From Girardia tigrina (taxonomy: Eukaryota), in NCBI GenBank assembly GCA_001938485.1, contig MQRK01229935.1:12615-76614 (forward strand): a DNA stretch of 64,000 bases, given 5' to 3'. This document shows, one piece after another, positions 1 to 64,000 of the stretch. A program made the translations under genes and the position numbers. The notes under the pieces were generated by a model. It was not told the DNA's origin, did not search any database, and saw only the letters and a list, made by a program, of their open reading frames with translations. The stretch's first letter is position 1. The number at the start of each line of letters is the position of its first letter.

Positions 1-40
<40 letters not shown>
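1..40. repeat. (AT)n microsatellite
   Basis: Uninterrupted AT dinucleotide run at the window start. Confidence 0.95.
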
Positions 41-44
<4 letters not shown>

Positions 45-610
45 TAATATACAAAATATAACATATAGCACAAATTTATGAAAGCTGCAATTTTATTTAA
101 ATTTAATTTGCTTTTTAAACATGAATCGTTTAGTAAATTTTTCTAAGCAATATTAATTAGACAATAAAAATATTTATTAATTTGGATCTTCTTGACAGTT
201 TGAGCGACTTATTAGTAAATGAACCTTCACGGAAATTAAAGAATAGTTTTATGTGGCTGTTAAGTACGGAAGGAAGTGGTATTAATGGCAGATGTAATAT
301 AAAAATAAAGTAAAAGTATTTTTCTCTATAAAAATCTATTATTAATTTTGAATATTAGAATATTTAATAATTATTAATAAATTAATAAAAAAATTAAATA
401 ATTAAAGAAATATTTTGAAATAAATAATTACATTCAATAATAAATTTTCAAAAAATATTAAGAAACAATTTTTCGATTATTTTACGTTTAATACCGATAA
501 AGAAAAATATCGTTTACATTTCTTTTTTAATCGCTAATTTTTTGATTTATTTATTAATTTTTTAGTAACACATTTTTCTGACACAAATAAATTTAAATGA
601 AAAAATTGTC

Positions 611-618
611 TATAAAAA
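611..618 (+). promoter_or_regulatory. TATA box of the prohormone gene
   Basis: TATAAAAA 35 nt upstream of the ATG at 646, followed by an initiator-like TAGTT near 635. Weak on its own in such AT-rich DNA. Confidence 0.5.
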
Positions 619-645
619 AGGAAAATTTGGAAAGTAGTTTTAAAT

Positions 646-831
646 ATGAAATCCTTAATTTTATTAATCATGGTTTGTGCAATATTGTTTCCTATTTGTG
701 AGGTAGATTCTTTCTACCGAAAACCAAAACCATTCGGGAAAAGATTCGTAAAAGAAACAGAAGAAGAATTAGAAAAAAGAAACAACGTTCAACATTTTCG
801 AAGATGGCATGGTCAATTTGAAGATAAATAA
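646..831 (+). CDS. Secreted neuropeptide prohormone, 61 aa (predicted FYRKPKPF-amide plus further dibasic-bounded peptides)
   Basis: Hydrophobic signal peptide MKSLILLIMVCAILFPICEVDS, then FYRKPKPF-G-KR (amidation Gly plus dibasic site), acidic spacer ending KR, NNVQHF-RR. TATA upstream and AATAAA at 852-857. Confidence 0.85.
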   Translation: MKSLILLIMVCAILFPICEVDSFYRKPKPFGKRFVKETEEELEKRNNVQHFRRWHGQFEDK

Positions 832-851
832 TACTAAATGAAAATTGATTC

Positions 852-857
852 AATAAA
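852..857 (+). terminator. Polyadenylation signal of the prohormone gene
   Basis: AATAAA about 20 nt after the stop codon. Confidence 0.5.
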
Positions 858-1899
858 TTTTTTATGCATTATATTTCTATTTTATTAAAATAATTAAAAT
901 TTGTTAAATTGAGAATTTTTTACCAATGTTTTTAAATATAATGATAATATTTTATTAAGACAACAAGAACTACATTATAAAATTAATTTATGATTAGATA
1001 TATCGACGGATTTACCATTATCTTAAGGTCACTAATAATGAGCTTTTTTAAGACTCATAAATTGGATATTGGTGATTACGCATTCTTCTGTATAATAAAA
1101 GTCGAAAACTCTCAACAAATTGATTGAAAATGCCGTTTGAACATTGATTTTATGATCAGGAGATCTTATTTTTTTTAAGAACTTTTTATTAAGAAAATAC
1201 TTTTTGAATTACATTACGGAAACGTATTTATTTTTTTAATTATACCTAAATTCTTTCTAATTTTATTGTTGAAATATTTTATGAAATATTTATTAACTTC
1301 CGTTTTATTATTTTTATTACGTATTTAATATTTATATTTATCAATATGTCTAGAATATGGAAAAAGGTAATTGTATAAAGAAATTGTGTAAAAAGAGGTA
1401 AAATGGTAACATTATGGAAATGCGCGGAGCATTCGCCCTTAACAGCTTAATTAGAGACTTTTTTACTTTGTTCTTTTTGTTCTGAATTATTTTGAGTTTA
1501 TAGTATAAATTTGATCAGCAACAGAAGATACCCGAGTTATTCAATCAGAAGTGATAACGCCTCTTTAAGTACAAAACATCCAGATTCGATATTTAATGAA
1601 GGTTTTCAACCTTTCGTATCTCATTAGAAACATACTTGTTCTTTGATAGATAAAGGGTTAGAGGAAATTCATCTTGAGTCATAAAGTTTAAAATCAATTG
1701 ATTAAAATAATGGTGTAGAAATTCCAAAATGGCAGTTGTGCAATAAATATGTATTTCTCTCATTTATCTTTAAAGAAATTTTAACTTAAATCGAAGCAGA
1801 ACTTTTGATAACCCAAATTTAATGTGATGTTGCAAGTGAAGATACAACAGAAATACATAACGTTTCATCAACAATATAATTTAATTATGTCGGTAATGC

Positions 1900-2316
1900 C
1901 GAATTAATGACTCACGTTTCTAAATTTTGCTCTGGGAAATCTCCTCCAGCCAACCCATGTTTGAAGAGACCTGACTTATAAGTTGCGTTTCTTTCATTAA
2001 TTCGGTGATCCATTTGTATATTTTTGATCTCAAAAGACAGTTATCTTTATAAGCATGAGCAATATAAGGAAGTATTTTTCCATTTTTCTTTTTAAGTATC
2101 AAAAGAATTTCATTTAAATTTCGGTGTTTTACAGTGATCATTTCTCTGCAGAATTCAAATTTAAAATAACAACAAACATATATACCCACTATATTAAACG
2201 TAATATATGTGTTGGAACATGTAAAGCTATAGTTAAGACTGGCGTAATCAATACCACAAAATCAATGAGTTAATATTTCTAGTTCCTATCCAGTCCCAGA
2301 CATTTTTAATGAACCG
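1900..2316 (-). mobile_element. Mariner-like 5' fragment
   Basis: ORF 1920-2189 contains AYKDNCLLRSKIYKWITEL, resembling the mariner N-terminal helix-turn-helix region. Confidence 0.45.
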
Positions 2317-2649
2317 AATATTTAAAACCTTTATTGTATTGAGTTGTTTCAAAGCGCCTTGCCTTTAGATAACGCTCTAATTTAATTATTTAGACATGTT
2401 AGAAGTATAACTAATCAAATATATAGCAATAAATATATTGAAACTTTAAACAAAAATAATTTTGTTAGTAAAATTCACTATATATGCGATATAGGATTAA
2501 ATTAATAAAAAAATCATAATCGAAAATTTATATTGTTTATAATAAATGAAATCGCCCTGAAACGGCAGTAGTTATATATATATATATATATATATTTACC
2601 GTTAAAGGTTTTTTAATAAATTTATTATTTAACATTCTTTTTTAAGGAT

Positions 2650-2930
2650 CGATTTGTGGTTGCAAGTTAATCTGGTTTATAAATTTGATTGTCACGTGCG
2701 TAAAACCTCGTACATCGGAGGGACAAATCGTCATCTCAAAACCCGGATTAGTGAGCATTCATAATCAAGTCAATCGAGTAAGGTTCTTGATCATTACATT
2801 GTAAAAATAGAATTTCTTCTATTTTAAAGGATGAGTTTTCTGTTTGACAGAAGGGTTTTGATTCACATTATGAGTGGCAGTTTTGTGAATTTAATATGAA
2901 CAAAGTAAGGCCGTTTCAAATCTTAAAATC
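2650..2930 (+). mobile_element. Penelope-like element remnant (GIY-YIG endonuclease)
   Basis: Manual translation LVYKFDCHVRKTSYIGGTNRHLKTRISEH from about 2671. Confidence 0.75.
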
Positions 2931-3655
2931 TCTAATTAAAATTTTAATAACATTTTGCCATTATTATCCAATAATATCCAAAATTACATAAATAAATAAA
3001 TTTTCTCTTTTAAAATAATAAAAAGGATCATTAAATAATTAAAAAGAAGAAAAAAAGTAACATACACATATAATGAAACGTGTACAGTTTAATAAAAAAG
3101 CTTTTACAAAATTATTTTTGAAAAATATTAAATTAGCGTTCACAACACTCAATAATATATTTTTATTTAATAATATATATATATATATATATATATATTA
3201 TACTGATTTATTAATCAATTATTATCAGCAAAAATCATTTAAAAACGATGAATCAATTATTATAAAAATTAATAATCTTTCATAATAGAAGATCAGACAA
3301 TCTCGGGACTTCCTAAGTAGTATAAAGACTCATTAATTAAATTTTCTGATAATTTAAACAAATAATAAATAGGAAAATATGGAAAAATAATTTTTATTCT
3401 GTTAATTGTGACTCTATTTCTATTGACATTTATTCATTTAGGTGTAAATTAATTGAAATTAAATTCGTGTTAATGGAACGGGAGCCATTGAATTAATGTC
3501 ACACAAACTAATTGTTCCATTAATCATACACAATAACATGGAATTTTTCCCGTGGTAAATGCAAAACAAATGCTTTTAATTATAATTTTCTGAACCGTTA
3601 AAATGAAGAGAAAACATATTATATTTACAGTTATTGTTTTACATGTTTCATTCAT

Positions 3656-4092
3656 TTAAACAAAAGTGGATGTTATGTACGACGGGGTGTAATTGTTTGT
3701 GGTTGCGGATGAACCCACCGGTAGATTCGCTTTTTCCGCGCAAGGAATCGAACTCCTTTCGTGTTTATCTTCTGTTGTTGAACTATACGCGATGTTATCA
3801 AGACTTTCTTTCGAATCTCGATACCGCAATTGGGGATTCGATTGATGGAATAGAGATTTTGCTTTGATACTCGGAGTTTGGAGATTATTCACCATAATTT
3901 GCATTGGATTATTGGTGCTTGTAGAGGTTTCCGAGGGGTTTTTGTAATTGCAATAATTCGTCATATTGAAATTATTTTCCTTCAAATAATCGAGTTGTAA
4001 TTTCGGTAAGGAATTCGGGTAAAGAACATTATATTGACCTTCTTTCATCCACATTAGATGAGTGTAATTTTCATTTGAAGACGGATGTGCAT
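3656..4092 (-). CDS. Protocadherin terminal coding exon (cytoplasmic tail ending ...SYITSTFV*)
   Basis: Acceptor cattttag|AT GCA CAT (phase 1); 437 nt open to the stop. The first 38 codons of the listed ORF 3656-4207 are intron-like. T-F-V fits a class I PDZ-binding motif. Confidence 0.75.
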
Positions 4093-7000
4093 CTAAAATG
4101 ATTGAAATTATATTTAACATATAAAGGAAATGATAAAAAAATATTGTGTTTATTATCAAAATCCAATTTAAAGAAAAATACTCAGCATTTTTGTTATTGG
4201 GTTTCATAGGTAAATTTTAAAAGTTCAGGGGTCCCTCTGGTGATATAATTTTCGAATGAAGAACCTATATGAAATTAATCTATTTTAAGTGTATAATTTA
4301 ATAATTATATTGTCCTCGATTCAAGATTAGAATTAATAATTTTACACACCAATTTACTAATCAAAATAATACACATATTTAAACAAATGTCTCGTTAATT
4401 TAATCATTTCGCCAAAGTTCATTGAATAAATTTTCGGTGTTTAAAATTTATCTTTATTGACTTTTATCTTTTAACTTTTTATTTTCAAAATCATTTCGTA
4501 AAACTTTTTAACTTAACCTTAATTTATTTCAAAAAATTACATATTTTACCCCGTTTTTTATTTTTATTATTTATTTTAAAATTCTTATTTAAAAAGTTTT
4601 ACTAATTATTTTCCTATTAAAATATATCGATTTTAATTAATCTAAACTTTTTAGATTTTAACACACTTTTTTGTTTTACATAATTATTTAATTTTCGTGA
4701 AAATTTTAAATTTGATTTGGCGAATGGAAAATTTCAACTAAATCCTCATAAATAATAATCATTTTATAAAACAGAGATAATTCAGAGATTATTATAATGT
4801 TTTTGGTGTTTTCAGACGAAAAATGTATTAATCTTTAAAACTTCAAGCAGATAGAAGCTAAAATTAGTTTTGTAAATTACAGGGAGCAATGATCAGATAA
4901 AAAGAAGAAACTAAAGAAACACATCACAACAATTCCAGAGCACATACTAGGTGCTTTTGGATCCCGATTGAAGCTTTATAACTAACGCTTATAAAATTAC
5001 CAACCATACAGCTAGATGTGGAAACGATCACTTCGGGGCTCTTAAGACACCTGACGTTCAGTAAAACGAAGACTATTATGTCGCTTGGTAGACTTCCTTC
5101 AATGCGTATCACCTGATTTTTTATCAGAGCGTTTTTGAAGTTGGTCATGAGAAATAGAAGTTATGTTTAGAAAAAATGGCAGCACATATTTGTCTTTTTT
5201 GGCTTTAGAAACTGATGTCTTTACAAAGTTACTTTCGATCTCAGATCTGATACTTATTGGCTATACTATATAAATTACAAACTAGTGAAAAATGAGTAAA
5301 ATTAGTTTTAAATATTTAATGATTATTAATATATTTATTTCAAATACAATATCATTATTTCACATGGATAGTATATGCATCTAATTATCAAAATACTTTT
5401 TAAAAATTGAAAGACGCCATTTTAAAATAAAATCTTTTATTGATACAATATATTTCGAAAGAATATCCGTCATCATCAGGCAGTTCTGATTGTAGCTGTT
5501 AAGCTTATATATGTTAAATTGGAGATTATACAATGCGTTTCATTTAACAACAGCATGATACGAAATTCTAACATTAAAAAAATGGTTGAATATAATTATC
5601 CAATGAAATTATAGTTGAAGATCTTTTAACAATAACATTTACTATAGGAATTTAAGTTACACACACTCAATCAAGCATATACACACAAATACACACATAT
5701 ATACATACATACAAACATCAAAACACACATCATTTTATGCTCATTTAACAATTTAAGGCTCTTTTAACAACATTATCTCAGAAAAGTTAAAAAAATGAAT
5801 TATGAATTGGAAAGCATTTCTTCGGCGTCAGACAATAATACTGACCCAGCAATGGATGTTTCTCATGACATTCATGCTAAAAAGAAACGAAAATCGTAAA
5901 ATGTTTAAACTTTTACTTGATTTATTTCCTCATTTTTCAGAGTTTCTAAGAATGACAAAGAGAGAATTGTATCGGCGTACAATAAAGGACAAGATTATAT
6001 CAACGAAAATCGACAAATATCGATCGGTTATGAGAAAATCGATCGATAATTATCGATATTCGATTGACGCGATATCGAATTTGGAGACGCTCTTCCTGAC
6101 GCCGTTTAAAATCGTTCATCCCGCGTGTCGATTCGATTACGAGTCGATGAATTGATCGATTATCGATTTGATCGAGAGANNNNNNNNNNNNNNNNNNNNN
6201 NNNNNNNNNNNNNNNNNNNNNNNNNNNNNTTAAAATCGTTCATCCCGCGTGTCGATTCGATTACGAGTCGATGAATTGATCGATTATCGATTTGATCGAG
6301 AGAGACGATCGATTTGTTATCGGACGACGACGATGAAATACCACCGCCGCCGCCGCCTTTAATCGATAGTCGCAACAATATAATCGATTTATCGACGCTC
6401 TATCAACTGATAATCGACGACGATCAATCGTCCGATAGGATCTATAATCACAGCGATCGATCCAAGAAATCATCGATCATCGAGATTAGAGACGGCGACG
6501 ACGAGGACGAATCGATCAGTTCTCCTGCTGCTCCTCTGCCATCGTCATCGCCGCCGGCTTCAAATAACAACAATCGATCGATTGTCGGCCACAAACGACC
6601 GGATCGCGTACTCGCGCTTCCAGTCCGTGCAGGTGCCCGTCGTCCGCCAGTCGATCGATCGCTCGCTCTACCGACTGGCCCGGCTTTCGGTCAACTGCGC
6701 ACACTGACTGATTAATCGATTGATGCCACTGCTGTAAATAAATTTCCAGTTACAATCAACGATTGTGGCCCTAATGAGAACCGGTTCACTTTCTCCGGCG
6801 TTGCTCCTCTCGAAGACCGCCGTCGCCGATGTCGTTATAACAATCAGTTGAAAATAAAATAAAGTTGCAAAAATAACGACAGTATATAAAATGATATCAT
6901 AAAATTGAATTTTATTCAATTTTATGATATAACATTATATAAGTCTTAATGTTTCTATACTATGTAACAGTACATTAAAACTGTTATTAAATGTGCATGT

Positions 7001-10000
7001 TATAACATTTTACTGTTATAAAATGAAACGCACTGTATAATGCACTGTGTAATTACTATTTCACGTAAGCACTTTCAACAAAGTTGATGAGTCACTTCAT
7101 TGGTGCCAAGTTTGGAGCTTAGTTGAAACTATCTTTTATTGAATTACTTAAACTAAGAAGTTCTTTCAGGGTTTTCGTATTAGTTTACAGAGTCAAAGTA
7201 ATTTGATCATATTATTTTCGAAACAGCAATAGATCCATCGATTTGTGCATTCATAAATAAACTAGATATTTCAAATAATATCATGTATTTAGTATCGGAT
7301 ATTAAATTATATCATTGAAATCAAACTGTCTTTGATAAGGAATTTGTTGGAAATCAAATGACTTGAAAGGGAATAATGAACGATCCGGTAGTGATACTTT
7401 GCACGTCAACTTAAAAGCACATTTCATAAAATTCCTCAATTTATTTTCATTGGAAAAGGTTTACTATTTTCCTTAAGATTGATTAGAGTAAATTTGTTTG
7501 TTATAGTTTTTCTCCAATTTGATTTTATATTGAGCAAACATTTATTTAATTAATGGTTTAAAAATCCTGAAAAAGTGTAAATAAACAGAAATACTTTTTA
7601 TAATTAGTGAGAAAGAATTTTTAAAATGGGAAAAGAAAAGTTGTAAAGTTGTTAGATTAATATTTATCTAATAAATAAAATGCAATATATAATGAAACAT
7701 AATTTTAAAAGAAATAGAATTTCCAATTTAAATTAATGATTGTTTTAATTAAAATATCTGATTAAAGTAGAAAAAGTTTCCAATAAAACAATGAAGAAAA
7801 AATCCATTAATTAATACAAAAGTTTAAAAAAGATTTTTTATTATTTTATTTATTTTCAAATAAATAAAACGTATTTTTTACAAAAATTTTTAAAATTGAA
7901 TAAATAAATTTATGCCATATTTATTTTTGGAAAACAATAAATAAATACAATTAGAAAGAAATAATTATAATTAAAATATTTTTTAATTAAATGGAAAAAT
8001 ATTTGTTCTGCTTTTTTAAATTAATAATTAACGTGCTATTTTTATTAATAATAATTTAATTATTATTATAATTATTTACATAAAATATAATTATTTTTCA
8101 GATGAGTTTAATTATCCAGTAATTATTAATTTAATAATAATCTGGGAAATTTAAGATCTCGAAATTCAGTGAAAATAATACAGAATGGAATTATGACAAT
8201 TCTTTAGAATTTAATGTATTGTTGAGTTTATTTTTAATTTATTCATTCAATTTTTATAATAAATATTTCTTAAAAGCTTTTCAATTGATAAAAAAAGAAA
8301 AATTGAGAACCCTATTCTTTTAAGATACCACTACATATAATATTCTGGAAAGCTCACCTGTTAGTTCACAGAGGCTGGGGTCTAGCAGCTCGTCGTTGCA
8401 TTTTCGTTCATTCTGAAAACAAAAATAATCCATTATAAAACTGCTAATTATTGGAATTTAATTATTTTATCAAAATTGAAAATTTTCGATGAAATAATTT
8501 TTTAAAAAGTATTGTTTTGAATCATTTGTTAATTTTATTTCTTTTTTTATTTTATGTAATTTTTCAAAAATAACAAATTAGCGTTTATAACACTCAATAT
8601 TATACATGTATAAATAAAATGTCCTACCAACAATAATTCACCTTTTTACATTCATATCATTCCAAACCCATGAAGATTTTGTATAGAAAAACATTTAGTC
8701 TATTAAATATTTATTATATATTTTATATTTATGCATTTTTTGTGTTTTAACTTTTATTTTCATGCAGCAAATCAAAATAACAAAAATCAAAATCAATATT
8801 TATAAATATTTACATATATATTTAAATTTATATATACTTGCATTACATGTAGTGACTATTGTTAGGAGCTTGGGTGATTTCATAAAATTTTTGAATTTAA
8901 AATCTGATCAAATTAATAATTAAATAATTATATGTCGGAATGTAGAGTTATAGATATTAAGAACACCAACATGGGTTTTCGAACTTTTATTTTCATTACA
9001 ATTAGAATTGTCTTTTGGACAACTCTCAGCGAAACTCTCGTCATTCGACATCGTTCTAAATTGATAATTTTTAGTTAATGTTTTTTAATGAAAAATTATT
9101 CGAACAATTTTTTCATTATTTTCAGATTTTATTTTTAAAGTTCAAATTTTGTAATTTTAGTAATAATTTAATCTACATATTAATTTTATTTAAAAAATGA
9201 TTTTATGTAAAGAAGGAACATTTATTCAATTTAAAACTTAGTTAAAAGCTGTTTACTTTATTTAAATTTTTAATATTAAAATTTGAAACGATTTAATATT
9301 TTTAAGTTTATTTAGATATATTATGCTGTACTTTAAAATGCAAATTATACTCGAATAATTATTCTCCGTGAACATCCAAAATATCAATTTTCCATATGTG
9401 TGGGAGAAACACATTTCCAAATACTAAACTCAACATACAAAATTCAACAAACCAAATTTAAAATATTCCTCACAATAGATATGTTAAAATAAGATTTACC
9501 CATTTAATGTAAAAATTAATTTATGTAAAAATAAAATAAATTTTATGGTAGGTTTAGTAAATTGTAATTTGGAGTCAATAAAAAGAGTTATTATAAAGTA
9601 ATAAAGTAAATTAGAATTTTAATGGAAATATAAAACTTAATATTTAATTTTTGAAATGATAATAAACTAAAATATATTTTTTTAACTTTTATCTAACAAT
9701 TTGAAAAAAATTTAAATTGAAATAAATAAAAATATTATTTTGATTTTATTTTTAAATTGAGATTTTATCGAAATGGAAATGTAATTGAAGAAGGATTAAA
9801 TTAAATATGTAAAAAAAGGACAATTTAATAAACGTCAAAATAAAATTTTTGTAACATAATTTTATTAAAATAACTTATAATTTTAACAAAAGACGAGTAT
9901 AAAATTTAAATGCTTAATAAATGAAATAACAATATCTATATCTCTATTTATTTTGTAATCATTTCTGTAAAAAAAGAAAGTGCTTACGTTCCTTATAAAT

Positions 10001-13000
10001 ATTTGTTTGAAAAACTTTTTTTGAAATAAAAATAAATTTTTGTGTCATCAGTTTAAATTTTGAATCCAAACCAAATATGGCGACCATAGCCAGCAGCTCG
10101 GAACAATTGATTTCGAGACTTCTACCGGAAAGATATCGGAGACAGGACAATATATCGGGACTTCCATATCGGCTTGTGCTAGATATGGTTATTATCCTAC
10201 GAGTTAATACCAATATATGAAAGTGTATCTGTCGATTTAAAGGATGCGAAGCCCGACTTCGAGAAGCCTTTCTGAAGAAAAGTGTATTATTGGAAGACTT
10301 AGAAAAGGTATTAAATGTCTTTAATAACGATTCTTTCTGAAGAATCGGTAGAGGAGTACTTTGTTAAAGCAAGTAAATTAGCAGTGAAATTAGTAAAACA
10401 TCAATAGACAATAGGAGGAAATAAAAAGATATCTTCTAATTCACGGACAAAGGATAACGATGTGAAAAAGGACATTAAATTTAGGAAGATAAAGGAGGTA
10501 CCGGAAATAAAGAACGGGATAAAGAAAGTGGAAGAAACTTTAAATTAAGCTAGTATAAAATTGGTAAATGATGTGAAACATAGATAGGGTAACCATTTGC
10601 ATGTATTTTTAACGGACAGTTTGCTTCATTAATTGTCTGTTGTTCGATTTTGCATAGATTTTATTCGTTTTTTCCTACATCATTAAATTGACATTTGGAA
10701 GTTAAAATAAATGACGTTGATCCACATTTTTTTATTTATCATTAAAAACAGTTTTTCTAAATTAAATAGACAAACCCTGTTGAAGTGATTTTATCAAAAA
10801 CTTAAATTGTGTATTAAAAACAATATTCTGGTCACAAAATATTTCTGGCTGTTTGCAATAGAAAATTTCCGAGGAAAAAAAGTATCGCTTTAAATTTTAA
10901 TCATTCAACAATTTAAAATTTACATAATCTTCTTGTTTAGTAAGATTTCGAATATAAAGGTCTGTAGATGTAATATAGCAATTGTAGAAACTTATTTATA
11001 TTTAATTTCACTATTATTATTATTATTAATCGTATATTAGAATCTTTATAATACTTGTATTTTATGTTTTATTATATTTATGTTCTCTTTATTATAATTA
11101 TTATGTTTTATTATATTTAAGTTTTCATTATAATTATATTTATATTTATTTATTATATATTTCATTATAATTTAATTGATATCTTCATCTTAACGACTTG
11201 ATGTCGTTAAGATGATTTTTAATTTAAAATTTAAAAATTAAAATTTAAGGATCGATAAATCGATCAAAACTATAATCATAATTATTATTTTTAACCGACG
11301 AGTTTGTCAGTTTATTTTTTTTTGACGAATCTGTGTTTATTAATACCAAGTTTCTTTTATCATTAAAAGAAGATAAATTAATTCCTAATACCAGTTACTA
11401 GATACGATGAAAACCTTGAAACTCGACGATTATTATTTTCGTGCAAAACAAATATTTGAGCTATCCTAAAAGGGAAAGTAAAAGAACTATTTACATACCG
11501 AACTAATTAATAATTTGAACATTCTTGTTGAGTCAACCATTATTACAATTCCCAATTCAAATATCATTCTTTTATTGTTGATCTATAGACAGACTATTCA
11601 TTTGTTTGTGCTGTTGCGAGTTTGAATTAATTAGAAGGAATTTATTTATTAATTTGCTTCTTATAATAATCGTCCTTTTTATATTACTGTGTTTCAATTA
11701 GTGTATCTTCTTTTTCCTGTGTGTTCGTTAATAATAATAATAAAGTTAACATTACGAAAAGTGTTGCTTTTACTTATTTATGTCCGTTTTTTCTTAAAAG
11801 TTTTGATGGTCGCCCTGTGTATAAAGGTTGATGATAGTTTGAGTCTTTTGGTATATTAATTTTATTTGATATTTTTAAGAAATTTAATACAAGTATCAGA
11901 ACACGCATCATAATTTCAATGTTTTCTTTTCATTTTAAACCTTAATTAATTTTAAAAACAGAGTTTATTTTATTATTATTATTATTATTATTATATTCAA
12001 AAAATATATATATTATTACAGTAAAAATAATATTTTTTCAAAAATTAAAACAATCAGACAATTAATTTATTTTATAAATTCTATGATTTAATTTCAAGCA
12101 ATTATATTTTTCGGTTTTAAATTTCACGAACAGACATCGAAATATCAATTTTTATATTTACAAGTAAAATTATATTTCTTGAAAAAGACTTTTTTCATTT
12201 AAAAAAAATTTTTTTTAATAACAATTGATTTTCTATAAAAAAATAAAAAAAAATATTATTTTTTCAAATAAAAATTATTTTTACCTTATAATTAAATAAC
12301 AATAATTAAATTTAAATTAATATAATTTTATTAGATTATTTAAAATTAAAATTTATCTATTGATTATATTTAATTTAATTTCAAACCAATTTCTTGAATA
12401 TTACTATCTAGAATTTATTAATTATTTTATTAATTATTAATTTATTTTTTATAAAATCGAAAAAAATACACCAAAAATTCGATTGGAAATTAATTAAAAT
12501 ATCATGAATTAAAACAAAATAAATATTTATTATTTCATTAAATTTTGTGGGAATGAAATTTCGAGAAACAAAATTATTTTTTTATTAAAATAAATTTAAT
12601 ATTCATAAATCAGAAGATAAATATCGTTGATCTGAACCACCTGTTATTCTGATTTTGCGATTATTATTTGGAAATTATAAATGATAAATTATTTTTTTAA
12701 GATGATATGTAATGAATTTATGGGGTTTTTTGCCTATTTACATAAGATTTTTTTTTCATTTTTTATCTTTGCCCATTTTTAATAATTGTACAAAATAAAA
12801 TGACATTAAGAAAATAATTTTTTAATCTATTTTCTTTTTTTCATTTCATTTGCTTTGTTTTTGCTTTTTTTAACAATATATTTTGAACGAAGAAAAATTT
12901 AAAAAAAATAGATAAATAATTTGCGTTCTAATTTCTGATTTCTTGTTTGAAAATTTTATATATTGTTCTTTTTTTATTTTTCTAATTATTTTATTTTTAT

Positions 13001-16000
13001 AAAATATTTTAAAATTATATAATTGATAATTTAAATTCCATAATTCAAAATAATATTGAAATAACGATTTTATAAATTATTTGATAAATAATAAAATTAT
13101 TTTGTTTTAAAAATTTTTTATACGGATTATTTACGATTTAACAAAATAAGTTTAGCATCAAGATATTCTTGAGAATTTCATTATATTATTTATATTATTT
13201 TACAGATTGTAGAAAGTGTCTTATGATGAGTTTCCATAAGAAACTTTATAGACCATTTTCCCGCTGAATTTAGTCTTTTTACTAATTATTGAATGTTTTG
13301 TAAAATAATTTAAAAAAAATAAAACCAAAAATCAATTTATTGATGAATATATTCCAATCCAGCAGCACGATTCATAATGTTACGTTGAGCACATCATTTT
13401 AAAAGATGATTTATATAATGGTTTATAATTAAATTAATTTGTGAAAATGCTGTGAAATATCTTATAATTTGCAAGGTCTATTTAGAAATAGGTTAAAATT
13501 ATTTATATATGTCGTTTTTATATAATTTTGAAATATTAGTGAGACACCTTTGTTAAACCTCTTTTACTGAATCGAACTGTCACCCTTTGAGGAAATGCGC
13601 CATTGTCTGAAAGTGGTGGTAAATGCTGAGACAAGGATGGGACTGTAGGCAGGGTGTGGCAAAACTTCGATCCCTTGCAGCTCTTGCACTTCACCATGAG
13701 TAAAACGTGCAATGTGTACCGGAGCGTTGTCTTGTAGTAGAAGAAGTCAGTTGCAATTGACTAATGCCGGGTAACGCTCACAGATAATGGTGTAGACTCT
13801 GTCCAGTTGCTGAGTCTAGAGATTGTCATTGTACGCCACTCCGGAACCAGTTCTAAGTGGATCATCCCCACGAAATTCCACGATACGCGGAGCATAACTT
13901 CGCAATCGAAGCGTCCTTGTTTAACCACGATTTTGGAGGGCACACCAGGGTAGGGCTATTGATTCTCCTTATTGAGATTATGGAAAAATATTCACTTTTT
14001 CTCACTCGTCATGATCCTTCTGAAGAAGTGCATGTCATGGGGGTAAGCAAGTGATTCTTTGGTAGAGATCAAGTCGTTGTTGTGCTTGAGACTCGACACC
14101 ATCTATTGAGAAGGTAAAGCTGATAAAGCTAACGTTGAATAGTGCGTTATGAAGGATCAAGCTCTGCTGATAATCTCCGCGTGCTGGTGAAGGACTGAGA
14201 TTGGTCTTCCAAACTGACGTCACTCCTTGAGAAAGGCTTGTACTACAATTGTGACACGCGAACACTGACAGTACCTTCGCCTTTTATTTTACATATTTTC
14301 CGGGCTGAAAAAGCTGCGTTTAAGCATTTATTCCAGTAATGTTGCAAATTGATTCGAATTTCGTATTTCGTGAATAAACCAGCACTTTACAAGGAGATTT
14401 GTCATACAATACCATAATAAATAATATAAAAATCAATAATGCTAAAATAGAATATTCATTTAAAATAAGTGTCACGGTGTAAGGCAAAGAAAAACAAAAA
14501 AACTTTTGAATCTCCTTAGTATTCGTAGTGCATAACGAAATTTGAACTTTTATGACAAAGTTTTTTGCTGTTTAAAAATATATTGAAACCCGAAATAATG
14601 ACTGTTTCGAAATATAAAGGTTTATAAGGGAGAATGAAAAGAAATTTTATTATTATAAATCATCGAAATATCTGACGACTTGAATAAGCTAGAAGGAAGT
14701 TTCAAATTCTATTTTCTTGAACAGATGAACAGTATGTAGCAGAAATGAAGGATTATTCGCCCCTTCCATTAGGCTATGATGACTGGATATCCACAAAAGC
14801 TGTAGTAGAATTTATTTACTTATCAGGAGTCTTGTCCTATGAAATGAATTTCAACGCTAGTAAATTGGTACATTTTGATAAAAAGCAAATTTCCGAATAA
14901 ATTGCAACTCTCAAATTATTTACGTCTGAAATTATCGCACATTGAAGTTCATGTCAAGTCCATTGTGGAACGATGCAAGAAAGAACATCATCCTCAAAAG
15001 TCTCATTAATAATGTAAGTTTAAATAAATTTATTTCCTTCACTAACGTTTTTACACAGTTAAGTAATAGTTTACTCCAAAAGTTGATGTCATCAATTGTA
15101 GGGTCGGGACTCTTAAAAGTTTTGGATCATAAAATTCACTTATTAAATATTTTAATAATTAATAAAATCTTGATTTATTACTCTAAAGATAATAAATAAA
15201 AATTATAAATATTAGAGTATATTTAATGATCTACATCAAACTTTAATAACATTCTTAAACATTAAAGAAATATTTAGATTGAAAGCAACCGGTTACATAT
15301 ACAAAACATGACACTTCTGTATATTTGTATACAGAAATGAGTATCAAAACCGAAAATCGGAACTTTACTAAATTTCCTATACGTGTTTTATATGTTTTTT
15401 GATATTAATAATAATCACTTCAAATTTTTTTGAAGAAATATATTTTCATAAAAAGGTTTTTTTCAAATTCATATTTGTTATTTGTATTTATAAACATAAA
15501 AAAAATTAAATACTTAAAAACAATTCTTAAAAATGTTTAATTGTTGTATATAAATCCAAGAAAAAATAAAGCGAACTTGAAATAAAAAAAAAGTCAACAG
15601 AGAATTTACTTAACTCTATATAAGTTATATATGTTTGTAAATATACGATTTCATACGATTGTATACACCAATCAAGAAATATAAATATTTACCGTATATA
15701 AAGGTAATTATAGTCACTAATTCTAAAAGCTTTCTGATTGTTTACTTGTTGTTACTCGAACAATAAAGACATTTTAAAATTTGTTTACAACAATTATTAA
15801 ATCTAATTGTTGAAACAAAATATTTATCTAAAATTAGAGCTCGATTTTAATTTATTAATCTTAAACATAAATATGGAAAACAAACTTTATGAACATGAAT
15901 TTTAAATACATTGCATTTTGAGACCATTCTCAATCTCATGATCAAGTCAATTTTAATTCTGATTGAATATCCATCAGAGAAATAAATAAGTCTTTTTAAA

Positions 16001-19000
16001 TTCACTCAAAAATTATTGGAAATTAATTAATTTATTTAATTTTTAAAATTTTAGTAAAGGAACACTAATTATGATCAATTCCTTACTCATAAACTCTTGT
16101 ATTTCCATGTATCAATTATCATTTGAGAAACGATTTGTATTCTCTAATTCTGACCTACAAATTTCCCCGAGGAGTCTACGTGTACGAACATTTGAAAAGT
16201 GACTCTAAAATAGGTAAAAAGCGAATCCTCAAAAGTAATTTCCGAGGGGCTCACATATTTTCAAGAAAACTCATCAAGTTGGGATCTCAAAGTGCAAGAA
16301 AATTTGATTGAAATTAATGAAACGAAATTTTGCAACCGCAAATGTCATTCTAAAAGAGTTTTTGAAATGCATTGGATACTTGGAATGAATGTTAAGTGTT
16401 ATATATCTTGTAATGATCCTGTTGTGGTAAAGCGTCGCATGATTTTGCGACCAGTTGTTCTTGGAATTGATCATCCTACAATATAGAAATTCATAGAAGG
16501 TTTAAAAAAGATCCTAAAAGTCAATGATTAAGTAGTTTAATAATTTAAGATAATATCTTCTTTTTTATGAATAATATTACACTATCAACTAAATATTATC
16601 CTTTAAATTTTCTACTCACAATTATATGCGCCCATTGTCCTGCACCTAGTTTTCTGTGCCAATTTTTCGGTTTCGAAATTTTACACGATAAAGTGTATAA
16701 ACACCGAGAAAATTAGCTCAATGATATGGTCTGATCAATGGAGAGCATATTAAAAATTATAAGAGAAAGACGAAGTCCACAAAACTGTGAATTAATTTCT
16801 GAAATTTTACAAAGTAAAGTTTTTTTATAATTTTTATAGTATTTTTCAAGGTATGGAAGGGATATATCACTTATAAAACAGTCTCGATTGTAGAGGCCAA
16901 AACCGAAGTACAACCTAATTATTATTTTATTAAATTAATGATTATTTTTTCTATTTTTGAAGTTGTAAAATAAGTGAATTTATAAAACAAATGATTATTA
17001 AAAAAATACAATAAATATAATTTTTATCACATTTATTTTCAATTTTATTTTTTTTAAATAATTCTTATTTTTTATTTTTATATTTATATTTCAATAAATC
17101 GATTTATGAAAATATTATTAATGATATTTGATAAAATATAATTTTATTTTTTATTTTGTTTTCAATTTTTAAGTAATGTAACTTAATTCATCTTTAAATA
17201 TTATTTTAATGTTTTTGTAATTTTTAATCTCGAATTTTAATGTTTTTTTGGCGAGTTTTGTGTTTCTTAATCAATTTTTATGTTTACAAGTAATTTTATA
17301 GCTAAGTCTATCTTAATTTTAAATTTTAGAAACACATTTTTATTTGTATTTTATATCGTGCAGGTAACTTATAATAAAGTTTTATAAAGTTTTATAAATA
17401 TAAATAATTAAAAATGGATTTACAAGAGGATAGTTCTGATACATAAATACTTTCACTTGTGTAAAAAAATAATATTATTAAGAAATAATTTCATATGTAA
17501 CTTCTTTCAAACTACCTAAAACATTGATTTTTCGTCTTTCCAAATAAGTAATATATGCTTCAATACATTCCTTTACTTTTTCGTTTTTCAAAAGGAAAAG
17601 AAGTGTAGATGTAAGGAACATATTTACATCAATTCAACTTAAGGAATGTTCTGTAACAAAAGTTACTCAGCTTGTTTAGTTTTGTGACTCCTTTACAAGC
17701 CATTCGATATTAGCAGACCCCCAACGCAGCCTGATTTGTCTATTCAAGTTAAAATATCATAGCCAGGTAAATTTGATATTCATGTGTGAGATAAAATTCT
17801 ATCAGATAAAATTCTATCTAACAATTATTATTGTTTTGCCAAGCTGAGTCAATAATGACTTCGTCATAGAATAGTTTGTATTTTATACATTAAACAGTAA
17901 TGAGGGGTGAGTTGATTATAATTCAAATTATCTGATTGGATAAACTGACTTTCCATGAAGAAGTTATTTTTATTTTTTAAAGTTTTCTTTGAGAACCACT
18001 GTTCTGGAAGACTAAATGCAAAAATCAATCGTCAAAACAATGTTCAGAAGAAGAATGAACAATGAAGAAGATATATATTACTTTTTAAGTGTTTAGAAAG
18101 GAAAATAATCATCATAAAATAATATTATAGTAAGTAATTTGAAAATTTAATAGGATACTAAAATCTAAAAAATTATTTTAAATTAGTAAGCTACTAAAAA
18201 TTAATTTTTTAAAATTTTTACTTTTAAAATTTCAACGAAAATTAAATAATTATGTAAAACATAAAAAATACCGTAAAAAAATAAACAAAAATCGTAAGTT
18301 AAAAAGTTTAGATTACCCTAATTTCTTGCATATAACCCGCACCAATGTATAACCCGCACATTAAAAATATCAATAATTTCTATGAAAAGTATAATTTTTT
18401 ACGTATAACCCGCACCCATTGTATAACCCGCACTTAAATAAAGTCAGTTTAATTTCTACCTATTAATGTACTATTAATGTACTTTTAATATAATTACATT
18501 GTAATAATAATTTAAATAAAATCTAATAGTTTTGAAAATGTTGTTTTAATATTACAAATATTATGGATTTGTAACCAACCAAAAATGCCACCGAAACTTA
18601 AGTCTTATACCACCGAATTTAAATTAAAAGTAGTCAAATATGCTGAAGAAAATGGCAACAGAAGTGCGAGTTGTGAATATTCTGTGGATGAAAGTATTGT
18701 CCGAGATTGGAGAAAAAATAAGAATGTCTTAAATGTAATGCCGCGAGGAAAACGTGCCCGTAGAGNNNNNNNNNNNNNNNNNNNNNNNNNNNNNNNNNNN
18801 NNNAAACAATTGGTTATAACCACACGCGAAGAGAAAAGGAAAGTTTCAACAGTTGATATTCGATTGATGGCACGCAAAATAGCAATCGAAAGAGGTATTG
18901 ACGGCTTTAGAGACGGAATCAATTGGTGCTATCGTTTTATGAAAAGAAATCAATTGTCCGTGCGTGCAGTTACGTCTGCAGTTACTAAAAAGTTGCAGCC

Positions 19001-20643
19001 TCTCGATTTGTCTGTTAATAAGTCATTTAAAAATAAAATACGCAAAAGGTAGGAAAATTGGATGGTTAATGGTATTCACACATTCACTAAAACAAACAGA
19101 ATGAAACGCGCAACTTATGAAGATGTTTGCAATTGGGTTCTTGAAAGTTGGAATGAAGTCACACCTGAGCGTGTAAAAAATGGCTTCAAGAGATCAAAGC
19201 TTCATGTTTATAACATTAATAATGCTAGTCAAACAAATGAAGATAATAGTGACAATGATTATGACGATACAGATTCCGACAATTGCGATGATAAAGAATT
19301 AGTTTCAATTCTTACGCCGTATAGTGATATTCTAGAAGCATTTAATTTTGAGTCTGACGAAGATTTTGATGGCTTTGAATAAATTTCATGTATTTCACGG
19401 TTTTTCAAGCATAATTTTTAGAATAAAAGTATCATGTATTAAAGTAAAAATTTCATGTATTACCCGCACCTATCGTATAACCCGCATCCTCGAATTTTCG
19501 GGAAAACTTACTTTTTTTCCTTATAACCCGCGGGTTATACACAAGAAATTAGGGTAATTAAAACCGATATATTTTTAAAAAACAATAATTCAGGTAAAAT
19601 TGATCATCTAGAACGAATTTATTTAAAACATTAAATTTCAAGTCAAGTTAAATATTTTTTAATAAAAGTTATAAATTTCAGAGATAAATTTTAATAGTGA
19701 AAGTTTAATAAATATATACGAAAGTAGAAATTTGAATTTAAAATAAATTTAATAAATGTATTTTAGATAAATGATTAAATTGGATTAACGGTATTAAATT
19801 TGTTTAAATTTGTGTGTAATTTTCTTTAATAAATTGTTGTGTGAAATTATGAATTCTAATCCTAAATCAACTATCATCGATAAATATGTCAATGCAACTA
19901 ACAAAAATATTTTCATTTCGTCCTCATCTAGCATTACAATATTTATTCATTCATTCAATAGATTAGATTTGACTTTTCATTTTAGCATCAAATAACATTT
20001 CCTTGTATTTTCAAAAAGGAAAACTGCTTTTGTTTGAAAGAAATTCACGGAAAATTGAAATGTTGGATAAGAAGTTAATTCCTTTTCAGCAGGCTTTAGA
20101 AAATCATTTACTTATGATCGGTTTATAAACATTATTCTGATCTTAAGAGAAAACTAATGACTTGGGACAATTCATCATTTTGAATCCATGATTTGATCAT
20201 TTAAGTACATGTACCGTGCTGACTGAGGCACAACAGTTTTTCATTACTATAAGAAGAGTGATACTTTAATTTCGTAAAGAAGATCGACTTTAGGACCACG
20301 ATGTATTTTTGTGGTAAATGGCCGAATATTATTGACTCAGAATCCTGCAATAAAAGATTTCAAAACAAGAAATAGTGGCAATCGTTATTTTAAGGATTAT
20401 GAACAAGCCATATTTGATGACACTGGTCTCTAAAAGAATGAAAGGGTTATCTTTCAGTTCTAACTAGAAGCATTGTGTTTTTTTATTTTTAAAGTTGTTA
20501 GAAAGTTTCTTTGTTAAAATAATCATTGCAAATCATATTTAATTAATTAATTAATAAGAACCTGAAAATAATGCACATTAAATAAATTTACATAAACAAA
20601 ATGATTTATTAAAAATATTTAAAACTTATTGAACCTATTGAAA

Positions 20644-20690
<47 letters not shown>

Positions 20691-23600
20691 TATATTANNN
20701 NNNNNNNNNNNNNNNNNNNNNNNNNNNNNNNNNNNNNNNNNNNNNNNNNNNNNNNNNNNNNNNNNNNNNNNNNNNNNNNNNNNNNNNNNNNNNNNNNNNN
20801 NNNNNNNNNNNNNNNNNNNNNNNNNNNNNNNNNNNNNNNNNNNNNNNNNNNNNNNNNNNNNNNNNNNNNNNNNNNNNNNNNNNNNNNNNNNNNNNNNNNN
20901 NNNNNNNNNNNNNNNNNNNNNNNNNNNNNNNNNNNNNNNNNNNNNNNNNNNNNNNNNNNNNNNNNNNNNNNNNNNNNNNNNNNNNNNNNNNNNNNNNNNN
21001 NNNNNNNNNNNNNNNNNNNNNNNNNNNNNNNNNNNNNNNNNNNNNNNNNNNNNNNNNNNNNNNNNNNNNNNNNNNNNNNNNNNNNNNNNNNNNNNNNNNN
21101 NNNNNNNNNNNNNNNNNNNNNNNNNNNNNNNNNNNNNNNNNNNNNNNNNNNNNNNNNNNNNNNNNNNNNNNNNNNNNNNNNNNNNNNNNNNNNNNNNNNN
21201 NNNNNNNNNNNNNNNNNNNNNNNNNNNNNNNNNNNNNNNNNNNNNNNNNNNNNNNNNNNNNNNNNNNNNNNNNNNNNNNNNNNNNNNNNNNNNNNNNNNN
21301 NNNNNNNNNNNNNNNNNNNNNNGATTTTCATTCAAATCATGTGGAACCCATTTATCAAGTTTCTTGATTTTTCCAAGTTGTTTTAAATGATCCAGGACTG
21401 TTGAATGAATAATGCCCAACCCATCTGCAAGTTCTCTGATTATTGTACGGGGATCTGTTTTCACCATTGTCCTCAAATTGTCGTTGTTCACAGCAACTGG
21501 ACGACCACGACCTTCTTCATCTTCAAGGTTTTCATCTCCATCAGAAAATTTTTGGAACCATCGTTGCACTGTGTGCTCAGAAGCTGTTCTCTTGCCAAAC
21601 GCTTTATTGATATTGCGAGCCGCTTCTGCTGCTTTACGACCCAGTTTAAATTCGTACAAGAAAATTACTCGAATTTTAATTTTTTCCATTATTAATTTAG
21701 CACCGTAAATATTCTAAAAAATAACAGCAATATGTTAATTATATATATATACTCAAGACAGGAGAAGAGTCAGACAGATTCTAATGAATAAATAATAAAT
21801 ATTTTCATTTATTAATTATTTTTGCTGAAGAATTCAATTTTTCATCAACATTTTTTTTCTGTCACTTTCGGATTAAATATTATATTTTTCATTTTGAAAA
21901 ATAAGAATGTAATTACAAGGCCTTTAATGTTTTCTTACCTTTATTTACAATGATTAAAACTAATTTTTTTATCATATTTGTTAGAAATAAGTTGAGAATT
22001 ACTTTTTCAATAAAAAAAATTTCAATAAATTCTTTTTTTAATTGTAAAGGTTTCAAAAAAGTTAAAGATTGATAATTTAAAATGTTATTTGATCAAAACC
22101 AGTTATCGAAAAATTGATTCAACAAATGTTAGATAAAAGTTTACATGAGTAAGTTAATAGTAATAAATAATTTGGTTTAATATAATAACAGTCAACTCAA
22201 AATAATGCATATATTCATCATACTAAGTTCCGTAACATAAATTAAAACCCATTTGAAACAATGTATATCTTATAATTTCTTATTCAAAAAGTTATAACAT
22301 CTTAAATCATCATTTTCGAATGGTGGGATTCCAAAAGCATTGTAATAAATATTATTTTAGTTTGTACTCTGATTTTGTTTATGAATTTACATCTAACAGA
22401 CTCAATGTCATATAGGTTAGAGAGACATTTCGCCATTTCTGCAAACGCATTAAAGAACATGGTCGATTTGATTATGAGAGCCATATGGCTGACCACAATT
22501 TAAAATTTAAAAATAAAATCGGAAAACGATTTTCAAATTCTGTGTAATCGATTTAACAAATATTGGGAGCGTTACGTGTGAGGCCTTCGTTATCTTAGTA
22601 ATGAATTGATACGAAAATTAATATTCTAGCTTCACACTCAACTTATTTGTTAAACATTTTCAAATAGAACCTTTAAGACGCAAATAATTACCTTATCATT
22701 TCTTTATTACCAAACAAAATCTTGATGAAGTAAAATAAATATTTAAAAGTCTACAATTTTTTTTCGTTTTAATTTTCAAACATTATAACATTTTAATAAA
22801 AAGAAAAAGAAACAAAAGTCGTTAAAATTAATATTCAAATATTTTACAAATTATATTTTCTGATGATGATATAAGAAAAATCAAAACATAATCAATAATC
22901 AATTTTTAAAAAGTACTTTAACTAAATTATTTTTCAAATATGTCTTTATATATAAATATATATTTGTAAATCAGCAGTAAAAATAGTAAGAATAATCAAA
23001 TATTTTACGAAAAAAGAAATCTATTAATTTATTTATCCCAGCAGAAAGAAAAAAAGGATAAGCAGGAAGTTAGTCTAAAGAAGTATTAGTTGTCTTCTCG
23101 AATCCCCAATCTATAATGATGATTGATTCGCAAAGACACAGTTTGAAGGAAGTCCTTAAGAACATTTAAATTTGATAAATTTACAGATTTATATTTCGAT
23201 TGTAATTAAAATTTTTAAACATTATGAGATTTTAAGTCGAAATTTAAATTTAAGACAAAATTTATTTAAAAATGCTTTTACATGAATTTAATATTATTTT
23301 ATACACATTTTATATTTTTTTAGATAAAATAAATTGAATTTTAGTTCATAAGTCATTTTTATTATAAATCAGTCTTATATCAAACATTAAAGAAGTATAT
23401 TGTTAACAATAAAGCTAGAAAACAATTATTCTTGGACCTCATGACTACTCGTTGTTTTACAATCTTGGAAAAAAGAAAAAGAAATTTTCAATTTTTTTAA
23501 TTTATGTTGATGCATCTGTTAATTTTTAATTTTGTTCTGCATAATAGTTGTAAATAATCTATTAGTGTAGAGACATTCATTTTGAAAAGATTATAAACAT

Positions 23601-26600
23601 TGTGATAGTTGTAAATATATTTACACTGCAAAATAACAGACAAATAAAAAAAAAATAAAATATCCATTTATATTTTTCTTAAACTGTACAGTAATAAATA
23701 ATTTTGTTTAATATAATAACAACGTAAACGCCAAAAAGTCACTGGACTATATTCAATGGCAAAATGTATGACATAAGCGTCCCGGGTTCACACCGATCAA
23801 TTATTGAATGAATTTGCACAAGGATGCGTTTGATCATAATCATAAACTTCACCACCCGGGAAGTTCAAACACTCATAAGCTCTTTCACACATGAGTCTTT
23901 TGGCCATCAATGCACAAGGACATAAAACAGGGGACCTTTTAATGTCAGAAATTTACAGTTGATCGCAAACGGAAACATCATCTTTATCACTGCCAATTCT
24001 TGTCGCGTTTCGAAACCGCTCACATCGATTTCGTTTGTCTCCTCCCATCGGACCCATCCTAACTGTGAGGGAAAATTCTGCATGTTGTTAGTTTGTTGTT
24101 TGTATGCTGTTTAGATTTGTGACTCTCCTACTCAGATGGGATTGACATGTTTATTGATTGATTATTTGAATCTAATGAAATTGTTTTAATTAGATTAATT
24201 TGTAAATACTAATTAATTAAAAGTTTTATAATTATAAATTTTAATAATATTTCTAGTAAACAATCTTAACTTATTAAAATTAATATATTTGTTGTTTGTA
24301 TGCTGTTTAGATTTGTGACTCTCCTACTCAGATGGAATTGACATGTTTATTGATTGATTATTTGAATCTAATGAAACTGTTTTAATTAGATTAATTTGTA
24401 AATACTAATTAATTAAAAGTTTTATAATTATAAATTTTAATAATATTTCTAGTAAACAATCTTAACTTATTAAAATTAATATATTTTAAAAGCTAATGTT
24501 TATTTTAAAAAATTACGTCCTGCATTTTTATCCAATAAAATTTTGAGAAATTAAAAGTTAAAATTAATTTTGACACATGAATAAATTTTTGGATTTGAAT
24601 AGAAAAACAAAAACTATATCAATCAAAGAAAGATGCTCACTGAGAATGGTTGTGAAGAATCTGTTTGTGTTGTTAATAAATGTTTACACTCAAATAGTGA
24701 TGCTGTTAATACTAACCATGTTTGACAGATGCACAAAATGATCTGAAGCCGTTCCTTTATAGATATATTTGCCGCAAATTTCTGGCCACTTGGATTTGTC
24801 ACTTTGGTGCGCAACAACATTTAATTTCTGATCAAGTTGGTTAATTTAAGACTGGGTTTTCAAGGATCTTGTAAAGCGCCTTAAAATCACGCATGTACAC
24901 ACCTCGACCTACTACTCACTATCCAACAGCACCATTGAACGTTTTCACCGAACAATGACAATGTCCCTTCGTATCCAAATAGAACACACCAGCATGTGAT
25001 TATATGTTCTCCCATTCGTTCTCATTGGTTTGCGCAATACAACATCCACTGTCACCAACAATCCTCGCAACACAAACAGTTTATGGTCACGTAGTTTGTT
25101 CCATTTTTGGATTAATAGAACAAGACGCTTCACTATTCCATGACTCAATTAATCATTAATTGAACGATAAAACGATAAAGTTTCTGATATAATTAAATTG
25201 TCTTTGGACAGGAGGATATTTAGAATATAATAATAATAACGAAATACAAGATAAAAATATATATTTGAACAGATATAATTATTTAATATCATTTTATGAA
25301 ATAAATTTTATCATCTTTGGATCACCCTTAGGGACATTCGTTTTTCAATAAATATTATTTAATAAACTTTCAAGTAAAATAATGTAAGTCTAACATGGTT
25401 TTTGTAAAATTCAATCATATCAAGTGTTATAGAATAACATTAAGTAAATAACGTTTAAATAAGACTAGAATTGTATGTAACATGACAATCATTAAATATA
25501 TCTTCACATAAATAATTAAGTCAAACATTCACTATAAATGTCTTTCGAAACTCGTTATTTCCTGAGAGCAATAATAATCTATAAACAAAACTAATTCACG
25601 ATGCGGAATAATCTTCTTATCTCTTTCAGTACATCGTTCGCTTATTATCCGTGGATTAAATGGAGTATAAAATACGTTTTTGTAAATAATATCCTTCATG
25701 ATTGAAATATGACTATAAAGGCCCATGTAAGTATACCGGTACGTAAAAGATTCAAGATTTTGAGATTAAGGGAGACCTTCATCTCACAATTAATTAGAAG
25801 AAACCTCTATCTACTTTAATTAATTATAGAAAAAATACAAATTTTCATTTCCTTTTTAATTATATATTTGTTATATTTATTAATTAAAATAAAAAATTGA
25901 AATATTTATATTTTCGATTTTTTTTATATTTTTTGTTTTGATAAAATAAACATTTTTTTTGTTTCTTTTAAAATAATTTAAATTTAATTTCACAAAAAGA
26001 TTTTTCCAAAAACAAATTAACTAACAGTTTTTACTTTTAATTAAAATTTTCAATGTTTTAATTACAAAAAAAATAATAATAATTTATTTGAAACAAATAA
26101 AACAATAATACGAAAATAATAATTTATTAATAAAAAATCTTAACATAAATAAATTATATATATATATNNNNNNNNNNNNNNNNNNNNNNNNNNNNNNNNN
26201 NNNNNNNNNNNNNNNNNTATATATATAATTTTCTAATTGAAAATATTATTCAAAAAATCTTTTTCTTTTATTTTAATTATTTAGAAAGTAATAATAAAAT
26301 TATTTTTTTAATTTATTAAATTAATTTTGTTCTTATCTAAAGATAGAAAAAAAACACTTTTAAAAGAAAAAAAACAGAAATGTCTTTCTTTTAAAAAAAT
26401 AAATATTAATATTTATTTTACAAAGGAAATGCATTTAACTTTGAAAATTAATTTAAGTAATACTAAAATCGATATTGAACATTATAAATGGTATACTTAA
26501 ATGATACACTGGGAACGGATTAATTTAATGTTTTAAAGTTTTGTTATCCTTATCTAATGGGAAGTAAGCGTTACGGTAGCCATTCCATTTTGTATGAAGA

Positions 26601-29600
26601 ATGTAAAATTTTAGTCACGCAATTTTACAAAACAATCACCAAAAAATTTATTAATATAGAGAATGGATAAACACAAATTCAGTAATAATTGTTCTTTTTT
26701 TGTTTTAATCTATCATATATATTTTATCAATTGAAATCAAAACAAATAGAACTATGAATTAGAGCTTCAAACAAAAATTTCGTCAATTTTAAAGGGAATA
26801 TAAAACTCAAATTTAGAAATTTTATTGTCGTTAAAAATACGATTTTAATACGATTGTTCAATGATGTTAAAGAATAAATATAAAATTATTCCATTATAAT
26901 TAGTTTGACAGATGTTTTTTATCGGTTCAAGTTTATAATATGTTAAGGCAGTCATCATAACTTTATGGTCAAAATAGAAATTCTATGTTTATAAGTCTAT
27001 GAATTGGACAACGTCCTACAAGATTGTTGTAAAAATGATTTAACTGAAATATAATGTTTTAATAAACTCCTTTTTATTTATTGTAAATATAAAAATAATA
27101 TTATTAAATCAAATGGATTAAATAAACTATATTCACGAATAAACAACAAATAACGCACGGATAAAAAAGAAAGATATGAATGAGGATCACAACAAACAAG
27201 AGAGGGTTTCATGAAGAATGTTATGAATCAATGTTAGTTTAAAAATGGTATTTGATCGTTGTAGTTGATGTGGAGGATAATTGATTCGTTCGATGAGAAA
27301 ATTGGAGATAAGATTGAGATTTGGTTATAAACGGAGAAAGAGAGATAAAGCGATTCGAACAAATCCGGGAGAGTTTCTGATTGTGCAATGTTCCCAAACA
27401 ATATGAATTTTTCAATTATTAAATCCCAACCTATCATTCATGTTTCAGTATTCCAAGTGATAAATTCAGTAAAGATAATTTGCGAATAAATTACATAAAT
27501 CCTCTTCATAAATTAACGAACAAAAAACTCAATTTATAATTATATTTATAATTTAATATTTGTATTTATACTTAAAATATATAAATAAATAATAAAATAG
27601 GCCACTAAAATTGTATTTCAAGGAGATTTTCTCAATCATAAGTAAAAACCTTCGAAATAGAATATTCTTTTATGAACTTTGTGTATTGGTAAATAGTTAA
27701 CATGCCCATGCAGGATGATGGAATTCTTTTTTACTTTCTTTATGAACTTTAATCTTATCCCCCAATTTAGTGACTCATTTATTAATTTCCTAATTTGTTT
27801 TAAACTAAAACATTACTTTAAATGCCTTGAATATCCTAACAAAATTAATAAAGATGGAGACTCGTTATGACTTTTTTTCTCAACTCTAATCACAAGATGC
27901 AATGCTTAATATAGAGTCGGATTTTATAGTACTTTATCGATACGGAAGAGTTCGATTCAGATGCTCAGGATGAGTTCCTGACAGCATACAAGCATGAAGA
28001 TTAGGAACAGGCGTAAGGAATAAGAATCGCGAAGAGATGTCAACGGTCACTTAATTTAGGGGCTGAGAAAGTATAGGAGAAAAATAACCGTAAGGAATTG
28101 TATTAGGACTGAGTCTGATAAAAGAATATTTGAGGAATGATGGTGGAATAGTTTATAGGTATACATTTTTAGAATCCATCACATTTTTAATGGCGTGATT
28201 TACGACTTCTTGATGTTACTACATAGATAACATTTATTATATCATCACAAAAATTGGTCTTTGAGACTAAGCGAAAATTATAATTTACAGAATTTTAGTA
28301 TTTGATTGTTCTAGCTCCCTAATTTAGTATTAACGAAAAGCCTTCCCCATTTTTCCTTATATGAACCAAGTTTCAAATTTTACACTGTTAAATACCATAT
28401 TAAATTGTATTTTATTTTGTATTATATTTTTTCAAGACTGTTACAATTCCTAAACCACTTCAATTTTAGTAGGCTAAACGTTCGCATGAATCATAAGGAT
28501 TAGGCTCACTACAAAATGCGTTGCTCTAGAGGCACTTTTAAGTCAAAATATTTAATATTATAATAAAAATAATTAATTATTTTTGACATATTTTTAAAAA
28601 TCTTTAACAATTGAAAAATTGACAAATATATAAATAATATTTAAAATCTTACACAAATATAAATTTAAATACTTCATTAAAAACATTTAAAAGTTGCCCA
28701 AAATAGCGTTTTATATTTGTTTTTATATTTAAATTAAATTTTTAATTAATTTTTGAAGAATTCACAAAAAAATCGTTTTTTTATTCTTTTATTTTTACAA
28801 CTATTAATTAAAAACAATTTTAAATAATTATTATTGTTTTTTAATATTTAAAAAGTATTGTCCTAAAAGGATAAAAGAATAAAATTACAAAATCGTAAAT
28901 TATATAATTACACATTAAATAATATAAAAATAAAAGAAAACATTTTATAGTAATTAAAGTATCATTATTTTATACTCAAAAGATAGTGTAAAAACAGTCT
29001 AGTTATGATGAAAAATGCTTTGAAATTATCATGTTTCCGTTTGCGGACAATTTTTGTACCTAATAAGTCCAGTTCAGATCCAAAAACTATTTCATTTTTG
29101 AAAAAAATCTAATATATATTATGTTGATGCATAAGTTCGTGTGATTTTATTTATATTTTACTCATTAACCCTACAATGCGCCGTGATTCATATTTGAATC
29201 AACCATATTTTACCTCAATATTTTTTAATCACGTGATATTCTTTGAGTGTTTACATACTGTGAACCAAAAACATTGTCTATGGAATGATAACTGCCCATA
29301 AAGTCATAGATGCAATATATTTTGTCAACAAAAACGACAGTTCCATTTTCCCCATAAACATATTTTTTTATGATAATTAAAGAAAATTGCGCATTGTAGG
29401 GTTAAAATGGAGTGTCCAGTAAATAAAAATGAACATTCCTGGCATCAATTCATTTCCTATTTTATTCAACATTTAAAAGCTGCAGAAACCACCAGAATAA
29501 TTTATTGATTTGATGGAGAATGGTGAAAGAACAGCACAAAAGTGGTTTTCGAAATTCAACTGTAGAAATTTTGATTTAGACAATGGACCTCGGTCATACC

Positions 29601-31373
29601 GACCTAGTGACTTTGATGAAGACTGTTTGCACCAATTAATTCATGTTGATCCGCGCCAATCGACGCGTGTGTTTTGAAAAGCCATAAATTGTTTTCACAC
29701 CACTATTTTTCGGCATCTCGAAAAAGAAGGAAAAGTTCAAAACTTGGATAATGGGTACCTCACCTTCTCAAAGAAAGTCACAAAAATCAACGTGTTTTCA
29801 TTTCTGTATCTTTACTCGTTTGCAATCTATCGGCTGTGCATCAGAATCAATCTTACCTTTCCAGAGTCGTCACAGGTGATGAAAAAATGGTATGTGTCTG
29901 TAAATTTGGAACACAAAAAAGCTTGAATAAGTCCTCAAAAGAAACCATAACTACATGCTAAATCCGAAGTTCATTAATGCAAAATCTTTTTGTGTGTTTG
30001 GTGAGACCAAGTTGGTGTTATTCATTACGAAATTTTGCCAAAACCAAATAATAAATTTCTAACTTTATTGTGAACAACTCAAACGAGTAAATACTGCAAT
30101 CGAAACGAAGAGGACCTATAAGAATTTGATAATTTACAGCATCACAATGCTCGGCTACATGTCGTGGCAATGACAAGTTGACTATTGAAGGGCTTGTCTG
30201 AAACGTTCTTCCCCATCGATCGTAATTTTTCGACTTAACCTCAACTGATAATCATCTTTTTTTTCTGGTCTCACCTTTGAAAACGAAGAAGCACTAACAA
30301 CGTGGATTGAAAAATTTTTTTACCAAAAATCACCAAGCTTCTTCAAACGTGGGATTGACAAACTGACAGAACGGTTGGAGGAAGTGATTGATTGTGGTGG
30401 AGAATAACTCAGCAATTGAGACTGAGATTTTTGTTTTTTTTTCTAATTTTTTAATTAAATTCATTTTGTTATCTGGAATTTTTCGCATGGTTTTTATTCA
30501 TGATTAGAATGCATTTTTCATAATTGTAAAAACTTAATTGAATTGTTGTAGAAAATGACAATAAATCATTCATGACGAGCACCTAATAACCAGGTGTTCA
30601 GAGGCAACCCAAAACAACCTTAGTCACTGCATGCTATACAAAATAACAAATATTTAGAGTATCGAAAACTGTGTTTCAGAGTTGTTCCTCGATTCGATAA
30701 ATGTCAAATAACTAAGGATTTTAGGAATAACATTTCGAGACGTTTTAGAGTATGACACCACACTCAGCGTATATTTTAACCATCTTTGGAAATTTGAAAA
30801 GGCCCAATTGACAAGCTTACGAGGATGCCTTCCCTGTTTTAGGACAGAAATAACATCATTCACATGGATTTCGTGGGTAAATGCATTAAAATCAATTATG
30901 TCTGTAAGAGTGAACTCTTTGCAACCGTGTTATAAAAAAAATAACATAGAGGAACACTCTATCATGTTTCCAGCAAAGGAATGCACCAGTACCCATGGTA
31001 GATGTTTTTAAAACCATAATGGAAGTTGCGATTTAATGCATGAACGATATACCGAAGGACTTTAGGTTTTCAGGGCACCAAAATAAGCAATTGTGAGGGT
31101 TAAGCATTCATTCCAACGACCACTCCAAGTTCTCAAAGAAAAGTTTCTTAGATGACCACCATTCAAATTTCTTAGAAAGAGAGTGGCTTTTTTGCAGAAA
31201 TGTGATGAGATAAATGACAGTAATGTTGAGAACGTCAGAAATGTTAACTCAGTTTTTTATAATTTAAAAAATAATAAAAAATTAACATGAATATAATAAA
31301 GTAAAATTATTAATAAACAAATTGCTAATCAATGATGATAATATTCCATTGATAAGTTTAAAAAAAATTCTAC

Positions 31374-31450
<77 letters not shown>

Positions 31451-34400
31451 GAATTTTGTCCTCAAGATTATTATAAAATATTCATATGTAAATAGGAAAT
31501 AATTAAAATACTCATTTTTAAATATGATTATAACTGGAAATATATAAATAATTTCCATTTATTATTTTTTTCAAAATAAACAAACACTTTTAAGCCTATT
31601 ATTATTTCTTTTCATTTCATTATCAAACAAAATGCGAAATAAATTCAAATTTTTAAATTCAATCAACCGAATTTATAAAATAAATACGATGCAAATTATA
31701 AATTATTTGAAAAAAAATTAATGAAAATGAAAGTGAAACTTTGGCAAAAAATTTTCTATATTTGATTAAATAATTTTTCATTTATCTTTTATTATTGTTA
31801 TAATATTTTTGTAATATTAATTTCTTCTTTATTTTATTAGAAAATTTTTATGTTTTGTAATTACTTATAATTATTTTAATTAAAAGGTAAATTAAGTATA
31901 ATTTGTATTTTTTTTCAAAACGTTTAATTTTATAATAAATGTTTCAGTTTGGAAATGTCGTTTTTTCCGTCGATCAAAATTTTTTGTTACAATGTCTCAA
32001 ATTGTCTCTTTTCTTTCTTCACGTTTGTTATTTTATACTTATATAAAATCGAAAAAAATATTAAAATAAAAATAAATATATATTATTATTTCCATTTTTT
32101 ATTTTTTGTATTTGACATTGTGAGGAATTATCATTATTATAATTTATCTTAATACTTTAATCTACTGAAATCAATATTAACAATTAGTTCTAGAATTTTC
32201 TTAAGTCTCTCAAAATTAATTTAATTAAATATTAAATTAATTAATGGTGTGTTGTTTAAATAATTGAGTGATGTACAAAATGTTGAATTTGGATTTAAAT
32301 AAATTGCTGTATCAATTATTCTTGCGTTCTAACCGATATTGTGATTGCATTTAAAACAATACATCATGGAGGATGTAATAAGTATAACCACAAAACAATT
32401 ATTAAGAACAGATTTATATATTATTCTAGTAAAATAAAAAATTTGTATAATTTCTAACATAAAACAATTATAATTTTTTTTTAATTTTAGATGTCTTATA
32501 GATTGGAATGATGATCAATTTAAGACTCTTTTTTTATTTTTAGCATAAAATCGCGGCTATATTAACCCAGAAGGAAAAGATCGAACGAAAATTCAACTTG
32601 AATCCAAAACTCGATCATCAAGTTCTTGTACCTCACAAGAGTACTGTAAAATTCTCAATTGTCTAAAACATAAAAGGATGGATGTTCCTTGGTAGGATGT
32701 AATTAAATAACACAAAATGAAACAAGAATGAAGAATTATGGAAAGGAAAGAGATTTAGGTGGGAATCCAAAGACTGAGGTTCAATATTATGCTTATCAAA
32801 AGTCAATTATTATTGAAGAGCCTAATGTTATTATAAAAAATAATTCATTGTAATAGTTTTAAATTTTTGTAAACGTTATTGAGGATTATGTGATCAATTA
32901 AAACTGTAAAATGTTCGTTATCTAAAAGAACAAAAGTTGAAATATAAATTGAGAAACTTTGATTTATAAATCAAAAATCTTCTTTTAGAAGAAAATCGCA
33001 ACTTTTTTTTCCTTTTTAACAAAATAGGTAATAGTTCATGTTTTCGTGCGAGTAATTTAACTTGTAGTACTTCTTTTGTCGAGAGATCTATTTTGTCAAT
33101 CCACATTTAGAATTCGTATTTAACGTATTGTGGATTTAAAATTTGTGAATGTGAAAAAGGAAAGAATGGTGCATATTCCAGAAGAGGGAAAGTAATGCAA
33201 GTTGTTTATGGAATTTCAAAAAGCATTTTATTATAATTTATTATTAGAATTTATATTTCAACATCCTTCGAGTTCAAAGAGTAATTATCGTTATCAATCG
33301 TTCACATGATCAGAATCTTAAACTGAATGTCAATTAGCGGAATTATTCTTCCTTGTTTTTAGTTATAAATAATTGTATTTATTTAATTAAAAAGATTAAA
33401 TTAAAAAAAAACCCATGTTTGAGAAACGGTGGGGAAAATTATTATTAAAACTATGATTTTTCGGTTTGAATTCAAACGTGATCAAAGGCTTCTTGTTTGG
33501 GGTTTGGAGCGTTAATTTGATTTGAGGTTGTATTTATTCATTCATTGTGCTTGGGGGAGTATCAGTCGACTTGAATCGTTCTGATTGGCTGGCACATTGG
33601 ATAAGATTTTGTGGGGATGGTGGGTCGGTGATTTCATTGGTTCAGTTCGATTTTCTTTTACTTACTTTTGTGAGTTGAAATTTGTTTAACTGACAAAATA
33701 GTGAAGAGACGATTTTTTCGATTGAAAAAGTTGAATAATTGAGATTATTTTTTGATTTGTGATCGTGCTGCTGTTTCTGAAACTAGAGGAAATCCCATAT
33801 AATTAAATAGATCTTTTAATTCTTGATTTCTAAGTTGATTCAGCGGTATATTTGAAGATAAGAAACCAAGAAGAAGCTTTCCGTAAATTCTTCGTTTGTA
33901 TCTTTTAAAAATGTCTGCTTTGAGACGCTTGGCGTTTCTTCAACAATTTTTTTCACGGATAAATGTTTCTTTGAACTTTTGTGTTTTATCACAGACGACT
34001 TTCTATCGACTTTGACAGTACAACTGCATATATTACAAAACAGTTCCGAATTTGCTCCGAGTACGAATTCTCTGGGAAACATATTTATATACCGTTGAAT
34101 TTTTATTGTTTTTTTATCAATTCTAAGACTCGTTTTAAATAAATATGTTGTTTAATGAATAGTTTAATGAATAGTTAAATTATATATATGATTTTTTTTC
34201 ATTTTTATTTAATAAAGTTAACAAAAAAAAGTTGCAAAATTTGCAACGTTTTGCAACCCGGTTGCCCTAGTTATCAATGATTTTATGAAACCTGGTTCGT
34301 CTATCTCAGCAGATGTCTACTGTGACCAAAAAAGACATGATGCGAAAACTCAAATAAAAACAGCTACGTTTGGTAAACTGGTCAACTCCCATCTTGCTCC

Positions 34401-35974
34401 ACAACAATGCAAAATCACGTACTGCACTTAAAACCGTGACAAAATTACACAGACTTGAGTTGAAACTTTTGCATAATAATCCTCCAATACTCACTAGACC
34501 TAGTCCCAATAAACTACTATTTCTGTAGATATCGAAAACATAGTTTTCTAAGAATTCATAGATTCTCGTCCACAAAAGTCTTATTCAAATGGCCTCAAAA
34601 AACTGCTGCTTAAATGACTAAAATGTGTCAATAATATTGGTGACATAAATCTTTGTATTGGTAAATTAACAGTAAACTTTGACTTTATTACTACAATTTT
34701 CATACTGAACGACCTAATAGTTAATTTGCCTTGTTTACTGATAGCTGTTTATAATACGTAGCAACTAAACTGGTCCATAATAAAAAATGTACGTTTTCTT
34801 TCTCCATGTTTCTTTAAGTGGATTACATAAATTCTCATATCTTTCATTTCTTATTTGCGACCAATGTTATTTTTTCATCTTTCATAACAATCGTTCATGT
34901 TTTACTTTTCTGACATGCTTCACTTTCTCCGATTAACTTATTTTATCATTTCATTTCAGTTTACCAAATCATAATTTTCTGCGTTGTACTTTGTTACTTT
35001 CTTTGCATCTGAGTGAGACAAAAATGTATGTATCCATGTGATGATTTTTTCTCTTTTCGATTCTGGTATCCAAATATTTCCCATGTTTGTCTTTATTATA
35101 TTGTCTTTGATCGTAAGTTTTTTGTCTTAACCCGACTTTATGTTTCTTTCAAGTTTATATCTGACTTCCTATTGATATTTGGATATTCCGGATGTTTCTA
35201 CTATATTTGTCATCCAAGTCTTGATGTTCTGTGTTTTAGCCTCTTCGTGAATCTTCAAGCATTCTGTACATGTGTCATGTGTATTTCTTGACAACATATC
35301 TATGTTCGTATGTTTTGTTCCTTTGCCAGTATTTTAGATGTATATCTAGACTTGATAAACAATTCATCTATCTTTCCAAAAACTGAAATGTTTTGCTACA
35401 ACACTGTATTGTGTAGTGAATCTGTGTGAATAAAAGTTCTGTTTATATATTAAACAAAAACATGGGGTGCCCTATACTTTTAGATTAGTAATATATATAT
35501 AATATAATGCAATTATAAATGATAATCAATTTCAATGATTGGATAAAATTTGGATTTTTTGTGAATTAATAATACATAATTGATAAAATCTTTAAAATAT
35601 TATATCTTAGTATCTTAATATTGTATCTTAACATCTGAGGGAAATTCTGAGGAAGTATATTATGATAGAGCTTTTCGAAGTAAATGCAATAAATATTACA
35701 ACAAATTGCTCAAAATACATCAATTTCTTTTTAAGATACGAGATCAATTGATCTTACTTGCTATCATAACTAGAATTATAAACATTATACATATATTTAA
35801 TATAAAAAGAACTCATTTCAAAGCAAGGGAATTAGTAATAAAGTAATTTTCCCAAAACATTAATTTAGCAACACAAATATTATTCATAAATCAAAGTCTT
35901 TAGTCAAAAACAACCGAGAAAACAAGTTTGCCAAAATAGTTATATTATTTTACTTTTGGAATAAATATTAGTTC

Positions 35975-36016
<42 letters not shown>

Positions 36017-39000
36017 AATTTAATTCTCATTTTAAATTAGATTAATCATAATTATATTTCATCATTTATCATTTTATATTAATCATAAATATTTTTTTTA
36101 AAATAATTTTAATTTAATAATTACAAAATAATTATTTGTTTTTCATTTCTTTTATAATATTTAATTATATTTATAACAAAAATTATATTTTAGATTCATC
36201 TTTTTTTGCCAAAATGAAATAATTATTTTTTTAATATGAAAATTGTTTTATAATAAATTATTAAGCTACATAAAATCCAAAATTGTTTATTTATTAGAAA
36301 AAAAATATAATTTTCAGTTAATATTTAATAGATAAAATATTTTTAAAAAATGACTTTTAAGATAATTTTTATGTGAAATAAAAAATAATAAGCGTTTTCA
36401 AAAACGATTTCAGAGATTTACTGATTATTTTCGCCAAATTTTAATTTAAAATACGAACTATTAAAAATTAAAATAAATTTTATTGTTGTTTTTTCATTCT
36501 TTTTTTCAACTGTGACATTTCAACTTGAAACGAAAAACACTTACTGAAACCGTTGATTCCTTTGTGTAGAAATTCTTACGAATCCTCATCGTTTTCTCCT
36601 GTGAATAATCTAAAATATAGCAGTCACATCAAACCGAATAATTTTATAAAATATATTTCAACATTAATCAACATTATCTCTACAAATCTTTTATTTTTAT
36701 CAAGATAATATAATCTTATAAATTTAATTAAAAAACCTAATAAAAATTAAATATTTAGATTTATACAAATATATATTTATATTTATATTTACATATTTAT
36801 CAAATCGATTCAAAAATTAAAAGTCAGTATCTTATTTAACAATTTTTTATAATTATTTAGTAATAATAAAACGGAAAAATAATTTTTAGTTCATCTATTA
36901 AAAAATTTTGATTACTTATAACGTATTTGGTTAAAGTTATTTATTTTGCAAAATAAATTGAAATTATTTAAAATTGTTTAAAATTAAAAAAAAATAATAA
37001 ACTAAAAAAGCATTTCTATTGAAGTTTATTTTTTACAACAAAAAAATAAATAAACTCTTTTAGATGGTTAAAATTTAATTGTCAAAACAAATTAAGAACA
37101 ATTAATGAAAAGAAAAGTATTATTGTTTTTTCTTATTATTAACACCAACGAGAAATGGAGATTATTGTGAATCTTATTCAAATAAGATTAACGTTTCATA
37201 TGAATATCGTTTCTTTTATTTCAAATTTGATGAGAATTGTTATTACCGAGTGTCTATGAATTTATGGGATAAATATTAGGAAGTTGATTTTTTGTTATTC
37301 GAAAAGGATGGACATCTTCCTTGACTAACGAAATATTTTGGATGTTGTAATTGTCAATATTGTGATACCTCATTTTTGTAAACGGATGATGTTTGATATT
37401 TTTACTTGTGTGTATTTATTTCCCCTTATTTCTTTTGGATGTACATAATTATTTTGTTCATTTTGTATGACGTGCTTTTTTTTATGTTTAACAAAACGTT
37501 ATCATTTTGACCTGTAAATTCCATTTTACGCTTTACAAATTATTTTTTTTGTTTTTATGATCATGGATTTTTTTTTGAAAACGAAAGTCGACATGCAAGA
37601 AATCAGATAATTTAGAAGACCTAGAAAACACCATATGAAACCTAAATATCAATCCAACTTTGATATGAATGTTAAAAAAACGATGTTCTGTTTTATATAT
37701 AATTAAATAAATCTCTCGAAAATTATTATCAAGAAAGAGAATCATTGTTGATTTAGCAGCTTCCATATGGATCACGCGTTTATTATCACTCACTAAATTA
37801 TTCAGTGTTGCGACCATCCAAAACAAAATTCAACTTTTAATAAGTCAACAGATGATCGTTCCTAAGATTCTGTTCCTCATTCTCGAATAATTCGCCAGTG
37901 ACAATAAATAAATCAGACAACATAGCACATCTAAAAATGATTGAATGAAACTCAGAATAGTGATCATATTAGTCGTTCTATCTGGCATTAAACGGCTTCT
38001 ATACATCAGTTAGCAAGAGATCACATAGCCGATCATTCCGATTGAAGACCTCATCAAATTTCAAGCAGTGATTTGATTAATTCAAGAAAAGATATCAAAC
38101 GATGATTCATGCGTTTTTGTTATAATAATTGTACATATTTATTTTCAATCAGAATTTATGCAATCAAAATCTGCATTTAAATAAAGAAATCAATAAAATT
38201 TTAAAATCATAAATAACTATTTACCGAAGTTTTTGATATTATGCTTGGATGTGTCGTTTGAAATTAAAAGTTTGACTTAGATCTGTATTTTTTATTTTTT
38301 GACTATTGTTTTTTATTTTGGTAATACAAAATTAGATTCATCCAATTTTGTAGTGACTTTTGGGTTAATCTAGTTAGACATTGTTAATTTATATATAATA
38401 GTAAAAATAGTGAATTTAGAAAATCAACGTATTCATTATTTTTACAAATATATTCCTTTGAAGTTGGGGTTCTGTTTTTCTTAAGCCAAGGTGTTTCGGA
38501 TTTCCATTAATATGAAAAAAAAGAACGTAAAGAAATAAATAACATTGAAATTGTCCTTTTGTATTCCAATATATATATTCGTTTGTTTAAACGAGTCAAT
38601 TTATATAGAATTAAAAAACTAAATAAAAATTATTACAGATTATCGATTTCATTTTTCAGTTAATTATTATCATTTGATTACAATCATTATATGAAAGAAT
38701 TGAGTTTTGTTGAAAACTTTGCGTTGAGCGAGTTTGCTGCTGTGATCTCAAAAACAGCGGAAGTTCCGATAGAACGCGTTAAATTGTTGCTTCAAAAGCA
38801 AGGGGAAATGTTGAGACAAAGTCTCATTGACCGACCTTACAACGGGGTGATCGATTGTACGATTTTCACATTTCGAAATGAAGGTTTAGTTCCATTTTGG
38901 AGAGGAAATATAGTAAATTGCATTCGGTATTTCCCGACGCAGGCGTGACATTTTGCCTTTAAAGATAAAATGAAAGTGATGTTTAATGCGTCGAAAAATA

Positions 39001-42000
39001 ATACATATTTTGAGAGTAATGCCGCTAGAAGAGAAAGAAAACGGCCCTCATTAGGGTCACAATTTATGATTGGAGGTTGTCGTTCAACGATTTCAGAGAG
39101 CGAGAAATGGCCGTCAAATGACCAAGCAAATTCAAATCAGCAGTAACACAAAGATTTTCTTCTTATTGAGTGGTAATTAATTATCCTTCTAATATTTTAT
39201 TATTAATATTTTTAAATGAAATAAATAATATAATTAAATAAAAACGTTTTTGATAATTGCTTGTCCGATAATGTGATTTAGGGTAACTATCATTTCTCAT
39301 CTGGTCATTTGTTCTCATGTAGTTTCATCTTCGGTCATTTCTCCTTCGATCGTCTCTCCTCCGAAATAAAACATTCTCACTGAAATATTTATAAATGCAA
39401 TTCAAAAGGAAACAGTTGCAATACTGATCTTCAAATACTCTCTTCAAATGATGCATTTAGGCAGAGAATGCAAAGAATAAAAATTCAAAATAATATTGAA
39501 CCTTTTCAATTTCATAATAGAGCTGAAATAGTAAATCTACATTGCATTAGTTTTAACAGACTCTTCAGGTAAAATCAAAAGCAATTTTCCATATTGTAAG
39601 CAATAAAAACACAAACTTAATTTAAAATATTTAAGCACTTAAAACACGGATTTGGTTTTATATACTTGAAAGTATTTGATTTTATTTTTTGTATGTCTCG
39701 TTTATAATACTTTTGTAAANNNNNNNNNNNNNNNNNNNNNNNNNNNNNNNNNNNNNNNNNNNNNNNNNNNNNNNNNNNNNNNNNNNNNNNNNNNNNNNNN
39801 NNNNNNNNNNNNNNNNNNNNNNNNNNNNNNNNNNNNNNNNNNNNNNNNNNNNNNNNNNNNNNNNNNNNNNNNNNNNNNNNNNNNNNNNNNNNNNNNNNNN
39901 NNNNNNNNNNNNNNNNNNNNNNNNATCATATTAAATTTTATTCATATTTATTTTGGTCCATCAGTTTTTTATCTTTTACTGGTCTAGAATTAAATGAAAG
40001 AGATAAGGTTGTCATTAGAGGTATTTTGAAGAAAATAACGTATTACACGACTTGATCTCTTATATTTATAATTATTATAATTAATTAAAATTGAAATCTA
40101 TTTTGGCCTTTAAACATTTTTTAGTTGTGTTATTAAATTTTCATAAAATCAAGGAATGGGATTCTCAAATCTCAGTGTCCTTTGGATTAGAAAAAATTCA
40201 TCATTCAAATAATTCTGATAAACTTAATTTTAACACAAACTTCGATATCGGTTTTTTAACATCAAATAAATTTTGTCGAGACAAAAATGATAAAATAATA
40301 ATAATAATAATTTCATTGTATATTTACTATATAATTCGAAGTTATCTCTTTAACAGGTGGCTCCGGGAAGAAAGAGGAAAAGAAAAGTGAAATGTTTTCT
40401 CGAAAATTTGTTGATTGAAATAATTCCAGTGGAAAATTAATTTGAAAATCAAATCCTGTGAGATTTATAATTTTCTGAGATGCGCCCGAAACAATTTTCC
40501 AAGGAAATATCGCAAAAAAATGATAATTAATACAACACATGTTTCTCTCTTTTTTCTGTATATATATAAGCATTATTGGAATAAGTTTTCTGACATCATT
40601 AAAACAATTTAAACATTATTCAAAAACTTCAATCTGAATGAGAATTTTTTTTGAAAAGATATATTTATTCATTTGAAAATATATTTAATGAAAATACATT
40701 TGGATGGATGAACCGTCATCTTCAGGTTACTGATTAATAAGTAATTCACCTGTATATAAACCCTTAAATAATCGATTGCATGAAATCATGCTAATCAAAA
40801 ATTCTCAATAAGCTGGTTGAGACTGCCGATTGAACATTGATTTTAGGGCAACGTGACCTAATTAACAATGCTTCACACGACACTCTCTCCCAATAACTAT
40901 TAAAAGAGTTTCACAGAATTTGGAAATTATCAATATTAAACATCACATTTACATTTTTTTCTATGTTCTGCAATATTACTCTTACTCTCTTTTCCACCAT
41001 GTTCTTGAATTCGTTTACAGAGATGACGGGCAGTCTCTCCAATGTATGTGGCATCGCACTCATTACATTTATATTCATAAACAATATCAGAACAAAGTGT
41101 TAAAGGTGTAATAGATTTATTACTGAACATATTTTGAATTTTATGAGATCGTGATATAATTTTTTTTAATTTAATTCATTGTTTGTTGCTTTTAACAATT
41201 TATTTTGAAAGTTTTCGAATCCTTCAGAATAAGGTAGAATAAGCAATACTTATGCATATTATTAATATTTAATGATACTTCAAATTCTCTCTTCATATAC
41301 AAGTGAATTAAATTATTAATCAGTAGCATGAAGATGACGGTTGATCCGTCGAAGTATATTGTCAAGAAATATTTGTTAATGGATAATGTTTTTTTAATTT
41401 AAACATTTGTTTTGTTTTTACTTAAATCTTTTTACAATTACTGTTTTTAAAGATTTAAAAAAAAGAATTCTTTAAACAACTTATGATATTTAATAACATT
41501 GAATGTAACAATGGTTTTAATTAAAGTAATATTTTAATTATTAATTAATGATACAAAATGAAAATAAATTTTAGTAATTGTAGGATAATAATTCATCCTT
41601 TCCCTGCTCTATACGCATTGAAATGAAATAAAAATTAGTACCTAAAACACTTTAATCGAGTACGCTTCACAAATATTTTTATTGGCGCCATAAAATAAAA
41701 CATACATATAAATAGAAAGTATTAAAATATAAATAAATAAGCTTATGTTTAAAATCTGCCAAAACGTTTTCCTCTATCTTTTATTATAAAATAAATTTTC
41801 ATATTAAATATATTTAAACATCGGTAATTATCTGTTCAGCATTAAAGTATAAAATATTTTTATTGGTTTAGTCTTTCAAAGTGGAACTGAAATAGAATTG
41901 CCATAGAACTGAAATGAATGGAAAGGATAAATAGTTTTTAAAATGTTTAATAAAATAACTAGATTTAAATATATAATAAAAGAGAATAACGCAATTTTTC

Positions 42001-45000
42001 ATAATTATAATATAATTTACTGATTAAAACTCCAAAATAACTGACTTTCTTTTCTTACAATTTCCATGACATTTCGTCGCATGATTCATAATTGAGCTAT
42101 TTCTACTTGATTGAGTGTATTCGGCAATTCTTGTACTATTTGTCTCTCCAATGTACAAGGATTCACACTTGTGACATTTATATTGGTAAATTAGATCAGC
42201 TTTCATACTCAATAGTGTTTTAGCTTTATTAAAAAAGTAGTTGAAAATTTATTTATTGGAAAATAATGCATTACTTTTAACTTCCACTGGAGCACGTTCC
42301 TCGAGAACACTTTTATGTAATTTTGCAGTATTTTTTTCTTTTTTCTGTTACATTAGTCATACTGTTGGTGTTATTTGATTTTAAATAAATTGACTCTATA
42401 GTATTTTCAAGGAATATTTGTAATCAGTAATTGAAATTATAATTATGAAAAGATAATTACTAAAGCACTGTTAATTAAGTTTTTGAAATCTAGTTTAAAC
42501 GTGCAATGTGATTCATCCAATCAAATAAAAGTATTTTAACGTAAAACATGAATGAAGTTATTATAATACCAGTTGATTAGAATTCAGAACTGATGATGCC
42601 ATATGGACGAAACATGTTTTCAATAAATAAAAATATTAAATAGTTTTATTCTCGATTCCATTAATCTATCAAAAGGTCAAATAAGTATATCAAGCTAAAT
42701 GGGAAAATTGATTTTTAACTTATATAAATATTGTTTTTAAAAAATGAGTTTTCGATCTTATCGAAATTATTTTATTTGACTTTTTTAAGTTAGAAATTTT
42801 TTACGTTCCATCGTCCAGTTTGCTTTGTGGTGCACCTTATTCATTTATTATTCCGTACTTTATTATTAAAGATTATTAAATCCAGATAAAATAAGCGACT
42901 AAGTAATAATAATAATAATCTTTTCCGATCCTATACTTTATATTATCTACTTTTTCCTTTTGTATTATTATCAGATTTTGATAAAAGACACGCAAAAGAC
43001 ATTACTAAATTGAAAAAAAAAATTAAAATTGGAAAAATGATGAAAATAATTTCAATTTTGTTAAAACTTTTTTTTGATTAAAATAGCACTAAAAATATTT
43101 TAATAGGATATTTGTACTCATACAAGCAATTTTACCACAGTTCTATTTATATATTTAATTATTTATTTAGTTTGGATTTAATTTAACAAGTTCAATTCAA
43201 TAATTATGAATTTTTTTACAGTAGAACTTTAAAATTAATTAATTTTATTGTATGTATGTTTTTGTCTCCACATTTATTTTTAATTTTAAATAATAGTACA
43301 TGTATTTTAAGTTTAAAGGAAAAAGAATTTATGGAGTGGAAACAATAATTTTATAAGAGTATATTCTCTTCGAATGATTCTTTTTTTATAAAAAAAACAT
43401 TTTTAAAAACAATTTTTGAAAGGAGAAATAAAACATCACTTGAATATTAATTTGAATGAGGTTTAATAAAGTGATTTGGGAACAACTAGAAAGATGTATT
43501 ACTGGAACAAGAATGACTTCTTTATTTCACGAAAAGAAAACATCAGTTGCAGCAGTTCTAACAGATTTGTCAGATAAAATCAAAAACTTTTTAGGAACAA
43601 AAAAAGTATTTTTAATTACGTCTATCGATATTAAAAATTATAAATTCTGTTCGAATCCTTTCATCAGGCCAAGAAAAAGCTCGCATTACTGCATTTTTAA
43701 TAGCAATTGTTAGTTGCAATGATATCATTTTCGATATTTAAATTAGCATTCATAATTGTCAATTTTTTTATTAGCACAAAATAGTAATTTTTATTTAAAA
43801 TAAATTTTCGACTTTTTTTAATAATCAAATTCTGATTAAATTTGTAAAAATTGAAAGTTAAAAATGATATTTAAATCAATTAAAATTTATTCTAAAATAA
43901 TACGCATTTTGGAATTAAAATTAATTCTTGACAAAATATTTAAAATTTTTTGTTATTTAAAATTAACTCAATTTATTTTAAAATAATATTCATTTAAAAA
44001 ATTTAGAAAAAAACTTTATTCTACCATATTAAAAAATAATTATAAGTCAAATTTATTATTTCCAGAAATTATATACTTAAAAATATTTGAATTATATTAT
44101 TAAACTTGAAATCAAAGCTTAATTTAAAATATTTTTTAAATTATTTTTTAATTATTTCTAAATAAATAAAATTTGTCACCCAACTTCTCATAGCAATGGT
44201 AAATGGAAAAAAAATTAAATTTACTTAATTTTTATAGAGAAGTAAGAAATTTTGAATAACAGTAGCTTATGAGGATTTACAAATACCTGAGTTGTATCAT
44301 ATTCGAAAATTTGATAGTTTATTTTCCATTCAAAGAATATAAAAAATGTTAAAATCTCTTAGAAGTATTATTTTATATGTTTTAGTGGATGTAAAAAGTA
44401 TTGTGAACAGTAAACAAAAATGGTAGAATCCTCTAAAAATAGGAAAGGATTAGGAAGATTTAAAGATTGAATAATGAAGATATTTTCAAAAAAGTAAAAG
44501 AAAATATTCCTATGCACATGATCTTCTTCTGATAAAAATTTAATTAATTACTTAAAATTACTTAAATCCCTTTTACAATTTAAGTAATATTTCAATCATT
44601 TTCCTTTTATTTAAATTCATCGACTGATTTAGAAAGATAATTAAACATCCTTGTTGTAACATGACAAAAGGTAAGTGTTAAGAGCACCGATACAATCGCT
44701 ATGAACACATTTTTTTACATTCAGAGTCATCACAACTCTCAGCAGTTCTTTCATCATTGGTCATCATAATAATTAGTGTAGTCTCTGAATTCTAACAATG
44801 ATTATTCGAACAAATTATTATTTTAACTTTAAAATATTTCATAAAATTATAAAAAAAAATAATTAAACTAATTTTAAAATTATTCAAATTTCTAAAATGT
44901 TTTTTATTTAAAAATAAAGCATGCTTATTTTAAATTTTGAAAAATAATACTTATATTAAAAATTACTCAATATTGTTATTTTGTAAATTTATATTTTATC

Positions 45001-46291
45001 AGATTATTTATTTTTTCAAAATGTAATTAAAATATAAATTCTGTTGGAAGGATCAGTTATCGAAAATACAAAAAAGCACCAATTTTCAATCTGATTGGGT
45101 GAATCATAATTCAATTTCAGCACACTCAAATTAACACACCACATACATACACAATTTAGAATAATCATCGCAATAAGTTTTCAGATAAAATTCTTTTTTG
45201 TGAATACTTAATGGTCAAATTTCAACATGTTTTAAATGGATTAATAATTAATTAGTATTAAAAGAATAAGAGAAAAATATCTTTTTTAAAAATCCACTCT
45301 TCGTCTGATAGTTTAGTACGATTAAGATCATCAAAAGATGATAATTAAATCAAAACTTATAATAATTACTTATATCACCTTTGAACAAAAAAAGAAATTC
45401 TTTTTCAACCATTTTCCAAAAAAAAGAGAAAAAAACGTTTTATTTCTAATATAAATCCGAGGAATAATATTCTTGATTCTTTTTTTGTTTTACGTATAGA
45501 CACTCGATGGATAATGACTCTTTTGATAAAAATAGACAAAAAAAGGAAAGAGAAGTCTGTCATATTAGAAACTCATTCTTTCCGGATTTTAATCTGGCAA
45601 ATTGATAACAAAAATCTTTAGGAAAACAAAAACGACAACAACAAATAATTAGAGTAACTCAAGTACATCGAGTCCAAATGAATATACTTCTTCATTAATC
45701 TTTATCCGTCAACGCTTATTGTTAGTTCTTCATTCTGACGTTTTTTCTTTCGTAATTTTCAATTAAAACTGAAATTTATTTTTTTTTCTCTTGAAATATT
45801 CAGATATAATATTATTTTTATTTCAATGAAAACAATGACGATTTCTATTGAAATAAGAAAAGCAGTTGTTGTTGTAGCAAGACCGAGAGGACTTCGTTTT
45901 CTATTGCTGGTAAAGTAATCTTCACGCATTTGTGAACAACTATTGAAGGGTTAATCGGTCTTAATTTAATAATAGATCTATCGACTGTCTTCCTTTCTAG
46001 ACGAAAAATTATTAAAGCATTACAGTTTTATTTTCTTTCAGTTTTGTTGTGATGAGTTTTAAGAACCCCATAATAACAATGCAAACAGATGATGACTTAC
46101 TTAATTAATGAATACAGTTCTGACAGATATTTAGTCAATAGTTTCCCCAGATTAAGGGACTGTGACATAATTGAATGTGACATCATACAAGCAAATGTGT
46201 CAGTAACGTTACTTTAACAAAACTTTCTTTTTCCCTTTTAATTTATTTAAATATTGATACATTTTTTTCTCTTGTGTTATTACTTTACTTC

Positions 46292-46327
<36 letters not shown>

Positions 46328-49300
46328 CAAATATCACTTAAGTACATGATGAATTTTAAAAAGTCGTAAAATTGTAAAAGAATATTTTATTAAACAGAAA
46401 ATAATTAAAAAAAAGAAATTAATCTGAAAGGTTTTTTTCCTTGTAAAATTTACAAAAGAAACAAAAGACAAGTTTAATAATTTATTGTAAAAATATAATT
46501 ATTCTATTCTCTATTGAATATTATTGAAGTATTTATTTAAATCAAAAAAATTTATTATAGTTTTAGTATGGAGTTTTTGGATAATTTGTTGGAAGAATGA
46601 TTCTTAGGATAATTATTATTAGGATAATTATTATTATAAAAAGTTCTCAAAAAGTCTCCGTCAAATAACTCTTCGACACGAGGTATTTTTGATAGATAGT
46701 TTTATTTATATATCTTTGAATAATATTCAACGATTGTGCGAAGTTTTTGCCGCCTCGTAAGATGTAGCGCCAACTAATTTAATTAATTTTCCCCTGTGGA
46801 ATTCGACATCTGAATTTTATATTTTAGGTCTATGAGGAATATTTTGAATAGTGCTTATTGTATGTTGCTTGGTTTTTTCTTTTAGAATTGTGTTTCTCCC
46901 ACCCAGATGGAAGATGGAAATTTTAAATGTTTTAAAACGTCATTAATATGATAAATAATATATCTAAAATATTTTTTTTAAATAATTGAAATTATAAATT
47001 ATATTGAAATAGAATTGTAAATAAATTTTAATTTAAATTTGATTAATAATAAGACGTTTAGAAAAAGAATTAAATTTATCAATCAAGAACAATGACTAGT
47101 TACAAGAGTTTTGTGGAGAATTGTCCTAGTGGCAATTCAAATTGTGATACAAATAAATGTATTGAAAATTCAATTAAAGTTCTTAATAAGGTCCAATTTT
47201 ATGTTCCTCCTTTTGTCGTTTTCTTGCACTGTGGATCAAAAAAAGAAATTCAACCGAAAAAAGTATAAAAAGTTAATTATTAAATAATTAATAATTTTTT
47301 GAACGATTTTTTTAATATTTCTTGAAATTGTAAAACAGTACGATAAATAAATAAAATTTTGGAAAATTTAATTGTATTCTTTTATTTATTGACTTATTTT
47401 TTATTGCTAAAACGAGTGATCTACTTCAAGTGATAAATTTGAACTATTTGTATTATCCACTGTTTTAGTAGACGCTCTCAAGAGCATTTACAACGCTGAG
47501 AAGCGTGGCAAGCAACGAGTGTTGATCCAACCGAGTTCTAAGGTGACTTCAAGTTTATTTGAATCACGATAATCATTGATCTACCAAGATCGTTGTCGAA
47601 TTGAACGGCAGAATGACCCCATTATAAGATTCCAAGCCGTTTTCCAAAATAAAATAAGACTTTATATGAATTTTACGAGGTATATTAATTACAAAATCAA
47701 TCAACCATATTATTTAAATGTATAATAATTAAATAAACATATATTATTAAAATTTTCTATAATCTAAATATTTACATATTAAAACTGTATAAATAGAACG
47801 TCAAATATGTTCGCATTAGTCTTACTAGATTCTAGTGACTTAACTCAGCTAAATCTGTTAAAAAGTGTCCTTTTGTTGTAGTTTTTAATCATATTTACAT
47901 GAAATTGTGGTTTAAATTATTTTAATCTTTCTGACTGCTAGCATGGTAAGACACACCAAAGTGATTAATGAACAATTTTTTCATTAACTGAAGCATTTCC
48001 ATATGTGTAGACTTCTACCTTCACTTTGTAATTTACGTTGCTTACATTGAGTATTACACCCTTCATTAGGAATATACCGCACTAGAATACGTCAACCCAC
48101 TGTTGATATACGTCATTCATTTGGCCATAATATCTTTTTTTCCAATAGTCATCTTCCACGTTTATTCTTCTTATGGCTTTACTTTACACGTACTATTTGC
48201 GGTTTTGTACTAAGATCAAAGTTGCGCTTTTCTGAAACCATGAAAATATGTATAATTCATGAAGTTTTCGTATAACTGTGAGCTTACAGAATTCAATGTC
48301 CGAAACTTTATGAAAATTAAATGTAATATTTTTTTATTTACTCTAGCAGGTTTCTTGAACTTCTCAGAGTATCTCTCAATAATACTTAGTCGGATCTTTG
48401 AGTTGCTTTTCCTTTCTGGTCAACTCTATAATACTTAAATTTGTCCGCTATTTTAATCGTTAATGACATGTTGTACACCTTCGATAAAATACATAAAACC
48501 AGTAAAGTCCTAAAATGCTCCTTTTAATTCTTCTTCATTGTTTCGTGATTATGGATCATATTCATTTATGTTACATAAAAGTTTGGATGCGCTTTCCGAA
48601 AATTTTAAGTGTATCAGATCTATTTCTATAATAATAGAAAAGTATTCAAACGTTGTGAAGTAACTTTTTATTAATAATATCTTTGTGATTCCTCCCACTA
48701 CAAATTTCTTGGTGTAGTGTAAATTTCTGTGTCCGTTTGATTCCAGTTTTATTTATTAATCTTTATATCTCTTTACCCTGATATTTATTCATCTTTTTTA
48801 TGATACACAATAATCTCAGTTATAAATTGTGTCATAGAGAAATTTAATCATGGATGCTTCAAAATTATGTTTTCACTGGGCTTCTGTGCAAGGGTATAGC
48901 CGAAGTGTATGTACCCCATATATTTTCGGATATGTGTCGACAGTATTCCTATAATTGCTTTTCTTTTTAATTCTTCAAATGTTTTGTTTCTTCTAACGTT
49001 TTACAATTTATTCAAAATTTATTTTACAATGTGTTCTGCCATAGGTTACGTTAAGAATTTCGCACATTATGAGACATTTTTCGTGTTACCCTCTACTATG
49101 AATATTAAACATGGTGAATGGAAAATGAGCCTAAAAACTGGACATAGTGGAAAAAATCCAAACACAGCAAAACTTTTAATACAAAAATCATATAATGTTT
49201 CTTTGAGCGACAATTGTTTATATTTTCTGTGATCATAAATTAATAATCATAAATTAACATGATAAATTATTTATTATCGAGTATTTTGAAAAGTAATTGT

Positions 49301-49625
49301 TGAAGTTTATTGATGATTAAAATAATTTTATTAAAGATTGCAACAGTTTTTTAATGGTTCCAAGACGTTTATTAAAGATCGAAAACCCCAATAATATAGA
49401 AAGGTCGATGTAAACAAAAAAGGGATGTCCTAAATTTGTAAATCATATATAATTTTTACATATTAAGAAAACTAATTCATTGAAAAAGGAATAATCAAAT
49501 ATAAATAATAAATATTTTGTTTCTATTTTATGATATTATAAAAAATAATAACGTTCTTTATATATTTTTTAAAATACTTGTATCTGTTTTTTTAAGCTTA
49601 GAATGAAAAAAATAATAAACATAAC

Positions 49626-49658
<33 letters not shown>

Positions 49659-52353
49659 ATAACTTTTTTGAGATAATGAAAATTAAATTATTTATCTTTA
49701 ATATTTTACCTTGATTGCTCTGCCCTCTATTTTTCAGAAATACATAAAGGAGAATAATAAGAACGCCGCTGAATACTATGAATAAAATTGCTGCTAATCC
49801 ATAAAGCAAAGTTAGACTGTTGGGCTCTTTAGTTGGATCATTGTCTATGGGTAAGAGATTAATTGTTTTTTTATCTGAAATCATTTCAGTGGACATTGGC
49901 TTTTTATTACTTTCATAACGAAGGTAGAGAGTAGCCATTTCTGTTTGAGGCGGATTTCCGCCATCTGAAGCTTGAATTAGTAGTCTATCAGGATTGAGTT
50001 TCTTTTCTAATAACTGTTTACTAAGAATGAGTTTTCCCGATTGATGAAGCTCAAAAGTAGATTTAATTGGTTCTCCGGCTACTAATTTATACGTAACAGT
50101 TCCGTTAATTCCATTATCAGGATCTTTGGCTTCAATTGTCGCCAGAATACTCCCAATAGAACTTTCTAAACTCAGATTTATGTAATTTTTGTTGTGAATA
50201 CTTGGAAACTCGAATTTCGGTCTATTATCATTAACATCAAGAACGTTAATTATTACAGTCGTTACGGAGGATAAAGGTGGGCTACCATTATCCGTGACAA
50301 TAATTTCAGAATGAATGGTTTTCGTTACTTCTCTATCAACGTTACCGTAAATTGATAGTTGACCATCTGAAGTTATTTGCAAAACATTTTTACGAGAATC
50401 CAACGATTTGCTTGGAGAAATTTTAAAATTAATTGATCCATTTAAACCAAAATCGGCATCCGTTGCATTAATTTTACCAAGATTTTTATGAATTGTAATA
50501 TGACCGTTACTTTCGGTAATCTCAAAAATAAACTGCTTGTCGACCTCCGGTTTACAATCGTTTACGTCGAGGATGAATATCTTCACAGTACAAGAACCAG
50601 TTAAAGGGTCTTTCCCATGGTCTTTTGCAATTACTTGAAACTCGTAAGTATCAACACTTTCCCGATCTAGTTCGTTATTTGTCTGAATTTGTCCCTTACT
50701 ATTTATTGAGAACATGTCTTTGGGAAATTTATCATTTACTGAGATTTCATACGAAACTCTTCCGTTGTCGTTTATATCTGGATCTTCGGCTTTGACTGAA
50801 GCAATAATACTTCCAATTGGTATATTTTCTTCAACTGAAAAAGTGTAAATCTGTCTTGGGAATTCCGGAGCGTTATCGTTTATATCAAGAATGTGAACCG
50901 TTAAAATCTGAGTATTCGATTGAGCAGGGGTTCCTTTATCGGTACACGTTATGATAACTGAAAAACTTGTTTGTTTTTCTCTATTAAAGGTAACTCCTTC
51001 AAGGGTATTCAAGGAATATAAAACCCAATTTCCCGAATTTCCGCGCAGTTTCTTTCGATGGAGACTTTTCAAACTAAAATTTTGTTGATCATCAATGACA
51101 CAATCGAATTCTGAGTTTACATTTCGATCAGGATCAGTCACAATGACGTTCGTTAATTTCACAGATCTCATCTCATTTTCATTAAAACTTGGATTTCGAG
51201 TTTGAATTTCGATATTTGGTTTATTGTTGTTACAGTCAAGAATTTTAACGTACACTGTCTTCGTGCTAGACTTTCCTCCGCCGTCTTTAGCTACAATTTC
51301 TACTTCGAAGTCAAAGGTTTCAATATCTTTCAATTTCATTGTATCAATAAAGAGTATATTTGAGGAAATATGAAACAAGTTGGTTATTTTATCATTAGAT
51401 TTGGATTTTTCACTTATCTCATAGGTAATCCGACCGTTTTCTGTGCTTGGGTCATCCAAATCATCGGCTTCCAGTTTTAAAATCTCTCTTTGCATGGAGC
51501 ATTCTTTCACTTCAACGGAATAATGAGTATTTCGCCATATTGGAGTATTATCATTGACATCCAAAACTGATATTGAAATTTTACAGTCTCCATGCTTTCC
51601 TTTTTTATCCCAAGCAATTAAGTTAAACGAAAACCTGTCCACCTTTTCCCGGTCCAGGAGCTTAACGATTTGTAACACAGGGGTTATCAAATTATCCTTA
51701 TCTTTTTGATTGATTAACTTAAAATATTCGTTGAAATTATCGTCGGATTTCGTGTCGTCTGCAAATCTAACCGAATAGCGGTCAATACCGTTCTCCAAAC
51801 TGTCTAAATCGACGGCTTTTGGCAGATGGTATTTCGTTTGGACACTGTTTTCGCCCTCATAAATCGTTAATTGCTTCGATTTTTCTTTAAAAATCGGTGA
51901 ATTATCATTAATATCTTTGATATATAATGAAAATTCTTTTGTCAAAGATTGATAAAGCAAAATATAATCAACTTTACAATCATCTGTCTCCAAATATGGA
52001 CACAATTCTTCCCGGTCAAAGACCGATTTGATAATGATATCTCCGGTTCTTCTGTTGATCTCCAAATGGTTATGACGACTACTCTTCACGTCCGAAGGCA
52101 TCAAATCTACGTACTGGATGATGGACCGGTTCTCATTTGGTAAATCCAGAATCTTAAATATATTTATTAAAGGTTGAGAATCCAACTGATGTTCGGTCAC
52201 ATTAAACGTTTTAAACGTTTCGATATTTCTGATCAAAAAATGAACCCATGTCGACAAAAAAACCCAATCTAATAATTTGTTTTCAAAAGAAAAAGACAAA
52301 TTAATTTTTTTTAAAACGAAAATTAACTTACAAATTTTAATCGATAAGTGCAT
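3656..52353 (-). CDS. Protocadherin (7 EC repeats, TM, PDZ-binding C-terminus); spliced model join(52353-52332, 52268-49710, 36609-36545, 8412-8358, 4092-3656), 1045 aa
   Basis: All junctions are GT-AG with matching phases (1,1,0,1). Total 3138 nt = 1046 codons including the stop. Extra frame-neutral exons cannot be excluded. Confidence 0.75.
4194..4264 (-). CDS. Candidate alternative protocadherin exon ([23 protein letters not shown])
   Basis: Acceptor ttcatatag|GT TCT in phase 1, the same phase as the terminal exon; possible donor GA|gtattt at 4181. Confidence 0.4.
5443..5484 (-). ncRNA. Degenerate minimal hammerhead-ribozyme motif (Penelope-type)
   Basis: Minus strand TGC-CTGATGA-T-GACGGATATTCTTTC-GAAATATATT-GTA followed by AATAAA; stem II is degraded. 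Confidence 0.45.
6314..6715 (+). CDS. Acidic, proline-rich ORF of unknown origin inside the CpG-rich insert
   Basis: 133 open codons (TTG start); DDDD and PPPPPP tracts; no recognisable domain. Confidence 0.3.
   Translation: MLSDDDDEIPPPPPPLIDSRNNIIDLSTLYQLIIDDDQSSDRIYNHSDRSKKSSIIEIRDGDDEDESISSPAAPLPSSSPPASNNNNRSIVGHKRPDRVLALPVRAGARRPPVDRSLALPTGPAFGQLRTLTD
6894..6930. repeat. Perfect palindrome, 17-bp arms with 3-nt loop
   Basis: ATATCATAAAATTGAAT-ttt-ATTCAATTTTATGATAT. Confidence 0.9.
8358..8412 (-). CDS. Protocadherin internal exon, 55 nt ([18 protein letters not shown]+G)
   Basis: ttgttttcag| acceptor and |gtgagc donor; GC-richer island; phase 0 to 1. Confidence 0.8.
8955..9474 (-). mobile_element. 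Solo-LTR-like element (TGTGAGG...TAATA family), copy A
   Basis: Family termini, shared internal motifs, 5-bp target duplication ATAGA (8950-8954 and 9475-9479). Confidence 0.8.
10077..10550 (+). mobile_element. Gypsy-like PBS/gag remnant
   Basis: PBS-like TGGCGACC overlapping an ATG ([26 protein letters not shown]), then a degraded frame. Confidence 0.45.
13535..14521 (-). mobile_element. Mariner transposase pseudogene
   Basis: Minus-strand remnants QDNAPVH, HPAYSP and [19 protein letters not shown], with frameshifts and stops. Confidence 0.8.
14600..15010 (+). mobile_element. piggyBac-like transposase remnant
   Basis: Heavily degraded blocks resembling piggyBac core motifs (SG..Y and HFD). 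Confidence 0.3.
16300..16680 (+). mobile_element. Mutator (MULE)-like 3' remnant
   Basis: [12 protein letters not shown] at ~16472-16510 resembles the MULE C-terminal HPxIWxFI motif; short GC-rich subterminal repeats at 16628-16675. Confidence 0.45.
18316..19554 (+). mobile_element. pogo-family DNA transposon (Brinker-type DBD plus CENP-B HTH), internally deleted
   Basis: TA duplication; 25-bp TIRs CCCTAATTTCTTG..TATAACCCGC; repeated subterminal [32 protein letters not shown]...[15 protein letters not shown] is joined directly to [13 protein letters not shown], followed by an acidic tail; one stop at 19050-19052. Confidence 0.92.
21322..21689 (-). mobile_element. Mariner transposase N-terminal part (remainder in an assembly gap)
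   Basis: [17 protein letters not shown]...GRP...WVPHDL, uninterrupted up to the N gap. Confidence 0.9.
24064..24711 (+). mobile_element. Solo-LTR-like element copy B
   Basis: TGTGAGG...TTAATA with 5-bp duplication CTAAC (24059-24063 and 24712-24716). Confidence 0.8.
24092..24483 (+). repeat. Tandem duplication of a 196-bp unit
   Basis: 24092-24287 is repeated at 24288-24483 with only about 2 substitutions. Confidence 0.9.
29119..30420 (+). mobile_element. Mariner pseudogene
   Basis: TIR-like TATGTTGATGCATAAGTT; degraded WVP, VTGDEKW and HNARLH motifs. Confidence 0.8.
29169..29401. mobile_element. piggyBac-type MITE nested in the mariner 5' UTR
   Basis: TTAA target duplication; perfect 13-bp TIR CCCTACAATGCGC; 233 bp; no ORF. 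Confidence 0.88.
30591..31250 (-). mobile_element. hAT-like transposase remnant
   Basis: Degraded RWN motif near 31115 and a CAGG terminus at 30591. Confidence 0.35.
31374..31450. repeat. (ATT)n microsatellite
   Basis: About 25 uninterrupted trinucleotide units. Confidence 0.95.
33760..34269 (-). mobile_element. hAT element 5' fragment (CGGBP1-like zinc finger)
   Basis: Terminus TAGGGCAACCGGGTTGC; ORF FPREF...[10 protein letters not shown]...KHKSSKKH (C2H2/BED-like). Confidence 0.7.
34270..34719 (+). mobile_element. Mariner 3' fragment
   Basis: [10 protein letters not shown] (degenerate LLHDNARPH) and a TIR-like end ...GAACGACCTAATA. Confidence 0.65.
36545..36609 (-). CDS. Protocadherin internal exon, 65 nt ([22 protein letters not shown])
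   Basis: tattttag| acceptor and |gtaagt donor; phase 1 to 0, which exactly bridges the large exon and the 55-nt exon. Confidence 0.8.
38691..39015 (+). pseudogene. ADP/ATP carrier (SLC25 ANT/AAC) 5' fragment pseudogene
   Basis: [10 protein letters not shown] and [22 protein letters not shown]; premature TGA; truncated after about 105 codons; antisense within a protocadherin intron. Confidence 0.9.
40680..41372 (-). mobile_element. Penelope-like fragment flanked by inverted pLTR ends
   Basis: [29 protein letters not shown] (GIY-YIG); ~80-bp inverted repeat at 40680-40760 versus 41295-41372 carrying hammerhead cores. Confidence 0.85.
42024..42300 (-). mobile_element. Penelope-like GIY-YIG remnant
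   Basis: [19 protein letters not shown]. Confidence 0.8.
42586..42622 (+). ncRNA. Minimal type I hammerhead-ribozyme motif
   Basis: GAA-CTGATGA-T-GCC-ATAT-GGAC-GAA-ACATGT-T-TTC followed by AATAAA; palindromic stem III (ACATGT). Confidence 0.6.
46831..47188 (+). mobile_element. Solo-LTR-like element copy C
   Basis: TATGAGGAAT...TTCTTAATA with 5-bp duplication AGGTC (46826-46830 and 47189-47193). Confidence 0.8.
47453..47645 (+). pseudogene. RPS15A: 40S ribosomal protein S15a (uS8) pseudogene fragment
   Basis: [28 protein letters not shown] ... [12 protein letters not shown] matches the uS8 consensus, with an internal deletion and stops. Confidence 0.85.
47900..49100 (-). mobile_element. Gypsy pol (RT/RNase H) remnant
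   Basis: Very degraded blocks resembling YFS.IDL and FLG..GFY. Confidence 0.4.
49710..52268 (-). CDS. Protocadherin large exon (EC1-EC7, TM, juxtamembrane)
   Basis: DREELC...C in EC1; six DxNDN-type linkers (DINDNSP, DVNDNTP, DCNNNKP, DINDNAP, DVNDCKP, DVNDNRP); [27 protein letters not shown]; donor CAA G|gtaaaa. Confidence 0.97.
52332..52353 (-). CDS. Protocadherin first coding exon (MHLSIKI), followed by a 63-nt in-frame intron
   Basis: T|gtaagt ... ttattag|AT; splicing yields a compact signal-peptide-like [20 protein letters not shown]. Confidence 0.7.
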
Positions 52354-52426
52354 ATTGAGAAAATGAAAATAAAATAAAATGATAAATAAAAAATAAAATT
52401 ATTTTAATTTAATTTGAAATGATTTA

Positions 52427-52463
52427 ATTGGTCGTTATTAAACACTAAATCAAATATGATTGG
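52427..52463 (-). promoter_or_regulatory. Tandem CCAAT boxes upstream of the protocadherin
   Basis: CCAAT on the minus strand at 52427-52431 and 52459-52463, 32 bp apart, 74-110 nt upstream of the ATG. Confidence 0.5.
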
Positions 52464-52759
52464 TTGAAAATAAATCTTTAATGTTAGAGCTTATTAAATT
52501 TGCTAATGAATCCGAAATCAACAAATTATTTTTTTTTAATTATTATAAAAAAATATATTTTATAAATATGAAAATTATTAATTTATATTTTATGGAGTTT
52601 TAGCTTATTGTATTTAGTAAATAAAAATACCGAAAACTTTTTTCGTAATTGTTCTATATTTAATAATTATTTAATTTAGTTAATAAAACACATGATTATT
52701 TTTAAAGACAGTCCAACATATGTAACATAATTTTTTATACAAAATTGAAACTTTAGTTA

Positions 52760-53050
52760 TATTAAGAACACATAAATGTATTTTCACTACATTTATTAAG
52801 ATCACAACTCGAATTGCCCCCAAGACAATTCTCCACAAAACTTTCTTTGTTAAACATCGTTCTCCATTGATATATTTTAGTTATACTTCTAAACCTCTAA
52901 TTATTCGAACAAATTTAAGTTATAATTTAATTTACAATTTAAATTACAAAATAATTTTAAATTATTTTCAAAAATATTTTAATTCTATTTTAAATATATT
53001 ATTTAAAAAAAACAACATACAATAAACACCATTCGAAATTATTCCACACA
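52760..53050 (-). mobile_element. Solo-LTR-like element copy D (internally deleted)
   Basis: Same terminal sequences as the other copies; flanks AGTTA and ACTAA (degenerate duplication). Confidence 0.7.
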
Positions 53051-53310
53051 ACTAAAATTTGTAAGTTTACTTGATATATTATATTTTTCTTTTGAACTTA
53101 AGAATTCTTTTAAATTAGTAAAAAGGGTATCCATGCTTTCTCTTCTTTTCTCTTCTTTATAAATACTGACACTGATCAAGTATTTCTGATGTTTTTCTCC
53201 TTCTGATCTTACTATATTTATTGTCATCCAGATTAACTGAAGTGTTTAATTGTTTACCCCAAAAGCGGGGCCCCTAACATGGTCAAAATAGTTCACTGTA
53301 AACTCACATA

Positions 53311-54615
53311 ACGGGTGCGCAGGCAAAATCTGGACAAATTTTAAACCACCATTGTGAAAAGACGAAATAAAATTTCCAGAAGCTGTTTATATTTTATTGA
53401 AGGGCAAGATGTATGGAACAAAAAATGTTTACAGAATAATTGAAAGTGGTCCGTCTCTATTCACAGCAGGAAGGCGTTTCTTAATTCCTTTGAAGTCCTT
53501 CCGCAACGTGGACTGATCCATTGTTTTGAACATTTTCTTAATCCGTTGCTGTAGTTGAGGGATTGTTTGAGCCTCCTGGCCTCCCTCATATACTTTTGCC
53601 TTTAGAGCGCCCCAAAAGTTCTCAATGGGACGGCAGTGTGGGACGTTGGGAGGATTACACTCCTTGTCAACAAAGGAGATGTTGAGATGATGGAGAAGTT
53701 TGAGAGTGCTGTTAGCATTATGTGCAGAAGCCAGGTCCGGTCAGAAGAGAATTTCGTCCTCTCGATAATATTTCTTGATAAACTTCATCAGATCTTGTCT
53801 CATGCACTGCTCTTGATAGAAATCGGCATGTAGACTGTTTGACCTCTGCAAAAATATAGGATCACTGAAGTGCTCTGGGGAGACACAAAGCCAAACCATC
53901 AGCTGAACAGGGTACTTTCTTTCTGTTCTATATTTGACGTGTTCACGAGCAGATTGAGGATTCGAAGTAAAGTAGTGATCATTTCCTGGTAGATAATCAC
54001 ATTTCAACTTAAAGTAGCTCTCATCGTCCATGATGATTTTTTTATCACTCAAACTTCGGAGTAATTTTCCTGCTCTCAGCTTCAATCGCTTTACTTGCTC
54101 CTGTGTGTACTGGGGAGCCTTCTTTCTCTTTCGGCATTTTAGACCACCTTCCTTGATAATATTCATCATCGTCGTAGCACAGACACAATACTTGCTGGCT
54201 TCACGTCTGAGAGATACACCACGCATTGTTTGAATCCATCTCCGAATACTTGCGCGCTGTTTATTTGTTAACTTTTTTATTGTGGCCTCCACTTCCTGGC
54301 TTCCTGTGCACATTTGAACTCTGGGAGAGGTTTGAGAGAGGCGTATAGATGGTAGACCGCGCACAACCTTCATTCACAAAGTGGTTTACAGTGAAGGCTT
54401 TTCCTTTCAAAAAAAAAGTTGCGAACTCTCTCACGGAGCTGTTGCTCTGTCACGTTTTTTCTGAGAAAATGAATGCCGAGAGAATGACGAAATATTATGC
54501 AAGAAACCCCCTGCCCAATGTGATACATGCTGCAATTTGATTGGATGTTCCATTTATTTTTAATTTACTGATAGTATGCATTTTTCATATGTCCAGATTT
54601 TGCCTGCGCACCCGT
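53311..54615 (-). mobile_element. Full-length DD37E (IS630-Tc1-mariner superfamily) transposon, transposase disrupted
   Basis: TA duplication; perfect 26-bp TIR ACGGGTGCGCAGGCAAAATCTGGACA; MDDESYF...F*PDLASAH...NPPNVPHCRPIE with 37 residues between the second D and the E. Confidence 0.93.
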
Positions 54616-56540
54616 TATTCAGCGTTTTTGAGGTTGTTGTAATCTCTCCAACAATTGATGACCACCGTATTGTTTGATCTTACATGTTTTACGACAAATT
54701 TTTACGTTAAACGTCAATCTTAATCATTCCAACAAACCACAATCATCAAATCTCGAACTGTAGTTCTGTTTTCTACAGAAAATCTTTGCTTCGTCAATCT
54801 CTATTATTTTGTCGTTGCTATCAACACGTGAATCGCATTTCATGGATAATGTCCTCTTATTTAATATTGTTCACGTTGAACATTATTTTTTACCATAATC
54901 AAATTTACCACCACGACTTTTGATATTACTGTGGGTTCTAGTTACGTTTTCTGAATATAATTTGAAGTGTCCCACTCTGGAAACGATCGGTCATCTAGTA
55001 TTAAACTGATTTGATGCCATGTTCTTTTTGGACATCAATTTAATCAAATACATAGATGCACTTTTTTATTTTAAATTATCACATAATATTAAATTTATTC
55101 ATATTAAGTTGAAAAAAACACTATGTAAGACTATTTGGTATATACTTAAGTACATATATATGGTCAATAAGAACTAAATATTCATAAAAATCGTCTGGGA
55201 GTTACACTTATAACAAGGTTTTAAATCATTTTGTTTGATGACTGTTAAAAAGGCTTTAATTTAAAAATTAAATATAACTGAAACATAGCTTTAGTCGAAT
55301 CTTCATAACAAAGGTTGACGAAAATTTTTTTGTAGTCTGAAAACGAAGGTTTGTTGAAGAAGACATCATTAACCCTTCTCTATTGCTTTAAGCAGATATT
55401 AAATTAAAATAATAAAATTTAAATAAGTATTAAAAATTAATAACGTATAGGTATCACTTTTTTTGTGGGGCGATTGGTCTCCAATGCATAAATCACAAAC
55501 AAGTGATATTGAATACATTCTGATGTTGGCATTCGTCATCCATTTGAACTGCGAGCCAGTCATGAATAAAAATTAAACTAATAGATATTTGAAAAAAGAG
55601 GAAATGTTCTTTTGAATGAGAACAAAAATTTTTATTAGTTACAACAAAATATATTTTGTTAGTTATCATAAATAATTTATATAGTCATTTTAGTATAAAT
55701 ATGTATTAATATGTATAAATATCTTTATGAAAATCAATTTTCTTTTTAGATAATTATTGTTGTGTTGTTCAAAAAATGCTTATTTATTTTTGAATTCAAA
55801 TATGTGCTTATTTTTATGCATGTTAAATGAATTTGTTAATTATAAAAATTGTTTATTTTTATGACTGTTGTTATTATTTAGAAAACATGTAAATTTTTAC
55901 ACTTTTGTTTTTTTATATGGAAAAAAATATATATTGTTTAAAATATATGAAAAAACGGTAATGCAGTATATAATTATTAAATCAATAAAAAAATATTTAG
56001 TCGTTATCGTTATTTAGTCGTTAATATTTATTTACCGCTTTATCTAAAACGATATCGAAAACGATCACAATTATAATTCTTGTATTTTGCTTTTTAAAGG
56101 TGGTCACTACAATGGGAATAGTTTTCTTAATATTATTATTGCTTTGCAATAATTCTTTAGAAAATATTTTTAAATATACAGCGAAATTTAACATTATAAG
56201 AAAATTTATGACATTTGAAACCAAATTTTATAATGCAATTCGCATATGTAAAGTTACTGAAGTATTCGAAGAATGCCAGGCCTTCAGTTAAATCTGCATT
56301 TTAAAAGAAATTAGTCCTAGCGTGAGTTCTTTTGCAGACGCTATACGTCAGCAAATAGAAACATATGGCTCAAGAAAAAGAATTCTTTTTCATATAATAA
56401 AAATATAATATTCAACTCATTGTTTGGCTGACTTTACATTTTATCTGTCAAGAAAATTTTTCTTTTGTAAGTATTAAATTTCATTTTTGGTTGATTATCA
56501 AAATAAAATTAGTCTTGAAATTTACTGAATTTTAAAATTA

Positions 56541-57130
56541 TTAGGGTGAACCAAAAGTCTTTTCGCATTTTTTATTAAGAATTTAAACATAATTTTACAA
56601 CAAATAAAAAACATTTAAGTTTCAAAGTAAAGACCATTTGAATCTATAGCTTCAACCCATCTATGGGCAAGTTGTGCGATCCCGCTGCGGTACCAACCCT
56701 TTTTCTGAGAAGCGAAGAACTGGTCACACACGTTTTCGACCTCGGCCAGATTATTGAAGCTGCGACCACGAAGAAAGTATGCCATAGAGCGGAAAAGGTG
56801 ATAGTCGGATGGCGCAAGATCCAGACTATACGCTGGGTGTAGAAGAAGTTAAAAGGCGTCCAGATTTTTGATTTTTTCCTTTGTTTGTTTTGGTGGTGTG
56901 CGGTTTTGCATTGTCCTGCCCCCTCGCCTTCAAGGTATATAGACTAAGCAAAGAGGAAAGAAATCACTGGTATCAATGCCGGTTTTTCCATTTTGATCCA
57001 ACAGATAAATATCGACTGGAGCTCCAGACATTGTTCTATTTACTTTCTCTCGTCACCGATACCACAGCATATACTTGATCTGCCACATTTGACTCATTCA
57101 GCAACTCTTAGCAATTAACCGCACCTTGAA
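56541..57130 (-). mobile_element. Mariner 3' fragment
   Basis: TIR-like TTAGGGTGAACCAAAAG and HPAYSLDLAPSDYHLFRSM on the minus strand. Confidence 0.85.
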
Positions 57131-58199
57131 CGGTTGCTTTGTGCTCCTTATCACCGGCTGTCGAGATTAGTTCGTTTGATGGTACCAGTTTGACGCCGTG
57201 TACTGTTATTTTTAACCGAAAAGCCAACTTCTAATTCAACATTCAAAATGATTATTTAGCCCTAGCATTATCAGTTCCCCCACATTTATTACTACAGAAA
57301 AGTTAAAACTTATCCCAAGACCCTAAATTCATGCGTTCCTTCGCCGATCATTTTTTGAATCGTCTAGCATAAGACCCGTGTGGTACCACATTAGGGTCCA
57401 CCCAGAGATTTCCCCCGCACCAAACGATAAACGAAATTCAACGATTGATCCACTGCATTTAGAGAACACAGCTCAAGAGATGAGAGAATGTTTCTAGTAT
57501 ACCGTTCTTCCCGACCTTCTTCATCGCTTCCAAAATCGAATCACCGATCGATCAGCCCTCTTTGGTGGAAATTGTTGCAACTTGCGCGATTTCCTTGGGC
57601 GTCGTCACCGGCTTCGACATTGCTTTCAGACTGGTCGCCACTCTATCGACTGTCACCATAACTCCCCGCTCGAGGGATCACGACCCTAGGGTGTACGACT
57701 TTCCGCCAACCAGCAGCCACCGATTTTCTCCTCAGCGAATGGAATATCATCTTAAAATTGATTGTCACTACTGAGAGAATATCTAATCCCGAAATGAGAA
57801 CCAAATTTCATCATTTATATCGCCCTCTTGGCGTTGCACACTTCCCATATTGATTATTGCTGTGGTAGCTTGAAGCAACAACACAGTGAGCAGCGCCAAG
57901 AACCATTTATATCAAATCTAAAGGTAACACATGTTTCAGTGTATTACAAAAAATAACAATAAATCTTACTTTTAGTGATCGTCTCTATAAGGATTATTTT
58001 CTCTTATATAACAAAACATTATAATTTATATATTTAGTTAAAAAAATAAAACTAATATATAATTATTAATAATAAGCTCATAGCAGTAAAACAGGATATT
58101 TAAAGTAATTTAAATTAAAAATTTTTATATTTTAAAAAGCATTAATATTAATTCATAAATTACTAAAAGCAGACTTCCTTACCGCTTAACGTTTTATTG

Positions 58200-58800
58200 T
58201 AACATTTTGAAATTGAATTGTACGAATTGGTTCTCTCAAAAAAGACTTCAATTCATTTGCTTGTCATACACCACAAAATTATTGATTTCTCTGGAAAGTT
58301 CACAGTCCGGTTTAAACTGTCCGATAATAACAATTCGGTACGTCAAGTCTTAAGAACGATTTTTCATTTTGGCCCAGAAATAATTCAAAATTTAATTTGT
58401 CTGAAAAACGTAACTTATTCCAATCATTTTAGCTCAATTAACTAGGATTATAGGCCCATTCAAATCTTTTTCTTTTGAGTAGGTGTCAGAAAAAGTTTGT
58501 TTTTAACATAATAAAATGTTATGCAATGCTTATATTTCATTAGGAAAATCTCATCTTGTAGAATAGTTTATTGCATGTAGTCGAGGTGGACAAATGGATG
58601 GAGAAGAACAAAAACATTCCTCGTTGATTACTTGAACAGCAGCACGACGATATCGAGTAATTAAAATCTTTAAACACTTTTTATCAGTGGCGGAAGTCAG
58701 CTTTGGTCATCCAGATTTCTTTGGTGATGAATAATTCTGTAGATATTTTGCTTTTTTAATGTATTTTAATGATTACATTTTGACAGCTCGATATTCGAAT
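58200..58800 (-). mobile_element. Tc1-like transposase remnant
   Basis: Degraded G*PKLTSATD and VTFSD blocks. Confidence 0.45.
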
Positions 58801-59471
58801 AATTGTAAATTGAAAATAGGTTAAATAAAGGGATAATTGTATATATTTTTGTAAAATTTGGGATTTGTATTTTTTTAAAACTAGAAATAAGAAAGATATG
58901 TGAAGAAATATTTTTTATGAATTTTAGAATTAATAAATGAAGAATAGTGGTATAGAATATAATGGGATAAAGTAGGCTTGATCCTGCCGAACAAGATTAG
59001 TGGTTCAATCGAAAGGTCTTGCAACAGTTACATCAATCCGATGGTTTTGAATTAAAATAAAATTATAAAAGAAAAAAACAAATACCGCATCTTAATGTAG
59101 GCCGTAAAATAAAATTTTGTATTTGATTGGTTAGCCAATCACGATACAAAAGGGAATTTTTAGACTTTTGTATGTATATAACTATTCTTGAATATGTGAT
59201 ATATTGTATTTATGTATGTACATGTGATGTGATTTGAAGACATTTGTTGTTTTTAAATGCAATGAAATATTTGCACGTGACTGAAATTGTCACAGTTTCA
59301 AGAAAAAATAATCTTTGTGAAACAATGATGTACTGAGAAAAAAGACAATTTCAATAAATGGATTTTGTGTTTCAAAAAATGACTGATGTTATTAGAGCTC
59401 CAATATATGAAATCGAATCTTTTTTTAGAAATAAAAAGTTAAGTGTGCACTTTATCATATTTGATTTATTA

Positions 59472-60153
59472 ATGGAAAATGACCATTTGTATACGACGGA
59501 ATACGCTAAAAGCAACAAATCCAGTTACAAATTGTAAAAATAATATTTCTTGTGAGGAATATTTTTGAATGGTGTTTATTGTGTGTTGTTTGGTATGTTG
59601 TTTTAGGATTGTGTTTCTCCCACCCAGATGGAAGATTGATATTTTAAATATTTTAAAACGTAGAGTTGTTTAAGCAATTATTAAAAGTTAAATAATCACT
59701 TTAAAATTAAACTAATATTTCATAAATAATATTTTAATAATAATTTCTTAAAATAAATAAAAATTATTTTAAATTTCAATTATAAATAATTTTNNNNNNN
59801 NNNNNNNNNNNNNNNNNNNNNNNNNNNNNNNNNNNNNNNNNNNATTTTTGTAATGATTAAATTATATTTTAAATTTGTTTGAATAATAAGACGTTAAAGA
59901 ATATTATTAAAGATTATCAATCAAGAACGATGACGAGCTACGCAAGTTTTACGGAGAATTGTTGTAGTGACAATTCAAATTGTGATAATAATAAATGTAA
60001 AGGAAACTCAATTAATGTTCTTAATATTTCTAAAGCCATATTAAGAATGACAATTATGAATTAGGTGCCCCAATTCGAGGGAAAGATACCGCAATGGTTT
60101 CATTGTGATTGCTTTATTAGAAAACTTAGATTGATAAATGTTCAAGAATTAAA
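59472..60153 (+). pseudogene. PARP1: PARP1 zinc-finger-1 fragment pseudogene interrupted by a solo-LTR-like element
   Basis: After removing 59551-60031: MENDHLYTTEYAKSNKSSYK/CKNNISKAILRMTIMN*VPQFEGKIPQWFHCDCF, colinear with PARP1 YRVEYAKSGRASCKKC...[25 protein letters not shown]; one frameshift and one stop. Confidence 0.85.
59551..60026 (+). mobile_element. Solo-LTR-like element copy E
   Basis: TGTGAGGAAT...TTCTTAATA with 5-bp duplication TTTCT (59546-59550 and 60027-60031); contains an N gap. Confidence 0.82.
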
Positions 60154-60316
60154 AAAAATAATAATTGTAAAAGATACAGAGAGAAAAATTATTAAAAAAA
60201 ATATCCAGAAGCCCGCATTTTCCTGCCCAAGTATTAAGAAAAATATTTTTTTAATTTTAGAATTAATAACAAATAACGAAATTTTAGTTTAAGACTTATT
60301 TAATAATAAATTTTAT

Positions 60317-61950
60317 TGTTGAGGACAGAATGTGTCCTCAATCTACCGAAATAATAAATCCACGAACGAAATAAATTTATTCATTATTAAACAATTTTCT
60401 AACAGTTAATTAAAATCCATAATAATCAATTTCAATAATTTTCCTAATTATTAATTTTAATAACAATAATAAGTAGGGCACTACATAAGCCCCCTGTTAT
60501 AAGTGGAACGTTGCTGTCGAGAAACCTTTTTTAGGAATTATTCTTTTTCGAATTCTTTCTTCTAGTAGACACAGATGTCAATCATTTAATTCTATGTCAG
60601 AGATGAATTGTATTTTTTTCGTTAATTTGAGTTGGCGTGCCCATTAGATCTAGAATGAAAGAATGTTTGGTCATATCTGTTATTTTGTATGGTCCGTTGT
60701 AACCACTGTCTGTTTTGTTTCTGACTAAAACCTTCAAAAATAGGTATGTAGATTGTTTTCGACATCAGTAATAAATATATTCTTTGAATTAGTTTCGTGT
60801 GTAAATTTAAAAGTTTCAAAGTTCGTGATTAATGTTTTTTTTCTGTTTTAATATTGTTATCTTGATGTTCAACATTGTTAGAACAGATTTAGTTGATTTG
60901 ATTTTTAGTCTGATGATTTTCAGTTCTTTCTTTTCGAAATCTCTTTCTATATTGTTTTTGTCCTCATTCATTGGTTCAGTTTCATTTTTTGAATCAGGAA
61001 AATTTTCTTTGTTCATAAGTTGATTATTTTCAATGTTATTTACTGTTATTTATTATTTACTGTTAGGGTATATTTATCTTTGTATTTTATACTTTCATTA
61101 TGGATGGTCTGAACTGTTTTGTTTACCGAAGCTTTTTCTGTTTGAGTTGAAATATTGTGTGACATTATTTGATTTGTCCAAGTTTCCTGGTGTATCCTTG
61201 TTATACCCATTGTTTGATAATGTTGATTTATGAGTGTTTTGGTTGGAGTACTTTCGTTTAGCACTTCCTTGATGGATTGCTTTAGTTGTGAATATTTTTC
61301 TGTTGCTTGTATTTGATTAAACGTTAATTTGGAAGTGTTAATGTGATTGTTTTCTGAATATGTATTGTTTACTTGAATTTCTGTTGATTTTTTTTATTTC
61401 CAAAAAATCTGATTGACTTATTCTGGAGTTCGATTTTGAAAGTACATTTTTTTCATTTTTTGTACATCGAAAAGCAATCTTTCCATTGCATTTAATAAAA
61501 AAATGTATTTTAAGTTTAACTGCGATAGATTATCTGGTTGACCTTGAAATGTGGATAATAATTCTTGGATTAACGGGTTAAAATTTCTTTTCAAAGAATT
61601 TTTCTTTTTCGATGGAGGCATATTCTTCTTTCTTTTTTCTTCTGATGTTGTAACACCCTCTTTCGAGTTTTATCGTCGTCTTTTATCTTTCGATCAATTT
61701 TTGTAAATCTTTAAATTTGAGGTGTGCAAGTGATAAGTCTGATTGTGTACAACGAGTTTTTTTTGTAACTTTACTTTACTTTCGTTTATTTTTGTTTACT
61801 CATTTAATTCTTTCACGCTCGCTTTGTAAATTTTTATTAGTCTATTGTGTTATTCAAATAGTTGTTACTTTTTTGGTGATTTCATACTTTATTTTTTTTA
61901 TTAACATCAGTAAATTGTGAAGGACAAATAGATAGTGGAGAAAATACAAG
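60317..61950 (-). mobile_element. Degenerate Gypsy-like element 3' end with a short LTR
   Basis: Integrase C-terminal GYNGPYKITD (~60675-60705), purine tract AGGGGG, then a TGT...ACA segment at 60485-60317. The upstream boundary is uncertain. Confidence 0.55.
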
Positions 61951-64000
61951 ATTAAATTACTAAAGAATCGAAAGAGAAGATACGATAGAAGACAGATCAA
62001 TGATTTCATGTATTTTTATAGTTAAAAAAAATAAAAAAAAAGCGAAATGATAAGAAAAGACTGAAAAGAAGTAATCATAATTAATCAAAACAAAGCAAGC
62101 AGATTAATTTCAATTATAAAATTCAAATTTAAAAGTGAATTGATTCTTTTAGGAATCAATACGAAAATTATCATAAATAAAAAAATTACTATATAAACTT
62201 ACTTGGCAACCATCAGTTTTCAAACGACTCAATTTATATTTATATTTTTTAATTACTGCCAAGTTTGATTTGATCTCAACATTTTCCAAATCTTTGTCAA
62301 CTGAATATTATCGGTCTGATGAAATTATCGTCGCTTATTCACTAGCTATTTTGTTATTGTATTTTATCGGACATTTGCTAATTCTATTCTGGAGGTTATA
62401 CGAAATAATTATACGTTTATCGTTAAAAATTCACATTATTTATTTTTTATTCATTAATCGAAATTTGGTTTACGGTTACCTCACAAAATAAGTTCATCAA
62501 CTATTGGGTGGATTATTTATTTGATTAACTTGTTTTCACATTTAATATTACATTTTAGTATTTTGCCATTTACCCGTCAGAAATAACGAATCTGGTCGCA
62601 TAGAATTGACTGAATTTGAGAGTGATTAATTTTTTTGTCATAGTTTTTTTTTGTGAGATTAGATCCATTATTTCAACATTTATAAATACTTATAAAGATT
62701 AAAAATATCATATTTATTATTATAATAATTATTATTATTATGATAAAAACCTAACAAAAGAAAAAAAATAAAACATTTTCATTGCAAAAATAGTTATTAA
62801 ATTATATTTAAAAGCTTATTAATTGTAATACCCATTCATTAGTTTGTTCCCAATAATATCAATGTCTTATTTTACTAATACATTTTTACAATGGATTTTT
62901 CATTTATTTCATTTTCCAAATAATTATAATAAAACGTTTTCAAAAAACAATAATTTTCATCTGATTATTTGTTAATTATTTATAATTAATTATTAATTAT
63001 CTTTATTTATTAATTATTATAATTTAATTTTGGGAGCATAAATTAAATTATATAGTATTTCTAATTATTATAATGTTTTTAATAATTATATTTTATTGAT
63101 TGCAAACTTTATCGATAATTCTCTTTTTATGTTTTCAAACATGCGCATATTGTTTTTTGTTTAAATCAACGTTTTTTGGGCTCAAATGGTTTCTAATAAC
63201 ATTTATTTAATCAAAAAATTTGAAAAAAAATATTTTTCAAATTAATTTAAATAATAAATTAATTATTAATTTTAAAAATAGAAATTTATTTGATAGAAAT
63301 AAAGTAAAAAAATCAAAAATGAAAATCTTTTATTGTTCTTTTTTTTATTTTGAATAATCAAACTTTCAATAAATTAAAATTAATAAATTTGTAAAAAAAT
63401 TGAAAAATCAAAATAAACAAGAAATTTTAATTTTAATAAAATAACAAAAAAATAAAAATAAAGATATAAAATTTTAATATTTTTTTTATCTTTTAGAAAT
63501 CAAACATTTGAAAAAGAAATAAAAGTTTCATTGATTGATTTTAACGTTTAATAAATCAAGAAATTTACATGAAAATAATTTTTAAAAAAATTAAAAAAAT
63601 AATTTAAAAGATAAATAATAATAAATTAAATAAAAAAAATAATTAAGAAAGTAAAAAAAATATAATTTTTTAAATGATTGTTTTTTATTTTTTAGAAATT
63701 GAATATTTTAAATAAAAAGTAATTCATTATAAAAAAAGAAGTAAATTTTTCAATTCGTTTATTTTGACGTTTAATAAATCAATAAATTTTCAAATAAATA
63801 TATTTTTAAAAATCAAAAATAAGTAAAAAAAATAATTTAAAAATAAAAACTAATTTATAATTTTTTTAAATTATTATTTTATATTTTTTAGAAATTAAAA
63901 ATTTGAAAAAATGCAATTTATAATAAAAAAAGAAGTAAAATAAATAAAAGAAAATAGAAACCAGAAGTTATATTTGAACTTATTTTCGAATTCAAACAAA

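Follow-up and report, generated by a model that had tools for sequence, protein, structure and literature searches.

The segment from 5531 to 7035 of the window, i.e. of the whole 64,000-nt stretch of DNA that was analysed, is in our judgement probably one copy of a multi-copy, TA-flanked transposon family, in which TCGA-rich DNA of about 0.7 kb has taken the place of a transposase body, likely of Tc1 type. A single capture event in the course of repair or replication is the likely origin of this cargo, and intact relatives likely supplied the transposase that spread the loaded form. The observed basis consists of the ends of the element, its break points (6001 and 6835), the presence of the loaded form in four public runs, empty target sites and cargo-free contigs.

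The element is flanked on both sides by a TA target duplication (5529-5530 and 7036-7037) and carries terminal inverted repeats of 23 nt on the left (5531-5553, plus strand) and on the right (7013-7035, minus strand, CAGTG reading inward). They match at 20 of 23 positions, which bears out the TA-flanked inverted repeats described in the first-pass annotation. A CAGT terminus is typical of Tc1. A 13-nt motif of the repeat recurs further inside, in the left arm (5761-5773, plus strand), where it is likely a second transposase-binding site, and in the right arm (6981-6993); with up to two mismatches, four of its six copies in the window fall inside the element. The right arm (6835-7035, plus strand) has a GC content of 0.20, AATAAA signals and a 59-nt palindrome (6883-6941). 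The element interrupts a host repeat on the minus strand (5393-5528 and 7048-7103), whose left part contains a minimal hammerhead-like core (5453-5479) for which an Rfam search gave no hammerhead match. Empty target sites were detected as joints of 5528-5538 to 7046-7071 in run X1 (6 among the 15 of 97 joints listed) and in run X4. The TA duplication and the short inverted repeats are both features of the Tc1/mariner (ITm) superfamily, and the empty-site joints agree with TA. The label Tc1-like, based on ends and target site in a copy from which the catalytic domain, with its DD34E spacing in Tc1 and HvSm, is absent, is likely. According to the accessible part of Dupeyron et al. 2020 (PMC7325037), the inverted repeats measure about 30 bp in Tc1 and 15-56 bp in HvSm. 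The element resembles both in TA duplication and short repeats and comes near the 1.3 kb of Tc1, but differs in the missing DDE domain and in an intron, the comparison with HvSm being one of descriptions.

This intron lies in a putative transposase-like stub on the plus strand. Its putative first exon (5795-5895) starts with an ATG at 5795 and ends in a basic run resembling a nuclear localisation signal. A 45-nt GT-AG intron (5896-5940) and a second exon (5941-6001) follow, the latter retaining only about 20 residues from the start of a helix-turn-helix-like region. In other copies the intron donor is nearer the consensus (place 5900, four of four runs) and 1-nt indels occur inside the intron at 5910 and 5924. 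A transposase start breaking off near 5999 had been reported earlier; the start is spliced, the break lies at 6001, and contigs from X1 (record 6, 2159 nt), X3 and X4 track the window to 6000/6001 and then diverge. The X4 continuation stays open in the stub frame over the 10 codons listed, as read by hand, and presumably resembles a helix-turn-helix. A simple insertion, with the helix-turn-helix resuming past the cargo and a TTATA duplication, was rejected because the cargo-free contigs continue differently after 6001. For the stub itself no match was obtained in Pfam, protein, PDB or plasmid searches, and a metagenome contig scan yielded zero matches.

The TCGA/ATCGAT-rich cargo (6002-6834, plus strand) measures about 709 nt. 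The length of about 850 bp (to about 6836) given before is too high, because 6230-6303 is identical to 6106-6179 across 50 N, and this stretch of 124 nt (6180-6303; 50 N plus the exact 74-nt duplicate) is a scaffolding artefact. Record 32 of run X5 appears to bridge the gap, as judged from its length and a shared depth value of 62.9. That gap and duplicate fall within the cargo, and that the best indexed run contains 0.32 of the words with none reaching half, could point to a chimeric misassembly or a contaminant spliced at the N gap. However, the two junctions are distant from the gap and spanned by contigs of independent runs, and all four runs compared have coverage of arms and cargo alike. 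The loaded form is multi-copy in other runs, and misassembly, named at the outset as a possible refutation, is therefore removed; the chance that it explains the cargo is negligible.

The family was compared in the four of 20 public runs with matching words, in which 3800 (X1), 50 (X3), 258 (X5) and 63 (X4) contigs were placed; the listings compared comprised 40 of the 134 rows of differences, 15 of the 97 joints, 24 of the 484 loose ends and 32 of the 4302 pieces, and X3 bins without coverage were not treated as a result. In X1 the summed depth, which is not a copy number and cannot rank parts of the element, is 24,700-374,600 in all element bins except the gap bin (852) and 44 in the flank (7109-7242), a contrast of more than 500-fold. 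The 5' junction is spanned by record 11 of X3 (5927-6063) and by record 20 of X4 (5972-6065), the latter with a short side of 30 letters, under the 31-letter standard. Record 24 of X4 (6755-6849) spans the 3' junction by 15 letters only, likewise under this standard. Contigs in which other sequence replaces the cargo break at 6000/6001 and 6835, and record 16 of X3 joins 6835-7037 to 167 other letters. Differing flanks at the element ends were found in record 10 of X3 and, in X5, in loose ends that follow 7037 (agreement 0.54); these could stem from cargo-free copies, as no single contig ties them to the cargo-bearing form, and none of the 32 of 4302 pieces listed runs across the entire element or places the cargo form at a second insertion site. 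Taken together, the window element likely belongs to a high-copy, non-autonomous Tc1-like family, with a transposase body replaced by foreign-looking DNA and moved in trans in a Pack-TIR-like manner. The Pack-type replacement has thereby gained stronger support than the sequence alone could give: in the search for further loaded copies between inverted repeats, identical junctions turned up in other runs along with many variants, and the multi-copy loaded family also supports mobilisation in trans via intact ends.

The copies have decayed to different degrees. Nine joints among the 15 of 97 listed skip internal parts, and of 22 cargo differences among the rows listed, 13 have A/T in this copy where others have G/C, and three are the reverse (P 0.021); the element copy in the window is drifting to the AT content of the host. 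CpG-directed decay was rejected, since 8 of 13 changes lie in CpG against 52% expected, which is no excess. The 16 further runs, with small shares of the words and aquatic, biofilm or leaf-litter labels, two of them recorded as RNA, provided no evidence on habitat or transcription.

In composition the cargo differs from its surroundings. TCGA occurs 13 times in 6002-6179 and 15 times in 6304-6834 and is absent from 5531-6001 and 6835-7035, so that 28 copies in 709 nt stand against 3.2 per kb in the rest of the window. The four richest 400-nt segments (TCGA 23, 17, 13 and 10) all overlap the cargo, and the best elsewhere contains 6. In 6230-6836 ATCGAT occurs 12 times, compared with a mean of 2.1 and a maximum of 8 in 1000 dinucleotide shuffles, and TCGA 21 times (mean 12.9, maximum 22). 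The cargo had been described as unlike anything else in the window, which holds for these words but not for GC alone: its parts reach 0.40 and 0.52, and other stretches attain 0.45-0.48. In a host 4-mer model it is indeed the most deviant segment (-2.12), although the margin over the one at 13601 (-2.09) is tiny.

At the 5' junction an imperfect 68-nt palindrome begins (6000-6067, -17.8 kcal/mol), with a stability matched in 1 of 200 shuffles and in 0 of 300 4-mer shuffles, for a region chosen after the fact. Its exact start at the junction would suit a separate small host element or remnant that was inserted into the transposase gene, after which a deletion removed the body and the composite was amplified. 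The window is crowded with nested remnants, and the summed depth is highest at 6707-6840 in X1 and X4, as if this part had extra homes; yet summed depths are unable to rank parts. Furthermore, the cargo ends show neither inverted nor direct terminal repeats, the target is not duplicated, since the flanking sides derive from opposite gene ends, and at neither junction does one of the 24 of 484 loose ends listed lead out of the cargo. We therefore regard a separate element as unlikely. For the window and the four runs, the lack of terminal repeats and of such loose ends among those listed also speaks against a host repeat inserted with its own termini, the second possible refutation named at the outset. 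Helitrons have TC...CTRR ends with a 3' hairpin and LTR elements TG...CA ends with a duplication of 4-6 nt; in the cargo no CTRR end and no TG...CA pair were seen, and a hairpin at 6760-6840 was not significant (z +0.91). Rfam gave only five sub-threshold miRNA hairpin matches, and no parental copy of the cargo exists within the 64-kb window. The self-complementarity of TCGA, the palindromic first 68 nt, the occurrence of the words in all three frames and the lack of a cargo relative in any library searched would also fit non-coding filler that arose on site as a TCGA/ATCG seed was copied over and over by fold-back. This is very improbable, as there is no tandem array apart from one 15-nt repeat, and the 3' two thirds have a periodicity of three bases as well as one frame that is nearly open.

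The two cargo frames lie on the plus strand. The first (6000-6155) ends in a stop after 51 codons. The second (6296-6862) comprises 139 open codons, a stop at 6713-6715 and 48 further codons into the right arm. One stop in 179 codons was counted for this frame, compared with 6-11 in the other five frames. The 139-codon frame is acidic, rich in Ser and Pro and predicted to be disordered, which agrees with the acidic, Pro-rich ORF noted earlier except in size: instead of 133 codons it counts 139 from stop to stop, with no Met. Its length is borderline (P 0.05-0.13), and the periodicity in the 3' two thirds of the cargo has a P of 0.016-0.034; the coding signal is modest (P 0.02-0.13). GC3 is 0.52 in the cargo frame versus 0.31 in a host protocadherin, and codon use is dissimilar. 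Three in-frame indels listed in 6296-6834 sit in triplet runs and were thus not counted as coding evidence. A single-sequence AlphaFold2 model of the 139-codon frame (pLDDT 56, pTM 0.14) has no secondary structure, and no neuropeptide motif was found in the literature. The cargo likely derives from a gene that encoded a disordered acidic protein, of which it would be a broken and decaying piece.

Two borderline SUMO-binding-like motifs (SIMs) are predicted in this frame. They fit the pattern of a hydrophobic core with an acidic run, given as hhXh or hXhh flanked by acidic residues in the available text of PMC8616421, although the first motif has a looser core. Together with retention in four runs of differing organism or habitat labels, and coverage of the cargo in X3, these motifs could mean that the cargo was kept for a function that benefits the family or the host, whether as a promoter-like stretch rich in CpG, as a source of small RNAs or as a short peptide that binds SUMO and follows the transposase start as a fusion. 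However, two motifs are near chance for the composition (P 0.04-0.14 versus k-mer shuffles), the transposase frame hits a stop 15 codons into the cargo, and the long frame has no Met. Moreover, many copies carry internal skips, the window copy drifts to AT, and the RNA nature of X3 is a guess; a retained function is thus improbable.

For the captured cargo favoured here, the donor was searched in several collections. A protein cluster search with the 139-codon frame and with longer and near lengths found nothing at E 0.1. Among 1.84 billion protein representatives the one match (E 2.5e-4) involves a stretch of prolines in an unrelated protein. The ESM Atlas gave no usable match (recognition 1035), the cargo frames had none under E 0.05 in Pfam and PHROGs, and phage records contained none by blastn or tblastn. 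Five scans of a viral contig collection returned nothing or single short chance matches; the collections were judged poor in invertebrate DNA viruses. Of these candidates L001 falls on the opposite strand of another gene, which we take to be Lon-protease-like, L002 lies off frame inside another gene, L003 has no ORF at the match and L005 is only 17 nt long, while L004, from prokaryote genomes, spans 26 residues of a short frame that is not a gene. Two metagenome contig scans, the second being that for the transposase stub, gave zero, the first pattern having covered a stretch in which the copies vary. The search of viral databases for relatives, proposed in the first-pass annotation, hence gave no credible match. 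Of its suggestion that DNA of a large virus, a giant element or another organism had been captured, the capture is supported and the donor is not shown, as no relative was found. Because of this, the capture is something we infer, and it is likely.

Among possible donors, a different large mobile element from the host genome appears a reasonable candidate and a DNA virus a tentative one; a host gene is rather unlikely, equally so another organism, and a cargo made in place is highly unlikely. Giant Burro LTR elements of planarians carry accessory domains of ubiquitin/SUMO and apoptosis systems (PMC6431247, as far as its accessible part goes); for the presumably planarian host they could serve as a candidate donor class, by their type as large resident elements. 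It is doubtful, though conceivable, that the cargo stems from a gene of some large DNA virus, or virus-like giant element, that lives in a freshwater invertebrate and has yet to be described, the gene product being a disordered protein of SUMO-binding type, and that the Tc1-like shell amplified this fragment to very high copy across several host lineages. It would then be a transposon-borne fossil, and perhaps a small-RNA memory, of a virus family so far absent from all collections.

The capture may have begun with a break inside an intact element, which would have been repaired by a template switch to a GC- and CpG-rich donor; the palindrome at the 5' junction may mark this switch or have promoted it. 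With the two arms and the paired binding motifs in them preserved, and its length of 1381 nt close to normal, the product could have remained a good substrate and been amplified as a passenger.

The literature searched, with subscription papers and Repbase outside it, held no described case of such an element. The closest parallels are Pack-TIRs, for which we refer to the available part of Tan et al. 2021 (PMC8277862). There, TcMariner elements account for 115 of 370 Pack-TIRs, multicopy ones are rare among 100 animal genomes (four cases from frogs and alligators, as well as Ssk-FB4, which occurs at four loci) and tend to capture GC-rich DNA. The element shares with them 0.1-5 kb of non-transposon-looking DNA between the ends of one TIR element (here 709 nt, with arm limits that agree with the cargo-free contigs at 6001 and 6835), the likely TcMariner carrier and probably the multicopy, transposition-spread character with GC-rich cargo. 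In difference to those cases, which have a host parent of at least 90% identity, none was found here in the window or in the collections searched; the family looks far more abundant, and the cargo composition is unlike that of host genes in the window. Plant Pack-MULEs, as covered in the accessible parts of PMC6431247 and PMC8277862, are likewise non-autonomous, TIR-bounded gene fragments of 1-2 kb with GC-rich cargo and trans-acting transposase, but the present element has a TA target, short TIRs rather than Mutator ends and an animal host. Because the survey of Tan et al. (PMC8277862), according to its available part, required a host parent, families with foreign or unplaced cargo would escape it. 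Should the donor turn out to be an ordinary resident element, the family would be a modest addition to transposon catalogues. As an abundant family with a non-host cargo signature, it offers, through its fixed junctions, junction palindrome and intact relatives, a handle on DNA capture by animal DNA transposons, and the cargo itself is a ready probe for its donor.

The copy analyzed here is a Tc1-like transposon (5531-7035) whose arms (5531-6001 and 6835-7035) enclose a cargo at 6002-6834 in place of the likely transposase body. The element is bounded by TA dinucleotides and has inverted ends of 23 nt with 20/23 places matching, which bears out the terminal repeats described in the first-pass annotation. 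A 13-nt end motif is repeated within both arms (5761 and 6981), and four of its six copies in the window lie inside the element. The transposase-like frame starts at ATG 5795 with a basic run, is interrupted by a 45-nt GT-AG intron (5896-5940) and continues in a second exon, which reads on into the cargo up to a stop at 6047-6049, in agreement with the broken transposase start noted before. Both arms are free of TCGA and have a GC content of 0.28 and 0.20. The right arm also holds a strong AT-rich palindrome (6883-6941; z -6.75, 0/200 shuffles) over the likely 3' untranslated region, a part that is covered by a likely cargo-free contig as well. The final 12 nt of the right end recur as a tandem copy just beyond the element (7030-7053), perhaps as the footprint of a local rearrangement.

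An exact 74-nt duplicate flanks a gap of 50 N in the cargo. These 124 nt are an artefact, and therefore the cargo measures 709 nt, not about 850 bp as first estimated, and the element 1381 nt. TCGA occurs 28 times in the 709 nt, compared to 3.2 per kb across the remaining window, and ATCGAT 12 times against a maximum of 8 in 1000 dinucleotide shuffles. The compositional anomaly reported at first thus holds for these words but not for GC alone, as the two parts of the cargo (0.40 and 0.52) have counterparts at 13560-14330 (0.45) and 57400-57780 (0.48) in a window of 26% GC. The cargo starts with an imperfect 68-nt palindrome at the junction (z -3.4; 0/300 4-mer shuffles, for a region chosen after the fact); of the listed differences from other runs, the two within it sit in the loop. 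Neither a tandem array nor a match to an RNA family was found in the cargo.

Part of the cargo was found in 20 of the 24 public sequencing runs listed (11 studies), whereas half of the cargo words were reached in none (best 0.32). Four of these runs were examined by contig alignment, and in all four arms and cargo are covered (3800 aligned contigs in X1, 50 in X3, 63 in X4 and 258 in X5). In X1 the summed depth, which is no copy number, is 24,700-374,600 in all bins of 5367-7108 except the gap bin (852) and 44 in the flank, a contrast that marks an abundant repeat. The 5' junction is spanned by contigs of X3 (record 11, 5927-6063) and X4 (record 20, 5972-6065), the 3' junction by one of X4 (record 24, 6755-6849), there by 15 letters against a standard of 31. 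The length of one X5 contig (record 32), along with a depth value in common, suggests that it bridges the gap and lacks the duplicate. With contigs crossing both junctions, misassembly, one of the objections raised in the first-pass annotation, has become a negligible prospect.

Further contigs in X1 (record 6, 2159 nt, depth 65), X3 and X4 match the left arm as far as 6000/6001 and part from it there. The 30 letters shown of the X4 continuation, read by hand, contain no stop in the transposase frame and resemble the remainder of a helix-turn-helix. In X3 (record 16) the right arm is linked at 6835 to a different sequence of 167 letters. All these contigs are likely cargo-free relatives and define both cargo junctions. 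Among the joints listed (15 of 97), which unite separated places of the window, nine are internal skips and six omit the whole element (5528-5538 to 7046-7071), showing that the element interrupts a separate short repeat, which elsewhere occurs without it. Differing flanks at the element ends were seen in X3 (record 10) and in X5 past 7037. They suggest multiple insertion sites for the loaded form, with no contig among the pieces listed (32 of 4302) spanning the entire element. The further copies with the same cargo that the first reading proposed to look for probably exist; the element is real and its status as a mobile family is better supported than before. Among the loose ends listed (24 of 484), other copies in X1, X3 and X4 carry a different GC-rich sequence at 6671-6749, meaning that at least two forms of the cargo exist.

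The loaded element probably arose by template-switch capture in a broken Tc1-like element, followed by amplification through the transposase of intact relatives. An intact element would have broken about 54 codons into the transposase, and repair would have switched to a CpG-rich template and returned near the end of the transposase gene. The product would retain both arms, the paired motifs and a near-normal length, and could be amplified in trans. A nested element that inserted and later suffered a deletion is an improbable alternative.

The frame from 6296 contains one stop in 179 codons (6, 11, 7, 7 and 7 in the other five frames). In k-mer shuffles the chance of a 139-codon open run is 0.05-0.13 and that of at most one stop 0.03-0.05; base periodicity gives P 0.016-0.034. 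Its codon use departs from that of the host protocadherin (GC3 0.52 vs 0.31; Pro CCG 10/17 vs 5/34). The product is acidic, Ser/Pro-rich, without Met and predicted to be disordered, so the composition given in the first-pass annotation was right, while its 133 codons become an open run of 139. Upstream lies a 51-codon frame ending in a stop, separated by a frame shift. Both frames joined with X at both breaks gave no match in searches, and all searches for a donor were empty or returned short chance matches. The modest coding signal, the deviating codon use and the failed donor searches suggest that the cargo probably derives from a gene, of which it is a broken fragment, bearing a non-host signature and without known relative; that it is filler made in place is very hard to believe. 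The viral, giant-element or other-organism donor first proposed was not recovered, and present collections yielded nothing to class the cargo as an endogenous viral element. It is unlikely, if conceivable, that the cargo is a fossil, amplified by the transposon, from an undescribed DNA virus of invertebrates. The number of SUMO-interacting-like motifs in the product, two by the consensus in PMC8616421, has borderline significance in comparison with shuffles (P 0.04-0.14). The Burro elements of planarians (PMC6431247) are an example of large resident elements with ubiquitin/SUMO-related domains, a candidate class of donor.

Among the differences listed between this copy and other runs (40 of 134), 22 lie in the cargo: at 13 of them this copy has A/T where the other runs have G/C, 3 go the opposite way and 6 are neutral (P 0.021). 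This bias shows that the window copy is drifting toward host composition, as expected of neutral passenger DNA, and retention of the cargo for a function is considered quite improbable. No CpG excess was found among the 13 A/T changes (8/13 vs 52%).

The loaded element works like a multicopy Pack-TIR and is a candidate member of this class, which is defined by a parent copy in the host (PMC8277862). There, TcMariner carriers account for 115/370, and the few multicopy cases favour GC-rich DNA. The ends fit Tc1/mariner, including HvSm of Hydra and Schmidtea as described in PMC7325037, whereas the catalytic triad of this group is absent from the window copy. No published account of the family was found in searches of the open-access literature.

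Elsewhere in the window, an intronless protocadherin-like ORF of 923 codons (49627-52398, minus strand) matches Pfam Cadherin (E 1e-66) and Cadherin_2 (E 2e-8), and its Atlas neighbours are cadherins and protocadherins. The host is an animal, and somewhat more likely than not a planarian-like flatworm; exact look-ups of three proteins from the window returned no match. A 61-residue ORF (646-831, plus strand) resembles a neuropeptide precursor: its start is signal-like, and it holds KR/RR sites, an acidic spacer and a short peptide with GKR at the end; it has no Pfam match and its peptide motif is absent from the papers searched. The 186-codon ORF at 3656-4216 (minus strand) also has no Pfam match. 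Pogo-like, mariner and Tc1-like ITm remnants lie at 18516-19052 (HTH_Tnp_Tc5 and BrkDBD), 21326-21713 (HTH_48) and 53741-54373 (weak Pfam match only). A broken mitochondrial HSP60 fragment (57495-57677, minus strand; E 6e-15 to PDB chains), in a stretch of GC 0.48 adjoining a mariner-like remnant, may be one more piece of a gene that was captured or processed.

The interrupted host repeat (5393-5528 and 7048-7103) contains a minimal hammerhead-ribozyme-like core (5453-5479, minus strand) followed by AATAAA, the pattern of Penelope-like element ends. The pattern matched 8 times against 3.6 expected; Rfam gave no hammerhead match and folding of the core is not significant. In PMC6431247 hammerheads are tied to the terminal repeats of these elements. 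A second such core with AATAAA is present at 42590-42612 (plus strand), and in all four runs differences at 5459-5460 would allow full pairing of the first hammerhead-like stem.
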